From Williamwhitmania sp. (lineage in GTDB: Bacteria; Bacteroidota; Bacteroidia; Bacteroidales; Williamwhitmaniaceae), in the NCBI GenBank assembly GCA_035530955.1, contig DATKTT010000164.1, positions 1 through 52,081 of the forward strand: a stretch of 52,081 nucleotides of DNA, written 5' to 3'. This document shows positions 1 to 52,081 of the stretch, piece by piece; the first letter of the stretch is position 1, and each line of letters starts with the position of its first letter. The notes beneath the pieces were generated by a model. It saw only the letters and a list, made by a program, of their open reading frames with translations. It had not been told where the DNA came from and did not search any database. Position numbers and translations under genes: made by a program.

Positions 1-1032
1 CCTCGAAAAAAGTTTATCCCATTCAATTCTTCTTCCATAGAAGAGGTAAACGTTATTGACTTTAAACTGAAAATTTTCTTTTCCCGAGAGGCTAATTTCG
101 TACGAATCGGTAATGTAGTATATACCAAAATAGTTTTTTTCACGCGAGTAACCAAGAGCAATACGGGTGGATACTTTAGCACCCAAACCACTACGTTCTC
201 CGGAATATTTCCCTTGGACATTATAGGAGAATGAGGTTTTCAGGTAGCCCATTCCCACCATGCCGGTAAGGTTCAGCAACAGTCGTTTCCACATTATAAA
301 GTTGTGTGAGTAGCCAAGGCTTATTCCGCCAGTAATGGCACTAACCTCATTGAGATTTAGCTTGTCGGAAACGTTGTACTGTTGAAGGTCGATAAAGACG
401 GAGTCAGCATAAACGTTAGTCACGTTGAAATAGGCTCCCATCATAAAGGTTCCTGAACTTTTCTTCTGCCACTCAATTTGCTGAAATGCTGCTTTTTGTG
501 AAAAACTTCTATTATTAAAAATGTAGAAAAAATTAGCACCATAGGTTGACCTAAAAGCATTTCTATTGTTTGGATATGGTTTGGTGGTGTTCCATCCGGG
601 GATAAAGTTATGTGGGTTTTCGAGGTAGAACCCTCGATAGTTCAAAAAGTATAGATCAAGGCCAAAAGTTTTGGCAAAAATGTTCGTTTGAAAGTCAAGA
701 GAGGTTGTTTTTCCATAGACCCTTTCATTTTCGGTGCTGGTTGGCAGCACAAACCCAAGTCGAATGCCAAACCATTTATTTACAAATCCTACACCCATTC
801 GGGTTTGCGGGGTTGGTGCAAATTTGTAGTTTTTGTTTAAGGAATCCTTGAGCGAGAAAGGTGCCGATTTAACACCAAGGTAAACAAAGACATTCATCTT
901 CTTGAACAAGGAAATGATGTTGGTGCTATCGCCGCTGCTTATTATGGCTGGGGAGTTTTCGGGAGTGCCAGCTATACCCGAAAATGAGAATATTAGTAAG
1001 TTGATGACTATTAGGAAAATCGTGGGTCTCAA
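1..1032 (-). CDS. DUF4421-like outer-membrane beta-barrel protein, runs off the left edge near its C-terminus
   Basis: Not in the ORF track. My translation from TTG at 1032 gives a signal peptide (MRPTIFLIVINLLIF..), then MGVGFVNKWFGIRLGF, YRGFYLENP and FNNRKFSQKAAFQQIEWQKKSSGTF, motifs typical of DUF4421. Frame is open to base 1. Confidence 0.7.
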   Translation of the reverse strand, partial: MRPTIFLIVINLLIFSFSGIAGTPENSPAIISSGDSTNIISLFKKMNVFVYLGVKSAPFSLKDSLNKNYKFAPTPQTRMGVGFVNKWFGIRLGFVLPTSTENERVYGKTTSLDFQTNIFAKTFGLDLYFLNYRGFYLENPHNFIPGWNTTKPYPNNRNAFRSTYGANFFYIFNNRSFSQKAAFQQIEWQKKSSGTFMMGAYFNVTNVYADSVFIDLQQYNVSDKLNLNEVSAITGGISLGYSHNFIMWKRLLLNLTGMVGMGYLKTSFSYNVQGKYSGERSGLGAKVSTRIALGYSREKNYFGIYYITDSYEISLSGKENFQFKVNNVYLFYGRRIEWDKLFSR

Positions 1033-1050
1033 CAGAATGTATATTTGTTG

Positions 1051-3564
1051 CTAAAGGGTCTTTTTTGTAACAATGCTCATCAGCTCGTCTGGATCAATGG
1101 GCTTTCCAATAAAATCGTCGCAACCAGCTTCAAAGCATCTGATTTTGTCTTCCGGCATCACGCTCGCTGTTTGCGCAATGATAGGTAGATTTTTTCTAAA
1201 AAGTTTTATTTTTTTTGTTGTTTCATAACCATCCATAAATGGTAGCTGCATTTCCATTAGTACAAGGTCTATTTTGGTGTTCATTTGACAAATTTCAAGG
1301 GCATCTTCGCCGTTCTTCACATGTACAATAGAGGCTTTAACTTCCCCAAGAATCGTTTCAAGATATTGGAAGCTGATCAAGTCGGCTTCCACCACTAGAA
1401 TGGTCTTTCCTGCTAGGGGATGGTCCTCTGAAATGGCATCGGCTATGGTATCTAAATCGTTTTTGCTGTTGATTTTTGTATAGGGAATAGTAAAGTAAAA
1501 GGTGCTTCCATTAATGCCGTCGCTTTCTACCCAAATTTCACCCCCCAGTAGAGAAACAAGCCCCTTACTTATGGCTAAGCCAAGGCCTGTACCATTTGGC
1601 TCAATGCCTTGCCTAACGCCAACCTGGTTGAACCGCTCGAAAATCAACTTTTGCTTTTCCTTCAGAATCCCGGGACCTGAATCTTTAACCCAGAAAAGTA
1701 GCTCCTTGTTGTCGTTTTGTGGCTTATACCCCAGCTCAATGGTACCCTCTTCGGTAAATTTAAACGCATTCTCGAGCAGGTATCCAGCAATTTCCTGCAG
1801 CCGCGTGCTATCGGTCACAATGAGAACCTCCTCGTCCGTTAGTCCCTTGCTCACTTTTAGGTCAATCTTTTCTGACAACTTGCTTGCCCAAAGGTTCTGG
1901 CATTCAACAACTAGTTGATTTACAACTTGATTTAACGAACATGCCGACTTTCGCATCGTCAACTGTCCTGACTCAATCTTAGCAATGCTAATAATGTCGT
2001 TTATGATCTCCAGTAGTTGACGACCCCTTTCGTCGATAATTTCTATGTATTGTTTCCGTATATCAAATGGTAACTCCTCTTCAAGCATTTTGGAGAATCC
2101 AATAATTCCGTTGAGGGGGGTTCTAATTTCATGCGACATATTGGTGAGGAACGCCGTTTTCAACCTGTCTGATTCTTCTGATTTTATTAGTGCACTATTT
2201 AGCTCCTTGGTTCTGGCCTGAACGAGGTGTTCCAAATCTTGGTTAAATTGGTTGAGTTCCTTGTTCATGGAGTCGATTTCATTGCTCTTACTTCTTATCT
2301 TTTTGTTAGCAACAACAAGAGCAAATGCAAACAAAAGGACGACGAGCACAAAAATCAATAGGGTAATATTCAGCACTGCCGATTTTTCGGTTTTTTGCTG
2401 GGTAAGGTTTAGCTCCTGATTCAGCAAATCGTTGGTTTGGGACTGCGAGTCATAGTCGTATTTGACTCTGAATTCGGCTACTTTATCGCTAAGGTCTTTA
2501 GAGAAGATGCTATCCTTAATGTTGATATAACGCATTAAAAGGCTACGCGATTGAGACTCGTTTCCATCCAAGTGCTTCAGGTTGGATAGCGTGAGTAGTG
2601 CTTCTGCCTGAACACGTTTGAGCGCACTTCCTTTGGCGATGTTGTATGATTTAGTGGCATACTTTATTGCCTCCGAGTACTTTCCTTGCTTTGAAAGAAC
2701 CTCGGCAAGATCGTTATAGCATTCGGCCTCGCTGTAGCGTTCCGTTAACTCATTTGCCATCTGGGCTGCCTGAAAGTAAAAGGCGGCGGCCTTTTCAAGA
2801 TTGCCTATCTTAAAGTGTGTAATCCCCAGATTCTCTAACGTTGTAATCATGCTTCGACGGTTTCCCTGCCGCTTCTTCATTTCTAAAACATGAAGAAAGC
2901 ATGGAAGTGCATCGTCGTAGCGACCCAAGTCCAGCAGGATGAGTCCCACATTGTTCTGCGTATACACAATACCAACACTATCGTTCATCTGAATGGAGAG
3001 TTCCCTTGCCTTTTCAAAGAGGGAAAGGGCATGGGTGTAGTCGCCCAAGTTTCGGTAAACTAGGCCAAGATTGTTCAACGCCTTTGCAACGCTTAGCCTG
3101 TCACCAACCTCCTGCTCTATTGTCAATGACTTTTGGTAAGCAGCAAGTGCCTCAGCGTAGTTGCCAAGGCGCTCTAAGCTGGCACCCATACGGTTCAAGC
3201 AGCTTGCAAGGCCAGCAGAATTGTGTTCATTCTTGTATAGTAGTGATGCAGACTTCAGGTAGTCGAGCGATTGGGTATAATGTGACAGGTAAAAGTCGCT
3301 TGCAGCACAAGATTCCAATGCTCTTGCTTTAAGCAGTGGTAGGTTTAATTCGCTTGAAATCTCAAGAGCCGATTCGGCATACCCTAACGATTTTTCAGGA
3401 TTGTTTGACAAGGTTAGGGTTGCTAGTTCAAGGTATATATCGACCCTTGCTTTGTCGTGGGCTTCAGGAATAAGCGACAAAAGGCTGTCCTCTCTTGCAT
3501 TTTGTGCCGGTAGCATTTCTACCATGAGCAACAAGCCAAGAATTATTCTACCAACCTTTGTCAT
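1051..3564 (-). CDS. Hybrid sensor histidine kinase (periplasmic TPR sensor, TM, HisKA, HATPase, atypical receiver)
   Basis: Signal peptide, TPR repeats (ALNNLGLVY), TM helix, H-box FLTNMSHEIRTPL, N-box LLENAFKFT, DSGPG, GTGLGL, C-terminal REC ending FIGKP. Confidence 0.93.
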   Translation of the reverse strand: MTKVGRIILGLLLMVEMLPAQNAREDSLLSLIPEAHDKARVDIYLELATLTLSNNPEKSLGYAESALEISSELNLPLLKARALESCAASDFYLSHYTQSLDYLKSASLLYKNEHNSAGLASCLNRMGASLERLGNYAEALAAYQKSLTIEQEVGDRLSVAKALNNLGLVYRNLGDYTHALSLFEKARELSIQMNDSVGIVYTQNNVGLILLDLGRYDDALPCFLHVLEMKKRQGNRRSMITTLENLGITHFKIGNLEKAAAFYFQAAQMANELTERYSEAECYNDLAEVLSKQGKYSEAIKYATKSYNIAKGSALKRVQAEALLTLSNLKHLDGNESQSRSLLMRYINIKDSIFSKDLSDKVAEFRVKYDYDSQSQTNDLLNQELNLTQQKTEKSAVLNITLLIFVLVVLLFAFALVVANKKIRSKSNEIDSMNKELNQFNQDLEHLVQARTKELNSALIKSEESDRLKTAFLTNMSHEIRTPLNGIIGFSKMLEEELPFDIRKQYIEIIDERGRQLLEIINDIISIAKIESGQLTMRKSACSLNQVVNQLVVECQNLWASKLSEKIDLKVSKGLTDEEVLIVTDSTRLQEIAGYLLENAFKFTEEGTIELGYKPQNDNKELLFWVKDSGPGILKEKQKLIFERFNQVGVRQGIEPNGTGLGLAISKGLVSLLGGEIWVESDGINGSTFYFTIPYTKINSKNDLDTIADAISEDHPLAGKTILVVEADLISFQYLETILGEVKASIVHVKNGEDALEICQMNTKIDLVLMEMQLPFMDGYETTKKIKLFRKNLPIIAQTASVMPEDKIRCFEAGCDDFIGKPIDPDELMSIVTKKTL

Positions 3565-3664
3565 TAGTATACAATTAGTGCATAAAAATAAGGCATTTTG
3601 CTATCCAATCAAAAAAACTCTGGTCATAGCTGTCCGATTACAGATAGATTTTGCCAGATAAAGC

Positions 3665-3672
3665 TATTTTTG
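3665..3672 (+). promoter_or_regulatory. Bacteroidota sigma-A -7 box (TATTTTTG) for the tonB-like gene
   Basis: Matches TAnnTTTG, 11 nt before ATG 3684. Confidence 0.5.
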
Positions 3673-3683
3673 TGGCGAATGTT

Positions 3684-4493
3684 ATGAATTGGATCGACAA
3701 ACAAATGGCCTCGCTTGGCGAGGTTGCTGAGAATAAGTTTTCAAGCCTTGCTTCTTTTATACGGAGGCATAGGATTGGTGTATATGGTACCATTATTTTT
3801 CACCTCATCATAGCCATTATCATTTTAACGCTTAAGTTGGGCAGCCTCCACACTCAAAACAACCAGCCAGTTGTCATTAATTTCGAGAAAGAGGCAATTC
3901 CCCCTGAAATTCTTAAGCAGGAGATAAAAAAGGAGATGGCGCAGCTTAAACAGGAGTTGGCCAAGGTGAATTATTCAAAAATGGATTTTCGAAATGCTGC
4001 CGCAGATGTTTCGTCTGAATCGAAGGATCTAAATAAATCCCTCACCGATGATCGAAACACTAAAACCGATGAGCTTTACGACGAGGCCAAAAAGTTGCAG
4101 GAACGTTTAGAGGCGGGCAAGGCCAATTTAGAAAAATTGGAGCGGGGCGAGAATGCCATTCAGCCACCAGCTGGGCAAGAGCTTGCAAAGAAGCCAGCCA
4201 AAGCACCCAATCCGGGCAAAGTGCTCGTTAACTACAGTTTAGGTGGGCGTAAGGCCTTTAGGCTACCCGTACCGGCCTACACTTGCGAAGGTGGTGGTAC
4301 GGTAAAGGTGATAATTGAGGTTAACCAGCAGGGTTATGTAACCTCTGCAAAAGTGGACAACAGCAGTAGCAGCTCGGACGATTGCCTTTGGGATGGTGCC
4401 CTTCGCTCGGCTCGGTCATCTAGGTTTCAAATTCAGGAGGGTGGAGCATCCTCGCAGTCAGGATTTATTTTGTATCGTTTTATTCCACAGTAG
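3684..4493 (+). CDS. TonB-family energy transducer-like membrane protein
   Basis: N-terminal TM with TIIFHL (His-containing TonB anchor), coiled coil, C-terminal TonB_C-like P.YTCEGGGTVKVIIEVNQQG..; ATG 3684 preferred over TTG 3651. Confidence 0.75.
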   Translation: MNWIDKQMASLGEVAENKFSSLASFIRRHRIGVYGTIIFHLIIAIIILTLKLGSLHTQNNQPVVINFEKEAIPPEILKQEIKKEMAQLKQELAKVNYSKMDFRNAAADVSSESKDLNKSLTDDRNTKTDELYDEAKKLQERLEAGKANLEKLERGENAIQPPAGQELAKKPAKAPNPGKVLVNYSLGGRKAFRLPVPAYTCEGGGTVKVIIEVNQQGYVTSAKVDNSSSSSDDCLWDGALRSARSSRFQIQEGGASSQSGFILYRFIPQ

Positions 4494-4495
4494 TG

Positions 4496-5713
4496 CTAGA
4501 ATGCGGCCATAAGCAGGTCGATATCTTTGGCTGGCAGGTGGTAAATACTTCCAAACTTGAAGTTTGTAAGAATGCCGTTGAAGAGGTACACCCCGTGCCG
4601 CAATCCCTTATTTTCTTTAAGTACAGCAGTAACGCCGGAGGATTGTCCTATCATTAAAAGAATTGGCACAAAAACATTGCTTAATGCAATGCTTGATGTT
4701 CTGGCAACTTGGGAGGTAATATCGGGCATGCAGACGTGAATGACACCATGTCGTGTAAAGCTTGGTTTGTCGAAGGGGCAAGACTCTGTGGTCTCAAACG
4801 ATCCTCCACTTGTTACTGTAAGGTCAATAATCACAGCTCCCGTCTTCATCTTTTCAATAAACGAAGTTGGGATCTGCTGGGCAAAGGCATCTTCATCGGT
4901 AACAGGCGTGCCGATTACCACGTCAGCCGACCGAAGAGATTTTTCGAGAACTTGAGGATGAAAAATGCTGGTATAAAGCCGTGTGCCTAAACGGTATTGA
5001 ATGTCGGTGAGCCGCTTGAGCGATTGGTCGAAAATTTTTACTACACAGCCTAGGCCAAGAGCGGCCCTTGCTGCAAATTCTCCGGCAGTATCGGCACCAA
5101 TTATAACCACTTCTGTGGGCGAAATGCCAGTGATACCACCAAGCATCACTCCTTTACCGCTATGCAAGTTCGAGAGGTATTCGGCAGCAACTAGAATTGA
5201 GGTGTTTCCGGCAATGGAGCTCATTGATCGAACAACAGGGTAGCATCCATCGTCATCTTTGATTAGCTCAAAGCTAATGGCGGTAATCTTTTTCTGCTGT
5301 AGCGATTTAAGCAGGTTTTCGGTTTGCCCCGTATGGTAAAACGATGAGATGATGGTTTTGCCGTCGGCCATTAGGTCAATTTCTGCCTCGGTGGGTGGGG
5401 CAACCTTCAACACAATGTCTGCTTTATATACTTCGCCAGTGCTGCATATGCTTGCTCCAGCCTCAGAATAGGTTAGGTCGGTATAGCTAGCCCCTGATCC
5501 AGCGGCCTTCTCCACCAGCAGCTTATGTCCATTTGCTACGAGTATTTCAACGGCTTCAGGGGTCAGGGAAATTCTATTTTCGCCTACGCCCGATTCCTTG
5601 GGTAAACCAATAATGAAGCTGCGCTGTTTCCGGCCAATGGCAAGCGTTTCCTCTTGAGGAAGCAAACTTTTTCCAAAATGGAATAGTGGTGAATTGGGTC
5701 CGAGATGTTTCAT
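4496..5713 (-). CDS. ald: Alanine dehydrogenase family protein (Bacteroidota paralog)
   Basis: IGLPKE..ENRISLTP, VEKAAG, MSSIAG, GVMLGGITG, GAVIIDL; Rossmann motif is degenerate (GADTAG). Confidence 0.8.
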   Translation of the reverse strand: MKHLGPNSPLFHFGKSLLPQEETLAIGRKQRSFIIGLPKESGVGENRISLTPEAVEILVANGHKLLVEKAAGSGASYTDLTYSEAGASICSTGEVYKADIVLKVAPPTEAEIDLMADGKTIISSFYHTGQTENLLKSLQQKKITAISFELIKDDDGCYPVVRSMSSIAGNTSILVAAEYLSNLHSGKGVMLGGITGISPTEVVIIGADTAGEFAARAALGLGCVVKIFDQSLKRLTDIQYRLGTRLYTSIFHPQVLEKSLRSADVVIGTPVTDEDAFAQQIPTSFIEKMKTGAVIIDLTVTSGGSFETTESCPFDKPSFTRHGVIHVCMPDITSQVARTSSIALSNVFVPILLMIGQSSGVTAVLKENKGLRHGVYLFNGILTNFKFGSIYHLPAKDIDLLMAAF

Positions 5714-5761
5714 TTTTGTGTCAATAGAAGTTGTTAAATGTACGACATCCCATTGGCATTT

Positions 5762-6202
5762 TCAAGAAGGAGGCCCCATCTCCTTTACAAAGAATGAAAA
5801 CCTGCGGGATTCGTCCTGCATAACCTCAATTTTGATAACTATTGCCTCTTCCGGAATGAGTGTATCGATGACTTCAGGCCACTCAATAAGGCAGATTCCT
5901 TCTCCGAAAAAGTATTCCTCATAGCCAAAATCAAAAGCTTCCTCAACCGATTGAATGCGGTAAAAGTCGAAGTGAAAAACAGAACTTCCCTTGTCGGTAA
6001 AATACTCGTTTACCAAGGCAAAAGTTGGACTGCTCACCACGTCCACCACGTTCATTTGGCGGCAAAGCTCTTTTATTAGAGTGGTTTTACCAGCCCCCAT
6101 CAATCCTTGAAAGGCAAATATTCTTTTTCCTTCAAATGCTTTAAGTATATGCTCTGCCACGGCAGGTAGTTCAGTCAAGTCTTTAGCAACAATTACATCC
6201 AT
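5762..6202 (-). CDS. tsaE: tRNA t6A37 biosynthesis ATPase TsaE
   Basis: GLMGAGKTT, SSPTFALVNEY, HFDFYR, IEWP. Confidence 0.96.
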   Translation of the reverse strand: MDVIVAKDLTELPAVAEHILKAFEGKRIFAFQGLMGAGKTTLIKELCRQMNVVDVVSSPTFALVNEYFTDKGSSVFHFDFYRIQSVEEAFDFGYEEYFFGEGICLIEWPEVIDTLIPEEAIVIKIEVMQDESRRFSFFVKEMGPPS

Positions 6203-6204
6203 AG

Positions 6205-7764
6205 TTACTTTTTGAGCGGATCGAGAACAATTAATGGAATCATCATCTCCTCCAGTGAAACGCCTCCATGCTGGAAGGTATTGCGGTAGTAACGGGAGAA
6301 ATGGTTATAGTTGTTTGGGTATACAAAAAAATCGTGATTGGTGGCAAAAATATAGGCGGAGGTTAGATTGCTTTTTGGTAGGTGCACCTCCTCGGGCTTA
6401 AGAATTTCAAAAACCTCCCGTGCCTCGTAGTTTAAGCTACGGCCTAATTTATACCGAAGGTTGGTGGAGGTATTTCTATCGCCCACCACTTTTATGGGGT
6501 TGGTGACCAGGGTGGTTCCGTGATCCGTTGAGAGAATCACCGTCATTTGCTGGTCGGCCAGCTCCTTGAGCAGTGCTAAAAGGTCGGAGTGAAGAAACCA
6601 GGAGAGCGTTAGGGAGCGGTAGGCCGATTCATCGGAAGCCAGCTCCTTAATTAGCTCCATCTCGGTACGTGAATGGGAAAGCATGTCTACAAAGTTGTAT
6701 ATCAACACCGTGAGGTTGTTCTCAGCGAGCTGATTTACATTGCCAAGAAGTTTCTTGGCTGAACCGGGAACAACAAACTTCTCAAATCCAAGCTTATACT
6801 TCTTACCCAGCTTTTGTATCTGACGAATTAGTAAGGCCTCCTCGTACTGGTTTTTCTTATCGTCCTCTTCGTCGCTCACCCACATTTCGGGATAGAACTG
6901 CTGTATTTCCTGGGGCATTAACCCAGCAAATATTGCATTTCGGGCATACTGGGTGGCGGTAGGTAAAATACTGCAGTACACTTCCTCCTGTCGTAGCCGA
7001 AATAGATGGAGTATTTCAGGTGCAATAATCTTCCACTGGTCGAGGCGGAAGTTGTCGATAAGGATAAAGACAACCTTTTCACCCTTGTCAATGAGGGGGA
7101 ACACCTTTGTCTTAAGCAAGTTGGGTGATAATAGAGGCGCTTCGCTGTTGTTCTTTCCAAACCACTGCTTATAGTTTTGCTTCACCCACTTGGCAAACTC
7201 CTTGTTGGCCTCGTCTTTTTGAAAACCGTATATCTCCTTAATACCAGCATCGGACGATTCCTCCAGTTCCAACTCCCAGGCAATGAGTTTTTTGTATATA
7301 TCGGTCCAGTTGATAAAAGATCGAGCTGTTGAAATCAGCATGTTTAGCTCTCCAAGCGCTCTTCTGAAGTCCTGAGTTGATTGGGCATCGATTAGGGCGC
7401 CCTTGTGGATATTCTTTTTTATGGAGAGCAAAAGTTGGTTTGGCTTAACCGGTTTAATGAGGTAGTCGGCAATTTTCGAACCAATGGCACGGTCCATAAT
7501 GTCCTCCTCCTCGCTCTTTGTAACCATCACTACCGGGGTTTCCGGTCTAATCTCCTTTAGCAACGCAAGCGTTTCCAGCCCACTTAATCCGGGCATATTT
7601 TCATCCAAAAAAACGAGGTCGAATCGTTGCTGCTTCATAAGCTCCAGCGCGTCGGTTCCGTTGGAGGTGAAAACAACCTCATAACCTTTGCCTTCAAGAA
7701 AAATGGCATGAGGTCGAAGCAGGTCCATTTCGTCATCAACCCAAAGAATTGTAACATTTCCCAT
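6205..7764 (-). CDS. porX: T9SS response regulator PorX (REC + PglZ/alkaline-phosphatase domain)
   Basis: ILWVDDE..FLDENMPG receiver, LPTATQYARNAIF, TDHG, FQHGGVSLEEM; conserved porX-tsaE order. Confidence 0.95.
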   Translation of the reverse strand: MGNVTILWVDDEMDLLRPHAIFLEGKGYEVVFTSNGTDALELMKQQRFDLVFLDENMPGLSGLETLALLKEIRPETPVVMVTKSEEEDIMDRAIGSKIADYLIKPVKPNQLLLSIKKNIHKGALIDAQSTQDFRRALGELNMLISTARSFINWTDIYKKLIAWELELEESSDAGIKEIYGFQKDEANKEFAKWVKQNYKQWFGKNNSEAPLLSPNLLKTKVFPLIDKGEKVVFILIDNFRLDQWKIIAPEILHLFRLRQEEVYCSILPTATQYARNAIFAGLMPQEIQQFYPEMWVSDEEDDKKNQYEEALLIRQIQKLGKKYKLGFEKFVVPGSAKKLLGNVNQLAENNLTVLIYNFVDMLSHSRTEMELIKELASDESAYRSLTLSWFLHSDLLALLKELADQQMTVILSTDHGTTLVTNPIKVVGDRNTSTNLRYKLGRSLNYEAREVFEILKPEEVHLPKSNLTSAYIFATNHDFFVYPNNYNHFSRYYRNTFQHGGVSLEEMMIPLIVLDPLKK

Positions 7765-7776
7765 TTGTAGTAATAT

Positions 7777-10464
7777 TTAGGGATTGTAGTGTTGCCGGAA
7801 GAAAGTAAGGTAGTTCTGAATGCCCTTATCGGCCGTAAACTGCGCATAGTTTTGTTTCGAAATCACAAAAATGGCGCAATCTTCAGCAGGTGCATTTAGA
7901 AAAATCCCCGGCGCTGCACTAATCTTTTTGAAGTAGTCAATGGCAGAAGCCTTATCCTTCAGCGTTTCTACAAGAATAGTATTAAAACTTTGGTTAAGTT
8001 GGGTTGAGGAGACGTTTAGGTTTAAGTTCAAATACAAGGAGTCGAGGTTGAATGATACAATGTTGAACTTTATGCGGTTGAGGTCTAACTTATTGGAAAC
8101 AACTGCTACAAAGTATTGTTCGCCATCTGCATCGGTATAGTTTACCGATGGATGCTCCTGATCTGTTTGTGGGTTTTTGTTTTCGGCGAGGGTTGCATTT
8201 TGAGCCAGCTTAAGCTCAACGTTATTGAGGTTGGCAATCATTTCCCTTGCCTTGGTTGCCTCTTCAGTAGAAGGGAACTTCTTCATCACCTGGTTTAGCG
8301 CATTGCGATAGGCAGCAAGGTTTCCTCCATCGCCTTGGCAAATAGCCAAAATGAGCTGGTATTTGGGCAGCAAGTTGCTGTCAGGATACTTGTTTATGGC
8401 TGCAGTAGCCTGTTGGGCCGCAGCTGGGAAGTTGCCTGTGCTAAAGGTTTGGTAGAGTTGCTCGTAATTCTTTTCTTCCTCACCTTGCTGATCCGTCAAC
8501 TTTTTAAGGTAATCAGGGTTGGTAATGGCCATTGCAAATGTGCTGTTTGGGTAGTTGTTCACCAGCAAATCGCGGTATTTTTTAACCCTCTGAGCATCTT
8601 GTATGGCAAGGGAGAGCTGGTATAGGTTGAAGTAAACAGAAACTAGGTCGGTGTTATTGGGAAATCGTTGTGCAAACTCTTCATAGGTTTTTATGGCAGC
8701 TAGGTAATCTTTCATCTGATTCTGGTATACCGCGGCTGCTTTTAAAAGCGAAGTTTCGATTCGCTTGGTAGAAGCCTTCATTAACGAGTCGGTCAGTGGC
8801 AGGTCAGCAAGGTAGAATTCGCGGGAATTTTTGGAGAGCTGCTTCTTAACGGTTGCCGCAGCTGCTTTCCCTGTCTCTTCCTCCGTTGTTCCTGTGCCAA
8901 CGTCACCGGTGAGTTCAGAAATTCCTTTGTTTTTTCGCCTCCAGTTATCTTCCAATTTTCGCTTGCCCCACAACATTTGGAATTCCGATGAGCCCACCGC
9001 CAGCGTTGCAGGGTTATAGAAGTACCATTTTCCGCCCTGCTGTCCAGCAAGATTTTGGGTTGCCTGTTGCTGCTGGTAGTAGGAGGCAGCGTAACGTTGT
9101 TGCTCCTCTTCTTTGCGCTTTGCTTCTTCCTCTTCCTGAACCTTTTTTATAAGCGACGCAATGAGGACATTTCGGTCCGCTTCAGACATTTTGGCAACCC
9201 GCTGAAGGCTGTCCTCGCGCGATACAACCCGGAGATCGGAAACGAGGCTAGTCAGGTTGTCGGTCTTGAGCTTGAGCTGTGCATAGTCTGGATAGGTATT
9301 ATCGAGAACTGTAACGGCAGTGTCGTAGTAAGCCTGTGCCATAATGTAATCAGGCTTTTCAAAGTAAAGATCAGCCAACGTTATGGACGAGAGTCCTTTT
9401 TGGAAGTTATTAGAAACGCTTTTGCTGACAGAGAGAGCAAAGTTTTTCATGGCTGCCGGCTTATCGTTTTCGGCTAGGTCAATTTTACCAAGGGCATAGT
9501 AAACAAGGTCCAGATACTCCCGGTTCTTTTCGTCCTTTGCCAGCTTTAGCAGCACCTTTCTGATATCCTTCCCCTTTTGACCAGATTGATAGAGGATGGC
9601 AATTTTAATTTGTGCATTGAAGGCAGTTTCGTATGCAGGATTCATTTTGGTTACCGCGCGAAACTCTTCAATACTCTTTTCGTTATCCCCAATTTTTTCG
9701 TAGAGCTGGCCCAAGAGGTAAGTTAGTCGAACTCGTCTATTCTTTTTCCAATGCGACTGCATTGCCTTTTTGAGAAAGGGAATAGCATCGGCATATGCTT
9801 TTCGCTTTATGTCCATGTCGGCGAAGGAGAGAAGCAATAATGGTCGCAGCTTGGTTGGAAATTTTTTATCGGCATCGAGTGATCGGAGCATTTCCTGACC
9901 CTCTTCAAAAGAGCCAGTTTGGGCGTCGATAATGGCCATCCAAACCTTGGCCTCATATAACGACTCGCTGTTTGGGTATTCCGTAAGCATAAAGTCGAAG
10001 GTCTGGAGTGCCTTGTCGTAGTTCATGCCATACACGTTAGCCTTACCAATGAGAAGATAGGCTTCCGGCACCCAAGCGCAAAACTCATTTTGGTTATAAA
10101 ATTCTCTATCTTTTTTATTTGGTGCTCCCTTTTTGGGCTTTGGCTTAACAGTAATGGAGTGGTGGGCCACTAAGCCGGTAGCCTTCTTAATGGCACGATC
10201 CATATCACCAGCAATTGTTCCGGCCATTTGCTGGTTGTTGAAGGTAAATATCGGAAGCAAGTCGGTGTAGTTCATCGGGTAATTTTTCTCCGACTTTGCC
10301 ACCCCATTCTCGTAGCTGAGGTTGGCGTTAAAGTAGTAGTTATAGTATGCAGTGAGGTCGTGATAGTTACGGGTAACCACCGTGTTTTTCTTGGTTGAGC
10401 ACGAAGTGTTTATTGCTACAATTGCAGCAAGGAGCAGGAATAGCTTAGCAATAGATGATTTCAA
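7777..10464 (-). CDS. porW: T9SS periplasmic TPR lipoprotein PorW/SprE
   Basis: Lipobox-like TSC followed by STKKNTVVTRNYH..YN.YFN; EDSLQRVA; WYFYN..F...WG.RKLEDNWR. TTG at 10464 chosen because a terminator lies at 10562-10585. Confidence 0.88.
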   Translation of the reverse strand: MKSSIAKLFLLLAAIVAINTSCSTKKNTVVTRNYHDLTAYYNYYFNANLSYENGVAKSEKNYPMNYTDLLPIFTFNNQQMAGTIAGDMDRAIKKATGLVAHHSITVKPKPKKGAPNKKDREFYNQNEFCAWVPEAYLLIGKANVYGMNYDKALQTFDFMLTEYPNSESLYEAKVWMAIIDAQTGSFEEGQEMLRSLDADKKFPTKLRPLLLLSFADMDIKRKAYADAIPFLKKAMQSHWKKNRRVRLTYLLGQLYEKIGDNEKSIEEFRAVTKMNPAYETAFNAQIKIAILYQSGQKGKDIRKVLLKLAKDEKNREYLDLVYYALGKIDLAENDKPAAMKNFALSVSKSVSNNFQKGLSSITLADLYFEKPDYIMAQAYYDTAVTVLDNTYPDYAQLKLKTDNLTSLVSDLRVVSREDSLQRVAKMSEADRNVLIASLIKKVQEEEEAKRKEEEQQRYAASYYQQQQATQNLAGQQGGKWYFYNPATLAVGSSEFQMLWGKRKLEDNWRRKNKGISELTGDVGTGTTEEETGKAAAATVKKQLSKNSREFYLADLPLTDSLMKASTKRIETSLLKAAAVYQNQMKDYLAAIKTYEEFAQRFPNNTDLVSVYFNLYQLSLAIQDAQRVKKYRDLLVNNYPNSTFAMAITNPDYLKKLTDQQGEEEKNYEQLYQTFSTGNFPAAAQQATAAINKYPDSNLLPKYQLILAICQGDGGNLAAYRNALNQVMKKFPSTEEATKAREMIANLNNVELKLAQNATLAENKNPQTDQEHPSVNYTDADGEQYFVAVVSNKLDLNRIKFNIVSFNLDSLYLNLNLNVSSTQLNQSFNTILVETLKDKASAIDYFKKISAAPGIFLNAPAEDCAIFVISKQNYAQFTADKGIQNYLTFFRQHYNP

Positions 10465-10561
10465 TGTGAATGGTTTTTTAAACAACTGCTTAAAGGTCAA
10501 AATATTTTTCTGATTGTAAAAATAGCGGGATTTTTTAAGATGGAAGAGGGTTCGGGGAAAC

Positions 10562-10585
10562 AAAAAAACCAAGCGAAAGGCTTGG
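10562..10585 (-). terminator. Intrinsic terminator after siaB-siaC
   Basis: CCAAGC-gaaag-GCTTGG hairpin next to an A-run (U-tract on the minus strand). Confidence 0.6.
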
Positions 10586-10609
10586 CTCTATGTTTACCAT
10601 CAAAGAAAA

Positions 10610-11017
10610 TTAGTAGTCATAGTAATTAAACGGTAGGCAAACGAGGTCGCTTAGCTCTTCACCGGACTCTTTTATTTCGTCGTCGTCCGATTCATAGTAC
10701 CAGTTTATCACCACGCGGTTACCTTTCTCATGGATTTTGCGCAATTCAAATAGTATGTCAAGCAAAAACTTGGCAGAGGATGAGTTAAAATAGGTCATCC
10801 GAAAGTTCATGGTAATTAACGCTTTGTCGAACTCCGTGTTATTTACCACAACCTCTTCGATGTAATCTTGAACCCATTTCACAACTGGTTTATAATAACC
10901 AATTACGTTCTCAGGTCTGGAAAACCCAGAAATATTGAGTACGTTTTGTACCGGGTCAAAGTGCAAATCTGGTGTAAACTCAGTTGGCTCTAATATTAGT
11001 GGTTTCATTGTAGTCAC
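10610..11017 (-). CDS. SiaC-family (DUF1987) phosphoprotein
   Basis: T.FTP..F, ISGFSRPEN, YFNSSSAK, INWYY..DD.EI.E.GE. Confidence 0.88.
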   Translation of the reverse strand: MTTMKPLILEPTEFTPDLHFDPVQNVLNISGFSRPENVIGYYKPVVKWVQDYIEEVVVNNTEFDKALITMNFRMTYFNSSSAKFLLDILFELRKIHEKGNRVVINWYYESDDDEIKESGEELSDLVCLPFNYYDY

Positions 11018-11029
11018 TAGGTTTATTGA

Positions 11030-11542
11030 TTACTGGTGACAAATTGTTATATGGATTGAAAACAAAAAGTATTGCTCATCAATTGGATCAAAGGTATAAC
11101 CAATTTTATTCTCAGACACCTTAGCGATGTTGATAATTCCCAAGCCTGCACCTCCTCTATTGTTCACCGCGTTGTGGAGGATCGTGTTCTTGTACAACTC
11201 CTTTAGGCCAATACGATCAAGTGTGTTAACTAGGTCGAGGCGTTGCTTTAGGTTGGCAATTTTTTCAACACGTAAACTATTAGTTGCAGAAACGGTGAAG
11301 TTTTGAGGATCAATATTCAGCGTAAAAAATGGTGTATGAACAACTTGGTCGCCATTTTTCATGATATCCTGATGACGGTAGATGTTCTCAAGACTTTCAA
11401 CGATTGCGGCATACACCTTCTTTTTAATGGTAATATTCATGCCAAAATCATCTAAGATGGTAGTCATCTTATTGAGCAGGATACCAATTGCTTCGTAGCT
11501 TAGCGATCCGTTATGTGTAAGAAGAGATGTTTCCTTGATCAC
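11030..11542 (-). CDS. SiaB-family protein kinase (DUF6272-like)
   Basis: KKKVY..IVESLENIYRH, LKELYK, RGGAGLGIINIAKVS; directly upstream of a siaC-like gene. Confidence 0.85.
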   Translation of the reverse strand: MIKETSLLTHNGSLSYEAIGILLNKMTTILDDFGMNITIKKKVYAAIVESLENIYRHQDIMKNGDQVVHTPFFTLNIDPQNFTVSATNSLRVEKIANLKQRLDLVNTLDRIGLKELYKNTILHNAVNNRGGAGLGIINIAKVSENKIGYTFDPIDEQYFLFSIHITICHQ

Positions 11543-11662
11543 GTGCTGGTCCTCGATGTTTAAAAATGCTTGTGAAAGGTAGCAATTATTTTCAAAAGTG
11601 ATAAAAAAAAAGTAAGATGCTGCTAAGTTTCGAGCATTTGTTTGAGTTCAACAATTATTTGT

Positions 11663-11693
11663 AAAAAAGAGGAGGGAAATCAACCCTCCTCTT
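11663..11693 (-). terminator. Intrinsic terminator after dpp7
   Basis: AAGAGGAGGG-aaatcaa-CCCTCCTCTT with A-run. Confidence 0.75.
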
Positions 11694-11718
11694 AATGCAA
11701 TATGCCCTTTTTTAATCG

Positions 11719-13869
11719 TTACTTAACGATGGTCATTTCATCGATTAACCGTTTTGCTCCGGCAAATTTATCAATTATGAACAGGGTATAACGAACGTCG
11801 AGGCAAATGGTACGTTGGAGTTCTGGCTCAAAAGCGATGTCGCCGCTCATAGCCTCCCAGTTTCCATCGAATGCAGTTCCAATCAGCTGACCCTTGCCAT
11901 TGATTACTGGACTTCCAGAATTTCCTCCTGTAATGTCGTTGTTGGTGATGAAGTTAACTGGCATAACACCTTTATCGCCATAAGGTCCGTAATCCTTAGC
12001 GTTATAAAGTTCTTTCAACTTTGCAGGAACAACAAACTCCAAGTTGTCAGGATCTTCCTTCTCCATTACGCCCTTAAGAGTGGTTTTGTAATCGTAGTGA
12101 ACGGCGTCCATTGGGTAGTAATCGAGCACCTGGCCGTACGACATTCTCATTGTGAAGTTGGCGTCGGGGTAGTGTGCCTTTTGGGGTTCCATTGCCAGAA
12201 TGCCTGCAACGTATAGGCGATGCCCTTTCTCATAGTCGTCCTTGAAAGGCGTCATGCTCTTAGATGTCGCCCTCAGGGTAGTAATAATTGAATTGCCCAT
12301 TATAGCAGCAGGATCGTTATCGAGAACCTCCTTGCTGGGGTTTCCCACAAAGGCTAGAGCTTTAGCTTTGCTTGCAAAAATGGAAGAGGCATAGAGGTTA
12401 TCAATGTAGCTATCAGTGTTACCACCATACAGGGAGTCGATGGTAGCATAAAATGTGGGTAGGTAGCTAGCGTCAACTCTCGACTTATAAACTTTTACAA
12501 GGCTGAGGGCGACCTTTTTGTCGAGGGCCGTGCTAAAATCCTTGTAGAAATCTTCAAGTGCTTTTTTCCATTCTTTCTGAATAGTTGCCTTCTCCTCGTC
12601 GGTTTTGGCCATGGTGTAACGGCCAAAGTATGCCGTTGAAATACGGGCTGGGCTTAGAATTTCTGTACCCATTAGAAAGCATTCGTAAAGATTTTGCTGC
12701 GCATTGAGCATCTCTTTTCTGCCTTCTACCGCCGATTTAATTAGCGTAAGTGCATCACCATACTCCTTAACCCTATCAGGGCTCTGGTTAACCCATGCCA
12801 TGAATTTTTCTTCCTCTGCTTTTTTCGTGTCATAAACATGTAGGCGTTTCAACCCCTTGTTTTTGCCAATGGCGTTCTTCCAGTAGTTGCTCGACATGGC
12901 AAACTTGGAGGCGTACATGATACGGATTGTATCGTTGGCCTGCATATCTTTGGAGAGAATATCTTGACGTATGCCTCTATCGTAGATGCGATTTGGATTT
13001 ACAAGGTTCAGCGTTTCGTTTACCTCATAGGAGGTCATGTAGCGCTCGGTAGAACCAGGATAACCCATAATCATGGCAAAGTCATTTTTCTTAACCCCTT
13101 TAATGGAAATGGGGAAGTGGTATTTCGGCTTCAACGGCACGTTATCTTTTGAGTATTCTGCAGGGTTTCCATTCTTATCAGCATAAACTCTAAACAATGA
13201 GAAGTCGCCGGTGTGGCGTGGCCACATCCAGTTGTCGGTTTCTCCACCAAACTTGCCAATGGAAGAAGGAGGAGCTCCAACCATTCTAATATCCTTGTAA
13301 GTTTCGTAAACCAACATGTAGTAATTGTTACCTCCGAAGAAATTCTTAACCTGAGCATTGTAAAGTGTGCCTTGAGTTGCCTTGTCGGCAAGGGCCTTGC
13401 CAGCCCTGTTGGCAATCATATCGCGCTCACTCTCTGTTTTGGCAATCTTTACTGAGTCGAGAATTTGCTTGGTTACATCCTCGATGCGCACCAAGAAGGT
13501 AATCGTTAGTCCGGGGGTTGGAATTTCTTCCTGCATGGTTTGAGCCCAGAAACCATCCTTCAGGTAGTCGTTGTCCACCGTGCTATGCTCCTGAATGGCT
13601 TCGAAACCACAGTGGTGGTTGGTGAGGATTAAACCTTTGTCCGAAATTATTTCGCCGCTGCAACCGCGGCCAAAAATAATCACAGCATCCTTTAGGCTGG
13701 TTTTGTTAATGCTGTAGATGTCCTCAGCAGAAAGCTTAAAGCCTTCCTTTTTCATCTGCTTAATGTTGAGCTGCTGAATAAGGGGCAGTAGCCACATTCC
13801 TTCGTCGGCAATGGCAGGAGTGCCAAATATAAGGAATGCTCCAAGAAAAATAACCAGTAGTTTTTTCAT
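11719..13869 (-). CDS. dpp7: S46 dipeptidyl peptidase, DPP7 type
   Basis: ADEGMWL, TNHHC, NWMWPRHTGDFS, catalytic TGGNSGSP; FDGNWE has Gly at the S1 position (DPP7), not Arg (DPP11). Confidence 0.92.
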   Translation of the reverse strand: MKKLLVIFLGAFLIFGTPAIADEGMWLLPLIQQLNIKQMKKEGFKLSAEDIYSINKTSLKDAVIIFGRGCSGEIISDKGLILTNHHCGFEAIQEHSTVDNDYLKDGFWAQTMQEEIPTPGLTITFLVRIEDVTKQILDSVKIAKTESERDMIANRAGKALADKATQGTLYNAQVKNFFGGNNYYMLVYETYKDIRMVGAPPSSIGKFGGETDNWMWPRHTGDFSLFRVYADKNGNPAEYSKDNVPLKPKYHFPISIKGVKKNDFAMIMGYPGSTERYMTSYEVNETLNLVNPNRIYDRGIRQDILSKDMQANDTIRIMYASKFAMSSNYWKNAIGKNKGLKRLHVYDTKKAEEEKFMAWVNQSPDRVKEYGDALTLIKSAVEGRKEMLNAQQNLYECFLMGTEILSPARISTAYFGRYTMAKTDEEKATIQKEWKKALEDFYKDFSTALDKKVALSLVKVYKSRVDASYLPTFYATIDSLYGGNTDSYIDNLYASSIFASKAKALAFVGNPSKEVLDNDPAAIMGNSIITTLRATSKSMTPFKDDYEKGHRLYVAGILAMEPQKAHYPDANFTMRMSYGQVLDYYPMDAVHYDYKTTLKGVMEKEDPDNLEFVVPAKLKELYNAKDYGPYGDKGVMPVNFITNNDITGGNSGSPVINGKGQLIGTAFDGNWEAMSGDIAFEPELQRTICLDVRYTLFIIDKFAGAKRLIDEMTIVK

Positions 13870-13921
13870 GATTTGAATTAGGGTTTAGTTTGGTTATAAT
13901 ATGCTTTGATTGCGTTAATGG

Positions 13922-14521
13922 TCAAAGGTTAAATTTTAGCTGTCGATTTGTTAGCGAAAAACTTTTTCGATGAAGCGATGAGATGCCGAATTGGTGAATC
14001 GCTTGGCGGTGGGTCAGCGTTGGGTAGCCCTTATTTTTGCTCCATCCGTATATTGGATAATCATCGTGTAACGCCTCCATTAGTTCGTCTCTGTAAGTTT
14101 TGGCTAGGATTGAGGCAGCGGCTATGCTTGCATAAATGCCATCGCCTTTTACAACGCAAAGGTGGGGCAGGTGGTTATACTTTTTGAATCGGTTACCATC
14201 AACTAAGATGAACTCAGGCCTCACAGAAAGATCGTCGAGCGCTTGATGCATAGCTAGAATGGAGGCATTTAGAATATTTATGCTATCGATAGTGGGCGCA
14301 TCAACTACCGCCACGCTATAAGCCACGGCCTCCCTCTCTATAACAGCGCGAAGGCGAATACGCTTTTTAGCCGACAGCTTCTTTGAATCGTTTATCTCCT
14401 CATTGCTAAAATTGGAGGGAAGAATAACGGCGGCGGCCACCACTGGTCCAGCAAGGCATCCTCTACCAGCTTCATCGCAGCCAGCCTCCAATTGGTTTTC
14501 AATATAGTATGGCTTAAGCAT
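13922..14521 (-). CDS. rnhB: Ribonuclease HII
   Basis: GCDEAGRG, DSKKL, VDGN, KGD..IAAASILAK, KGYPT. Confidence 0.97.
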   Translation of the reverse strand: MLKPYYIENQLEAGCDEAGRGCLAGPVVAAAVILPSNFSNEEINDSKKLSAKKRIRLRAVIEREAVAYSVAVVDAPTIDSINILNASILAMHQALDDLSVRPEFILVDGNRFKKYNHLPHLCVVKGDGIYASIAAASILAKTYRDELMEALHDDYPIYGWSKNKGYPTLTHRQAIHQFGISSLHRKSFSLTNRQLKFNL

Positions 14522-15660
14522 TACAGTATACTATTTTCTGATGCCACTTGCATGGTTGCATGCCAGAGGCGTTCTGCCGTTATGTCCCATGAAAACAATT
14601 TCACTCGCTCCAGCCCCTTGCTTACAAGTTCGTTGGCAAGTAGTGGATTAGTCGATAGCCTGATCATGGCTGCGGTAATCTCCTCCACACAAAATGGGTC
14701 TACCAGTAGCGCTGCATCTTGGGTAACTTCGGGAATCGATGTTCTGTTTGAGGCAATAATGGGAACTCCGCAGCGCATGGCCTCCACGAGAGGTATACCA
14801 AAACCTTCAAAGTAGGGTACAAATACTAGGGCAAATGCTGCGCCCATTACCTTTTGAAGTCGAGCAATGTTAAGCCTGCCGGTAAACACAACGTCGTCCT
14901 TATATACCATTTCACTATAGGCCTTACGAATGTCGGCCGTTTTAAACATTTTTTCACCAACCAGCACCAGCTTATACTGTTCGCCATGCTTTTGTCGAAA
15001 AAGGTCAAATGCCCGGATAAGTCTGGCAACATTCTTCCGTGGGTTGAATGCACCAACGAAAAGGAAGTAGGGCATTCCTTCGGTTAACAATGCCCGTTCA
15101 GCAGCGACCTCTTCCGTGGAGAGGATCTTGTACGAAGGATTTACCCCATTGTAGGCAACCTCTATTTTATCGGGAGTGAGGTTATAGGTTGAGGCGATGT
15201 CCGATTTTGAGTATTCTGAAACGGTGACAATGCGAGCAGCCTTTTTAGCAAACAGGGGAAAGAAATGGTTAAAATACCAGCCAGTAAGTATGGGCATTCC
15301 TTCGGGGTGGTGGGCAAAGTTTATATCGTGAATCACTGCAATGGAGGGCACCTTCGTTCTCATGGAGAGGTAACCATCGGGAGAAATAAAAATATCAATA
15401 TTGTTTTTCCTCAAAAAACGAGTGACTGAAAATTCAAACCAGATATACCATAGCACCGGATGGCGCGACTGTGGCGGAAGAACAACCGGAGTTACATTTT
15501 TGGCAAAAATATATTCGTTGCTATATGGCCTGTCGAACAAGAAAAAGAACTCGTGTTCCGGATGATTCCCAACAATACGTTTCAGCGTTTCATAGGTAAA
15601 CCAACCTATACCTTCCAGCCTGTTGGGCAAAAGGAGCCTTGTGTTGACAGCAATTTTCAT
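14521..15660 (-). CDS. GT4 glycosyltransferase
   Basis: IHD, TVSEYSK, PRKN, EGFGIPLVEAM; start at ATG 15660 (MKIAVN); stop overlaps the rnhB start (TAATG). Confidence 0.92.
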   Translation of the reverse strand: MKIAVNTRLLLPNRLEGIGWFTYETLKRIVGNHPEHEFFFLFDRPYSNEYIFAKNVTPVVLPPQSRHPVLWYIWFEFSVTRFLRKNNIDIFISPDGYLSMRTKVPSIAVIHDINFAHHPEGMPILTGWYFNHFFPLFAKKAARIVTVSEYSKSDIASTYNLTPDKIEVAYNGVNPSYKILSTEEVAAERALLTEGMPYFLFVGAFNPRKNVARLIRAFDLFRQKHGEQYKLVLVGEKMFKTADIRKAYSEMVYKDDVVFTGRLNIARLQKVMGAAFALVFVPYFEGFGIPLVEAMRCGVPIIASNRTSIPEVTQDAALLVDPFCVEEITAAMIRLSTNPLLANELVSKGLERVKLFSWDITAERLWHATMQVASENSIL

Positions 15661-15712
15661 AAAAAAAAACAATATTGAGCTAAGATAGTGGTTTTCTCCA
15701 AGCGCGCTTTAC

Positions 15713-15720
15713 TATATTTG
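15713..15720 (+). promoter_or_regulatory. Sigma-A -7 box (TATATTTG) for the flippase gene
   Basis: TAnnTTTG 26 nt before GTG 15747. Confidence 0.55.
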
Positions 15721-15746
15721 AAGTCCCAAACCTGAAATTAACCTAA

Positions 15747-17192
15747 GTGAAGAAGACTTTTCTCACTAACCTTCTTTTACTCCTGTTCCTGAATCTTTTG
15801 GTAAAGCCATTCTGGATTCTGGGGATTGATCGTACGGTGCAGAACACCGTTGGGGCTTCGGAGTATGGATTTTACTTCTCGCTATTCAGCTTCTCCATCC
15901 TGTTTAACATACTCCTCGATTTGGGTATTACCAACTTCAACAACAGGGAGATATCCATGCACCCGCAGCTGCTTACAAAGTATTTCTCAAATCTTTCACT
16001 GCTTAAACTTTTTCTTGGTGGCGGCTACTTTGTGGTTAGCTTGGTGGTAGGTTATCTTATTGGCTATGGCCCACGGCACCTTTACATGCTCTCTTTTTTA
16101 CTCTTCAACCAGCTGCTGGCATCGCTCATTCTCTACCTTCGGTCGAACCTAAGTGGCTTGCAATACTTTAAAACGGACTCAGTAATGTCGGTGCTCGACA
16201 GGGTGTTAATGATTATTCTCTGCGGCTTTCTTCTCACAAGCAAAAGTTTAAGCATCTCGTTTCGAATAGAGTGGTTTGTATATGCACAATCGATTTCCTA
16301 TGCTACAACGGCAGTAATTGCGTTTGCCTTGGTATATCGGCACGTCACTTTTTTTAGGCCAAGGCTCGACGTGGTCTTTCTGCTTTCCATTTTTAAGCGC
16401 AGCTATCCATTTGCCCTTTTTTCGCTCCTAATGGTGTTTTACTACCGTATCGACAGCGTGATGCTGGAACGTATGCTGCCCAATGGCGAGCAGCAGGCGG
16501 GTATTTATGCTCAGGCCTTCCGCCTTCTCGATGCCGCTAACATGGTTCCTCTCCTTTTTGCTGGTTTGCTAATGCCTATATTCTCCTCCATGCTTTCCCG
16601 CAAGGAGGATGTGATTCCATTAATGAAGCTCTCGTTCAACTTGCTTATTACACCAGTGGTGGGGCTCGCCTCCTTTGTGTTTTGGTATCGTCACGAAACC
16701 ATTGACCTGTTATATCATAGCCATGTGAATGCATCGGCTTCAATTCTGGGGTTGCTAATGATTTCCTTTGTAGCCATAAGTGCTACCTATATTTACGGAA
16801 CGCTGCTCACCAGTAATGGGAACTTGCGATACCTTAACTATATATCACTATTTGGGGTAGTGGTAAATGTTCTGCTTAACTTCCTGTTAATCCCTACGCT
16901 TGGCCCCGTTGGGGCTGCAATAGCAAGCTTAGCCACACAGCTTGTTGCAGCAGGGCTGCAGCTATACCTTTGTTACTCTATTTTCAAAATCAGGATAGCT
17001 ATTAAGGAAAGCGTGTTGCAGCTATTGTATCTGCTCGTTGCCATTCTGGTCCCCGTGGTTACCCACCTATTAATTCCACGACTGCTATTTGGATTTATTA
17101 TTTCATTGGTTGTATGCTTTGCAGCGGCCATTATTCTTAAAAGAATTAACTTTGCAGTACTTTTTAAAATCCTCAAGCAGGAAGAACTTTAG
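15747..17192 (+). CDS. Polysaccharide flippase (Wzx/MOP family)
   Basis: About 13-14 TM helices; YGFYF, DLG, RIDSVML, AGIYAQAFRL, N.LLIP..G..GAA.A. Confidence 0.88.
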   Translation: MKKTFLTNLLLLLFLNLLVKPFWILGIDRTVQNTVGASEYGFYFSLFSFSILFNILLDLGITNFNNREISMHPQLLTKYFSNLSLLKLFLGGGYFVVSLVVGYLIGYGPRHLYMLSFLLFNQLLASLILYLRSNLSGLQYFKTDSVMSVLDRVLMIILCGFLLTSKSLSISFRIEWFVYAQSISYATTAVIAFALVYRHVTFFRPRLDVVFLLSIFKRSYPFALFSLLMVFYYRIDSVMLERMLPNGEQQAGIYAQAFRLLDAANMVPLLFAGLLMPIFSSMLSRKEDVIPLMKLSFNLLITPVVGLASFVFWYRHETIDLLYHSHVNASASILGLLMISFVAISATYIYGTLLTSNGNLRYLNYISLFGVVVNVLLNFLLIPTLGPVGAAIASLATQLVAAGLQLYLCYSIFKIRIAIKESVLQLLYLLVAILVPVVTHLLIPRLLFGFIISLVVCFAAAIILKRINFAVLFKILKQEEL

Positions 17193-17273
17193 TTAAATAT
17201 TTTTCCGAGTTGTTTTATTCCGATAGAAAATATATTTTTAAGGTGGAATAAAATCACTTAACAACCTAGAATT

Positions 17274-17789
17274 GTGATGGAAGTTCTTCTCGAAAAGACA
17301 ACCGATACACCCCTAATTCATTTCGCTCCAGGACTGCTCGTTATAGAAGGACGGTCAATTACGGAGGATATTTTAGGATTTTGGAATCCGCTATTGGCGT
17401 GGACTGCTCAGTATATTAAAGAGCCTGAAAAGCATACCTTAGTCGAAATTGGGCTGGAGTACATCAATAGTAGCTCCAGTAAATTCATCAACGAGATTCT
17501 TCAAATGCTCGCATCGGTGAAGGATAAAGGTATGGTTTTGGAGGTCAACTGGAATTACGAGGAGGACGACGAGTCTATTTTGCAGCTGGGTAGAGACCTG
17601 GAATCCCTTTGTGGGACTAAGTTTAACTTTAAAGAAATCGATACCGTTCGGGAGCGAGCTCGAAAGTTAACCATACGGCGAAAGAAAACAGGCGAGGAGT
17701 ATACCATTACTGGCCGTTACTGGGAGTCGGTTGTGCGAAATGGGCACAGCGAGGAGTATGAGGTTATTGAAAAAAAGGAAGACAACTAG
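17274..17789 (+). CDS. SiaC-family (DUF1987) protein with C-terminal extension
   Basis: T.DTP, IEGRSITED, LEYINSSSSK, VNWNYEEDDESI..LG, plus about 45 extra residues. Confidence 0.85.
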   Translation: MMEVLLEKTTDTPLIHFAPGLLVIEGRSITEDILGFWNPLLAWTAQYIKEPEKHTLVEIGLEYINSSSSKFINEILQMLASVKDKGMVLEVNWNYEEDDESILQLGRDLESLCGTKFNFKEIDTVRERARKLTIRRKKTGEEYTITGRYWESVVRNGHSEEYEVIEKKEDN

Positions 17790-17806
17790 AACTAACTAGT
17801 GCAAAA

Positions 17807-18196
17807 ATGGACAACCTAGAGGTAGCAGAGACTATTACTACACCGGCTATATCATTTAACTCGTCCACGGGACGACTGTTTATTAACGGGAAATCAATAC
17901 CCGAAAACGTATTTGACTTTTTTACACCTGTGCTAAGCTGGATAGACGAATATTCGAGCACCCCTAATCCTCAAACGGTTCTTGAACTAAAGTTGGAGTA
18001 TTTTAACACTAGCTCCTCGAAGCGGATTTTCGACATTATGAAGCGCATGGAAAAGTTGGCCATGAGCGATCTCTCTAAGGTTACCATTATTTGGTACTAC
18101 GAGGAGGATGACGAGGATATCTATTTCGCTGGCAACGACTACAAGGCCATCCTCAACCAAAAGGTGGACTTTCGGATGGTGGAGATTGATGCCTGA
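17807..18196 (+). CDS. SiaC-family (DUF1987) protein
   Basis: GKSIPEN, canonical LEYFNTSSSK, WYYEEDDED. Confidence 0.9.
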   Translation: MDNLEVAETITTPAISFNSSTGRLFINGKSIPENVFDFFTPVLSWIDEYSSTPNPQTVLELKLEYFNTSSSKRIFDIMKRMEKLAMSDLSKVTIIWYYEEDDEDIYFAGNDYKAILNQKVDFRMVEIDA

Positions 18197-18343
18197 TTTT
18201 TCCTTCGTTCACAACATCATTTTAACATTCCTCTCCTCCTGCCTTCCCCCTGATTTAGATTAGGGAAAAAAGTGACATTCAAACTGGTGTTCACTAGTTG
18301 TCAAATCTGAACCATACGATTTCTAGAGAGATATTATAAAAAA

Positions 18344-18377
18344 GAAAAGCCTCGAAGATGCAAATCTTCGAGGCTTT
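18344..18377 (-). terminator. Terminator downstream of the tRNA-like copy
   Basis: AAAGCCTCGAAGAT-gcaa-ATCTTCGAGGCTTT perfect stem with A-run; homologous to the hairpin at 18704-18740. Confidence 0.75.
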
Positions 18378-18378
18378 G

Positions 18379-18448
18379 TAGTAGCATGTTCAGGACTCGA
18401 ACCTGTGTCCGGCGGCTGCCGGATATGAGCCCAACGAGCTACCGCTGC
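18379..18448 (-). pseudogene. Modified partial copy of tRNA-fMet (D-arm to 3' end) with a 16-nt hairpin substitution
   Basis: Minus strand GCAGCGGTAGCTCGTTGGGCTCATA-TCCGGCAGCCGCCGGA-CACAGGTTCGAGTCCTG-AACAT-GCTACTA aligns to the tRNA at 38141-38213; no 5' acceptor strand. Confidence 0.85.
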
Positions 18449-18686
18449 AAGAGGAGGGTTCGTATGAAAATTCTTCCTTGGTGGGATTTGAGTTCCCGTT
18501 CCCGCTGCATGGCTTCGGCCTTGGTGGAAAATGTTTCCGAGTAGAGCAGCGTCCAGGGTTGGTATTTTCGGGTCCATCCTTTGCTGAGGGGATGGTTGTG
18601 AACCTCGACTCGACCTTGGAGGCTGGAGGTAAACCCCACGTATATCTTGCTGTGGGTTTCAGAGTAAAGGACGTAGGCATAAACAT
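18439..18686 (-). pseudogene. Small stand-alone GIY-YIG nuclease, 1-nt frameshift right after the ATG (or sequencing error)
   Basis: Frame reads YAYVLYSETHSKIYVGFTSSLQGRVEVHN..KGWTRKYQPWTLLYSETF.TKAEAMQRERELKSHQGR (Y..L/YVG.T, R..HN, E). ATG at 18686 is one base out of frame (ATGTTTATG vs expected ATGTTTTAT). Confidence 0.82.
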
Positions 18687-18703
18687 AGCCCTAAATATAA
18701 CGC

Positions 18704-18740
18704 AAAAAAAAACCTCGAAGACTTTCATCTTCAAGGTTTT
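18704..18740 (-). terminator. Original tRNA-fMet terminator, displaced by the island
   Basis: AAAACCTCGAAGA-ctttca-TCTTCAAGGTTTT imperfect stem with an A9 run, adjacent to the att site. Confidence 0.6.
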
Positions 18741-18741
18741 C

Positions 18742-18756
18742 TAGTAGCGGGGACAG
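18742..18756. repeat. att site (displaced tRNA 3' end), TAGTAGCGGGGACAG
   Basis: Identical to 38138-38152. Confidence 0.93.
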
Positions 18757-18870
18757 AAATTTTGACTGCAAATAAAGGAAGATAAATGCAGCTATATCCC
18801 TGTAATACAATACTGTAAATATAATATTTTTTCTCTTTTTTATTCTTTTTTTCACTCTATTGTCTTATAA

Positions 18871-18888
18871 TTGTAACTATACTGTAAC
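18871..18888. repeat. Putative integrase arm-type sites TTGTAACTATACTGTAAC
   Basis: Near-identical to TTGTAACTGTATTGTAAC at 38073-38090; paired TGTAAC 11 bp apart. Confidence 0.6.
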
Positions 18889-19096
18889 TCGATAAAAGAT
18901 TGAATATCAGACAATAATGTTTTGTTAGGTGAAATGATTGAGTTATACGAATTGTAGTTACATTTTCACACCGATTTCTTGCTTTCTGAACACAGAGTGT
19001 TTGTAATTCACAGGATTACAGACACTTGTGGTGTTAGTTCATTTTTCTGATTTTCAATCGTATAACAGTGCTATTAATTATTAAAGAGATTGAATT

Positions 19097-20245
19097 ATGG
19101 AAAAAAAGAACAAGGAAAAAACGGTAAAGACTTTTACTCCAGGAAGGCAGTTTAAGGTGAAATTGAGGGGGAAAAAGCAAGCGAATGGATATTGGTCTCT
19201 GTATCTCGAATATTACTGGGGCATGAAAAAAACGGATGGTGTTACCTCCGTTCCGCAACGGAAGTTTGAGTTTCTGGATATCCATATCAAAGACAAGCCT
19301 TCAAATCCAGAAGAAAGAAAAGAAAAGGAAGAGATGCTTGCATTGGCAATGGAAATCAGAGAAAACAGGCAGAAAGAAATCCAATATGGCCAAGAAGGTA
19401 TAATCAATCCAAAACGAAGGCAGATTAACTTCATTGATTATTTCCAGAAATTTCATGACAACTATGCGAACAAGGATATTAGAATTGTTCGGTATTGCTT
19501 AAAGCACTTCAAACAGTTTGTTGGCGAAAGTTACATTGCCCCACATGAAGTTACAGAAGATTTCTTAAGAAGGTTTAAGGTGTACTTGGAAGAACACTTA
19601 AACGGTGAAACCCCACATAACTACTTTACAAAAATGAAGAAAGTCGTTAAGCAGGCATACAACGATAAAATCTTGATTAGTAATACAGGAGAGAATATTC
19701 CGAACACAAGAAACGAGGGGTTGAAAAAGGATATTCTAAGCCTAGAAGAAATACAGAAGCTAGCACTTGCCGAGTGTAGTAATGAAGAGATTAAAAGAGC
19801 CTTTTTGTTTTCTCTTAACACAGGTCTCCGGTTTTGTGATATTAAGGAACTTAGATGGCAAAATGTATATGATGATAGAGTTGTGATCAAAAGCCAGAAG
19901 AAAACGGGGAAGCCAGTTTATATAGACTTGAATCAGAATGTAAAGAAAATTCTTGAAGTACCTCATGGAGAGTATGATGAATTCGTATTTCAACTGCCTA
20001 CACTCACAGGTTGCTTAAAAACTTTAAAAACTTGGACAAGAAATGCAGGTATTAAGAAGAATATTACTTGGCATAGTGCAAGGCATTCGATTGCTGTAAA
20101 TATGTTAACACTGGGCACTGATATAAAAACAGTAAGCGGGATTCTTGGTCATTCTAGTTTAAAGCATACTGAGAAATATACACGCATTGTTGACGAACTA
20201 AAGAAAAAAGCAGTTAACACATTACCTAACATTGAATTATCATGA
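19097..20245 (+). CDS. int: Tyrosine integrase (Bacteroidota arm-binding + SAM-like + catalytic domains)
   Basis: SLYLEYY arm domain; catalytic set TGLRFCD, QKKT, WHSARH, LGH, TEKY all intact. Confidence 0.95.
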   Translation: MEKKNKEKTVKTFTPGRQFKVKLRGKKQANGYWSLYLEYYWGMKKTDGVTSVPQRKFEFLDIHIKDKPSNPEERKEKEEMLALAMEIRENRQKEIQYGQEGIINPKRRQINFIDYFQKFHDNYANKDIRIVRYCLKHFKQFVGESYIAPHEVTEDFLRRFKVYLEEHLNGETPHNYFTKMKKVVKQAYNDKILISNTGENIPNTRNEGLKKDILSLEEIQKLALAECSNEEIKRAFLFSLNTGLRFCDIKELRWQNVYDDRVVIKSQKKTGKPVYIDLNQNVKKILEVPHGEYDEFVFQLPTLTGCLKTLKTWTRNAGIKKNITWHSARHSIAVNMLTLGTDIKTVSGILGHSSLKHTEKYTRIVDELKKKAVNTLPNIELS

Positions 20246-20820
20246 TACTAAATACAGTTAGAAACGACAAGGTTCCTGCACTTCGGGAATTTATTGATAA
20301 GGTACTACCCAAACATCGGGAATATTACCTAAAAGAGAATGAAAATGCCAATGAGTTGGATTTTCTGGAATCGCTGAAAGAAATATATACAATTGACTTG
20401 AGCGACTATATCCGAATTAAGGGAAACGATTTTTTTGATGACGAAATTCACAAGAACAAGAGAATTATCGAGTATCTAAACAACCAGATTCAGCAATACA
20501 AAATCGGTCAATTAATTATGGTTAGTATAAGGGATAAGAAAGACAATAAAACTCAACTAAGCATTGATAGTAGCAAGCGGGTTTTAACACTGGAAGAAGC
20601 TGCAACTTTCACAGGATTTTCTAAGTCGTACCTCTACAAACTAACATCCGGGGGAATTATTGAGTTCTCGAAGCCTAACGGTAAAACCATATTTTTTGAA
20701 AGGGAATATCTTGAAAAGTGGATGTTGTCAGGTAAATCTAAAAAGAAGGAAGATATTGAACGTGAAGCATTAAGTTATTGTACGCTAACAGCCTGGAAAG
20801 GAGGTCATTATGGAAAGTAA
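20242..20820 (+). CDS. Excisionase-like HTH_17 protein with N-terminal extension
   Basis: VLTLEEAATFTGFSKSYLYKLTS..I.FSKPNGKTIFF..LEKW; overlaps the int stop (ATGA). Confidence 0.8.
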   Translation: MILNTVRNDKVPALREFIDKVLPKHREYYLKENENANELDFLESLKEIYTIDLSDYIRIKGNDFFDDEIHKNKRIIEYLNNQIQQYKIGQLIMVSIRDKKDNKTQLSIDSSKRVLTLEEAATFTGFSKSYLYKLTSGGIIEFSKPNGKTIFFEREYLEKWMLSGKSKKKEDIEREALSYCTLTAWKGGHYGK

Positions 20821-22828
20821 TGCAACACCTTGTGAGCCGGTACTATTAATTAACCCTGCGCTGGTTTATTTTGATAAGGGGATATTAACTGTTCCAGTTC
20901 GTTTGTCTGATGGAAAACCTATGGTGGATTTGGAAAGGTTTTTAAAAGAGGAAGTAACTCGATCTGATTTGAAAATAATGTTTGAGGAGTTTGATACAGA
21001 GACTTATGGTATAGCTATCCTTACGAATAGCAGATTTGGTAATTGTGAGGGAATTCGTTTTAGGGGAAGTAGAGAGGAAATTAGAGCGACAATAAATGAT
21101 ATACTTTCTTCTCGAAGCCTTCAACATTTAAGTAGTGAAAATAAGATTTTGATTAACAGTCATGCAGAAGGGTTCGATATAATTTACATGTTGCCAGAAA
21201 TGGGTTTATCACCAGTTACTACTGATGAGAAAATCGATATTGTAGGTAATCGGAAACCGTATATTGAAGTTATTGGGAAAGATGGTTATTTAATTGTTTT
21301 CCCAACAAAGGGATATGGCATTGAATCAAAGAACTTTTTTTCATCAACCATCTCAATAAGTGATAGAAATACGCTGATTGAACTGGCTCTGTTGTATGAT
21401 CAACCATTGAATAGTTATATGGACGGAATGGTATACGGACGGAAAGAATACTTGGTTCGTATTGCAAATGAATATAATGCCAATTCTACAAGTAAATCTA
21501 CTATTAGCAGTTATCTAAGAGAAGAGTTAAAATGGGAAAGGCATACAAAGAATATCTGGGTTAAGAGAATATCTGATACAGAAATTGTGTATGGGTCGAT
21601 GGATTTCATTAAGCAAGATAGTTTTTTTGTTTTGCATAAAATTGGGCCATTTGAACCCAAAACGCTTTATAAACCTTTTGATATTAGGGTCATACAGGCT
21701 GGTGGAGATTATTTAAAAGTTGCCTATGACGTTTGCTCTAAAATACCTAAGTTGGATGCTGCAGAATTATTGCGACATGAAAAAATCCTACAAGACTTTC
21801 GAAAGTCTCATGTGTCAATAATGGAGGAATATATTGAGTCAGACCCCATCATCTACACTGAAGATGATGGAGGGAAATATGAGATTTGTTCTAAGAACAA
21901 CATCTCGGTACTAAGCGGTAAAGCAAAAGTTGGGAAAACCCTATTGTTGAGTGAGGTAATAAGTTCAGCATTTATGGATAATGGGGTGTTCCTGTTTTCT
22001 CCAAGTATCTCAGGAAAGAAAGTGGTTTACTTTGATACGGAGCAGTCAAGAAACCATTCTAGAAAGATTAATGAGCGAGTTTTACAAAAATCTAAGAAAA
22101 GCAAGGCGTTTATTTCGGAAAGGTTTGAATTGTACAATATCACAAAGTTAAGCCCGAAAGAGAGGGTTGAGGTAATAGAGGACAACTTGTATAGCGATTC
22201 TGAGATTGCAATATTGATAATAGATGGAATCGTGGATCTCATTGGTAATTATAATAATCCAGAGGAAGTTTCGGTATTAATGTCAAAACTGCTTAAATGG
22301 AAGGATGAAAACCCAATACACATTATGGTAGTTATACACGAAAACAAGGGAAATTCACTACTTCGGGGTCATTTGGGTACTGAATTAATGAATAAAGCTG
22401 AAACCATAATTGGGGTATCAAAAACCAAAGATATAATCAAGGTGAAATGTAAAGCATCAAGAAACAGGGATTTTGAACCTAAGGCATTTAAAATACTTGA
22501 AGGTGGATTTCTTGAGCCTATTACAAAACTCTCTGATAAAAAAGAAGATAATTCCATTGAGAACTATACAGAAGATGAACATATTGATTTATTAGCAACT
22601 GTTTTTGATAGTGTTGATGAAATGCAATACAAAGAATTGATAACTAATCTTAAAGAATCTCTATTGGTAAAATTCGAAATAAAGATCGGGGTTAATAAGG
22701 TAAAGAGTTTGATTTCAAAATATTGTGAGGATCATCTATTGCAAAAGGTTAGAAAAGGTGTTTATTCTTTTAAGTTTGATTTGGTTGGTTCGGGTGTTCA
22801 TGGTGAGGATGAAGAAAAAACTACTTAA
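20810..22828 (+). CDS. Degenerate Prim-Pol domain fused to AAA_25/RecA-like ATPase (replication protein)
   Basis: N-terminal ALVY..G..VPV..KP / GIAILT / G.DGYLIVFPT.GY pattern; Walker A GKAKVGKT, YFDTEQ, Walker B IIDG, IHENK..RGHLG. Confidence 0.7.
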   Translation: MESNATPCEPVLLINPALVYFDKGILTVPVRLSDGKPMVDLERFLKEEVTRSDLKIMFEEFDTETYGIAILTNSRFGNCEGIRFRGSREEIRATINDILSSRSLQHLSSENKILINSHAEGFDIIYMLPEMGLSPVTTDEKIDIVGNRKPYIEVIGKDGYLIVFPTKGYGIESKNFFSSTISISDRNTLIELALLYDQPLNSYMDGMVYGRKEYLVRIANEYNANSTSKSTISSYLREELKWERHTKNIWVKRISDTEIVYGSMDFIKQDSFFVLHKIGPFEPKTLYKPFDIRVIQAGGDYLKVAYDVCSKIPKLDAAELLRHEKILQDFRKSHVSIMEEYIESDPIIYTEDDGGKYEICSKNNISVLSGKAKVGKTLLLSEVISSAFMDNGVFLFSPSISGKKVVYFDTEQSRNHSRKINERVLQKSKKSKAFISERFELYNITKLSPKERVEVIEDNLYSDSEIAILIIDGIVDLIGNYNNPEEVSVLMSKLLKWKDENPIHIMVVIHENKGNSLLRGHLGTELMNKAETIIGVSKTKDIIKVKCKASRNRDFEPKAFKILEGGFLEPITKLSDKKEDNSIENYTEDEHIDLLATVFDSVDEMQYKELITNLKESLLVKFEIKIGVNKVKSLISKYCEDHLLQKVRKGVYSFKFDLVGSGVHGEDEEKTT

Positions 22829-22896
22829 CTGAAGTTTAAGTTAGGTTAGTTTAGTTTAGATAAGCCTATACATATAGGCTTAATCTAAACTGAAGT
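22827..22896. repeat. Ori-like inverted repeat and iterons after the rep gene
   Basis: AGTTTAGATAAGCCTATA-ca-TATAGGCTTAATCTAAACT (22853-22891), flanking AACTGAAGT direct repeats, tandem AGTT(T/A) pentamers. Confidence 0.65.
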
Positions 22897-23092
22897 AAAG
22901 TAACTGTGAACGGATTGTGAAAGAGTTGTTTTTAGGCCTTTTGGGCGAATTAAACCGATGTTTTAGGATTTAATGTTTTTCAGAAAAAACGGTCGTTTTC
23001 TTAACGAGTTGTTGTTCAGTAAAATAAATGCATTTTTCTTGGTGCTTTATTACCTAAAAAAGTATCTTAGCCACGTTTTTAATAAACAGTGT

Positions 23093-23728
23093 ATGAGAAC
23101 GATAGGATACATAAGAGTTTCGACTGAGAAGCAAGATTTGGATAAGCAGCGGTTCCTGTTACTTGAATACGCTCACAAGGAACGGATACAAATTGATGAG
23201 TTTGTTGAGGTAGAAGTATCTTCAAGAAAAAGTCAAACCGAAAGGCGAATAGATGAGTTGCTAACAAAGTTAGAGGAGGGCGATCTTTTACTCGTCATAG
23301 AATTAAGTAGGTTAGGGCGCAACATGCTTGAAACTTTAAATATTGCGAACACGCTTACAGAACGAGGAATTTCTTTGCGATGTATTCGCCAACCTGAGAT
23401 TAATACTTCCGGGGTTCACGGAAAATTGATTATGGCCATTTTTGGATACTTTGCGGAAGCAGAAAGAGACTTTATCTCGCTTCGAACAAAGCAAGGTCTG
23501 GAAGCAGCAAGGGCACAAGGCAAAAAGTTAGGTCGCCCCAAAGGATGTAAAAATAAGAAAGGTCTTGTTCTCGACCCTTTCAAGGACGAAATTATGGCTT
23601 ACATGAAGTTGGGTTTGCCAGTTGCTTCAATCAGAAAGATAATTAACGGAAAGGTTGAAAGGAAACTCTCCTACAATACCTATTCAACCTATGTGATGGG
23701 ATTAAACGGGGATGGAATTTTTATCTAA
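23093..23728 (+). CDS. Small serine recombinase (resolvase/invertase family)
   Basis: MRTIGYIRVST (catalytic Ser), ELSRLGR, AEAERDFISLRTKQGL, GKKLGRP; ATG 23093 preferred. Confidence 0.92.
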   Translation: MRTIGYIRVSTEKQDLDKQRFLLLEYAHKERIQIDEFVEVEVSSRKSQTERRIDELLTKLEEGDLLLVIELSRLGRNMLETLNIANTLTERGISLRCIRQPEINTSGVHGKLIMAIFGYFAEAERDFISLRTKQGLEAARAQGKKLGRPKGCKNKKGLVLDPFKDEIMAYMKLGLPVASIRKIINGKVERKLSYNTYSTYVMGLNGDGIFI

Positions 23729-23743
23729 CTGAAATCAAACACT

Positions 23744-24412
23744 ATGAAAGCGGGCTTTTTACAAAACTTTACACAATTCGGTGATCTCCTGAGTGATTTG
23801 GTTAACCGAACAAAACCAAAAGAAGAAAGAATGGTTCCGGAACGCCCAGTAAAGTATACTGAGGATGACAATTTTGAAGGGATACAGGAGATTTTACTCC
23901 TGAAAATGGCATTGGAATACTCCGATGATGTGGTATTGAAAGAAGAAACGGGAAATATTACCCGGGTATCTGATGAAGAAAGGACTTTGCAGTTTCAAAG
24001 GAATCAGCACACCATTAAACAGGCATTGGAAGCCTATATCTCGGTTCATGGGAAAATGCCAAGCCAAGCAACTTTAGCAAAACTGACAGGTTTTTCAAGC
24101 CCCACCATTTACGCACACTTTCGGGAAGGGGCATTGAATTTGAAACTCAGGGAGGAAATGGCAAAGTTGAAGCTGGTCAGTTCGAACTTATTTGCAAAGT
24201 TGTATCAGCTTGCAATGGATGGAGATAAACAGGCAATTAAGATGGTTTTTGATATACTGGCCTTAGGTCAGAAGATGCAAGCAGGAACGCAAAGTAACTA
24301 CATTCAGGTTAACAATCTGAAAATACAAAACCACAACCTTGATAGGCTAACCTCAAGAACAAAAAAGAAAATTGAAAGGTTAATCAGAAAGGATTTAAGA
24401 CTTGAAGATTAA
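23744..24412 (+). CDS. HTH-containing hypothetical protein, weakly terminase-small-subunit-like
   Basis: HTH MPSQATLAKLTGFSSPTIYAHF followed by LYQLAMDGDKQAIKM. Confidence 0.5.
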   Translation: MKAGFLQNFTQFGDLLSDLVNRTKPKEERMVPERPVKYTEDDNFEGIQEILLLKMALEYSDDVVLKEETGNITRVSDEERTLQFQRNQHTIKQALEAYISVHGKMPSQATLAKLTGFSSPTIYAHFREGALNLKLREEMAKLKLVSSNLFAKLYQLAMDGDKQAIKMVFDILALGQKMQAGTQSNYIQVNNLKIQNHNLDRLTSRTKKKIERLIRKDLRLED

Positions 24413-24413
24413 C

Positions 24414-24635
24414 CTACTCCTTGAAATCGACAAGATCAGACAAGCTAATTTCTAGAGCTACACTAATTCTATGTAATAGCCAAAGAGTACAATTAGTTCT
24501 CCCTTTCTCAATCCTCCTTAATGCGCTATCCTCAATATCCAATTTACGAGCCAGTTCGATTTGCTTCAAATCTTTAGCCTCTCGCAGTTTAACGATTCTT
24601 TTGCCCAGCTGTATTTGAATCTCCTCTTTGGTCAT
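24414..24635 (-). CDS. XRE-family HTH regulator (R-M controller-protein-like)
   Basis: LGKRIVKLRE..LKQIELA...RIEKGRTN.TL..L.RIS.ALEI; ATG 24635 preferred. Confidence 0.88.
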   Translation of the reverse strand: MTKEEIQIQLGKRIVKLREAKDLKQIELARKLDIEDSALRRIEKGRTNCTLWLLHRISVALEISLSDLVDFKE

Positions 24636-24687
24636 TAATGGATATAGATTGACCAAACAAGGTTCTAATATTTGGACAAACTATTCA

Positions 24688-24701
24688 GAACATATATGTT
24701 C
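24688..24701. promoter_or_regulatory. Palindromic operator GAACATATATGTTC
   Basis: Perfect 14-bp palindrome between the divergent XRE gene and the lipoprotein gene. Confidence 0.6.
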
Positions 24702-24778
24702 GGATTGTTGTAATATTTTATTATTTTAGTAGTCTATTATTGTAAGTCGAGACTGTTAAAACCGCAAAACTTGATACC

Positions 24779-25201
24779 ATGAAAAGGATAACACTTTTAT
24801 TTTCCGTATTAATTATTGGATTACTTTTTGGCTGTACAGCTGGTTCAACAAAGGAAGATAAACCAGTTACTAATGAACAAAAGAAAGAGGTGTTAAGGTA
24901 TTTAATGAGCGGAATTTGGGTAAATGAGTATAACCTTACCGCTGAAATTGACCTTGTGCAAGAAAGACCATTCTGGAAGGATAAGAATGGTAACATTTAC
25001 TATCTTGAATTAGTTGCCTATGATTTGGATAACTTAACCATAATTGCAAAAGAAAGTAACAGCTCTGCAAGGTCAAATGGTGTAACCTTGCGTTTAATAA
25101 GGTTAGATAATGACAGTTATGCACTAACTTGGAAGTATGATAGGGGTAAATTGCTCTTTTGCAACTTCGTAAGAAAGCTTGACAGATATATGGATAAATA
25201 A
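24779..25201 (+). CDS. Hypothetical lipoprotein
   Basis: MKRITLLFSVLIIGLLFG-C lipobox. Confidence 0.7.
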   Translation: MKRITLLFSVLIIGLLFGCTAGSTKEDKPVTNEQKKEVLRYLMSGIWVNEYNLTAEIDLVQERPFWKDKNGNIYYLELVAYDLDNLTIIAKESNSSARSNGVTLRLIRLDNDSYALTWKYDRGKLLFCNFVRKLDRYMDK

Positions 25202-25265
25202 GGAATAGAATAACTTTATTAAGCCCTCAACGTGCCATTGCTTAAGTTTTTTTTAAATTATAGAC

Positions 25266-25715
25266 ATGAACAGCTGTAAGCCATTCAGAGAATTAAAATC
25301 TGCCGAAACTTGTGTAATTTGTGGGAGGTCTCGGGTAGAGTCTGGGATCATGATAGTATCCCAGAAAGCAAGGGGTCTCGGCTTTTCGGATACACCTATC
25401 GGAGGAGGTGGCAAGAAAAAGCAGTATAGAAGCATACCCCTCAATGAAGGCAGAATTGAGTTTATGGTTTTCTGGGGAGAGGTTGGGTTCTGGTCTCAGA
25501 CATCTATGGAAAAAGCGATAGAGATGCATCACAATAATTTGCACCCTTGGTTTTGTTCTTATTGTGGAAATAGAACATGTTCGATTTGTGGTGCACCTTT
25601 GAAATCACCTGTCGGCTCTGACTATTTAACAATAAAAGGTGAAATGTTTCACAACCCCATTCTGGGGGTAAAAATACCATGTTCCAATTTGAAATGTAAA
25701 TCCAATCAATATTAA
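25266..25715 (+). CDS. Hypothetical Cys-rich (zinc-finger-like) protein
   Basis: CVICG, CSYCG, CSICG and CSNLKC motifs; co-oriented with neighbours. Confidence 0.5.
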   Translation: MNSCKPFRELKSAETCVICGRSRVESGIMIVSQKARGLGFSDTPIGGGGKKKQYRSIPLNEGRIEFMVFWGEVGFWSQTSMEKAIEMHHNNLHPWFCSYCGNRTCSICGAPLKSPVGSDYLTIKGEMFHNPILGVKIPCSNLKCKSNQY

Positions 25716-25739
25716 CGGAATTAATCTAATCTTACTGAA

Positions 25740-27434
25740 ATGAATAAAATACTAATACTTGGCCTAATTTGTTTGAGTTTGAATACCTACTCACAAACCC
25801 AAGAGTATTCAGGGACATATAAAGGAAAGAAAACATCCGGGAAGGCTTTATACACCTACATTCAGCAAAGTGATAGCAGGGTTTTTGATGGCATCTTTCG
25901 TTACAAGTCAGAATACCTCACAATATCTGGACATTTCAAGGACAACCTGAAGACTGGTCTTTGGGAAATGACCAACACAATGAAAACAGATTACGTTTGC
26001 AAAAATTGCTATAACTCCGTGAAAGGGGGGTATGTAAATGGGTTATTGAGTGGAGAATGGATTTATCAAATCCATAGCGAAGAGAATGCTTATAATGCAA
26101 ATGATTTAACTAACCCGCAGAAAGTCAAAAAAGCCGATATAATATATAGAGTTAATTTTTCTAATGGCAAATTTTCAGGAGTATTTGACACAAGAGGAGC
26201 AAAAGGGGCTTTCAATGAAAATGGTTTGATAAATGGGCCGTGGAAAGTAGTTGATAGTGATGGTAATGTTATCAATTATGAATTTTCTAACGGAGTCTTA
26301 ATCAAATATACCAAAACGAATTATTCAACTGGTGATGTTCTAGAGAAATGGTCAAACCTTTATGATATAGAAAAGATTAGGTCAAACTTGGATACCAATA
26401 CAAATATTTCCCTTGTGGATGGTCAGTTTTATAGGTTAGATCGTCCAAATACTAATACTGAGGAGAGTAATTTCCCTTATAAATTGGATAATCTATTTGA
26501 GGCTATTAATTTTTGGTTTGATTATCAGGGGTTTGAGTATTTATTTGAGATTGAAAGGGGAAGCAAGCCGCCTAAAGCAGATTATTATATTCAGGTGGAA
26601 GTATTAAAAAAGGAGACAGCAGAAAAATTAATTGCGAATAGCAATAATCATTTGTTTGTTGCTTATTTAAGGGAAAAGAAACAGGAAGAAGAGCGTGAGG
26701 AACAAAGGAAAATTGAAGAACTTTCAAAATATGGCCCGTTAGATGTAGTGAGGACTTCACTTCCCCTAGGGGCAAAAATAACGATAGCTAAAAACGCTGT
26801 GTTTAGCATTATACTCAAAAATGAGGGAGGAAGAACTTTAAGTCATGTGAGATGCACTGTCTCAGGAGAAAGAAATGGTTTTGTAACAAGAAATAATATA
26901 GCATATTTTGATACTATTGCACCACAGCAAGAGGTAGAAATTAAGGATTTCTCCGTGTTTGTACCCGGTAACTATAAGAGTGGAGATACATTGTTTTTCA
27001 AGATTAAGATTGATAATTCGGCGAGAGCCATGGAATCTAAATTTCATATTATTGTTGGCACACAGAACTTAAAAATAGTTGGATGTCCTTTCGAAATCAG
27101 ATGGAAACCGTATTTGAATTCTCGATGTGATTTTAAAAAAGGAGGAAAAATGGAATGTTGGGTTAAAAATAATTCTGAATTCTCGTTTAAGAATTTAACT
27201 TTTACATTGCAAACTTATGATGGCATTTTGTTGCCAAATCGTTTTAACATACCAGTTATTGATTCAGGGCAGGAAATTGAATTGTTTAAGGCTGGGGATG
27301 ATTATGCTTTTGAAATCCAGTCAAATAGAAAGTTGATTAAAGTTAATTTTACCCTAATGAATAATGAACTTCAATGTTCGAAAACAATTGAAATAACTGA
27401 ATACTCGCCAAAAACTTCAATGAAACAGAAATAA
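25740..27434 (+). CDS. Secreted protein with MORN/YwqK-like repeats, coiled coil and C-terminal beta-sandwich domains
   Basis: Signal peptide; G.F.D..K.G.W / G.Y.NG...G.W repeats; EKKQEEEREEQRKIEE; Ig/CARDB-like I.LKNEGG..L..V. Confidence 0.6.
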   Translation: MNKILILGLICLSLNTYSQTQEYSGTYKGKKTSGKALYTYIQQSDSRVFDGIFRYKSEYLTISGHFKDNLKTGLWEMTNTMKTDYVCKNCYNSVKGGYVNGLLSGEWIYQIHSEENAYNANDLTNPQKVKKADIIYRVNFSNGKFSGVFDTRGAKGAFNENGLINGPWKVVDSDGNVINYEFSNGVLIKYTKTNYSTGDVLEKWSNLYDIEKIRSNLDTNTNISLVDGQFYRLDRPNTNTEESNFPYKLDNLFEAINFWFDYQGFEYLFEIERGSKPPKADYYIQVEVLKKETAEKLIANSNNHLFVAYLREKKQEEEREEQRKIEELSKYGPLDVVRTSLPLGAKITIAKNAVFSIILKNEGGRTLSHVRCTVSGERNGFVTRNNIAYFDTIAPQQEVEIKDFSVFVPGNYKSGDTLFFKIKIDNSARAMESKFHIIVGTQNLKIVGCPFEIRWKPYLNSRCDFKKGGKMECWVKNNSEFSFKNLTFTLQTYDGILLPNRFNIPVIDSGQEIELFKAGDDYAFEIQSNRKLIKVNFTLMNNELQCSKTIEITEYSPKTSMKQK

Positions 27435-27861
27435 CCAGGAGAGAATGTTTATTTAAAGGTCGAAATTTCAGTTCCGCTGCTGCCTAATGGTTTTTATTGG
27501 GTCGGGTAGAGAAAGTTTGACATAATTATCGATAACAGGCCGAATTTCATTCCTTATTGTTTCCTTAGTTTTCCTTTTATATTTTTACATGAACACTCAG
27601 AATAGAAAAAAGGAACACACTAATGTGTTGACTTTGTTTGACTATTTGTAGGGTGCATGTTTTTTTCCTGTAATTTCCCTGAAATTAGCGTAACGAAAAG
27701 TGAGAATCCTACGTACCTAAACGATACCAGTTTATACGGTATTGGGATGAAACAGAGACAGAACTTTTTGCTCCTCGCCTAAAACTTTCAATCTGTCAGA
27801 ATTTTATTCCCTTATGATAAATTTTAAAAGCATAAGAATCTGAAATTGACCTAAGATTTCT

Positions 27862-27869
27862 TATTTTTG
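27862..27869 (+). promoter_or_regulatory. Sigma-A -7 box (TATTTTTG) for the hsdR operon
   Basis: TAnnTTTG 24 nt before ATG 27894. Confidence 0.5.
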
Positions 27870-27893
27870 AAAGAAACGTTTTTTACTGGGTCA

Positions 27894-30275
27894 ATGATAG
27901 ATAAGAAAAGTTTATCCGAAAGGGATATTTGTACGAAATATATTACCCCTGCAATAGAAAATTCTGCGTGGAATAAACAAACGCAGTTGCGTGAGGAAGT
28001 TACTTTTACTGATGGGAAGATTTATGTTAAAGGTAAATTGACAGCGAGAGGTAAAAGAAAAAGGGCGGACTATATTTTATACTATAAACCGAACATACCT
28101 GTTGCTATTATAGAGGCGAAAGACAATAACCATTCGGTCAGGTCAGGAATGCAACAGGCTTTGGAGTATGCTAGAATTCTGGACATCCCTTGTGTTTTCA
28201 GTAGCAATGGGGATGGTTTTTTATTTCACGACCGAACAAATACTAATAATATTGAAATTGAAATCGGTTTGAACGAGTTTCCCTCACCTCAACAACTCTG
28301 GGAAAAGTATAAGCGTTACAAGGGTATTGTAAGCCCCGAAGCCGAAAGAATTGCATCTCAGGACTATTTTTTTGATGGTAGTAGTCGTCTCCCCAGATAT
28401 TATCAGCAAATAGCTATTAACCGAACTGTTGAAGCCATTGCAAGGGGGCAGAACAGAATCTTACTGGTAATGGCGACTGGTACTGGAAAAACTTATACCG
28501 CCTTTCAGATTATCCATCGCCTATGGAAAAGTGGTGCTAAGAAAAGAATCCTTTTTCTAGTAGATAGAAACGCATTGATTGACCAAACAAAAAGGGGCGA
28601 CTTCAAACATTTTAAGGATAAAATGACGGTGGTCAAACATCGTATGATCGACAAAAGTTACGAAGTTTATTTGGCTTTGTATCAGGGTTTGTCTGGTGCT
28701 GATGAAGAAGCAAACGCCTATAAGCAGTTTTCACGGGAGTTTTTCGACTTGATTGTTATTGATGAGTGTCATAGAGGAAGTGCAAAAGAAGATAGTGCAT
28801 GGCATGAAATTCTAACCTATTTTGGAAAGGCTACGCATATTGGTCTTACAGCCACACCAAAGGAAACAGAGGAAGTATCGAATATTGGATATTTTGGAGA
28901 TCCAATATATACTTACTCATTAAAACAGGGAATAGATGATGGTTTTCTTGCGCCGTACCGAGTGGTTCGGGTTAACTTGAATATTGATGTTGAAGGTTGG
29001 CGACCCGAACAAGGGAAAACAGATAAAAACGGGGCTGAGGTGCAAGACAGGGTTTATAACCGAAAGGATTTTGACCGAAATATTGTGATTGATGAACGAA
29101 CAGAAACCGTTGCTAAAAAGTTAACGGAGTTTCTCAATGGTTCGGACCGTTTTGCAAAGACAATAGTTTTCTGCACCGATATTGACCACGCTGAAAGAAT
29201 GCGAACAGCCATTGCAAACATCAATGCTGATTTGGTGACTGAGAATTATAAATATGTAATGCAGATTACCGGAGATAATGACGAAGGGAAACGAGAGCTG
29301 GATAATTTCATTAGCCCAGAAGAAGTTTATCCTGTTATTGCAACCACTTCAGAATTAATGACTACTGGAGTTGATGCCCAAACTTGTAAGGTTATTGTAT
29401 TGGATTCGGAAATAAAATCGATAACAAAGTTTAAGCAGATAGTTGGTAGGGGTACACGTATAAATGAAGAATTTGGTAAGATGTATTTTACAATTCTCGA
29501 CTTTCGTAATGTTACCGATTTGTTTGCCGATGAGGAATTCGATGGTGAACCAATTCGCATTAAACCAATGTCGGAGGAGGATGATTTATCGGGTATCATT
29601 GATGAGGAAGAAACGGACTCAACTCCAATTATAGATGAAGAAACAGATGAAGAAATATTTATAGATCTTCCCGAACCTTCTTTACCACCAACACCGCCCT
29701 TGCCACCAAGGGAAAAGGTGTATGTGAATGGTGTTGATGTATCTGTATTGATTAGCCGTGAAGTGTATTTCGATACTAACGGTAAACCGATAACCACAAG
29801 CCTTAAAGACTATACCAAAGAAATTATCAAGGGGCAGTTTGCCTCATTGGATGATTTTTTAAATAGGTGGAACAGTTCAGATAAAAAGGGAGCTATTATT
29901 AAAGAACTGGAAGAACAGGGGGTAATGGTTGAAGCTTTAAGGGATGCCGTAAACCGTGAAGTGGATTTGTTCGACCTTATTTGTCATGTTGCTTATGACA
30001 TGCCACCCTTAACAAGGGTAGAACGGGCAAATAATGTTAAGAAGAGAAATTACTTTACCAAATATGGTGAACAATCTCGAAAGGTTTTGGAAGCATTACT
30101 GGATAAATATGCTGATGAAGGTATTACAAATATCGAAAGCATGGATGTACTCAAAGTAAAGCCGCTTACCGATTATGGTTCTCCGGTGGAGATTATACAG
30201 GAATTCGGCAGCAAAGACAATTATTTACAAGCAGTTAAAGAATTGGAAATTGAACTATATAAAACAGTTGCATAA
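27894..30275 (+). CDS. hsdR: Type I restriction endonuclease subunit R (EcoAI/EcoEI-like)
   Basis: SERDICTKYITPA, ADYIL..IEAK nuclease, MATGTGKT, DECHRG, GLTATP, QIVGRGTR, EcoEI_R_C-like tail. Confidence 0.96.
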   Translation: MIDKKSLSERDICTKYITPAIENSAWNKQTQLREEVTFTDGKIYVKGKLTARGKRKRADYILYYKPNIPVAIIEAKDNNHSVRSGMQQALEYARILDIPCVFSSNGDGFLFHDRTNTNNIEIEIGLNEFPSPQQLWEKYKRYKGIVSPEAERIASQDYFFDGSSRLPRYYQQIAINRTVEAIARGQNRILLVMATGTGKTYTAFQIIHRLWKSGAKKRILFLVDRNALIDQTKRGDFKHFKDKMTVVKHRMIDKSYEVYLALYQGLSGADEEANAYKQFSREFFDLIVIDECHRGSAKEDSAWHEILTYFGKATHIGLTATPKETEEVSNIGYFGDPIYTYSLKQGIDDGFLAPYRVVRVNLNIDVEGWRPEQGKTDKNGAEVQDRVYNRKDFDRNIVIDERTETVAKKLTEFLNGSDRFAKTIVFCTDIDHAERMRTAIANINADLVTENYKYVMQITGDNDEGKRELDNFISPEEVYPVIATTSELMTTGVDAQTCKVIVLDSEIKSITKFKQIVGRGTRINEEFGKMYFTILDFRNVTDLFADEEFDGEPIRIKPMSEEDDLSGIIDEEETDSTPIIDEETDEEIFIDLPEPSLPPTPPLPPREKVYVNGVDVSVLISREVYFDTNGKPITTSLKDYTKEIIKGQFASLDDFLNRWNSSDKKGAIIKELEEQGVMVEALRDAVNREVDLFDLICHVAYDMPPLTRVERANNVKKRNYFTKYGEQSRKVLEALLDKYADEGITNIESMDVLKVKPLTDYGSPVEIIQEFGSKDNYLQAVKELEIELYKTVA

Positions 30276-30278
30276 GAA

Positions 30279-30926
30279 ATGGATAAAACTACACTTTTAG
30301 ACCAACTATTTATAACCGCTTTGAAAAATGTTGATCAAAGTTATTACTCTACTGTGTATCAAAATATTGAAGTCTTTAAGCAGGAATTAAAGTCAAGAGC
30401 AGGACAATATACTAATGATACTTTCGAAAGGTATGGCGAAAGGGTGTTCTGTTATGAATTGTATCATCAACTCAGAATAGGGATTGACGAGATAAGAAAA
30501 AATTTTCCTGATTTTTTAACAGGGGCTTTATTACAAGGAGAAGTTAAAAAGATGATGATTACTGGTTTGCTCAAACGTTTACACTTAAATCCTTTGCAAG
30601 GTGAAATAGTACCAGATTTTCTTATTCATTCCCCTAGTTCATCAAAGGCTCATTATTGCGCTGTTGAGGTAAAGTGTATTAACGATTTATCTGAAGAAGC
30701 ATTTATGTCGGATGTTTCGAAATTGGCTGACTTAATTACTAATTTCAATTATGAACAAGGTTATTTTATTACTGTCAATTCAGACATTGAATATACTCGG
30801 GAGCTATTAGAAGCAACTGAGTGTATGATATATAATACTAGGGGTGCAGATAAGGTTAAAATTATCTGTAAACCAAATCAAAAAACAGAAGCAATTATAA
30901 GAAGATTATCGCCATGTCAAATTTAA
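30279..30926 (+). CDS. Putative PD-(D/E)XK nuclease-fold protein inserted in the hsd operon
   Basis: ERVFCYELYHQL..GE..VPDFLIH..AVEVK..D..KL; 3 nt after hsdR, overlaps hsdM by 13 nt. Confidence 0.65.
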   Translation: MDKTTLLDQLFITALKNVDQSYYSTVYQNIEVFKQELKSRAGQYTNDTFERYGERVFCYELYHQLRIGIDEIRKNFPDFLTGALLQGEVKKMMITGLLKRLHLNPLQGEIVPDFLIHSPSSSKAHYCAVEVKCINDLSEEAFMSDVSKLADLITNFNYEQGYFITVNSDIEYTRELLEATECMIYNTRGADKVKIICKPNQKTEAIIRRLSPCQI

Positions 30927-32350
30927 AAGGATTAATAGACAGCATACGAAAAATAATGTGGCAGGACACTGGTCTGAATGGAGATGCACAGCGCATTGAG
31001 CAATTGGGGTGGATGTTATTTTTCAAGATATTTTCAGACAAAGACAAGGAACTGGAATTACTGGACGATAACTATAAAAGCCCAATACCTGATGAACTAC
31101 ATTGGGATGCTTGGGCGGCTAATGACGAAGGTATTACTGGCGATGAGTTACAGGAATTTGTTGATCGCAAATTATTTCAAACACTTAGGAACTTACAGAT
31201 TGCACCCTCCAACGATGTATCTTACAAACGGGCTTTAATAGTTCGTGAAGTATTCGAAGGGAATAACAACTATATGAAAAGCGGTATCAATATTCGTAAG
31301 GTATTGAACAAGCTAAATGAAATAGATTTTAATATTGCGAAAGATAGACACGCTTTTGGTGAACTGTACGAAACCATTTTAAAGGAACTGCAAAGCGCTG
31401 GGAAAAGTGGTGAATTCTATACACCACGTGCAATTACTGAGTTGATTTGCGAGATTGTAGATCCAAAACTGGGTGAAAAGATACTCGACCCTAGTTGTGG
31501 TACTGGGGGGTATTTAACCGCAGCAATTGAACATCTAAAGAAACAGGCAAATAGTGTAGAAGAGCGCCAACGCATTGCAGAAAATATTGAAGGTTGGGAA
31601 TACAAGCCCCTTCCATATCTTTTGGCAACAACCAACTTGATATTGCACGATATTGAAGTGCCTAAGATTTATTTTCGTGATTCACTCGACCAACCCTTGA
31701 GCAATTATACCGAAAAGAACAGGGTAAATGTTATACTGGCAAACCCACCTTTTGGGGGTATTGTGGCGAACAATAATGAGAACAACTTTCCTCAGAATTT
31801 CCGCACAAAAGAAAGTGCCGATTTATTTCTGGTCTTAATGATTCACCTGCTCAAAAAAGATGGGAGGGCAGGTATTGTACTGCCAGACGGTTCGCTTACT
31901 GGCGACGGTATAAAGCAAAGGGTAAGACAACGATTATTGGAAGAATGTAACCTACACACAATTATTCGTTTGCCTAACTCTGTATTTCAGCCTTATGCAA
32001 CAGTGGCAACTAACTTATTGTTTTTCAATAAGGGAGAAAAGACAAAAGAAGTCTGGTACTATGAACACCGTTTGCCCGGTGGGCAAAAAGCCTACAACAA
32101 AACAAACCCTATAAAATTAAAGGAGTTTGACCCGATAAAAAAGTGGTGGAATAATCGGGAAGAATCCGAAGTAAGTTGGAAGGTTGACATACAAACCATT
32201 ATTGACCGTAACTATGATTTAGATATTAAGAATCCGAACAAGAAGGAAGAAATTATTGAACATACGAGTACTGAACTTTTGGACATGCTCGAAGCCTCTT
32301 TTGAAAAAAGTACCAGTTTGCTGGGTAAGATTAAGGAGGCAATTAAATGA
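30914..32350 (+). CDS. hsdM: Type I m6A methyltransferase subunit M
   Basis: GEFYTPR, DPSCGTGG (motif I), NPPF (motif IV), GRAGIVLPDG. Confidence 0.97.
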   Translation: MSNLKGLIDSIRKIMWQDTGLNGDAQRIEQLGWMLFFKIFSDKDKELELLDDNYKSPIPDELHWDAWAANDEGITGDELQEFVDRKLFQTLRNLQIAPSNDVSYKRALIVREVFEGNNNYMKSGINIRKVLNKLNEIDFNIAKDRHAFGELYETILKELQSAGKSGEFYTPRAITELICEIVDPKLGEKILDPSCGTGGYLTAAIEHLKKQANSVEERQRIAENIEGWEYKPLPYLLATTNLILHDIEVPKIYFRDSLDQPLSNYTEKNRVNVILANPPFGGIVANNNENNFPQNFRTKESADLFLVLMIHLLKKDGRAGIVLPDGSLTGDGIKQRVRQRLLEECNLHTIIRLPNSVFQPYATVATNLLFFNKGEKTKEVWYYEHRLPGGQKAYNKTNPIKLKEFDPIKKWWNNREESEVSWKVDIQTIIDRNYDLDIKNPNKKEEIIEHTSTELLDMLEASFEKSTSLLGKIKEAIK

Positions 32351-33816
32351 GTATAAGCATTAAATATGTTCCGCTTTCATTTATTAATACTGATGATGAG
32401 GTATTAAAGCAGATTAAGAATTCGGTTTTATTCAGTTACCTGTTGAGTAAACATGAAGAAACTACGCTTGAACATTATTTAGAATCCACGCAATATGGAT
32501 ATACTGCTTCTGCTCAAAAATCGGGTAGCCATAGACTTGTCCGAATTACTGACATTAGAAATGGTGGAGTTGACTGGGAGAATGTCCCTTATTGCGATTG
32601 TGATAGAGAGGATAATTACTTATTGAAGCAGAATGATATTTTAATTGCTCGTACAGGTGGTACAACTGGTAAAAGTTTTATAGTTAATAAAGTTCCTAAT
32701 AATTCAGTTTATGCAAGCTATTTGATTCGATTAAGATTAAAGAATGGGGTTAATATTGATTTTATAAACGCATTTTTAAACTCCTATGTTTTTTGGAGTC
32801 AGATAGTAGAAATGAAATCGGGTTCGGCAATGCCGAATGTAAATGCTGAAAAACTTAAAACCTTACGGTTACCAAAGTGTGATAGTGATATTCAGAAAGA
32901 ACTTAGTAAAGCAGCATTAGGTGAATCAATGAGTAGTGAATATGTAGGTGTTTTTGATAAAGTGAAATCAATTGAAGGTCTCTACAATAGTCATATTGGG
33001 GTTACAACTGAACTAACCCATCAACTTGATTTGATTAAGCAACTACGACAAGCATTTTTGCGTGAAGCCATGCAGGGTAAACTTGTACAACAAGACACAA
33101 ATGATGAATCTGCAAGCCAACTACTTGAAAAAATAATAGAAGAAAAAGAGCGATTGATTAAGGAAAAGAAAATAAGTAAAGATAAACCACTACCGCCTAT
33201 TAAGCTCGACGAAATACCTTTTGAAATTCCAGAAAATTGGACATGGTGTCGTCTGGGGGCAATAACTACTTATGGAACCTGCCCAAAAGCTGAGCCAGAA
33301 GATATAAGAGAGAATACTTGGGTGTTAGATTTAGAAGATATTGAAAAAGACACTTCTATGTTACTCGGTAAATTAAGGTTTAAGGAAAGAAAATCACTAA
33401 GTACTAAAAGTGTTTTTAAGAAAGGAGAGGTACTTTATTCCAAGTTACGACCATATTTGGACAAGGTTATTGTTGCCGATGAAGATGGTGTATGCACCAC
33501 AGAAATACTCCCTCTAAAATGTCTTGCTGGAATGAATCCCTATTTTTTTAGATATTTGTTGAAAAGGACAGATTTTTTAAACTATGTAAATAGTGTGACA
33601 AAAGGAATGAAAATGCCCAGATTAGGTACTAAAGAAGGCGTACTTGCATTAATGCCTTTAGCACCAATTAACGAACAACAGCGAATTGTCGCAAAACTGG
33701 ATGAACTTATGAAGTTTTGCGATGAACTGGAAGAAAGCATAAAGGGCAGTCAGCAACAAAACGAAATGCTTTTGCAACAGGTTTTAAGGGAAGCGTTAGA
33801 ACCCAATAAATTATAG
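32347..33816 (+). CDS. hsdS: Type I specificity subunit S (two TRDs)
   Basis: TRD1 (YGY..RITDI..ARTGGTTGK), spacer AMQGKLVQQD..PFEIPENW, TRD2 (SKLRPYL), EQQRIV. Confidence 0.94.
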   Translation: MSISIKYVPLSFINTDDEVLKQIKNSVLFSYLLSKHEETTLEHYLESTQYGYTASAQKSGSHRLVRITDIRNGGVDWENVPYCDCDREDNYLLKQNDILIARTGGTTGKSFIVNKVPNNSVYASYLIRLRLKNGVNIDFINAFLNSYVFWSQIVEMKSGSAMPNVNAEKLKTLRLPKCDSDIQKELSKAALGESMSSEYVGVFDKVKSIEGLYNSHIGVTTELTHQLDLIKQLRQAFLREAMQGKLVQQDTNDESASQLLEKIIEEKERLIKEKKISKDKPLPPIKLDEIPFEIPENWTWCRLGAITTYGTCPKAEPEDIRENTWVLDLEDIEKDTSMLLGKLRFKERKSLSTKSVFKKGEVLYSKLRPYLDKVIVADEDGVCTTEILPLKCLAGMNPYFFRYLLKRTDFLNYVNSVTKGMKMPRLGTKEGVLALMPLAPINEQQRIVAKLDELMKFCDELEESIKGSQQQNEMLLQQVLREALEPNKL

Positions 33817-33837
33817 TTTGAAAATAACAATACCAAT

Positions 33838-35697
33838 ATGAGAATTAATCTTAAACAAGCTGTTTCGCATTTCTATGTTAACCCTACACTTGAATTGGTT
33901 CTCATAGAAGCTATAGCAAATTCAATTGACGCAGAAGCAACAAAAGTTGAAATTGAAATCTCAATAGAAGAATTTAGCAAGCCGAAGACCTTAAATTTCA
34001 CTGTGAAGGATAATGGAGTTGGATTTACAAATGAGCGATTTGAAAAGTTTTCTAAACTTCTTGAGGCTGAAGAAGACGATCACAAAGGATTAGGGAGATT
34101 GGTATTTCTTAGTTACTTTAAAGATGTTGAAATAGTAAGTAAATACGAAAATAAACAGCGCACTTTTAAGTATAATTTTGAATTTGATGAAAAATCAAGG
34201 GTTGCGAATATAGAAGAAGGTATACAAGAAACGAAGTTATCCTTTAAAAATTATTTTAAATCGAAAATCCGCTCTCACGATACATTAAGACCTGTCATAC
34301 TGAAAAAGACATTGCTACAGGAGTTTTATCCCCGTCTTTATTTGATGAAACAGGAAGGGAAAGAACTTTCAATTTTTATCAGTCTAAGTGTTGATAAACC
34401 AGATAGTCAGTATATGTTTGTTTCAGACAAACAACAAATCTCTTTGACTGATTTACTTGAGTTAAAAATAGAGAAGATAGAAAATTCTGGCTTAGAACTG
34501 TTTGATCATACAGAATTACACTATTCTATAAAGAAAGCCCTTAATGAAAAGACAATAATTACAGCACTTTGTATTGACGGGAGAACGTATAACCTAGACA
34601 TTATATCTGATGAAAACATACCTTTCGGATACGAAATAATTTTTCTGCTCCATTCATCCTTTTTTAAAGGAAAAGTTAATGCTTCTCGACAAGAGTTGAC
34701 TTTTGATGAACACACAAAAAAAACAGTAATCAGGTTGTTTCGAAATAAGGTTCAGGAAGTACTTTCTAAGGAAATACCTGTGATAATTGAAAGAAATACT
34801 CAAACTAAAGAATCCTTAGCGAATACTTACCCTCACTTGCTTGGTTTTTTTGATATACAAAATATTGGGTTTATTAAAAAAGAGGATTCTATAAAAAAGG
34901 CACAAGAAAGATTTTTTAAGGCTCAAAGGGATGTTTTGGAAGCAAACGATCTTTCCGATGAAACATATATGAAGTCTTTAGAGATGTCGTCCCGTGCATT
35001 AACTGAATATATTCTTTACAGGCAAATTACGATAAACAAACTAAAAGAAATTGATAAAAACAATGATGAAGCCGATATACATAATTTGATTGTTCCGAAA
35101 GGTAGAATACTAAAAAGTGAGGGCTTAGTAAATGATTTATATAGCAATAATGCTTGGCTACTTGATGATAAATACATGACTTACAATACTATTTTGAGTG
35201 ATAAGGTCATGTCAAGAGTGATTAAAGAAATTGCTGGAGAAAATGAAATTGGAGGAAAAGATAATACTGAACCTGACATAGTTCTTATTTTTTCAAATGA
35301 TCCTGATAAAAGCGAGAAGGTAGATGTTGTAATTATAGAGCTAAAAAAGCGAGGCGTAAAACTCGAAGAAAATGTTGCGGCAATTGTTCAACTTCAAACA
35401 CGAGCTACAAAACTAATGCAACTTTATCCTAATAAGATTCAAAGGATATGGTTTTATGCAATCGTTGAGTTTAATAATGACTTCAAATTATATCTCGAAA
35501 ATAATAGATATACTTCACTGTTTTCAAAAGACATAATGTATTACAATGAATATGACATTAAGACTTCATTAGAACAGTTAAATACAGCGAGAGTTGGTAT
35601 TTATGTATTATCGCTTGATGCATTTATTAGTGATGCTGATGCAAGAAACTCTACATTACTGGCAGTTTTGAAAGAACATTTTAAGGGTAAAGAATAA
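33838..35697 (+). CDS. GHKL (MutL/MORC-like) ATPase fused to C-terminal PD-(D/E)XK nuclease
   Basis: EAIANSIDA, DNGVGF, KGLGR; C-terminal EADIHNLI..WLLDD..EPDIV..IIELKK..Q. Confidence 0.8.
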   Translation: MRINLKQAVSHFYVNPTLELVLIEAIANSIDAEATKVEIEISIEEFSKPKTLNFTVKDNGVGFTNERFEKFSKLLEAEEDDHKGLGRLVFLSYFKDVEIVSKYENKQRTFKYNFEFDEKSRVANIEEGIQETKLSFKNYFKSKIRSHDTLRPVILKKTLLQEFYPRLYLMKQEGKELSIFISLSVDKPDSQYMFVSDKQQISLTDLLELKIEKIENSGLELFDHTELHYSIKKALNEKTIITALCIDGRTYNLDIISDENIPFGYEIIFLLHSSFFKGKVNASRQELTFDEHTKKTVIRLFRNKVQEVLSKEIPVIIERNTQTKESLANTYPHLLGFFDIQNIGFIKKEDSIKKAQERFFKAQRDVLEANDLSDETYMKSLEMSSRALTEYILYRQITINKLKEIDKNNDEADIHNLIVPKGRILKSEGLVNDLYSNNAWLLDDKYMTYNTILSDKVMSRVIKEIAGENEIGGKDNTEPDIVLIFSNDPDKSEKVDVVIIELKKRGVKLEENVAAIVQLQTRATKLMQLYPNKIQRIWFYAIVEFNNDFKLYLENNRYTSLFSKDIMYYNEYDIKTSLEQLNTARVGIYVLSLDAFISDADARNSTLLAVLKEHFKGKE

Positions 35698-35717
35698 AAA
35701 TTAATCTAAAAAAGGTC

Positions 35718-35732
35718 ATTCCTAACTCGACG
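35718..35732. repeat. 15-bp direct repeat ATTCCTAACTCGACG, left of the kinase-STAS-PIN cassette
   Basis: Identical to 37738-37752. Confidence 0.8.
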
Positions 35733-35835
35733 TTTATCGACTGCTTTTGAATGGTGTTTGGCTACATTTTGGGATATAAAACGGACAAAATAATGAATAA
35801 GTAAGTTTAAAAGATGTTTAACTGTCAGTTATAAA

Positions 35836-36705
35836 ATGAGTTCAAATCGAGAATATACAATTACTGCAAGAAATCAGATTGTTGGTACTAGTATAAATGG
35901 TATGCTTAGTTTGATTAATTATTATCACTACGCGAAGCAATATCGGAATTGTTGGATTAACTTGAATTTAGATGGTGTTAATTTTATTGATGCGAACTTA
36001 TCTGCTTTTCTTTACAGCATAGTGTATGACTTGAAGAATAATTTTGGAGTGAGTACATTTATCGACTTCAAAAGCATTGGCAAGGATTTGAATGTATTAA
36101 TGAGAAATGGATTTACTAACCATGTAGCAGGCAATGGTTATCAATTTAAACCTTACGATGAAAGAGATACTACTATTCCACTAATGGTTTTTAACCAAAA
36201 AAACGTTGATGATTATTGTGACTACATTGAAAGGGATTTTTTACATCAAAGAGGATTGCGAAATATCCGTTTTAATGATAAGGATAGAATTATAGCAAGC
36301 TATATTGAAATATTTGAAAATGTAGGATTACATGCTAATACAAATGACCCTGTTTTTGTTTGTGGACAATATTTTCCTAAACAAGGGGAATTGAAATTTA
36401 CTTTGGTTGACCTCGGAGATGGATTTTTGAAGAAGATAGCAGAATATACTAAAGGTGATGAAAACATTACTACGGCATCTGATGCTATTCATTGGGCTAT
36501 TGCTGGTCATTCAACCAAGATTGGTGCACCTGGGGGAACAGGTCTAAGAGATATTTTTAGATTTTGCACACAAACTGGTGGGTCTTTGCATATAATGTCG
36601 GATGATTGTTATTATAATCTAACCAACACGACAACACACACGTATAAATTACTAAAGCAATATAAAGGGGCAACAATACATTTAATTTTTAGATTCCTTC
36701 TTTAA
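35836..36705 (+). CDS. STAS-like + HATPase_c (anti-sigma-type kinase fold) protein
   Basis: N-terminal LNLDGVNFIDA (STAS-like); EIFENVGLHA, VDLGDGF, HSTK..GGTGL, GATI; no HisKA domain. Confidence 0.78.
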   Translation: MSSNREYTITARNQIVGTSINGMLSLINYYHYAKQYRNCWINLNLDGVNFIDANLSAFLYSIVYDLKNNFGVSTFIDFKSIGKDLNVLMRNGFTNHVAGNGYQFKPYDERDTTIPLMVFNQKNVDDYCDYIERDFLHQRGLRNIRFNDKDRIIASYIEIFENVGLHANTNDPVFVCGQYFPKQGELKFTLVDLGDGFLKKIAEYTKGDENITTASDAIHWAIAGHSTKIGAPGGTGLRDIFRFCTQTGGSLHIMSDDCYYNLTNTTTHTYKLLKQYKGATIHLIFRFLL

Positions 36706-36739
36706 GTTTTGTATTTGGTTTAATAATTGAGTAAATCAC

Positions 36740-36747
36740 TATATTTG
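36740..36747 (+). promoter_or_regulatory. Internal sigma-A -7 box (TATATTTG) upstream of STAS-PIN
   Basis: TAnnTTTG 12 nt before ATG 36760; TTTG at 36714-36717 upstream. Confidence 0.5.
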
Positions 36748-36759
36748 AGGCTCTAAATT

Positions 36760-37098
36760 ATGATTACATTGAAAATTGTTGACATAATTGGTTCAAAAAA
36801 TGCTGTTACTCATGCGTTTGGAGTAAAAGTTTTTGATGCAATCTCTAAGCACTTTGCTAATGGTGAAAAGGTTTTTTTGTCTTTTCAAGGCGTTAAGAAT
36901 GTAACCTCTGGATTTGCCAATGGTTCAATCGGGAAAATCTATTCAGAATTTAAAGAAGCTTCGGAATTATTGACTATTGGTGGGCTTGAAGGAAAAACCG
37001 TTTGGATTGAAAAGATAGAGAACGCTAAACAACTTGGTTCTAATCCTCAAATTGCTAAGGTGCAAAATAATGCAATTTATGAATTACTACAGTCTTAG
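36760..37098 (+). CDS. STAS-like (DUF4325) protein
   Basis: G..VF..I......V.LSFQGV..VTSGFAN..IG.IY pattern, 112 aa. Confidence 0.82.
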   Translation: MITLKIVDIIGSKNAVTHAFGVKVFDAISKHFANGEKVFLSFQGVKNVTSGFANGSIGKIYSEFKEASELLTIGGLEGKTVWIEKIENAKQLGSNPQIAKVQNNAIYELLQS

Positions 37099-37103
37099 TC
37101 GTT

Positions 37104-37727
37104 ATGCCCTATTTAATTCATGACATAAAGAACGTTGCACCTGAAGATCATCCTTTATATTTCTTTGATGCTAATGTATGGATCGCTGCTTTGAAATATT
37201 ATAGTGGTGGAAAACAAAATGAGTATGAATCGCCATATCAGTCTTTCTTTGAGGTTGTTGTTGAATTGAATGAAACACATGACCCTGAAATATTAAAGAG
37301 GCTAAAGAATAAGCCCAAGATAGTTTTAACCAGTTTGGTTCTTTCAGAAATAATAAATGCTTATATGCGTAAAGTTGCCATGCGAAATTATTTTGGCAAT
37401 GGTGATGAGTATAGAAGGTATGATTTTAAAAGAGACTATAGAGACAAGACAGATTCCGACTATAAAGCCAAGCTTAAAGATTTGTGTACTGATATTGATA
37501 GTTTGAGCGATTATGCAGTCTTAATGGACGATGATTTTAAGGCTATATATTCTGCATCAACGCTTGGGAACTTATATAACTACGACCTTGATTTTAACGA
37601 TTTTTATTACGGTGAGTTCTTGAAAAAATACAAATTACCATTGGTGACACATGATAAAGATTGTAAATTTGAAAATGTAGTTACTATTACTGCTCAAGAA
37701 CGACTTCTTAAAATATCAGATATTTAG
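37104..37727 (+). CDS. PIN-domain ribonuclease (putative toxin)
   Basis: Acidic catalytic set FFDANVW, VLSEIIN, DFND, LVTHDKD. Confidence 0.85.
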   Translation: MPYLIHDIKNVAPEDHPLYFFDANVWIAALKYYSGGKQNEYESPYQSFFEVVVELNETHDPEILKRLKNKPKIVLTSLVLSEIINAYMRKVAMRNYFGNGDEYRRYDFKRDYRDKTDSDYKAKLKDLCTDIDSLSDYAVLMDDDFKAIYSASTLGNLYNYDLDFNDFYYGEFLKKYKLPLVTHDKDCKFENVVTITAQERLLKISDI

Positions 37728-37737
37728 CCTTTAACTT

Positions 37738-37752
37738 ATTCCTAACTCGACG
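37738..37752. repeat. 15-bp direct repeat ATTCCTAACTCGACG, right of the cassette
   Basis: Identical to 35718-35732. Confidence 0.8.
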
Positions 37753-38072
37753 ATTCAACGAAATACTTATGAATAGTATTCCAGCATCACTTAATTGAAA
37801 TAACTGCGACAAGTCGTTTATTTTTCGCTTTTCAGTTCGTATAATAAAGTGAATAAGGGATAAATAACGGCCTATTTCCTTTGCGATGGCATTAAAAATG
37901 CCATAAGTCAATTTTTACTTGTTTGTCTTATATGAAGACAGCTACTTTACGAAGTGTGAAGGGGCTTTTTTCTGCCTTTTTGAATTAAAGTGGCTGAAAG
38001 AATAAAAGAAGATGACTTGTAAAAGAGATTTTACTTTCCCTTGCTCTTTTTGGGTTATTCTTTTCACGTTTC

Positions 38073-38090
38073 TTGTAACTGTATTGTAAC
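38073..38090. repeat. Putative integrase arm-type sites TTGTAACTGTATTGTAAC
   Basis: Matches 18871-18888. Confidence 0.6.
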
Positions 38091-38100
38091 CCTTAAAAGG

Positions 38101-38136
38101 AAAGACCCTTGAGAAACAGTGTTCTCAAGGGTCTTT
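38101..38136 (-). terminator. Element-supplied hairpin/terminator downstream of tRNA-fMet
   Basis: AAAGACCCTTGAGAA-acagtg-TTCTCAAGGGTCTTT stem abutting the att site. Confidence 0.7.
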
Positions 38137-38137
38137 T

Positions 38138-38152
38138 TAGTAGCGGGGACAG
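38138..38152. repeat. att site overlapping the tRNA 3' end
   Basis: TAGTAGCGGGGACAG, identical to 18742-18756. Confidence 0.93.
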
Positions 38153-38213
38153 GACTCGAACCTGTGGCCTTTGGGTTATGAGCCCAACGAGCTACCAACT
38201 GCTCCACCCCGCA
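38141..38213 (-). tRNA. tRNA-Met(CAT), initiator type; CCA not encoded
   Basis: TGCGGGGTGGAGCAGTTGGTAGCTCGTTGGGCTCATAACCCAAAGGCCACAGGTTCGAGTCCTGTCCCCGCTA; 1:72 mismatch and three G-C pairs in the anticodon stem. Confidence 0.96.
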
Positions 38214-38303
38214 ATATATCGTTTTCAATAAAATCAGAACCTTTTAAGCTGCATCGACACCATCTTCCTCAATCACCCCGAAACCATTTTGTCAAGTGCG
38301 GTG

Positions 38304-38335
38304 CAAAAGTAGCATACTTTTTTGGTGATTGCAAA
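38304..38335 (-). promoter_or_regulatory. Sigma-A promoter of the tRNA
   Basis: Minus strand TTTG (38335-38332), 20-nt spacer, TACTTTTG (38311-38304). Confidence 0.65.
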
Positions 38336-38448
38336 CTATTGAACGCTTTTTTCAAAATAAGCATACTGTTTTAAAGGCATTCGGCTCACCAATAGCACGC
38401 AAACATTTTTTAAACTACTTTTGTTTCTACTTACAAACTGGAATTACT

Positions 38449-38835
38449 ATGCCACGAGTTTTTAAACCGGTAGACATCAGCCAGGAGGAGAAGGAGCTGA
38501 TGAAGGACTACTTCGACAGACATACTCCCTTTATTTTTTGCGACGACTCCGTTAAAAAAGGTGAAAAGTTGAAGGTGAAGGTTACCCTAGGTAATGAGTA
38601 TAAACACCCGGATGATTACGATCACTTTATCAGCACCTTGCAGCTTTGGAACAGGGAGACACTGATGGCTCAGATACACTACACTCCGGGTACATTTGGT
38701 AATCAACCTACCCACGTGGAGGTCGATTTTTATGTGGCTGCCAACGTAAGCATGAACCTTACAGCAATGGCCGTATGCACAAAGCATGGGCTCTGGCAGA
38801 GTGAGGAGAAGTATGTGAAGGTGGTTCAGGACTAG
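38449..38835 (+). CDS. Desulfoferrodoxin/1Fe superoxide-reductase-family protein
   Basis: DRHTP, HPDDYDHFI, CTKHGLW (4 His + Cys iron site); ATG 38449 preferred. Confidence 0.82.
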   Translation: MPRVFKPVDISQEEKELMKDYFDRHTPFIFCDDSVKKGEKLKVKVTLGNEYKHPDDYDHFISTLQLWNRETLMAQIHYTPGTFGNQPTHVEVDFYVAANVSMNLTAMAVCTKHGLWQSEEKYVKVVQD

Positions 38836-38905
38836 GTTAAAGGCGATTGCTTTCCCCTATTCTAAATTAAAGTTTCTATATTTGTGGGATTGCATTCGAA
38901 ATAAC

Positions 38906-39766
38906 ATGACTCAAAAGGATCCAAAGCGCTATTTATCCAAGCTTAAAAATAAGTACCGCTTCAGCATTTACAACGATCAGACCTTTGAGGAGGTTTGGTT
39001 TTTTCGCCTTTCAAGATTAAACGTGATAGCGTTTTTGGGTGGCTCTTCTTTCCTTCTTATTGCGCTGGTTACAGTGTTGATAGCGTTTACTCCCCTGCGT
39101 GAGTTTATTCCGGGCTACCCCGATACCAATACTCGAAGAGCAATTGTGGAGAATGCCCTTAAGGTGGATTCGCTACAGCAGCAACTCGACCACTGGCAGA
39201 AATACCTCACCTCTCTTAAGGCTATTATGAATGGTGAAAACCCGCCAGTATTGCTATCTAAGAGGGATACCACCATACATCCCAAGGATATTGTTTTTAA
39301 AAAATCGCTTGACGATTCGCTGCTTCGTAGCCAAATTGAGGAAAAAGAGCAATACAACCTTTCGGTAACAAACAACTCCATGGAAAATACCGTCAAGGGG
39401 ATGCACTTTTTCCCACCTGTAAGAGGGGTAGTTACCAACTCCTTCAACATTGCTAGCGGCCACTTTGGTACCGACATTGCCTCCTCGCCAAACGAGGTGG
39501 TGGTAGCCACGCTCGACGGCACAGTAACCATGGCTGCATGGACCTTGGAAACTGGATATGTTATTCAAATACAGCATGCTGGGAATCTGCTCTCCGTATA
39601 CAAGCACAACTCTAAGCTGCTGAAGAAGCCAGGAGCACATGTTAAGGCTGGGGAGGCCATTGCCATTATTGGGAACAGCGGTGAGCTTACCACTGGACCA
39701 CATCTGCACTTTGAACTTTGGTATAACGGCACTCCAGTCGACCCCGAAAAGTATATTGTTTTTTAA
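38906..39766 (+). CDS. M23 family metallopeptidase
   Basis: HFGTD, YKHN, TGPHLHFE; TATATTTG promoter at 38877-38884 supports ATG 38906. Confidence 0.92.
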   Translation: MTQKDPKRYLSKLKNKYRFSIYNDQTFEEVWFFRLSRLNVIAFLGGSSFLLIALVTVLIAFTPLREFIPGYPDTNTRRAIVENALKVDSLQQQLDHWQKYLTSLKAIMNGENPPVLLSKRDTTIHPKDIVFKKSLDDSLLRSQIEEKEQYNLSVTNNSMENTVKGMHFFPPVRGVVTNSFNIASGHFGTDIASSPNEVVVATLDGTVTMAAWTLETGYVIQIQHAGNLLSVYKHNSKLLKKPGAHVKAGEAIAIIGNSGELTTGPHLHFELWYNGTPVDPEKYIVF

Positions 39767-39789
39767 GCATTCGAAAGATTTTATTGGGA

Positions 39790-40956
39790 ATGAGAAAACG
39801 CTTGGCTATTCTGGGTTCTACCGGTTCTATAGGAACTCAGGCGCTGGATGTGGTTCGTTCCCATCCTGAGCGGTTTGAGGTGGTTGTCCTTACGGCCAAC
39901 AACAACATTGACCTGCTGGTGCTGCAGGCTATTGAATTTTTGCCCAAGGTGGTTGTGATTGCCAATGAGGCAAAGTATGAGCGCGTTCGTGATGCGCTCA
40001 TGGCTATGCCCATTGAGGTTTTGACCGGTGCCAGTGCAATTGGTCAGGCCGCGGCCATGCCCGAGGTAGATATGGTGCTAGCCGCAATGGTGGGATTTTC
40101 GGGTCTACTGCCAACCATTGAAGCTATAAAAGCAGGGAAACAAATTGCGCTAGCAAATAAGGAGACCTTGGTGGTTGCCGGTGAAATTGTAACTGGGTTG
40201 GCTCGCCAGTATGGGGTAGACCTGCTGCCGGTTGATTCGGAGCATTCTGCCATCTTTCAATGCCTGATGGGTGAAACGGGTGGTGTAGAAAAGTTGATTC
40301 TTACTGCTTCTGGCGGACCATTTCGTTCGCTAACGGCTCAGCAGCTGCGTAGCGTTACCCGATGTGATGCGCTAAAGCATCCCAACTGGTGCATGGGAAA
40401 TAAGATTACGATTGATTCGGCCACCCTAATGAACAAGGGTTTTGAAGTAATTGAGGCCAAGTGGCTCTTTGGAGTTGAACCATCGGACATTGAGGTTGTT
40501 GTTCACCCTCAGTCTATCATTCACTCCATGGTGCAGTTTAAGGACGGCTCCATTAAGGCTCAAATGGGTATCCCCGACATGAAGTTGCCCATTCAGCTAG
40601 CCTTTGCATACCCTGAGCGGCTTTCGTTGGGATCGGATAGGTTCGATTTTTTCAAGGGCGATGGATTGACGTTTGAAAAGCCCGATATGGAAAAATTCCC
40701 TTGCCTACAGCTAGCTTATAATTCGTTGCAGCAAGGGGGTAACATGCCGTGTATACTCAATGGTGCCAACGAGGTGGCCGTGCAGGCATTTTTAGAAGAA
40801 CGGATTAGCTTTCTCGATATTCCACGAATTGTGGAAAAAACGCTGGAACGGGTTGCCTTTATGGCCAATCCTTCGGTGGATGATTACTGCAGCATCGATG
40901 CCGAGGCTCGTATGGTAGCCATGGAGGTGATGCAGAATTTGGTTAGTAAACTATAG
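39790..40956 (+). CDS. dxr: 1-deoxy-D-xylulose-5-phosphate reductoisomerase
   Basis: LGSTGSIG, LANKE, PVDSEH, TASGGPF, HPNW.MG.KITIDSAT. Confidence 0.98.
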   Translation: MRKRLAILGSTGSIGTQALDVVRSHPERFEVVVLTANNNIDLLVLQAIEFLPKVVVIANEAKYERVRDALMAMPIEVLTGASAIGQAAAMPEVDMVLAAMVGFSGLLPTIEAIKAGKQIALANKETLVVAGEIVTGLARQYGVDLLPVDSEHSAIFQCLMGETGGVEKLILTASGGPFRSLTAQQLRSVTRCDALKHPNWCMGNKITIDSATLMNKGFEVIEAKWLFGVEPSDIEVVVHPQSIIHSMVQFKDGSIKAQMGIPDMKLPIQLAFAYPERLSLGSDRFDFFKGDGLTFEKPDMEKFPCLQLAYNSLQQGGNMPCILNGANEVAVQAFLEERISFLDIPRIVEKTLERVAFMANPSVDDYCSIDAEARMVAMEVMQNLVSKL

Positions 40957-40967
40957 AAGATGAAAAT

Positions 40968-42296
40968 ATGAGCATGGAAATTTGGACAAAGGTCGCGCAG
41001 TTTTTTCTGAGCCTCTCCCTACTGGTTATTCTTCACGAACTTGGACACTTTACGCTTGCCAAGCTTTTTAAGACTCGTGTTGAAAAATTTTACCTCTTTT
41101 TTGACCCTTGGTTTTCGCTGTTTAAGTTTAAGCGTGGCGATACCGAGTACGGGGTAGGTTGGCTACCGCTGGGTGGTTACGTGAAAATCTCGGGGATGAT
41201 TGACGAGTCGATGGATACCGAGCAGCTGAAGTCGGATCCGGAACCATGGGAGTTCCGTGCAAAGCCAACTTGGCAGCGATTGCTAATTATGATTGGCGGA
41301 GTGGTTGTAAATTTTTTACTGGCCTTTGTTATCTACAGCATGGTGCTCTACACTTGGGGCGATGAATTTCTGGCGAATAAGGATGTAACATACGGTATTG
41401 CGGTTGATTCTACAGCGCAAAAGTTGGGTCTGCAGAATGGTGATAAAATTCTCAATGTTGGTGGGGTTGAAGTTAAAAACTTTCAGCACATTGTTGCCGA
41501 TATTGTTTTGGACCAGGCTGATTACGTGGATGTTGAAAGAGATGAGAGAGTTGTAAAACTCCCTATTTCAGAGGCAATGCGAGCAGCAATGATGAGCAAG
41601 CAGCCCATTATTGCTCCACGAATCCCACTAGTGGTTGATGAAATTAAGAAGAAGTCTCCTGCCGCTACAGCTGGGTTAAAAAGTGGTGATAAAGTTGTAG
41701 GTGTTGATTCGTTAAAAGCTCAATACTATGATGAGTTTAGCGATTATGTGTTAAGCCACAAAGGAAAGCAGGTTACGGTGAATGTTGACCGTGCTGGAAA
41801 ACAACTTGCAATTCCTGTTACTATTGGTAAGGATGGCATTATTGGTGTTTACTTCGACACTAACCTAGAGAAGTTTTTTCACATTAGCGTTGAACACTAC
41901 ACCTTCTGGGCCTCTATACCAGCCGGAATTAAGAAGGGCTATTCCGTTATCGGCAGCTACCTCAAGCAGCTGAAGCTGCTGGCTAGCCCCCAAACAGGTG
42001 CCTACAAGTCGCTGGGCGGATTTATTACCATTGGCAAGATTTTCCCCGGAACTTGGGATTGGGAGGCATTTTGGAATATGACAGGTCTCCTGAGCATTGT
42101 TTTGGCAATTATGAATATTCTGCCCATACCTGCATTGGATGGTGGCCACGTGCTGTTTCTTCTTTATGAGATGGTGACTGGAAGAAAACCCGGTGATAAA
42201 TTTTTGGAGTATGCCCAAATCACTGGTATGGTGTTGCTGTTTGCCCTGCTTCTTTTTGCCAACGGGAACGATATTTTAAAACTATTTCAGCATTAG
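40968..42296 (+). CDS. rseP: RIP metalloprotease RseP
   Basis: HELGH, LPLGGYV, two PDZ domains, NILPIPALDGGH. Confidence 0.96.
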   Translation: MSMEIWTKVAQFFLSLSLLVILHELGHFTLAKLFKTRVEKFYLFFDPWFSLFKFKRGDTEYGVGWLPLGGYVKISGMIDESMDTEQLKSDPEPWEFRAKPTWQRLLIMIGGVVVNFLLAFVIYSMVLYTWGDEFLANKDVTYGIAVDSTAQKLGLQNGDKILNVGGVEVKNFQHIVADIVLDQADYVDVERDERVVKLPISEAMRAAMMSKQPIIAPRIPLVVDEIKKKSPAATAGLKSGDKVVGVDSLKAQYYDEFSDYVLSHKGKQVTVNVDRAGKQLAIPVTIGKDGIIGVYFDTNLEKFFHISVEHYTFWASIPAGIKKGYSVIGSYLKQLKLLASPQTGAYKSLGGFITIGKIFPGTWDWEAFWNMTGLLSIVLAIMNILPIPALDGGHVLFLLYEMVTGRKPGDKFLEYAQITGMVLLFALLLFANGNDILKLFQH

Positions 42297-42315
42297 AATG
42301 CCAATTGCATTTATT

Positions 42316-42348
42316 GAAATCCCGGAAATATTTCCGGGATTTCTTTTT
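42316..42348 (+). terminator. Terminator after rseP
   Basis: Perfect 28-bp palindrome GAAATCCCGGAAATATTTCCGGGATTTC followed by a T-run. Confidence 0.75.
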
Positions 42349-42458
42349 AAGCATCTGCAATGGTAATGGCTGATTATAAGTTAACTTGGGTTAATCTGTA
42401 TTGTGTAGGTTGGCAATTCAATGCCTTCTTAGTAACTTGCCCATGATTTGATTTCGAC

Positions 42459-43745
42459 ATGAGATATAGGTTTCGATATGGGGTGTTGGCCTTTAGCGTT
42501 TTTGCGCTTATGGCAATGGACGGTAAAGCGAAAACAGCCCCACTTATTAAGCACAAGGGCAACCAGGTTGCCGACAGGGTGATTGCCGCACTGGATAGTT
42601 TATCACGACTCAACTTATTTGCAAAGGCTAATACGCCTACCTATCAGATCAAGCCCAGCTATCTTATCCCCGATCTTGCCATTGAATATAAGCTGGCTGC
42701 CCTAGATAATACCACCCCAGTAGGAATGGACTTTACACCTGATGTAAAGAGGTATATCCAGCTCTTTACCGTGGATAGGCGTGACGACTTTGCCAAGATT
42801 CTTGGCTTGGCACGGCTTTACTTTCCAGTATTTGATGAATATCTCGATCGCTATCACTTACCACTTGAACTGAAGTATCTTGCCATTGTGGAGTCGGCTC
42901 TAAATCCGTTGGCAGTGTCGTCGAGCGGGGCGGTTGGCTTATGGCAGTTTAAGATAAACACGGCAAGGATGCTCAACCTAAACGTCACCACCTACGTTGA
43001 CGAACGCATGGACGTTTACAAATCCACCGATGCTGCCTGCCGTTATTTGCAGTATTTATACCGCATTTTTAAGGATTGGCACTTGGCACTTGCGGCATAC
43101 AACGGAGGACCGGGTGCTGTTCGTAATGCCATTTTAAGAAGCGGTGGCGAAACCAACTTCTGGAAGTTGCTACCATACCTACCCGAACCTACCCGAAATT
43201 ACATTCCAGCCTTTATTGCTGCTACCTTCGTAGCGAAGAATTTTTCTGACTTTGATATTGAGCCTGTTGACCCTCTCTTTACCTACAGTGGGGTGGACAC
43301 CGTTCAGGTGTATGGTGGTTTTTATCTCGACGGAGTAAAAAAATTCACCAATACCGATATGGAATTGTTACGATTTCTGAATCCTTCATTCCGAACTGGC
43401 TACATTCCGGAGAGTGGAGAATTTTATACGCTTGTGCTTCCACATACCGCCGTTAAGAATTTTTTCTTGAGTAGCAAGGAGGTTTATGCGTTCACGCCAG
43501 CATCAAAGATTATGTCTAATTTGGGTAGTAGTACAGGCGAAACTAGTGGGAAGCAGCAATTTACGTATGTAGTTCGCAGTGGCGATTACTACCACAAGTT
43601 GGCGCTTACCTTCGGCTGCACAGTTGATGATATTATGGCATGGAATCCTAATGCTGGAGAGGAACTTGCCATTGGTGATAAGCTGCAAATTTGGGCAGAC
43701 TCTGTTTTAGTTGCTAGGTTTAATGCAATTGGTGGGATTAAATGA
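42459..43745 (+). CDS. MltD-like lytic transglycosylase with LysM
   Basis: LAIVESAL, GAVGLWQF, DERMD, LAAYNGG, C-terminal LysM (YVVRSGD). Confidence 0.9.
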   Translation: MRYRFRYGVLAFSVFALMAMDGKAKTAPLIKHKGNQVADRVIAALDSLSRLNLFAKANTPTYQIKPSYLIPDLAIEYKLAALDNTTPVGMDFTPDVKRYIQLFTVDRRDDFAKILGLARLYFPVFDEYLDRYHLPLELKYLAIVESALNPLAVSSSGAVGLWQFKINTARMLNLNVTTYVDERMDVYKSTDAACRYLQYLYRIFKDWHLALAAYNGGPGAVRNAILRSGGETNFWKLLPYLPEPTRNYIPAFIAATFVAKNFSDFDIEPVDPLFTYSGVDTVQVYGGFYLDGVKKFTNTDMELLRFLNPSFRTGYIPESGEFYTLVLPHTAVKNFFLSSKEVYAFTPASKIMSNLGSSTGETSGKQQFTYVVRSGDYYHKLALTFGCTVDDIMAWNPNAGEELAIGDKLQIWADSVLVARFNAIGGIK

Positions 43746-44779
43746 AAAATTTAAAAATGACATATAGTATGAAACGAATTCCTTGGTTACTAGTTTTAGC
43801 CATTCTTCTGTCAGTAGGTGGCTGTAAGGAGGGGAAGAAGGGACAAAACTTGCTTCCTAATCCACTTGGAAAGGCTGGCGAGGTTATGGTCGTTCTTGAG
43901 AAGAGCGGTGGTGATGTTGATACCCTTTGGAGTACGTTGAAATCGGTGCTCACCGCTGAGTTTCCGTATCTCCCCCAATCTGAGCCACTGTTTGACGTGG
44001 TAAAGCTTCCACCTCAAAATTTCAATAGCGTTAGAGGATATCGTAATATCATTTTCATCAAAATTGATAATAAAATCTATCCAGAAAGCAAAATTCTGCT
44101 GCGCTACGACGTTTGGGCATCGCCACAGCTGGTAATGACGCTGGTTGGTCCAACACCGCTGGCAGTTGCAAACTACATTAGTAAGGAAAAGGATAGGGTA
44201 GTGGGTATTTTAGAGCAGGCCGAGCGCGATAGGCAGATGGCAATCAACACACGATACTCGGATCAGCGACTCGATCTATTAATTAAGCAGAAGTTTGGCA
44301 TATCTCTTACTATCCCTAACGGCTACAAGCTAAATCGGAATGCCGATAATTTTGTTTGGATGTCGAGTGAAACTCCTTTTACAAGTCAGGGCATTTTTGT
44401 TTATGCCTATCCTTACACCAGCGATAGCACCTTTACCGAGAAATATCTGGTGGATAAGCGTGATTTCTTTACCAAAAAGTATATTCCCGGTCCAAGCAAT
44501 GGTTCCTATATGATCACTGGGCATTTCTATGAGCCTAAGGTAACTCCGTTGATGTATAAGGGACGCTACTTTGCTATGGTTCGTGGATTATGGGAGGTGA
44601 AAAACGATTTCATGGGTGGCCCCTTCGTAAGCCTTACAACTCTCGATGAGAAGCACAATAAGGTTATTACTGTAGGAGCCTATGTTTATGCTCCAAAGGA
44701 TGAAAAGCGAAACTTCGTGCGTCAGATGGAGGCTATCCTATTTTCATTTTCTTTAGCCGATAGCACTTCGGCAAAGTAA
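43742..44779 (+). CDS. DUF4837 family lipoprotein
   Basis: Lipobox VGGC, LPQSEPLF, RGLWEV..DFMGGPFVS, YAP..KRN. Confidence 0.85.
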   Translation: MKNLKMTYSMKRIPWLLVLAILLSVGGCKEGKKGQNLLPNPLGKAGEVMVVLEKSGGDVDTLWSTLKSVLTAEFPYLPQSEPLFDVVKLPPQNFNSVRGYRNIIFIKIDNKIYPESKILLRYDVWASPQLVMTLVGPTPLAVANYISKEKDRVVGILEQAERDRQMAINTRYSDQRLDLLIKQKFGISLTIPNGYKLNRNADNFVWMSSETPFTSQGIFVYAYPYTSDSTFTEKYLVDKRDFFTKKYIPGPSNGSYMITGHFYEPKVTPLMYKGRYFAMVRGLWEVKNDFMGGPFVSLTTLDEKHNKVITVGAYVYAPKDEKRNFVRQMEAILFSFSLADSTSAK

Positions 44780-44780
44780 A

Positions 44781-44810
44781 AAAAAGGCCGGATGAAAGTC
44801 CGGCCTTTTT
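44781..44810. terminator. Bidirectional terminator between convergent genes
   Basis: AAAAAGGCCGGA-tgaaag-TCCGGCCTTTTT. Confidence 0.85.
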
Positions 44811-44828
44811 ATTGAAAGTTATTGTTGC

Positions 44829-45647
44829 TTAATCGTCGTCTTCATTCGCTGCTGCAGACGTAGACTTGGTTGCGCTACGAATAATGCCTCTCTTGGAATT
44901 TTTTACGAAGTTCACAATGTAATCTCTATCTGGGTTTGACGGCATATTCTCCTCAATCCACTGAATACCCTGTGAAACATTCATCCCCTTCTGATAAATG
45001 GAGCGGAATATCTCATGAATTTCATTCACCTTTTCGGGGTTGAAACCTCTTCGGCGAAGACCAATAATGTTTAGTCCAACGTAGGCAAGGGGGTCTTTTC
45101 CTGCCTTCACGTAGGGAGGTACATCTTTCCTAACCAACCCACCACCGGAAATCATTACATAGGAGCCAATACGGACGAACTGATGAACCAGAACATGTGC
45201 GCTGAGGATCGCAAAATCGTCAATCTCTACCTCTCCAGCAAGCTGGGTTCCATTGCCAATAATAACGCTGTTGCCAACAATGCAGTCATGGGCTACATGA
45301 ACGTAAGCCATGAGTAGGCAATTGCTTCCAACTACAGTCTTAGCCCGTGCGGCAGTTCCTCTGTTCACGGTAACACACTCCCGGATAGTTGTATTGTCGC
45401 CAATTTCTACAACCGACACCTCTCCTTTGAACTTAAGGTCTTGAGGGATTGCACCTAAAACGGCACCGGGGAAAATCCGGCAGTTTTTGCCAATCTTCAC
45501 GTAGTCGAAAATGGTTACGTTTGGGCCAATCCAAGTGCCTTCACCAATCTCAACCTTTTGGCTGATGTAGGAAAATGGTTCTACCACCACATTTGCACCA
45601 AGCTTGGCTTCAGGATGTATGTATGCCTGCGGCTGATTCATACTCAA
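44829..45647 (-). CDS. lpxA: UDP-GlcNAc O-acyltransferase LpxA
   Basis: Hexapeptide repeats, PQDLKF, HVAHDC, HQF, GLRRRGF. Confidence 0.97.
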   Translation of the reverse strand: MSMNQPQAYIHPEAKLGANVVVEPFSYISQKVEIGEGTWIGPNVTIFDYVKIGKNCRIFPGAVLGAIPQDLKFKGEVSVVEIGDNTTIRECVTVNRGTAARAKTVVGSNCLLMAYVHVAHDCIVGNSVIIGNGTQLAGEVEIDDFAILSAHVLVHQFVRIGSYVMISGGGLVRKDVPPYVKAGKDPLAYVGLNIIGLRRRGFNPEKVNEIHEIFRSIYQKGMNVSQGIQWIEENMPSNPDRDYIVNFVKNSKRGIIRSATKSTSAAANEDDD

Positions 45648-45651
45648 TATT

Positions 45652-47049
45652 TTAGTTTTTTATCTTGGTAATTTGAGCGGTGAGTTCTCCCTCCAATACG
45701 AGTGTGTCACCAACGTATGCTTGCCCAAACATGCTTGCAATACCGCGACGAATGGGTTCAATAAACTCTAACTTAAATATAAGAGTATCACCTGGAACTA
45801 CCTTACGTTTAAATTTAACACGGTCAATTTTGAGGAAGTAGGTGAGATAGTTTTCGGGGTCGGGAACGGAGTTGAGAACAAGAATTCCTCCAACTTGAGC
45901 CATAGACTCTACTTGAAGTACACCTGGCATAACTGGTTCATCTGGAAAGTGACCAATAAAGAATCCTTCATTCATGGTCACGTTTTTCACACCCACAACC
46001 GAGCGCTCATCCATGGAGATAATTTTGTCGATTAGGAGAAATGGCGGGCGATGGGGCAGAATCTTCTGAATCTGCATTATGTTGAGCAGTGGTTGCTGGT
46101 TGAGGTCATACTCTGGAGCCGAACCCTTGAGTGCCTCTCTGCGAGCCATCTTTTTCAGCACCTTGGCAAACTCCGTATTGGCATGATGCCCGGGCCTAAT
46201 GGCCACAATTTTCCCTTTTATTGGCTGGCCTGTAAGGGCTAGGTCACCAACCATATCAAGCAGCTTATGACGTGCAGGCTCATTCTGGAACCGGAGGTCT
46301 AGGTTATTCAAAAACCCTTCGGGCTTAACATGAATCCTTGGCTTGTTGAAGAGATCTGCAATCCTGTCGAGCTCAACTTGGGGAACCTCTCTCTCCATAA
46401 TCACAATGGCATTCTCCAAATCGCCTCCCTTAATGAGGTTGTTTTTGAGGAGGAATTCCAATTCATGGAAGAAAACAAATGTTCTGCAGGGACCAATTTC
46501 CTCATTGAATTCACTTACACTCCGCATGCGAGCATACTGGTTACCGAGCACCTTCGAGTTGTAGTCGATCAACACATCAACCTTGAGCTCATCGTCTGGA
46601 TAGGCAACGATTTCAATATTGCCTTTGGGATCGGTGAAAACTATCTTCTCTTTAATTACAAAGTAGTTTCTATCGGCATTCTGCTCAACGGTACCCACCT
46701 TCTGAATGGCCTCCACAAAGTATTTGGAGCTACCATCCATGATGGGGGTTTCAGGAGCATTTACCTTGATAATGGCATTATCGATGCCATTGCCCACAAG
46801 CGATGCCATAACGTGTTCGATGGTGCTAACCCTTACTCCGTTTTTTTCGATGGTTGTTCCTCGAGAGGTATCCACAACATAGTCGGCCAGAGCTTCCAAA
46901 ACGGGTTCGCCCTCCAAATCGGTGCGTAAAAATTTTATTCCGTAGTTTTCCTCAGCTGGGCAAATGGTGAGCTCAACTTGAAGGCCGGTATGTAGGCCCT
47001 TTCCCTTAAGGGTTACAGGCTCCTTTATTGTCTTTTGTTTATCTGCCAT
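45652..47049 (-). CDS. lpxC: Bifunctional LpxC-FabZ
   Basis: GLHTG, TIEH, HKLLD (LpxC); LPHRPPFL, GHFP..PVMPGVL (FabZ); ATG 47049 preferred. Confidence 0.97.
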   Translation of the reverse strand: MADKQKTIKEPVTLKGKGLHTGLQVELTICPAEENYGIKFLRTDLEGEPVLEALADYVVDTSRGTTIEKNGVRVSTIEHVMASLVGNGIDNAIIKVNAPETPIMDGSSKYFVEAIQKVGTVEQNADRNYFVIKEKIVFTDPKGNIEIVAYPDDELKVDVLIDYNSKVLGNQYARMRSVSEFNEEIGPCRTFVFFHELEFLLKNNLIKGGDLENAIVIMEREVPQVELDRIADLFNKPRIHVKPEGFLNNLDLRFQNEPARHKLLDMVGDLALTGQPIKGKIVAIRPGHHANTEFAKVLKKMARREALKGSAPEYDLNQQPLLNIMQIQKILPHRPPFLLIDKIISMDERSVVGVKNVTMNEGFFIGHFPDEPVMPGVLQVESMAQVGGILVLNSVPDPENYLTYFLKIDRVKFKRKVVPGDTLIFKLEFIEPIRRGIASMFGQAYVGDTLVLEGELTAQITKIKN

Positions 47050-47090
47050 TACGCGGATGTTAAATTGCATTAAAATTGTGCGCAAGATAT

Positions 47091-47137
47091 AAAAAAAACG
47101 AAAACCCGCCATTGAGGTTGCTCCTCAAGGCGGGTTT
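47091..47137 (-). terminator. Terminator between lpxD and lpxC-fabZ
   Basis: AAACCCGCC(A)TTGAGG-ttgct-CCTCAAGGCGGGTTT with A-runs. Confidence 0.65.
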
Positions 47138-47155
47138 GAATATTTTAAACGACGA

Positions 47156-48190
47156 CTATTTTTCCATCGCCTTCACCTTCTTTTCCAACTCAATTACCTG
47201 AAGTCGTAGATCGGGTAAATTTTTGAATACAGCATAACAGCGCTGATATTTTCCAAAATGGAATGCCGGTGCTCCTTGAACAACATCTCCCTCATTTCTT
47301 AGGTTTGAAGAGATGCCCGACTGTGCTGCAACCTTCATCCCATCGGGTATGTTAAGGTGCCCAATAAACCCAACCTGACCTCCAATCATACAGCTCTTTC
47401 CAATTTTGGTTGACCCAGCAACTCCGGTTTGAGCTGCAATAACTGTGTTTTCTCCTATTTCAACGTTATGGGCTACCTGAATAAGGTTATCGAGCTTAAC
47501 GCCATTGCGAATTATGGTAGAACCCATCACCGCTCTGTCGATGGCAGTGTTTGCACCTATTTCAACATTATCCTCAAGAATTACGTTGCCCAGCTGCGGA
47601 ATTTTTTTGTAGTTCCCATCTTCGGCAGGGGCAAAGCCAAAGCCATCACTGCCAATTACAGTTCCGGCGTGAATGGTTACCCGTTTCCCAATAACGCAGT
47701 CTTGATAAATCTTAACTCCAGGGTAGAGCGTGCTGTTATCACCAATGGTTACGTTGTCGCCAATGTAGACCTGTGGATAAAGCTTTACGTTGTTCCCTAT
47801 CTTGACATTCTCGCCAATGTAAACAAAGGCACCAATGTATGGGTTTTCTCCTATTTGTGCGGATGGTTCTATCTCCACCTGCTTGCTAACTCCCTTCTTG
47901 TCGGCTCTGGCCTGTGCAACCATCTCCAAAAGGAACGCAAAGGATTGGTATGCATCAGCAACGCGAATTAGTGTGGCACTAATGGTCTGTGCGGCAACAA
48001 AATCCTTGTTCACCAATACCACCGACGACTGTGTGGTGTAGATGTATTTCTCATATTTCGGGTTAGCCAGAAAGGAGAGGCATCCGTCTGTACCTTCTTC
48101 AATTTTGGCAATGTTGTTCACCTTCACTTCCGGGTTTCCTTCTACTATTCCTTGAAGGAACTGTGCTATTGCTGCTGCGGTAAATTCCAT
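47156..48190 (-). CDS. lpxD: UDP-3-O-acylglucosamine N-acyltransferase LpxD
   Basis: [31 protein letters not shown]; ATG 48190 (MEFTA) preferred. Confidence 0.97.
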
Positions 48191-48305
48191 GACAGGTTTT
48201 GTTTCAATTTGGGGCAAACCTACATAATTTTTCCATAGGTGGCGTATTTAGGGTTCTAAAAATATGAAGCAGAGGATAGTTTTACCTCCCCTAGAAAAAA
48301 TTATG

Positions 48306-49547
48306 CTATAGCGAAAAAGATATCTCCTTTGGGTAGCAGAAAAAATATTTTTTCACCGTTTTAGCCAGTGCCGAATGGTTAAGCATCTCCGAGGCCTCAT
48401 AAATATCCTCTAGTTTATTATTCTTAAAAAGTATCTTAATGGACTCCTCTTCGGGGTTATAGAAGCTGTTGGTAACCTCACCAGCAAAGCAGAGAAAACC
48501 AGCATGTTCACTTGAGCACTCCGTTTGGCTCATGCATGCCTCAATAGCCTTTTTTACTCTCGATGCCTGAAATGGCGTAGTGGACAGCTCAACATGGAGC
48601 AGTTTACGGTTGTTTAACCGACTACAAAGGTCCGCCAAGGCAGGATCGGAATGATTGACCCACAGCTTTATGGCCAACGAAATATCTGAATCGTCGAGCT
48701 GTGCAAAAACAGAAAGCCAGTCGTTGGTTGGTAATTTCTCATAGTGTCCTTCGAGAAAGAACTGTAGTGCAGGAGAGGTTGCAAGCGGTATGCCGGCCCT
48801 GGCTAGCTGCCGCGCTCGCTGCAGTATGGCGATTAGCATTTGTTCTGCGCCCACCACAGTTTTGTGCAAGTATACCTGCCAATACATTAGGCGTCGGGCA
48901 ATTAAAAATTTCTCAATGGAATATATTCCCTTTGCTTCAACTACAAGGCTATCGTCCGCAACATAGAGCATTTTAATGATTCGCTCTAAGCCAATAGTGC
49001 CCTCGGCTACACCGGAAAAAAAGGAGTCGCGGCCAAGGTAATCAAGCCGGTCAACATCGAGCTGGCTCGATACCAGCTGGTGAAGGAATTTTTTTGGATA
49101 GCGGTTGTCGAAAATGGCGATGGCCATGGAGAGCCGACCGTCCATTTGGATGTTGAGCTGCTCCATAAATGCTTGTGAAATTTCCTCGTGGCTAATATGG
49201 TGCACTATGCTGTGTTCCAGCGCGTGTGAGTATGGGCCATGGCCCAAATCGTGCATCATTATGGCGGCTATGGCGCCCTCTTCTTCTGCAGCAGTGATCT
49301 CTATACCTTTCTCACGCAAAACCTGTAGCGCCTGCATCATAAGGTGCATGGCTCCCAAGGTGTGCTGAAAGCGATTATGCACAGCCCCAGGATATACTAG
49401 ATAGCTCAACCCCAGCTGCTTAATGTTTCGAAGCCGCTGTATCCAACGATGCTCCATCAGGTCGAAGGCAAGCTGATTTGGAATGGTAATGAAACCGTGC
49501 ACCGGATCGTTTACAATCTTTTGCTTGAATGGTTGTGATTTTTGCAT
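48306..49547 (-). CDS. HD-domain phosphohydrolase (dNTPase/SAMHD1-like)
   Basis: NDPVHG, QRLR.IKQLG, HNRFQH, HDLGHGPYSH, DVDRLDYL.RD. Confidence 0.92.
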   Translation of the reverse strand: MQKSQPFKQKIVNDPVHGFITIPNQLAFDLMEHRWIQRLRNIKQLGLSYLVYPGAVHNRFQHTLGAMHLMMQALQVLREKGIEITAAEEEGAIAAIMMHDLGHGPYSHALEHSIVHHISHEEISQAFMEQLNIQMDGRLSMAIAIFDNRYPKKFLHQLVSSQLDVDRLDYLGRDSFFSGVAEGTIGLERIIKMLYVADDSLVVEAKGIYSIEKFLIARRLMYWQVYLHKTVVGAEQMLIAILQRARQLARAGIPLATSPALQFFLEGHYEKLPTNDWLSVFAQLDDSDISLAIKLWVNHSDPALADLCSRLNNRKLLHVELSTTPFQASRVKKAIEACMSQTECSSEHAGFLCFAGEVTNSFYNPEEESIKILFKNNKLEDIYEASEMLNHSALAKTVKKYFFCYPKEISFSL

Positions 49548-49651
49548 ATAGAATTTGAGAATATTTATTTAACCTACTGCCTTGCAGTAATTTTAGTTGG
49601 GGTGTTAAAGATACTTCATCCTCCACATATTTTGGGTTATTTCCATAAATA

Positions 49652-49683
49652 TTTGGGAATTTGGCTGAAAATGATTAATTTTG
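49652..49683 (+). promoter_or_regulatory. Sigma-A promoter of rimP-nusA-infB
   Basis: TTTG (49652-49655), 20-nt spacer, TAATTTTG (49676-49683). Confidence 0.65.
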
Positions 49684-49711
49684 CAACGTTAAGTCGAGAG
49701 TGGATGGAGAT

Positions 49712-49733
49712 GGGGACCCAAGTCCCCTATTTT
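49712..49733 (+). promoter_or_regulatory. rimP leader hairpin/attenuator
   Basis: GGGGAC-ccaa-GTCCCC plus T-rich tail in the rimP 5' UTR. Confidence 0.6.
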
Positions 49734-49750
49734 ATTATGCTGAAATTGCC

Positions 49751-50224
49751 ATGTTGAGGTTGGATGAAGTTAGAGAAATAGTTAAGAATGAGGTGCTTGC
49801 TCATGGCTTGTTCCTTGTGTCCTTAGCTGTCGATAACCAAGGGCGAATTGACGTGGACGTGGATTCAGAAAAGGGCGTTACCATTAAGGAATGCATGGAC
49901 CTGAATCGTGCGCTGGAGGCTGCACTCGACAAGGAGAAGGAAGATTTTGAGCTTACGGTGGCTTCTCCAGGACTTAGCGAACCCCTCAAAGTTGTTGAGC
50001 AGTATCTCAAAAACGTAGGGCGGAAGTTGGAGGTTGTTACTCTTACTGGCGAAAAATTGACGGGTACTTTACTTAGCGTAATCCCCAACAACAGCATAAC
50101 CCTTGAGGTGAGTGAAAAACGAAAACTCGAAGGGGCAAAAAAGAAGAAGACCCTAGTGGTGGAGCAAAAAACTTTAACATTTGAAGCGATAAAATCAACC
50201 AAAGTGGTTATATCCTTTAAGTAA
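49751..50224 (+). CDS. rimP: Ribosome maturation factor RimP
   Basis: GVTIKEC..LNR, FELTVASPG, QYLKNVGR; precedes nusA. Confidence 0.95.
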   Translation: MLRLDEVREIVKNEVLAHGLFLVSLAVDNQGRIDVDVDSEKGVTIKECMDLNRALEAALDKEKEDFELTVASPGLSEPLKVVEQYLKNVGRKLEVVTLTGEKLTGTLLSVIPNNSITLEVSEKRKLEGAKKKKTLVVEQKTLTFEAIKSTKVVISFK

Positions 50225-50247
50225 AATCGGCAAACTTAGGTGAAGCG

Positions 50248-51486
50248 ATGGAAAACTTGAACCTGATTGATACTTTTTCCGAGTTTAAGGAACTCAAAAA
50301 CATTGATAGACCAACAATGATGAGTGTGCTCGAAGATGTATTTCGCAGCATGCTTATTAAAATGTATGGCTCAGATGAGAATTTCGATATTGTTGTAAAT
50401 ATCGATAAGGGAGACTTTGAAATCTGGAGAAATAGAGTAGTTGTGGAGGATGGAAAGGTGGAGGATCCAAACAAGGAGATTTCCCTTACCGATGCTACAA
50501 AGATTGACGGCGATTACGAGGTGGGTGAGGAGGTTACTGACCCGGTGAAGTTGAGCGATTTTGGCAGAAGAGCCATTCTTGCTATTCGTCAAAACCTCAC
50601 CTCGCGTATTCTCGATCTTGAAAAGAACAACCTCTTCAATAAGTACAAGGATAAAATTGGAGAAATTCTTACAGGGGAAGTATACCAGGTTTGGAAGAAA
50701 GAAATTCTGGTGCTGGACGACGAGGGCAATGAGCTGGTGATGCCAAAAACGGAGCAAATTTCTGGAGATTTCTTCCGGAAAGGGGATAGCATTCGTGCCG
50801 TGGTTATCAGGGTGGAGATGAAGAACAACACCCCTGTGATTGTGCTTTCAAGAACATCACCTGTTTTTCTTGAGCGACTATTTGAGTTAGAGGTTCCGGA
50901 AATTTTCGACGGACTTATTACCGTAAAGCGCATTGTCCGCATACCTGGAGAGCGTGCTAAAGTTGCGGTGGAGTCATACGATGAGCGCATCGATCCTGTT
51001 GGAGCCTGCGTAGGTATGAAGGGTTCACGAATACACGGAATTGTTCGGGAGTTGCGCAATGAAAACATTGACGTAATTAACTTCACCAACAACATCCAGC
51101 TCTTTATCACCCGCGCCTTGAGCCCTGCAAAAATAATTGAGATCAAGATCGACGAACGGTATAAAAAAGCCGAGGTTTTCCTAAAACCATCGGAGGTTTC
51201 GCTGGCGATTGGCAAGGGCGGATATAATATTCGGTTGGCAAGTCAACTTACTGGCTACGAAATTGATGTTTACCGCGAAACCGACGAGGTGGATGAGGAG
51301 GATGTTAACCTCGACGAATTTAGTGACGAAATTGAAAGTTGGGTTTTGGATGCCCTCAAAGGTATTGGATGTGACACCGCCCGAAGCGTTTTGGAGATTC
51401 CTATTTCTGAGTTGATTCGGAGAACCGACTTGGAGGAAGAAACCGTAAAAGATGTTGTCAAAATATTTAGAGCGGAATTTGAGTAG
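50248..51486 (+). CDS. nusA: Transcription factor NusA
   Basis: RIPGERAKVAV, IDPVGACVGMKGSRI, AIGKGG.NI. Confidence 0.98.
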   Translation: MENLNLIDTFSEFKELKNIDRPTMMSVLEDVFRSMLIKMYGSDENFDIVVNIDKGDFEIWRNRVVVEDGKVEDPNKEISLTDATKIDGDYEVGEEVTDPVKLSDFGRRAILAIRQNLTSRILDLEKNNLFNKYKDKIGEILTGEVYQVWKKEILVLDDEGNELVMPKTEQISGDFFRKGDSIRAVVIRVEMKNNTPVIVLSRTSPVFLERLFELEVPEIFDGLITVKRIVRIPGERAKVAVESYDERIDPVGACVGMKGSRIHGIVRELRNENIDVINFTNNIQLFITRALSPAKIIEIKIDERYKKAEVFLKPSEVSLAIGKGGYNIRLASQLTGYEIDVYRETDEVDEEDVNLDEFSDEIESWVLDALKGIGCDTARSVLEIPISELIRRTDLEEETVKDVVKIFRAEFE

Positions 51487-51550
51487 CATTATATTTCATT
51501 GACAAAAGTGGTTGACTGCCTGGTTTACCATAACAGTTGAGGACTGATTT

Positions 51551-52081
51551 ATGACACAATTCGAGAAAGGTACAAGGCTTAGCAAACTTGCAATAGAGTT
51601 TAACGTTGGCGTTACTACTCTGGTGGACTATCTGAAGAAGAAAGGTCACGAGGTAGACTCTAGCCCAAACTCAAAGGTTGCACCCGAACTTTGCGAACTC
51701 ATTGCCAAGGAATATGGTAAGGAGGCAAACATTAGGGATGCTTCAAAAAAGCTGAGCTTAAAAAACCTTAGAGACAAAAGGGCTACCATCTCCATTTCCG
51801 ATATGGACGACGAAAATGTCGATAGTGACGATGCCGATTCCGGTGATGGCAAAAGTGATGAGGTAATGATTACCGTAACCTCTGAGGTTCCTCAGGAGCA
51901 GCCAGTAAAGAGGGTGGAAACATCGGCAGTGGTAGAGAATCAGCCGGTGAAAGATGTAGATATCAAGGTTGTTGGAAAAATAGATCTTGAAGGCATTAGC
52001 CATAAGCGAAAGAAGCACGAGGATGCTCCTGTTCCAGAGGTTAAAGCCGAATTGGTTACTGAGGAAAAAGTGGAGGATAAG
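51551..52081 (+). CDS. infB: Translation initiation factor IF-2, N-terminal part (truncated by the window edge)
   Basis: My translation MTQFEKGTRLSKLAIEFNVGVTTLVDYLKKKG..PNSKV..IKVVGKIDL; follows rimP-nusA. Confidence 0.92.
   Translation, partial: MTQFEKGTRLSKLAIEFNVGVTTLVDYLKKKGHEVDSSPNSKVAPELCELIAKEYGKEANIRDASKKLSLKNLRDKRATISISDMDDENVDSDDADSGDGKSDEVMITVTSEVPQEQPVKRVETSAVVENQPVKDVDIKVVGKIDLEGISHKRKKHEDAPVPEVKAELVTEEKVEDK

Follow-up and report, generated by a model that had tools for sequence, protein, structure and literature searches.

Among described systems, Ssn and SegB are two of the closest to the locus presented here. In Ssn, the nuclease SsnA binds a hairpin in single-stranded DNA and cuts upstream of it, and an IS200/REPtron-like origin has been proposed for the system in the part of its description available here (PMC11893778). 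In the case of SegB, a tRNA-segB unit is amplified in tandem by a process that depends on both the nuclease and recombination, according to the accessible portion of that report (PMC13096335). Here we describe a 363-bp unit in a stretch of Williamwhitmania sp. DNA (the window, 52,081 nucleotides in full), in which a GIY-YIG gene is followed by a partial duplicate of the host tRNA gene that is interrupted by a hairpin, the plug. A literature search, with most subscription papers outside it, found no tRNA-nested GIY-YIG unit with a plugged copy; this variant of the nuclease-plus-hairpin selfish-element theme is apparently undescribed, and some of the genes could be listed in Supplementary Data 3-5 of the Ssn paper (PMC11893778). 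With a probability of roughly 0.55, we read the unit as a member of a widespread class of integrase-free selfish cassettes of about 360 bp, in which the hairpin serves as recognition mark and nick site of the nuclease and recombination drives gain and loss.

The window unit and the order of events

The only tRNA in the window is a tRNA-Met(CAT) at 38140-38213 on the minus strand, which carries the initiator marks of a GGG/CCC anticodon stem and an unpaired 1:72 position. On the same strand, the 363-bp unit runs from terminator T1 through a GIY-YIG frame and a partial tRNA-fMet copy to terminator T2. The features, with the evidence for each, are as follows.

38140..38213, minus strand: intact tRNA-fMet(CAT) gene that hosts the unit, with the island's terminator now 3' of it (tRNA search and sequence)
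38138..38152, minus strand: att core copy of 15 nt at the tRNA 3' end (repeat comparison)
18757..38137, no strand assigned: tyrosine-integrase island of 19.4 kb, lower in GC and outside the unit (Pfam/NCBIfam; missing from this site in the relative G002)
18742..18756, minus strand: att core copy, the displaced original 3' end of tRNA-fMet (repeat comparison; G002)
18704..18741, minus strand: terminator T1, the original terminator of the tRNA, a hairpin (18709-18742) plus a T run (directly 3' of the tRNA in G002)
18439..18690, minus strand: GIY-YIG nuclease frame, 82 codons from 18687, with TAG at 18441-18439 (open reading frame and Pfam)
18424..18443, minus strand: 5' block of the tRNA copy, from D-loop to A37, which matches the tRNA at all 20 nt and overlaps the stop codon (alignment to the tRNA)
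18408..18423, minus strand: plug, a perfect GC-rich 6-bp hairpin of 16 nt in place of the 10 nt of tRNA positions 38-47 (alignment)
18379..18407, minus strand: 3' block of the tRNA copy, with an identical T-arm (17 nt, 18391-18407) and a partly decayed acceptor strand (alignment)
18336..18377, minus strand: terminator T2, homologous to T1, with its hairpin at 18346-18377 (sequence)

Much of this anatomy had been pointed out in a preliminary description of the DNA, and it is borne out here: TAGTAGC starts at 18379 and 18742 with a spacing of 363 bp (and also at 38138), the two terminators are homologous, the TAG stop of the nuclease frame falls within the D-arm-derived block of the copy, and alignment shows that the hairpin stands where the tRNA has the 10 nt 3' of its anticodon, between identical blocks of 20 and 17 nt. 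In the window copy the CCCC of the acceptor strand has given way to AACAT, so that this instance is decaying. The nuclease gene is very likely dead, judging from its frame: the ATG at 18686 does not share the GIY-YIG frame (open from 18690 to 18442), and the in-frame GTG at 18639 would leave out both conserved tyrosines. Rfam covariance models over 18200-19100 gave no match at gathering score, only sub-threshold terminator-like hits, and thus none to known RNA families, the COG2827 motif included; the literature search found no paper describing that motif. A 21-nt match to the copy elsewhere in the same genome (C107:2466) has neither tRNA nor nuclease context and was taken as chance.

The frame matches Pfam PF01541 with an E-value of 3.7e-16 and has no other Pfam hit; an NCBIfam search assigned the window protein to no family, and TIGR01453 gave no match for it, with three relatives far below its cut-off. 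The conserved tyrosine, tyrosine-glycine, arginine, histidine and glutamate of GIY-YIG domains have catalytic roles, and Y5, Y16, G18, R26, H30 and E63 are invariant across 30 sequences, the window's included. The structure model (pLDDT 95.1) has its best matches in UPF0213 (1zg2) and Slx1/HIGLE, those to I-TevI and UvrC being weak, and Foldseek gave E-values of 3.8e-4 to 0.03 for Slx1/UPF0213 versus 0.38 for I-TevI. The modelled fold is nearer to Slx1/UPF0213 than to I-TevI-type homing endonucleases, a kind of GIY-YIG nuclease that the preliminary description had mentioned.

The island between tRNA and unit carries a tyrosine integrase (19097-20245), a resolvase, a type I restriction-modification system, a HATPase and a STAS-like (DUF4325)/PIN pair; its genes (19097-37727) further comprise an HTH gene, an AAA_25 protein and six ORFs without Pfam or NCBIfam hit. 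In the relative G002, which is 96-97% identical in the flanks, tRNA, T1 and gene start are contiguous with no island between them, as expected from the order proposed earlier for the island-free locus (tRNA-fMet, terminator, GIY-YIG gene, copy, terminator). In run X2, which comes from a second study (run X1, a possible source of the window sequence, was left out of the comparison), one contig equals 18130-18478 with zero differences and in another the att core is joined to intact tRNA sequence. The contiguity in G002 and the latter contig establish that the unit came first and that a later integrase island split the tRNA-fMet from it. Two tandem SiaC-family genes (window 17274-18196) end just past T2, and the SiaC gene of G002 has another downstream neighbour. 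A further genome, G001, was considered as a clean empty tRNA-fMet site and rejected, with other DNA 3' of its tRNA and the SiaC flank elsewhere.

The same comparisons bear on the reading, already weighed in the preliminary description against its own proposal, that an older integrase island left the copy behind as its att remnant, the presence of the GIY-YIG gene being incidental. We regard it as barely credible: tRNA-fMet is an island target in the window and, by eye, also at loci L241 and L222, but the 15-nt att core of that island is a separate sequence, the unit occurs without the island in G002 and predates it, the unit has no integrase of its own, an anatomy of the same three parts is met again at about 20 tRNA types, and arrays of it have a period of about 350-380 bp. 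At L241 (G144:C34, an array of eight units) and L222 (G108:C2), only a 3' tRNA fragment precedes the array or unit, which suggests splitting by an island, as in the window.

In G002 the run after the ATG has one extra T relative to the window, and the gene is cut short. The nearest intact relative found, locus L153 (80% identity), shares the window's hairpin variant, in an undamaged copy; between it and the window dN is 0.095 against a dS of 0.89, a contrast that suggests a recent loss of function in the window gene. The genome that contains the window has a second unit (G000:C45:9950-10584), at a different tRNA-CAT that we take from its sequence to be of the Ile2 type, with an intact 86-aa gene; this unit is also found in G001 (L070, G001:C61). 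In these orthologous Ile2-type units the two terminators of a genome are identical or almost identical to each other and differ from those of the other genome. At C45 and L070 the T-arm of the copy is the site of a long nest of hairpins, and one of their arms resembles the NTS hairpin.

Recurrence at tRNA genes of Bacteroidota

Of 201 Bacteroidota genomes searched with a profile, 133 have the gene, with up to 21 matches in one genome. In a phylum scan of 89 loci, drawn from the best 150 of 631 matches (top-scoring and thus non-random, with L223 and L241 overlapping), 75 had a same-strand tRNA within 300 nt, 56 of them upstream and 19 downstream, and more than 20 tRNA types were involved. The GTDB loci behaved similarly (35 of 43 with such a tRNA, 32 upstream, of which 27 were CAT, and three downstream; seven of the 43 had no near tRNA and one had no HMM hit), and the control figure, from ORFs of the window's own genome, was 15 of 2513. 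A partial copy of the same tRNA lay beyond the far side of the gene at 62 of the 75 tRNA-adjacent phylum-scan loci, and copy and hairpin occurred together at 46 of these 75 and at 18 of the 35 tRNA-adjacent GTDB loci; the shuffled expectation for hairpin-positive flanks was 0.2 and 0.1, respectively, the four hairpin prefixes of this test having been picked after the data had been viewed.

The 14 phylum-scan loci without a near tRNA are, by eye, mostly array interiors, contig ends and island-split sites, and two of them sit in RNase P RNA genes. In L279 (G164:C1:1458550-1460250) and L299 (G176:C1:2197450-2199150), a nuclease relative lies inside the RNase P RNA gene, at what we take from the alignment to be P19 and P3, respectively, and is flanked in both by helix-forming inverted repeats; at L299 the presumed P19 position is taken by a TCCGCC-type hairpin. 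At L251 (G130:C44:91900-94000) a nuclease gene lies between direct repeats of about 90 nt, some 500 nt downstream of tmRNA. Phage carriage is rare, with one protein locus in the viral scans encoding a relative.

Units are multiplied at some sites and missing from others. Arrays comprise four units at L019 and eight at L241. Among 30 tRNA-fMet loci of one genus (that of G230, from 39 matching genomes), four have the full gene and two hold gene-less plugged copies, and its empty sites have a downstream flank in common with the filled ones. In a second genus (that of G081), the full gene is present at 13 of 24 tRNA-fMet sites, a stub at one and nothing at ten, of which two lie on short contigs. 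In two genera, then, filled sites coexist with empty ones that have the same downstream flank. The use of the upstream versus the downstream terminator as an indicator of gain or loss failed, both types being found at empty sites of the G230 genus. Gene-less tandem plugged tRNA-fMet copies lie beside an intact gene or unit at L066 (G012:C69:1-1000), L157 and L099.

The gene is under strong purifying selection, with dN/dS estimated at about 0.05 (medians of 0.045 from the 11 of 66 pairs that are unsaturated and of 0.058 from four of six pairs). Synonymous sites are saturated in 55 of the 66 pairs of one genus, and this would fit long vertical residence as well as spread. In a quick tree of 59 phylum-scan proteins, built from about 86 columns, the target amino acid changes 19 times (mean 43.5 and minimum 38 in 300 shuffles) and the host family 37 times (shuffled mean 43.6, minimum 39). 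The proteins group by target tRNA more than by host family, which itself has some signal in the tree; the grouping is descriptive, given that kin share labels.

Selection of this strength raises the alternative of a domesticated nuclease that serves the cell, by restricting hairpin-bearing single-stranded DNA as SsnA does or by acting on branched DNA, and that sits at tRNA genes for its expression amid passive repeat turnover. The saturated synonymous sites and the presence of the gene in two thirds of the genomes sampled would agree with such a function, as would the modulation of transformation by SsnA stated in the available part of its report (PMC11893778). Yet presence within genera is patchy, stops, stubs and gene-less copies are frequent (the window and G002 are among them), single genomes hold as many as 21 matches at many tRNAs, and the duplicated plugged tRNA is left unexplained by any host role, so that we consider a host function quite unlikely.

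The hairpin plug and the exchange of sequence

The plug was also approached from the DNA side, with a pattern that fixes four of its base pairs and gave at least 120 loci and at least 140 matches in metagenomes. Among the matches listed, a stem of at least 6 bp (four of them imposed by the pattern) was present in 71 of 73 with a T-arm 3' of the hairpin versus 15 of 67 others. Where T-arm and stem were both present and 350 nt of upstream sequence were listed, 30 of 37 matches had the gene in the locus (immediately upstream in 23 and elsewhere in seven) and seven had none, and the gene was found with none of the 52 listed matches that had a short stem and no T-arm. None of 14 viral pattern matches was a plugged copy.

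The hairpin is conserved and covarying. In 39 fMet units, the two pairs that the pattern leaves unconstrained (5 and 6) are paired in all 39, pair 5 being C-G in 31, T-A in seven and G-C in one, and pair 6 C-G in all. Within fMet copies the plug substitutes a fixed 10-nt stretch in register, and its position varies by tRNA type; proteins of the fMet clade that are found at tRNA-Val (L019) and tRNA-Phe (L022, L226) keep the TCCGCC plug at new positions. In the window's own genome, sites of the form TCCG-N7-9-CGGA have all six pairs in nine of 68 cases (about four expected), and five intergenic hairpins resemble the plug together with its flanks. Free plug-like intergenic hairpins of this genome (G000) lie at C33:2899, C133:1623, C137:1052, C178:3713, C201:1065 and C228:23079-23165, several of them in TTTGAAAA-type short repeats; the C228 hairpin is imperfect and lies 3' of a possible short stub of a GIY-YIG start.

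On the two sides of the plug, the copy relates differently to its host tRNA. The 6 nt 3' of the plug are the host's own T-stem allele in 33 of 39 fMet units, with an identity of 0.95 to the own host versus 0.67 to other hosts (16 alleles), and this host-specific identity is lower nearer the terminator (0.66 versus 0.43). Decay is seen in the 20 nt 5' of the plug, where identity is 0.71 to the host's own tRNA and 0.70 to that of other hosts; variable sites are few on this side, and among 27 informative copies 20 still agree with their host at tRNA position 28. In the mirror layout, with the copy upstream, it is by eye again the outer segment that seems conserved. The pattern shows that tRNA and copy continue to exchange sequence and that the hairpin forms one boundary of this exchange. 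Its asymmetry would fit ordinary direct-repeat recombination, the 3' block being the longer uninterrupted homology, and it does not imply that a nuclease starts the exchange, as repeat recombination would yield a similar pattern.

The decay of the 5' side bears on another suggestion of the preliminary description, namely that transcription of the copy yields a tRNA-like RNA which acts as a partner of the protein or as a decoy of tRNA-targeting nucleases. The copy has its own terminator, an anticodon loop sequence and a T-arm, and the 8 nt preceding the plug show conservation in 19-21 of the 23 loci reached from the protein side. Among the public runs listed, no RNA data set contained the sequence, a result without bearing on its expression. 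However, the 5' acceptor strand is absent, the anticodon stem is destroyed and a cloverleaf is not predicted; a second hairpin has entered the T-arm in at least eight of 39 fMet copies (counted by eye), no Rfam match reaches gathering level over the unit, and the gene sits behind a terminator. An RNA role is thus improbable, and this part of the earlier proposal finds poor support.

We therefore return to the selfish cassette with a hairpin mark, whose mechanism may be envisaged as follows. The protein would cut DNA, and, by analogy with SsnA and its NTS repeat, the hairpin of the plugged copy would be the substrate that it recognises. A nick next to the hairpin would render the adjoining tRNA 3' segment recombinogenic, exchanges probably beginning at the outer edge of the hairpin, at tRNA position 48, and host recombination across the duplicated segment would add, multiply or remove units. 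Every exchange would leave one intact tRNA, so that a functional tRNA is always restored and the site may act as a safe harbour, and transfer from cell to cell would proceed by recombination and not by an integrase. An excised circle was not seen. The recurring tRNA-nested cassette, the arrays and the empty sites support the recombinase-free selfish unit proposed in the preliminary description, although the window gene itself is broken; the homologues do carry tRNA fragments with palindromes and form tandem arrays, and empty tRNA-fMet loci exist, both of which it had suggested looking for. It had also offered the hairpin as a mark of recognition or of self-immunity. Recognition is favoured by a hairpin that is conserved and covarying, follows the protein clade when the tRNA is switched and occurs free, whereas immunity is weak, as filled loci keep an intact tRNA gene and the plug cannot protect the chromosome.

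The principal alternative is homing, in which the nuclease would cut the intact tRNA gene at the anticodon arm or variable loop, a filled allele would be the repair template from which the unit is copied, and the only effect of the plug would be to rid the copies of the cut site. Such a course is in keeping with the fixed 10-nt register of the plug in fMet copies, with the grouping of proteins by target tRNA, with an identity to the host allele that begins exactly at position 48, and with SegB, which cuts inside tRNA genes and amplifies them according to the portion of its report available (PMC13096335). We nevertheless hold it to be unlikely. The intact tRNA gene retained at filled loci would leave them without immunity; any change would suffice to destroy a site, yet the plug sequence is fixed and its changes are compensatory; the plug goes with the protein clade to new targets, also occurs free and takes different positions in different tRNA types; and the modelled fold lies closer to Slx1/UPF0213 than to I-TevI.

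A broader generalisation of the hairpin-mark reading is possible, though we put it forward as doubtful. The units could represent a new class of minimal mobile element, in which an Slx1-like nuclease of 80 residues, with no integrase, transposase or reverse transcriptase, recognises hairpins of 16-20 nt and plants them in genes of structured RNAs (many tRNAs and RNase P RNA), the hairpin edge being where the recombination that copies a unit of about 360 bp starts and each clade having a distinct, very small hairpin-specific nicking enzyme.

Comparison with known systems

The value of the window copy lies in a clear order of events, unit first and island second, and in the lead that it gave to intact relatives. 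Small GIY-YIG genes with no assigned function, present in two thirds of the sampled Bacteroidota, gain a specific candidate substrate, the plugged copy as against the intact tRNA gene, and the anatomy provides a way to explain the pseudo-tRNA repeats as well as the stray GC hairpins of Bacteroidota genomes. If the proposed mechanism is true, the units would be among the smallest self-propagating units known and, as with Ssn, would supply many very small DNA nucleases with specificity for a structure or a sequence.

Ssn (SsnA of Neisseria meningitidis, CDD cd10448) resembles the present family in having a single GIY-YIG domain of less than 100 aa and a gene associated with a short GC-rich hairpin of which free copies are likewise present in the genome. 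According to the available part of its description, Ssn differs in that its hairpins flank the gene (NTS-gene-NTS) and have another sequence, whereas the hairpin here plugs a tRNA duplicate; the words 'tRNA' and 'Bacteroid' have no occurrence in the main text, which draws no link to tRNAs (PMC11893778). Site-specific cleavage, of single-stranded DNA only, characterises the Ssn nucleases. The NTS consensus, as given in the part of that source available, is absent from the flanks of the window unit, whose sole hairpin differs in sequence and lies in the tRNA copy. As stand-ins for Ssn, we used four GIY-YIG genes beside NTS motifs, obtained from 134 NTS loci. The NPxW C-terminal tail is confined to these four among 149 proteins, the other 145 being without it; the four form a long-branched clade of their own (SH-aLRT 96, branch 1.23, in a tree with unsupported deep forks), and an NTS-flanked protein is 29% identical to the window protein over 65 aa. 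On this sequence evidence we lean against placing the window protein in the Ssn clade cd10448. At L011:2059-2200, by eye, a truncated second unit leads into a fragment encoding an Ssn-type GIY-YIG C-terminal NPxW tail.

SegB, a free-standing GIY-YIG homing endonuclease of T-even phages, shares with the present units a gene beside tRNA genes and the tandem amplification of a unit, but it is a phage-encoded cutter of double-stranded DNA that amplifies an intact tRNA, and a plugged duplicate is not mentioned in the accessible part of its report (PMC13096335); the present protein, in contrast, is a bare domain of about 80 aa, chromosomal and rarely viral, and nearer in modelled fold to Slx1 than to I-TevI. 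Stand-alone Slx1-like/UPF0213 proteins (1zg2, 1ywl) are the best matches in sequence and structure and likewise minimal GIY-YIG domains, whereas the associations reported for them, in the part of the source available, are with methyltransferases and not with tRNA nesting, duplication or a hairpin (PMC1564403). With REPtrons (RAYT plus REP hairpins) and IS200/IS605 the units have in common a small enzyme gene and cognate hairpins scattered in the genome, but the enzyme of those elements is an HUH tyrosine transposase, as far as the available part of their description goes (PMC3733652), while GIY-YIG is the sole Pfam hit of the present unit, which is bounded by a direct repeat of the host tRNA. 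Tyrosine-integrase islands at tRNA genes, finally, likewise leave behind a second tRNA 3' end and a restored gene; in contrast to them, the unit described here has no integrase, duplicates the terminator as well, includes the tRNA part 5' of the plug and forms arrays.

What the first reader, a model, noticed from the sequence alone, without database searches (positions are those of the whole stretch)
35718..37752. Kinase-STAS-PIN triad: candidate partner-switch-controlled RNase (phage defence or three-part TA), packaged as a discrete cassette
Seen: three co-oriented genes at the end of a defence cluster. (i) A STAS-like domain fused to an HATPase with no HisKA domain (E..N..H, DxGxG, GGTGL). 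(ii) A stand-alone DUF4325-type STAS protein with a candidate phosphoacceptor in VTSGF. (iii) A PIN domain with a complete acidic active site, starting 5 nt after the STAS stop. Established: HATPase Ser/Thr kinases with STAS partners form partner switches (SpoIIAB/SpoIIAA, RsbW/RsbV), and PIN domains are toxic RNases (VapC). Inference: here the switch controls an RNase instead of a sigma factor, so a phage signal that changes STAS phosphorylation would release PIN and cause abortive infection. I cannot confirm from the sequence whether this system already has a name.
Basis: partly seen in the sequence, partly recalled or inferred. Interest (0 to 1): 0.8.

Follow-up and report, generated by a model that had tools for sequence, protein, structure and literature searches.

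The report
VapKSC kinase-switched anti-phage RNase operon

Summary
The three genes are real and intact, and the mechanism proposed is essentially correct, but the system has a name: VapKSC (Chambers et al., EMBO J 2026, PMC13373217). The STAS and PIN proteins each have one significant PDB sequence match, Escherichia VapS and VapC of 9Z7O (profile E 6.6e-19 and 1.6e-11). The residues mutated in that paper have counterparts here: VapS S50, VapC D22, VapK F50 and N162. A predicted VapS-VapC complex scores 0.83 against 0.00 for the best control, with S50 in the interface. 44 of 49 loci found by PIN similarity carry full-length kinase and STAS genes upstream. The triad ends a 19.4-kb island at tRNA-Met. 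Two small additions: a Bacteroidota-type -7 promoter element lies between vapK and vapS in 32 of 40 loci (background 11-18%), and a 15-bp direct repeat brackets this copy only. Phage defence, phosphorylation and ssDNA sensing are inferred for this copy, not tested. The scan earlier reported related two-gene HTH-kinase/STAS pairs on other DNA, one of which led me to the paper; no look-alike of this kinase was indexed.

The parts
35836..36705 (+). vapK: STAS-like domain (about 1-100) fused to a SpoIIAB-like GHKL Ser/Thr kinase (about 110-289); F50 = predicted ssDNA-stacking aromatic, N162 = N-box
   Evidence: 28% identical over 250 aa to the Deinococcus gobiensis I-0 kinase; motifs compared by eye with Appendix Table S2
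36760..37098 (+). vapS: DUF4325 STAS antitoxin with short C-terminal helix; S50 = predicted phosphoacceptor (VapS S48)
37104..37727 (+). vapC: PIN-domain RNase toxin; D22 (= Escherichia D28), E82, D163, D166, D184, D186
36740..36747 (+). Bacteroidota housekeeping-sigma -7 element (TAnnTTTG type), 12 nt before the vapS start; likely internal promoter for vapS-vapC
   Evidence: consensus from PMC6847099
35718..35732 (+). left copy of a 15-bp exact direct repeat
37738..37752 (+). right copy of the 15-bp direct repeat, 10 nt after the vapC stop
18742..38152 (.). context: 19.4-kb low-GC (35% vs 44%) island bounded by a 15-bp duplication of the tRNA-Met 3' end (18742 and 38138); tyrosine integrase, HTH_17, AAA_25, resolvase, type I R-M, GHKL ATPase, then vapKSC
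   Evidence: empty site in same-genus genome G001

Best explanation
This is an intact vapK-vapS-vapC operon, a member of the published VapKSC family, in which VapS likely binds and blocks the VapC RNase until VapK, predicted to be switched on by single-stranded DNA, phosphorylates VapS S50, which would free VapC to cut RNA and stop phage growth. Shown here: gene order, homology to the crystallised VapS and VapC, conservation of every residue mutated in the paper. Predicted here: the VapS-VapC interface with S50 buried and the VapS tail near the active site. Shown only for the Escherichia copy: toxicity, neutralisation, loss of binding by S48E, about 2-log protection against phage Bas42. Inferred even there: phosphorylation by VapK and ssDNA activation (by analogy with CapK and from the F54A and S48A mutants). 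vapS-vapC likely have their own constitutive promoter, while vapK may be read from upstream.
For: Window STAS protein: only significant PDB match is VapS 9z7o_A (E 6.3e-8; family profile E 6.6e-19, while CapS 9z72 scores only E 0.63). PIN family profile: only significant match is VapC 9z7o_C over profile positions 3-187 of 191 (E 1.6e-11). S50 aligns to VapS S48; that column is S or T in 49 of 50 rows. Kinase position 50 is W or F in 110 of 126 rows, N162 and H166 in 126 of 126, matching CapK W68/VapK F54 and N160. All three genes match the kinase-STAS-PIN triad on a D. gobiensis I-0 plasmid, a strain listed in the paper's Dataset EV3. Predicted VapS-VapC complex: 0.83 vs best of 3 controls 0.00; the mark was reached by 116 of 157 solved complexes and 2 of 215 mismatched pairs; runs agree in at least 88% of contacts, partner pLDDT at least 91; interface holds VapS 47-51 and 101-112 and VapC 24-25, 183-184. 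Co-occurrence 44 of 49. 20 of 48 loci have a PADLOC hit (E<=1e-40) among the nearest flanking genes scanned.
Against: Nothing was assayed for this copy. The complex prediction may pass by likeness to the solved 9Z7O complex. The Escherichia VapK was compared by eye only; the paper's residue numbers run 5 higher than my count in its Table S2. The window's PIN model resembles generic VapC proteins in Foldseek (best E 7.8e-4; 9Z7O not among the listed matches), and the narrower PIN profile reached 9Z7O VapC only weakly (E 2.6e-4). The basic residues predicted to contact ssDNA (K180, K181) are only partly kept: K182 here (K in 38 of 126 rows), Q183. In the paper VapK activity could not be tested, protection is shown for one phage, and 64% of loci have no PADLOC neighbour. 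My neighbour count has no background control and includes unspecific hits (HNH, SNF2 helicase).
Confidence: 0.88

Rival explanations
1. It is a VapKSC module whose main role is a general DNA-damage growth arrest, or stabilising the island that carries it; phage protection would be a by-product.
For: The paper itself says the line between defence and stress response is fuzzy for VapKSC; 186 of 289 published loci lack a PADLOC neighbour; 28 of 48 loci here had no hit among the flanking genes scanned; the locus sits on an integrative island.
Against: 2-log protection against Bas42 needing all three genes' key residues; here it follows a type I R-M operon. It differs from the best reading in emphasis, not in mechanism.
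Confidence: 0.3
2. The switch is as described but the kinase's input is not ssDNA: the N-terminal STAS domain senses a phage protein or a nucleotide change.
For: ssDNA activation was shown for CapK only; for VapK it rests on a model and the F54A mutant. The predicted DNA-contacting lysines vary in this clade.
Against: The aromatic that CapK needs for ssDNA activation is kept at position 50 in 110 of 126 relatives.
Confidence: 0.15
3. VapK releases VapC by binding and sequestering VapS (classical partner switch), or phosphorylation has the opposite sign, rather than phosphorylation breaking VapS-VapC.
For: In SpoIIAB/SpoIIAA and RsbW/RsbV the unphosphorylated STAS protein is the one bound by the kinase (established knowledge, recalled); the kinase domain is closest in fold to SpoIIAB.
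Against: S48E abolishes VapC binding and neutralisation and S48A abolishes defence in the Escherichia system; S50 is in the predicted interface here.
Confidence: 0.07
4. This copy is a silent or decayed passenger on the island.
For: No TAnnTTTG element in the 90 nt before vapK here.
Against: All three frames are full length with all conserved residues; genes are co-oriented with the upstream operon; a -7 element precedes vapS.
Confidence: 0.07

Closest known systems
VapKSC (VapK-VapS-VapC; Chambers et al., EMBO J 2026, PMC13373217; PDB 9Z7O)
   Same: Gene order, domain architecture, sizes, homology of VapS and VapC to the crystallised proteins, phosphoacceptor, catalytic Asp, N-box Asn, ssDNA-site aromatic, frequent R-M neighbours; the paper's list includes many Bacteroidota.
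   Different: Distant in sequence (28% kinase identity to the Deinococcus member); untested copy; second predicted DNA-contact lysine is Gln; an internal -7 promoter element and a flanking 15-bp repeat that I did not find described in the passages read.
CapK/CapS (same paper)
   Same: STAS-GHKL kinase plus STAS substrate with a conserved Ser; promoter between the kinase and STAS genes.
   Different: CapK has an N-terminal HTH and CapS a wHTH (184 aa repressor); both are absent here, and CapS scores only E 0.63 against the STAS profile. Output is transcription, not an RNase.
PIN.4 cluster of Matelska et al. 2017 (PMC5499597)
   Same: [quoted passage not shown]
   Different: Function unknown there; kinase not mentioned (0 occurrences of STAS, HATPase, histidine kinase). 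Membership of this protein in PIN.4 was not tested with their model.
SpoIIAB/SpoIIAA and RsbW/RsbV partner switches
   Same: GHKL Ser kinase fold (Z 13.4 to SpoIIAB, 9.5 to RsbW) and STAS substrate.
   Different: No sigma factor or PP2C phosphatase gene in the operon; the kinase has its own STAS domain; the STAS partner, not the kinase, holds the output protein.
VapBC type II toxin-antitoxin systems; PIN defence systems DS-3 and DS-5 (PMC13092281)
   Same: PIN/VapC RNase effector.
   Different: No DNA-binding VapB; DS-3 is a single protein and DS-5 has a DUF5830/AcrIF4-like partner; neither has a kinase or STAS in the passages read.

Membership tests
VapKSC | Three-gene operon in the order kinase, STAS, PIN | tested here: met
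   same order in 44 of 49 PIN-selected loci with full-length kinase
VapKSC | VapK = STAS + GHKL kinase without the CapK HTH | tested here: met
   model and VIA-align: STAS 2-98, SpoIIAB-like 111-289
VapKSC | Kinase homologous to a listed VapK | tested here: met
   28% over 250 aa, blastp E 5e-31, to the D. gobiensis I-0 plasmid kinase followed by STAS and PIN genes; strain is in Dataset EV3, IMG ids not cross-checked. Escherichia VapK compared by eye only
VapKSC | VapS = STAS plus short C-terminal region, homologous to Escherichia VapS | tested here: met
   9z7o_A E 6.3e-8 single sequence, 6.6e-19 profile; 112 aa vs 116 aa
VapKSC | Conserved Ser/Thr phosphoacceptor (S48) | tested here: met
   S50 aligns to it; S/T in 49 of 50 rows
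VapKSC | VapC homologous to Escherichia VapC with catalytic Asp (D28) | tested here: met
   profile E 1.6e-11, full length; D22 invariant in 31 of 31
VapKSC | Aromatic at the predicted ssDNA site (F54) and N-box Asn (N160) | tested here: met
   F50 (W/F in 110 of 126) and N162 (126 of 126); equivalence set by eye from Table S2 with an offset of 5
VapKSC | Basic pair at the predicted ssDNA groove (K180, K181) | tested here: inconclusive
   K182 kept, Q183 not; both columns variable; the paper did not test them by mutation in the sections read
VapKSC | VapS binds VapC with the Ser buried and the tail near the active site | tested here: inconclusive
   prediction supports it (0.83 vs 0.00) but may reflect likeness to 9Z7O; not a measurement
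VapKSC | VapC toxicity, neutralisation by VapS, phosphorylation-dependent release, phage protection | not testable with these tools
   needs bench work
CapKS | HTH on the kinase and wHTH on the STAS protein | tested here: not met
   kinase model is filled by STAS + GHKL; STAS protein is 112 aa, no room for a wHTH; CapS match E 0.63
Integron gene cassette | attC hairpins at the boundaries and an integron integrase | tested here: not met
   boundary strands fold no better than shuffles (z 0.48, 0.16, -1.35, 0.24, 0.70); no TIGR02249 match over cut-off in the 88.6%-complete own genome
PIN.4 (Matelska 2017) | VapC-like PIN coupled to a DUF4325 gene; match to their cluster model | not tested
   description fits; their model was not run

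The most novel reading that the evidence does not exclude
In Bacteroidota, vapKSC is two transcription units: a conserved housekeeping promoter between vapK and vapS drives the antitoxin-toxin pair constitutively, while the trigger kinase is read from whatever defence operon the module has landed behind (often type I or III R-M), tying toxin release to that operon's expression and DNA cutting; this copy was inserted as one unit at a 15-bp repeat, and kinase-less vapSC pairs (L043) exist.
Probability: 0.4. Interest if true: 0.4.

Novelty: new member of a known kind. Interest (0 to 1): 0.2.

Why it matters
Modest. The system was named, crystallised and shown to block a phage in 2026. This copy adds a Bacteroidota-type member far from the one tested system, whose VapK was insoluble; a second kinase could allow the missing test of ssDNA-activated VapS phosphorylation and of the RNA target. 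The conserved internal promoter element suggests how a TA system with no DNA-binding antitoxin is expressed. The PADLOC 2.0.0 library has no model for any of the three genes, so such loci are missed by that release.

Tried and rejected
Integron cassette: TAAC/GTTA-like words at the left boundary suggested attC, but folding was no better than shuffles and no integron integrase was found. The 15-bp repeat as a recurrent element: a longer degenerate pattern gave 1 match in metagenome contigs, inside an unrelated reading frame; with up to 3 mismatches the window count (2) is within chance (25 of 100 shuffles), so only the exactness and position are informative; in 44 relatives the longest shared flank word was 6-12 nt. 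Excised or empty cassette: no joint in contigs of runs X1 (possibly the source) and X2; contigs show presence, not absence. No RNA holder listed. Viral contigs: no PIN relative confirmed. Kinase profile against PDB sequences: nothing significant. Foldseek of the PIN model did not list 9Z7O. The 619-aa ATPase and 215-aa ORF have no homologue at E<=1e-5 among the ORFs of the 49 loci, so they are not fixed partners. DISARM membership from the DrmA hit (E 1.7e-8, 231 of 1750 profile positions) rejected as a shared domain. Literature searches: DUF4325 (3 papers), STAS/PIN/defence/HATPase (6, missed the VapKSC paper), VapK/VapS/CapK/CapS, vapKSC phrases (only the paper and its preprint).

Full report
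Observation. The three ORFs are present, co-oriented and uninterrupted: 35836-36705 (289 aa), 36760-37098 (112 aa), 37104-37727 (207 aa), with gaps of 54 and 5 nt. Pfam names the second DUF4325 (E 4.9e-11) and the third PIN (E 1.3e-5) and finds nothing in the first. An AlphaFold2 model of the first (pLDDT 94.5, 126-row alignment) aligns to SpoIIAB over residues 111-289 (Z 13.4, rmsd 2.5) and to STAS anti-anti-sigma factors over 2-98 (Z 8.9); Foldseek also lists SpoIIAB among GHKL proteins. The PIN model is VapC-like and six acidic residues are invariant in 31 of 31 rows. Each gene is single-copy in the assembly.

Setting. GC falls from 44% to 35% between about 18.7 and 38.1 kb. A tRNA-Met gene lies at 38140-38213 on the minus strand and 15 nt of its 3' end are repeated at 18742. 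Same-genus genome G001 joins the tRNA directly to the sequence left of 18756, an empty site. The island holds a tyrosine integrase, HTH_17, AAA_25 and resolvase genes, a type I R-M operon and a 619-aa GHKL ATPase, and ends with the triad. The host is inferred to be Bacteroidota from the nearest relatives' record titles.

Relatives. A scan of species-representative genomes with the PIN alignment gave 49 loci. With a kinase profile from an independent library (992 proteins at E<=0.001) and a STAS profile seeded from the window but trained on these loci, 47 of 49 have a kinase hit and 48 of 49 a STAS hit; 44 of 49 have full-length kinase and STAS directly upstream of the PIN gene (one of them, L047, with a split PIN). 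The other five: two kinases cut by contig ends (L001, L015), one fragmented tandem (L044), one without kinase (L043), one with neither (L046). Of 127 flanking genes chosen, 121 from 48 loci were scanned (6 long ones dropped for size); 20 of 48 loci have a PADLOC hit at E<=1e-40, mostly R-M and PDC candidates. No background control was run for that count.

What it is. An earlier scan note (e1-1115669) named Chambers et al. 2026 (PMC13373217). I read its abstract, introduction, sections 11-14, 17, 18, 28, 33, term passages, the Appendix PDF and all of Dataset EV3; sections 8-10 only as passages. It describes vapKSC: a STAS-GHKL kinase, a STAS protein with a short tail and a VapC-like PIN, in 289 loci, 103 near a PADLOC hit. 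For the Escherichia copy it shows VapC toxicity (lost in D28A), neutralisation by VapS (lost in S48E and tail deletion), a 2:2 VapS-VapC crystal structure (9Z7O), and about 2-log protection against Bas42, lost in D28A, S48A and VapK F54A. VapK activity itself could not be tested; ssDNA activation was shown for the sister kinase CapK.

Membership. The window STAS protein's only significant PDB match is VapS (E 6.3e-8; profile 6.6e-19, CapS 0.63). The PIN profiles' only significant match is that VapC (E 2.6e-4 with 19 close rows; 1.6e-11 with 31 broader rows). S50 aligns with S48 and is S/T in 49 of 50 rows, while position 49 varies. By my count the paper's VapK F54, N160, K180, K181 are F49, N155, K175, K176 of its Table S2; by eye these match F50, N162, K182, Q183 here. 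Position 50 is W or F in 110 of 126 rows. The one plasmid record matched by the kinase is D. gobiensis I-0 P5, annotated ATP-binding, STAS-like, PIN in a row; that strain is in Dataset EV3 and all three window proteins match its three (phmmer pairwise E 5.5e-33, 1.7e-12, 1.7e-6). The predicted VapS-VapC complex scores 0.83 against 0.00 for the best of 3 controls (mark reached by 116 of 157 solved complexes and 2 of 215 mismatches; runs agree in at least 88% of contacts; partner pLDDT at least 91), with VapS 47-51 and 101-112 touching VapC, including 24-25 and 183-184 beside the catalytic acids. This repeats the published geometry but may owe to likeness with the solved complex. The PIN-DUF4325 coupling had been noted in a table row in 2017 (PMC5499597, one passage seen).

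Mechanism. Most likely as published: VapS holds VapC inactive; DNA damage during infection yields ssDNA; VapK is activated and phosphorylates S50; VapC is released and cuts rRNA or tRNA (target unknown). The adjacent type I R-M and GHKL ATPase could supply the damage signal, as the paper suggests for CapKS; that link is inference.

Small additions. (a) A TAnnTTTG word, the Bacteroidota -7 promoter element (PMC6847099, two passages seen), lies at 36740-36747. In a fixed 90-nt window at the kinase stop it occurs in 32 of 40 loci that I grouped beforehand as Bacteroidota-type (3.4 expected by shuffling; the group includes L002 and L008, whose titles name Alphaproteobacteria and Rhizobium, and unnamed L027, L040) and 0 of 7 others; L043, L044, L046 were left out. 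Background for co-oriented gene pairs: 22 of 168 (35-70 nt gaps) and 40 of 218 (71-150 nt) in the own genome, 8 of 70 in the same loci. Upstream of vapK it is found in 10 of 40 and not in this window. Kin are not independent and no transcript data exist here. The paper reports a promoter between capK and capS; in the 12 of 19 'promoter' passages shown and in section 13 I saw none for vapS. (b) The 15-bp direct repeat bracketing the triad is real and unique in the assembly, is not an attC site, is not shared by relatives and no excision was seen. It may be the footprint of a single insertion; the mechanism is unexplained.

Verdict. Observation confirmed, interpretation supported, novelty refuted: a new member of VapKSC. 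Interest 0.2.

Noticed in passing
window 33838-35697: 619-aa GHKL (HATPase_c_3) ATPase directly after hsdS, with a C-terminal PD-(D/E)xK-like motif by eye; weak match to BbrUII/HgiDII-family restriction enzyme (E 3.4e-7); atlas clusters are unnamed ATP-binding proteins. Likely a MORC-like ATPase-nuclease defence gene with no PADLOC model.
   Followed up: partly
window 30279-30926: 215-aa orphan between hsdR and hsdM, only a weak TnsA-like endonuclease hit (E 0.028); candidate nuclease in the R-M hot spot.
   Followed up: no
window 35836-36705: The kinase matches positions 36-266 of PADLOC DrmA model PDLC02567 (E 1.7e-8), hinting that some DISARM DrmA helicases carry an N-terminal STAS-GHKL domain.
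   Followed up: no
P0099, P0158: VapK-like domain in other architectures: a 568-aa protein with two matching stretches, and a 581-aa Mrr nuclease-helicase protein with the kinase-like part at its C-terminus (may be a chimeric gene call).
   Followed up: partly
L043:4682-8654: vapS-vapC pair with no kinase gene, directly behind a SNF2-type helicase.
   Followed up: partly
L044:6000-8516: Tandem, fragmented vapS-vapC copies with only kinase C-terminal remnants.
   Followed up: partly
L051:2881-4159 (Streptococcus phage Javan172): VapK-like kinase gene followed by a 345-nt hypothetical gene and no annotated PIN gene, in the lysogeny module next to the integrase; the small gene was not tested for STAS.
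   Followed up: no
window 18341-18756: A second, degenerate copy of the tRNA-Met 3' half (18374-18443) with a small GIY-YIG ORF (18439-18639, minus strand) between it and the island's left att site.
   Followed up: no
window 17274-18196: Two tandem SiaC-family phosphoprotein genes just left of the island: an unrelated host partner-switch-like system.
   Followed up: no
window 22828-22973: Inverted repeat (arms 22839-22861 and 22883-22905) between the AAA_25 and resolvase genes; possible origin or resolvase site of the island.
   Followed up: no
PMC13373217 Appendix Table S2: The VapK residue numbers in the text (F54, N160, K180, K181) are 5 higher than my count on the listed sequence.
   Followed up: yes
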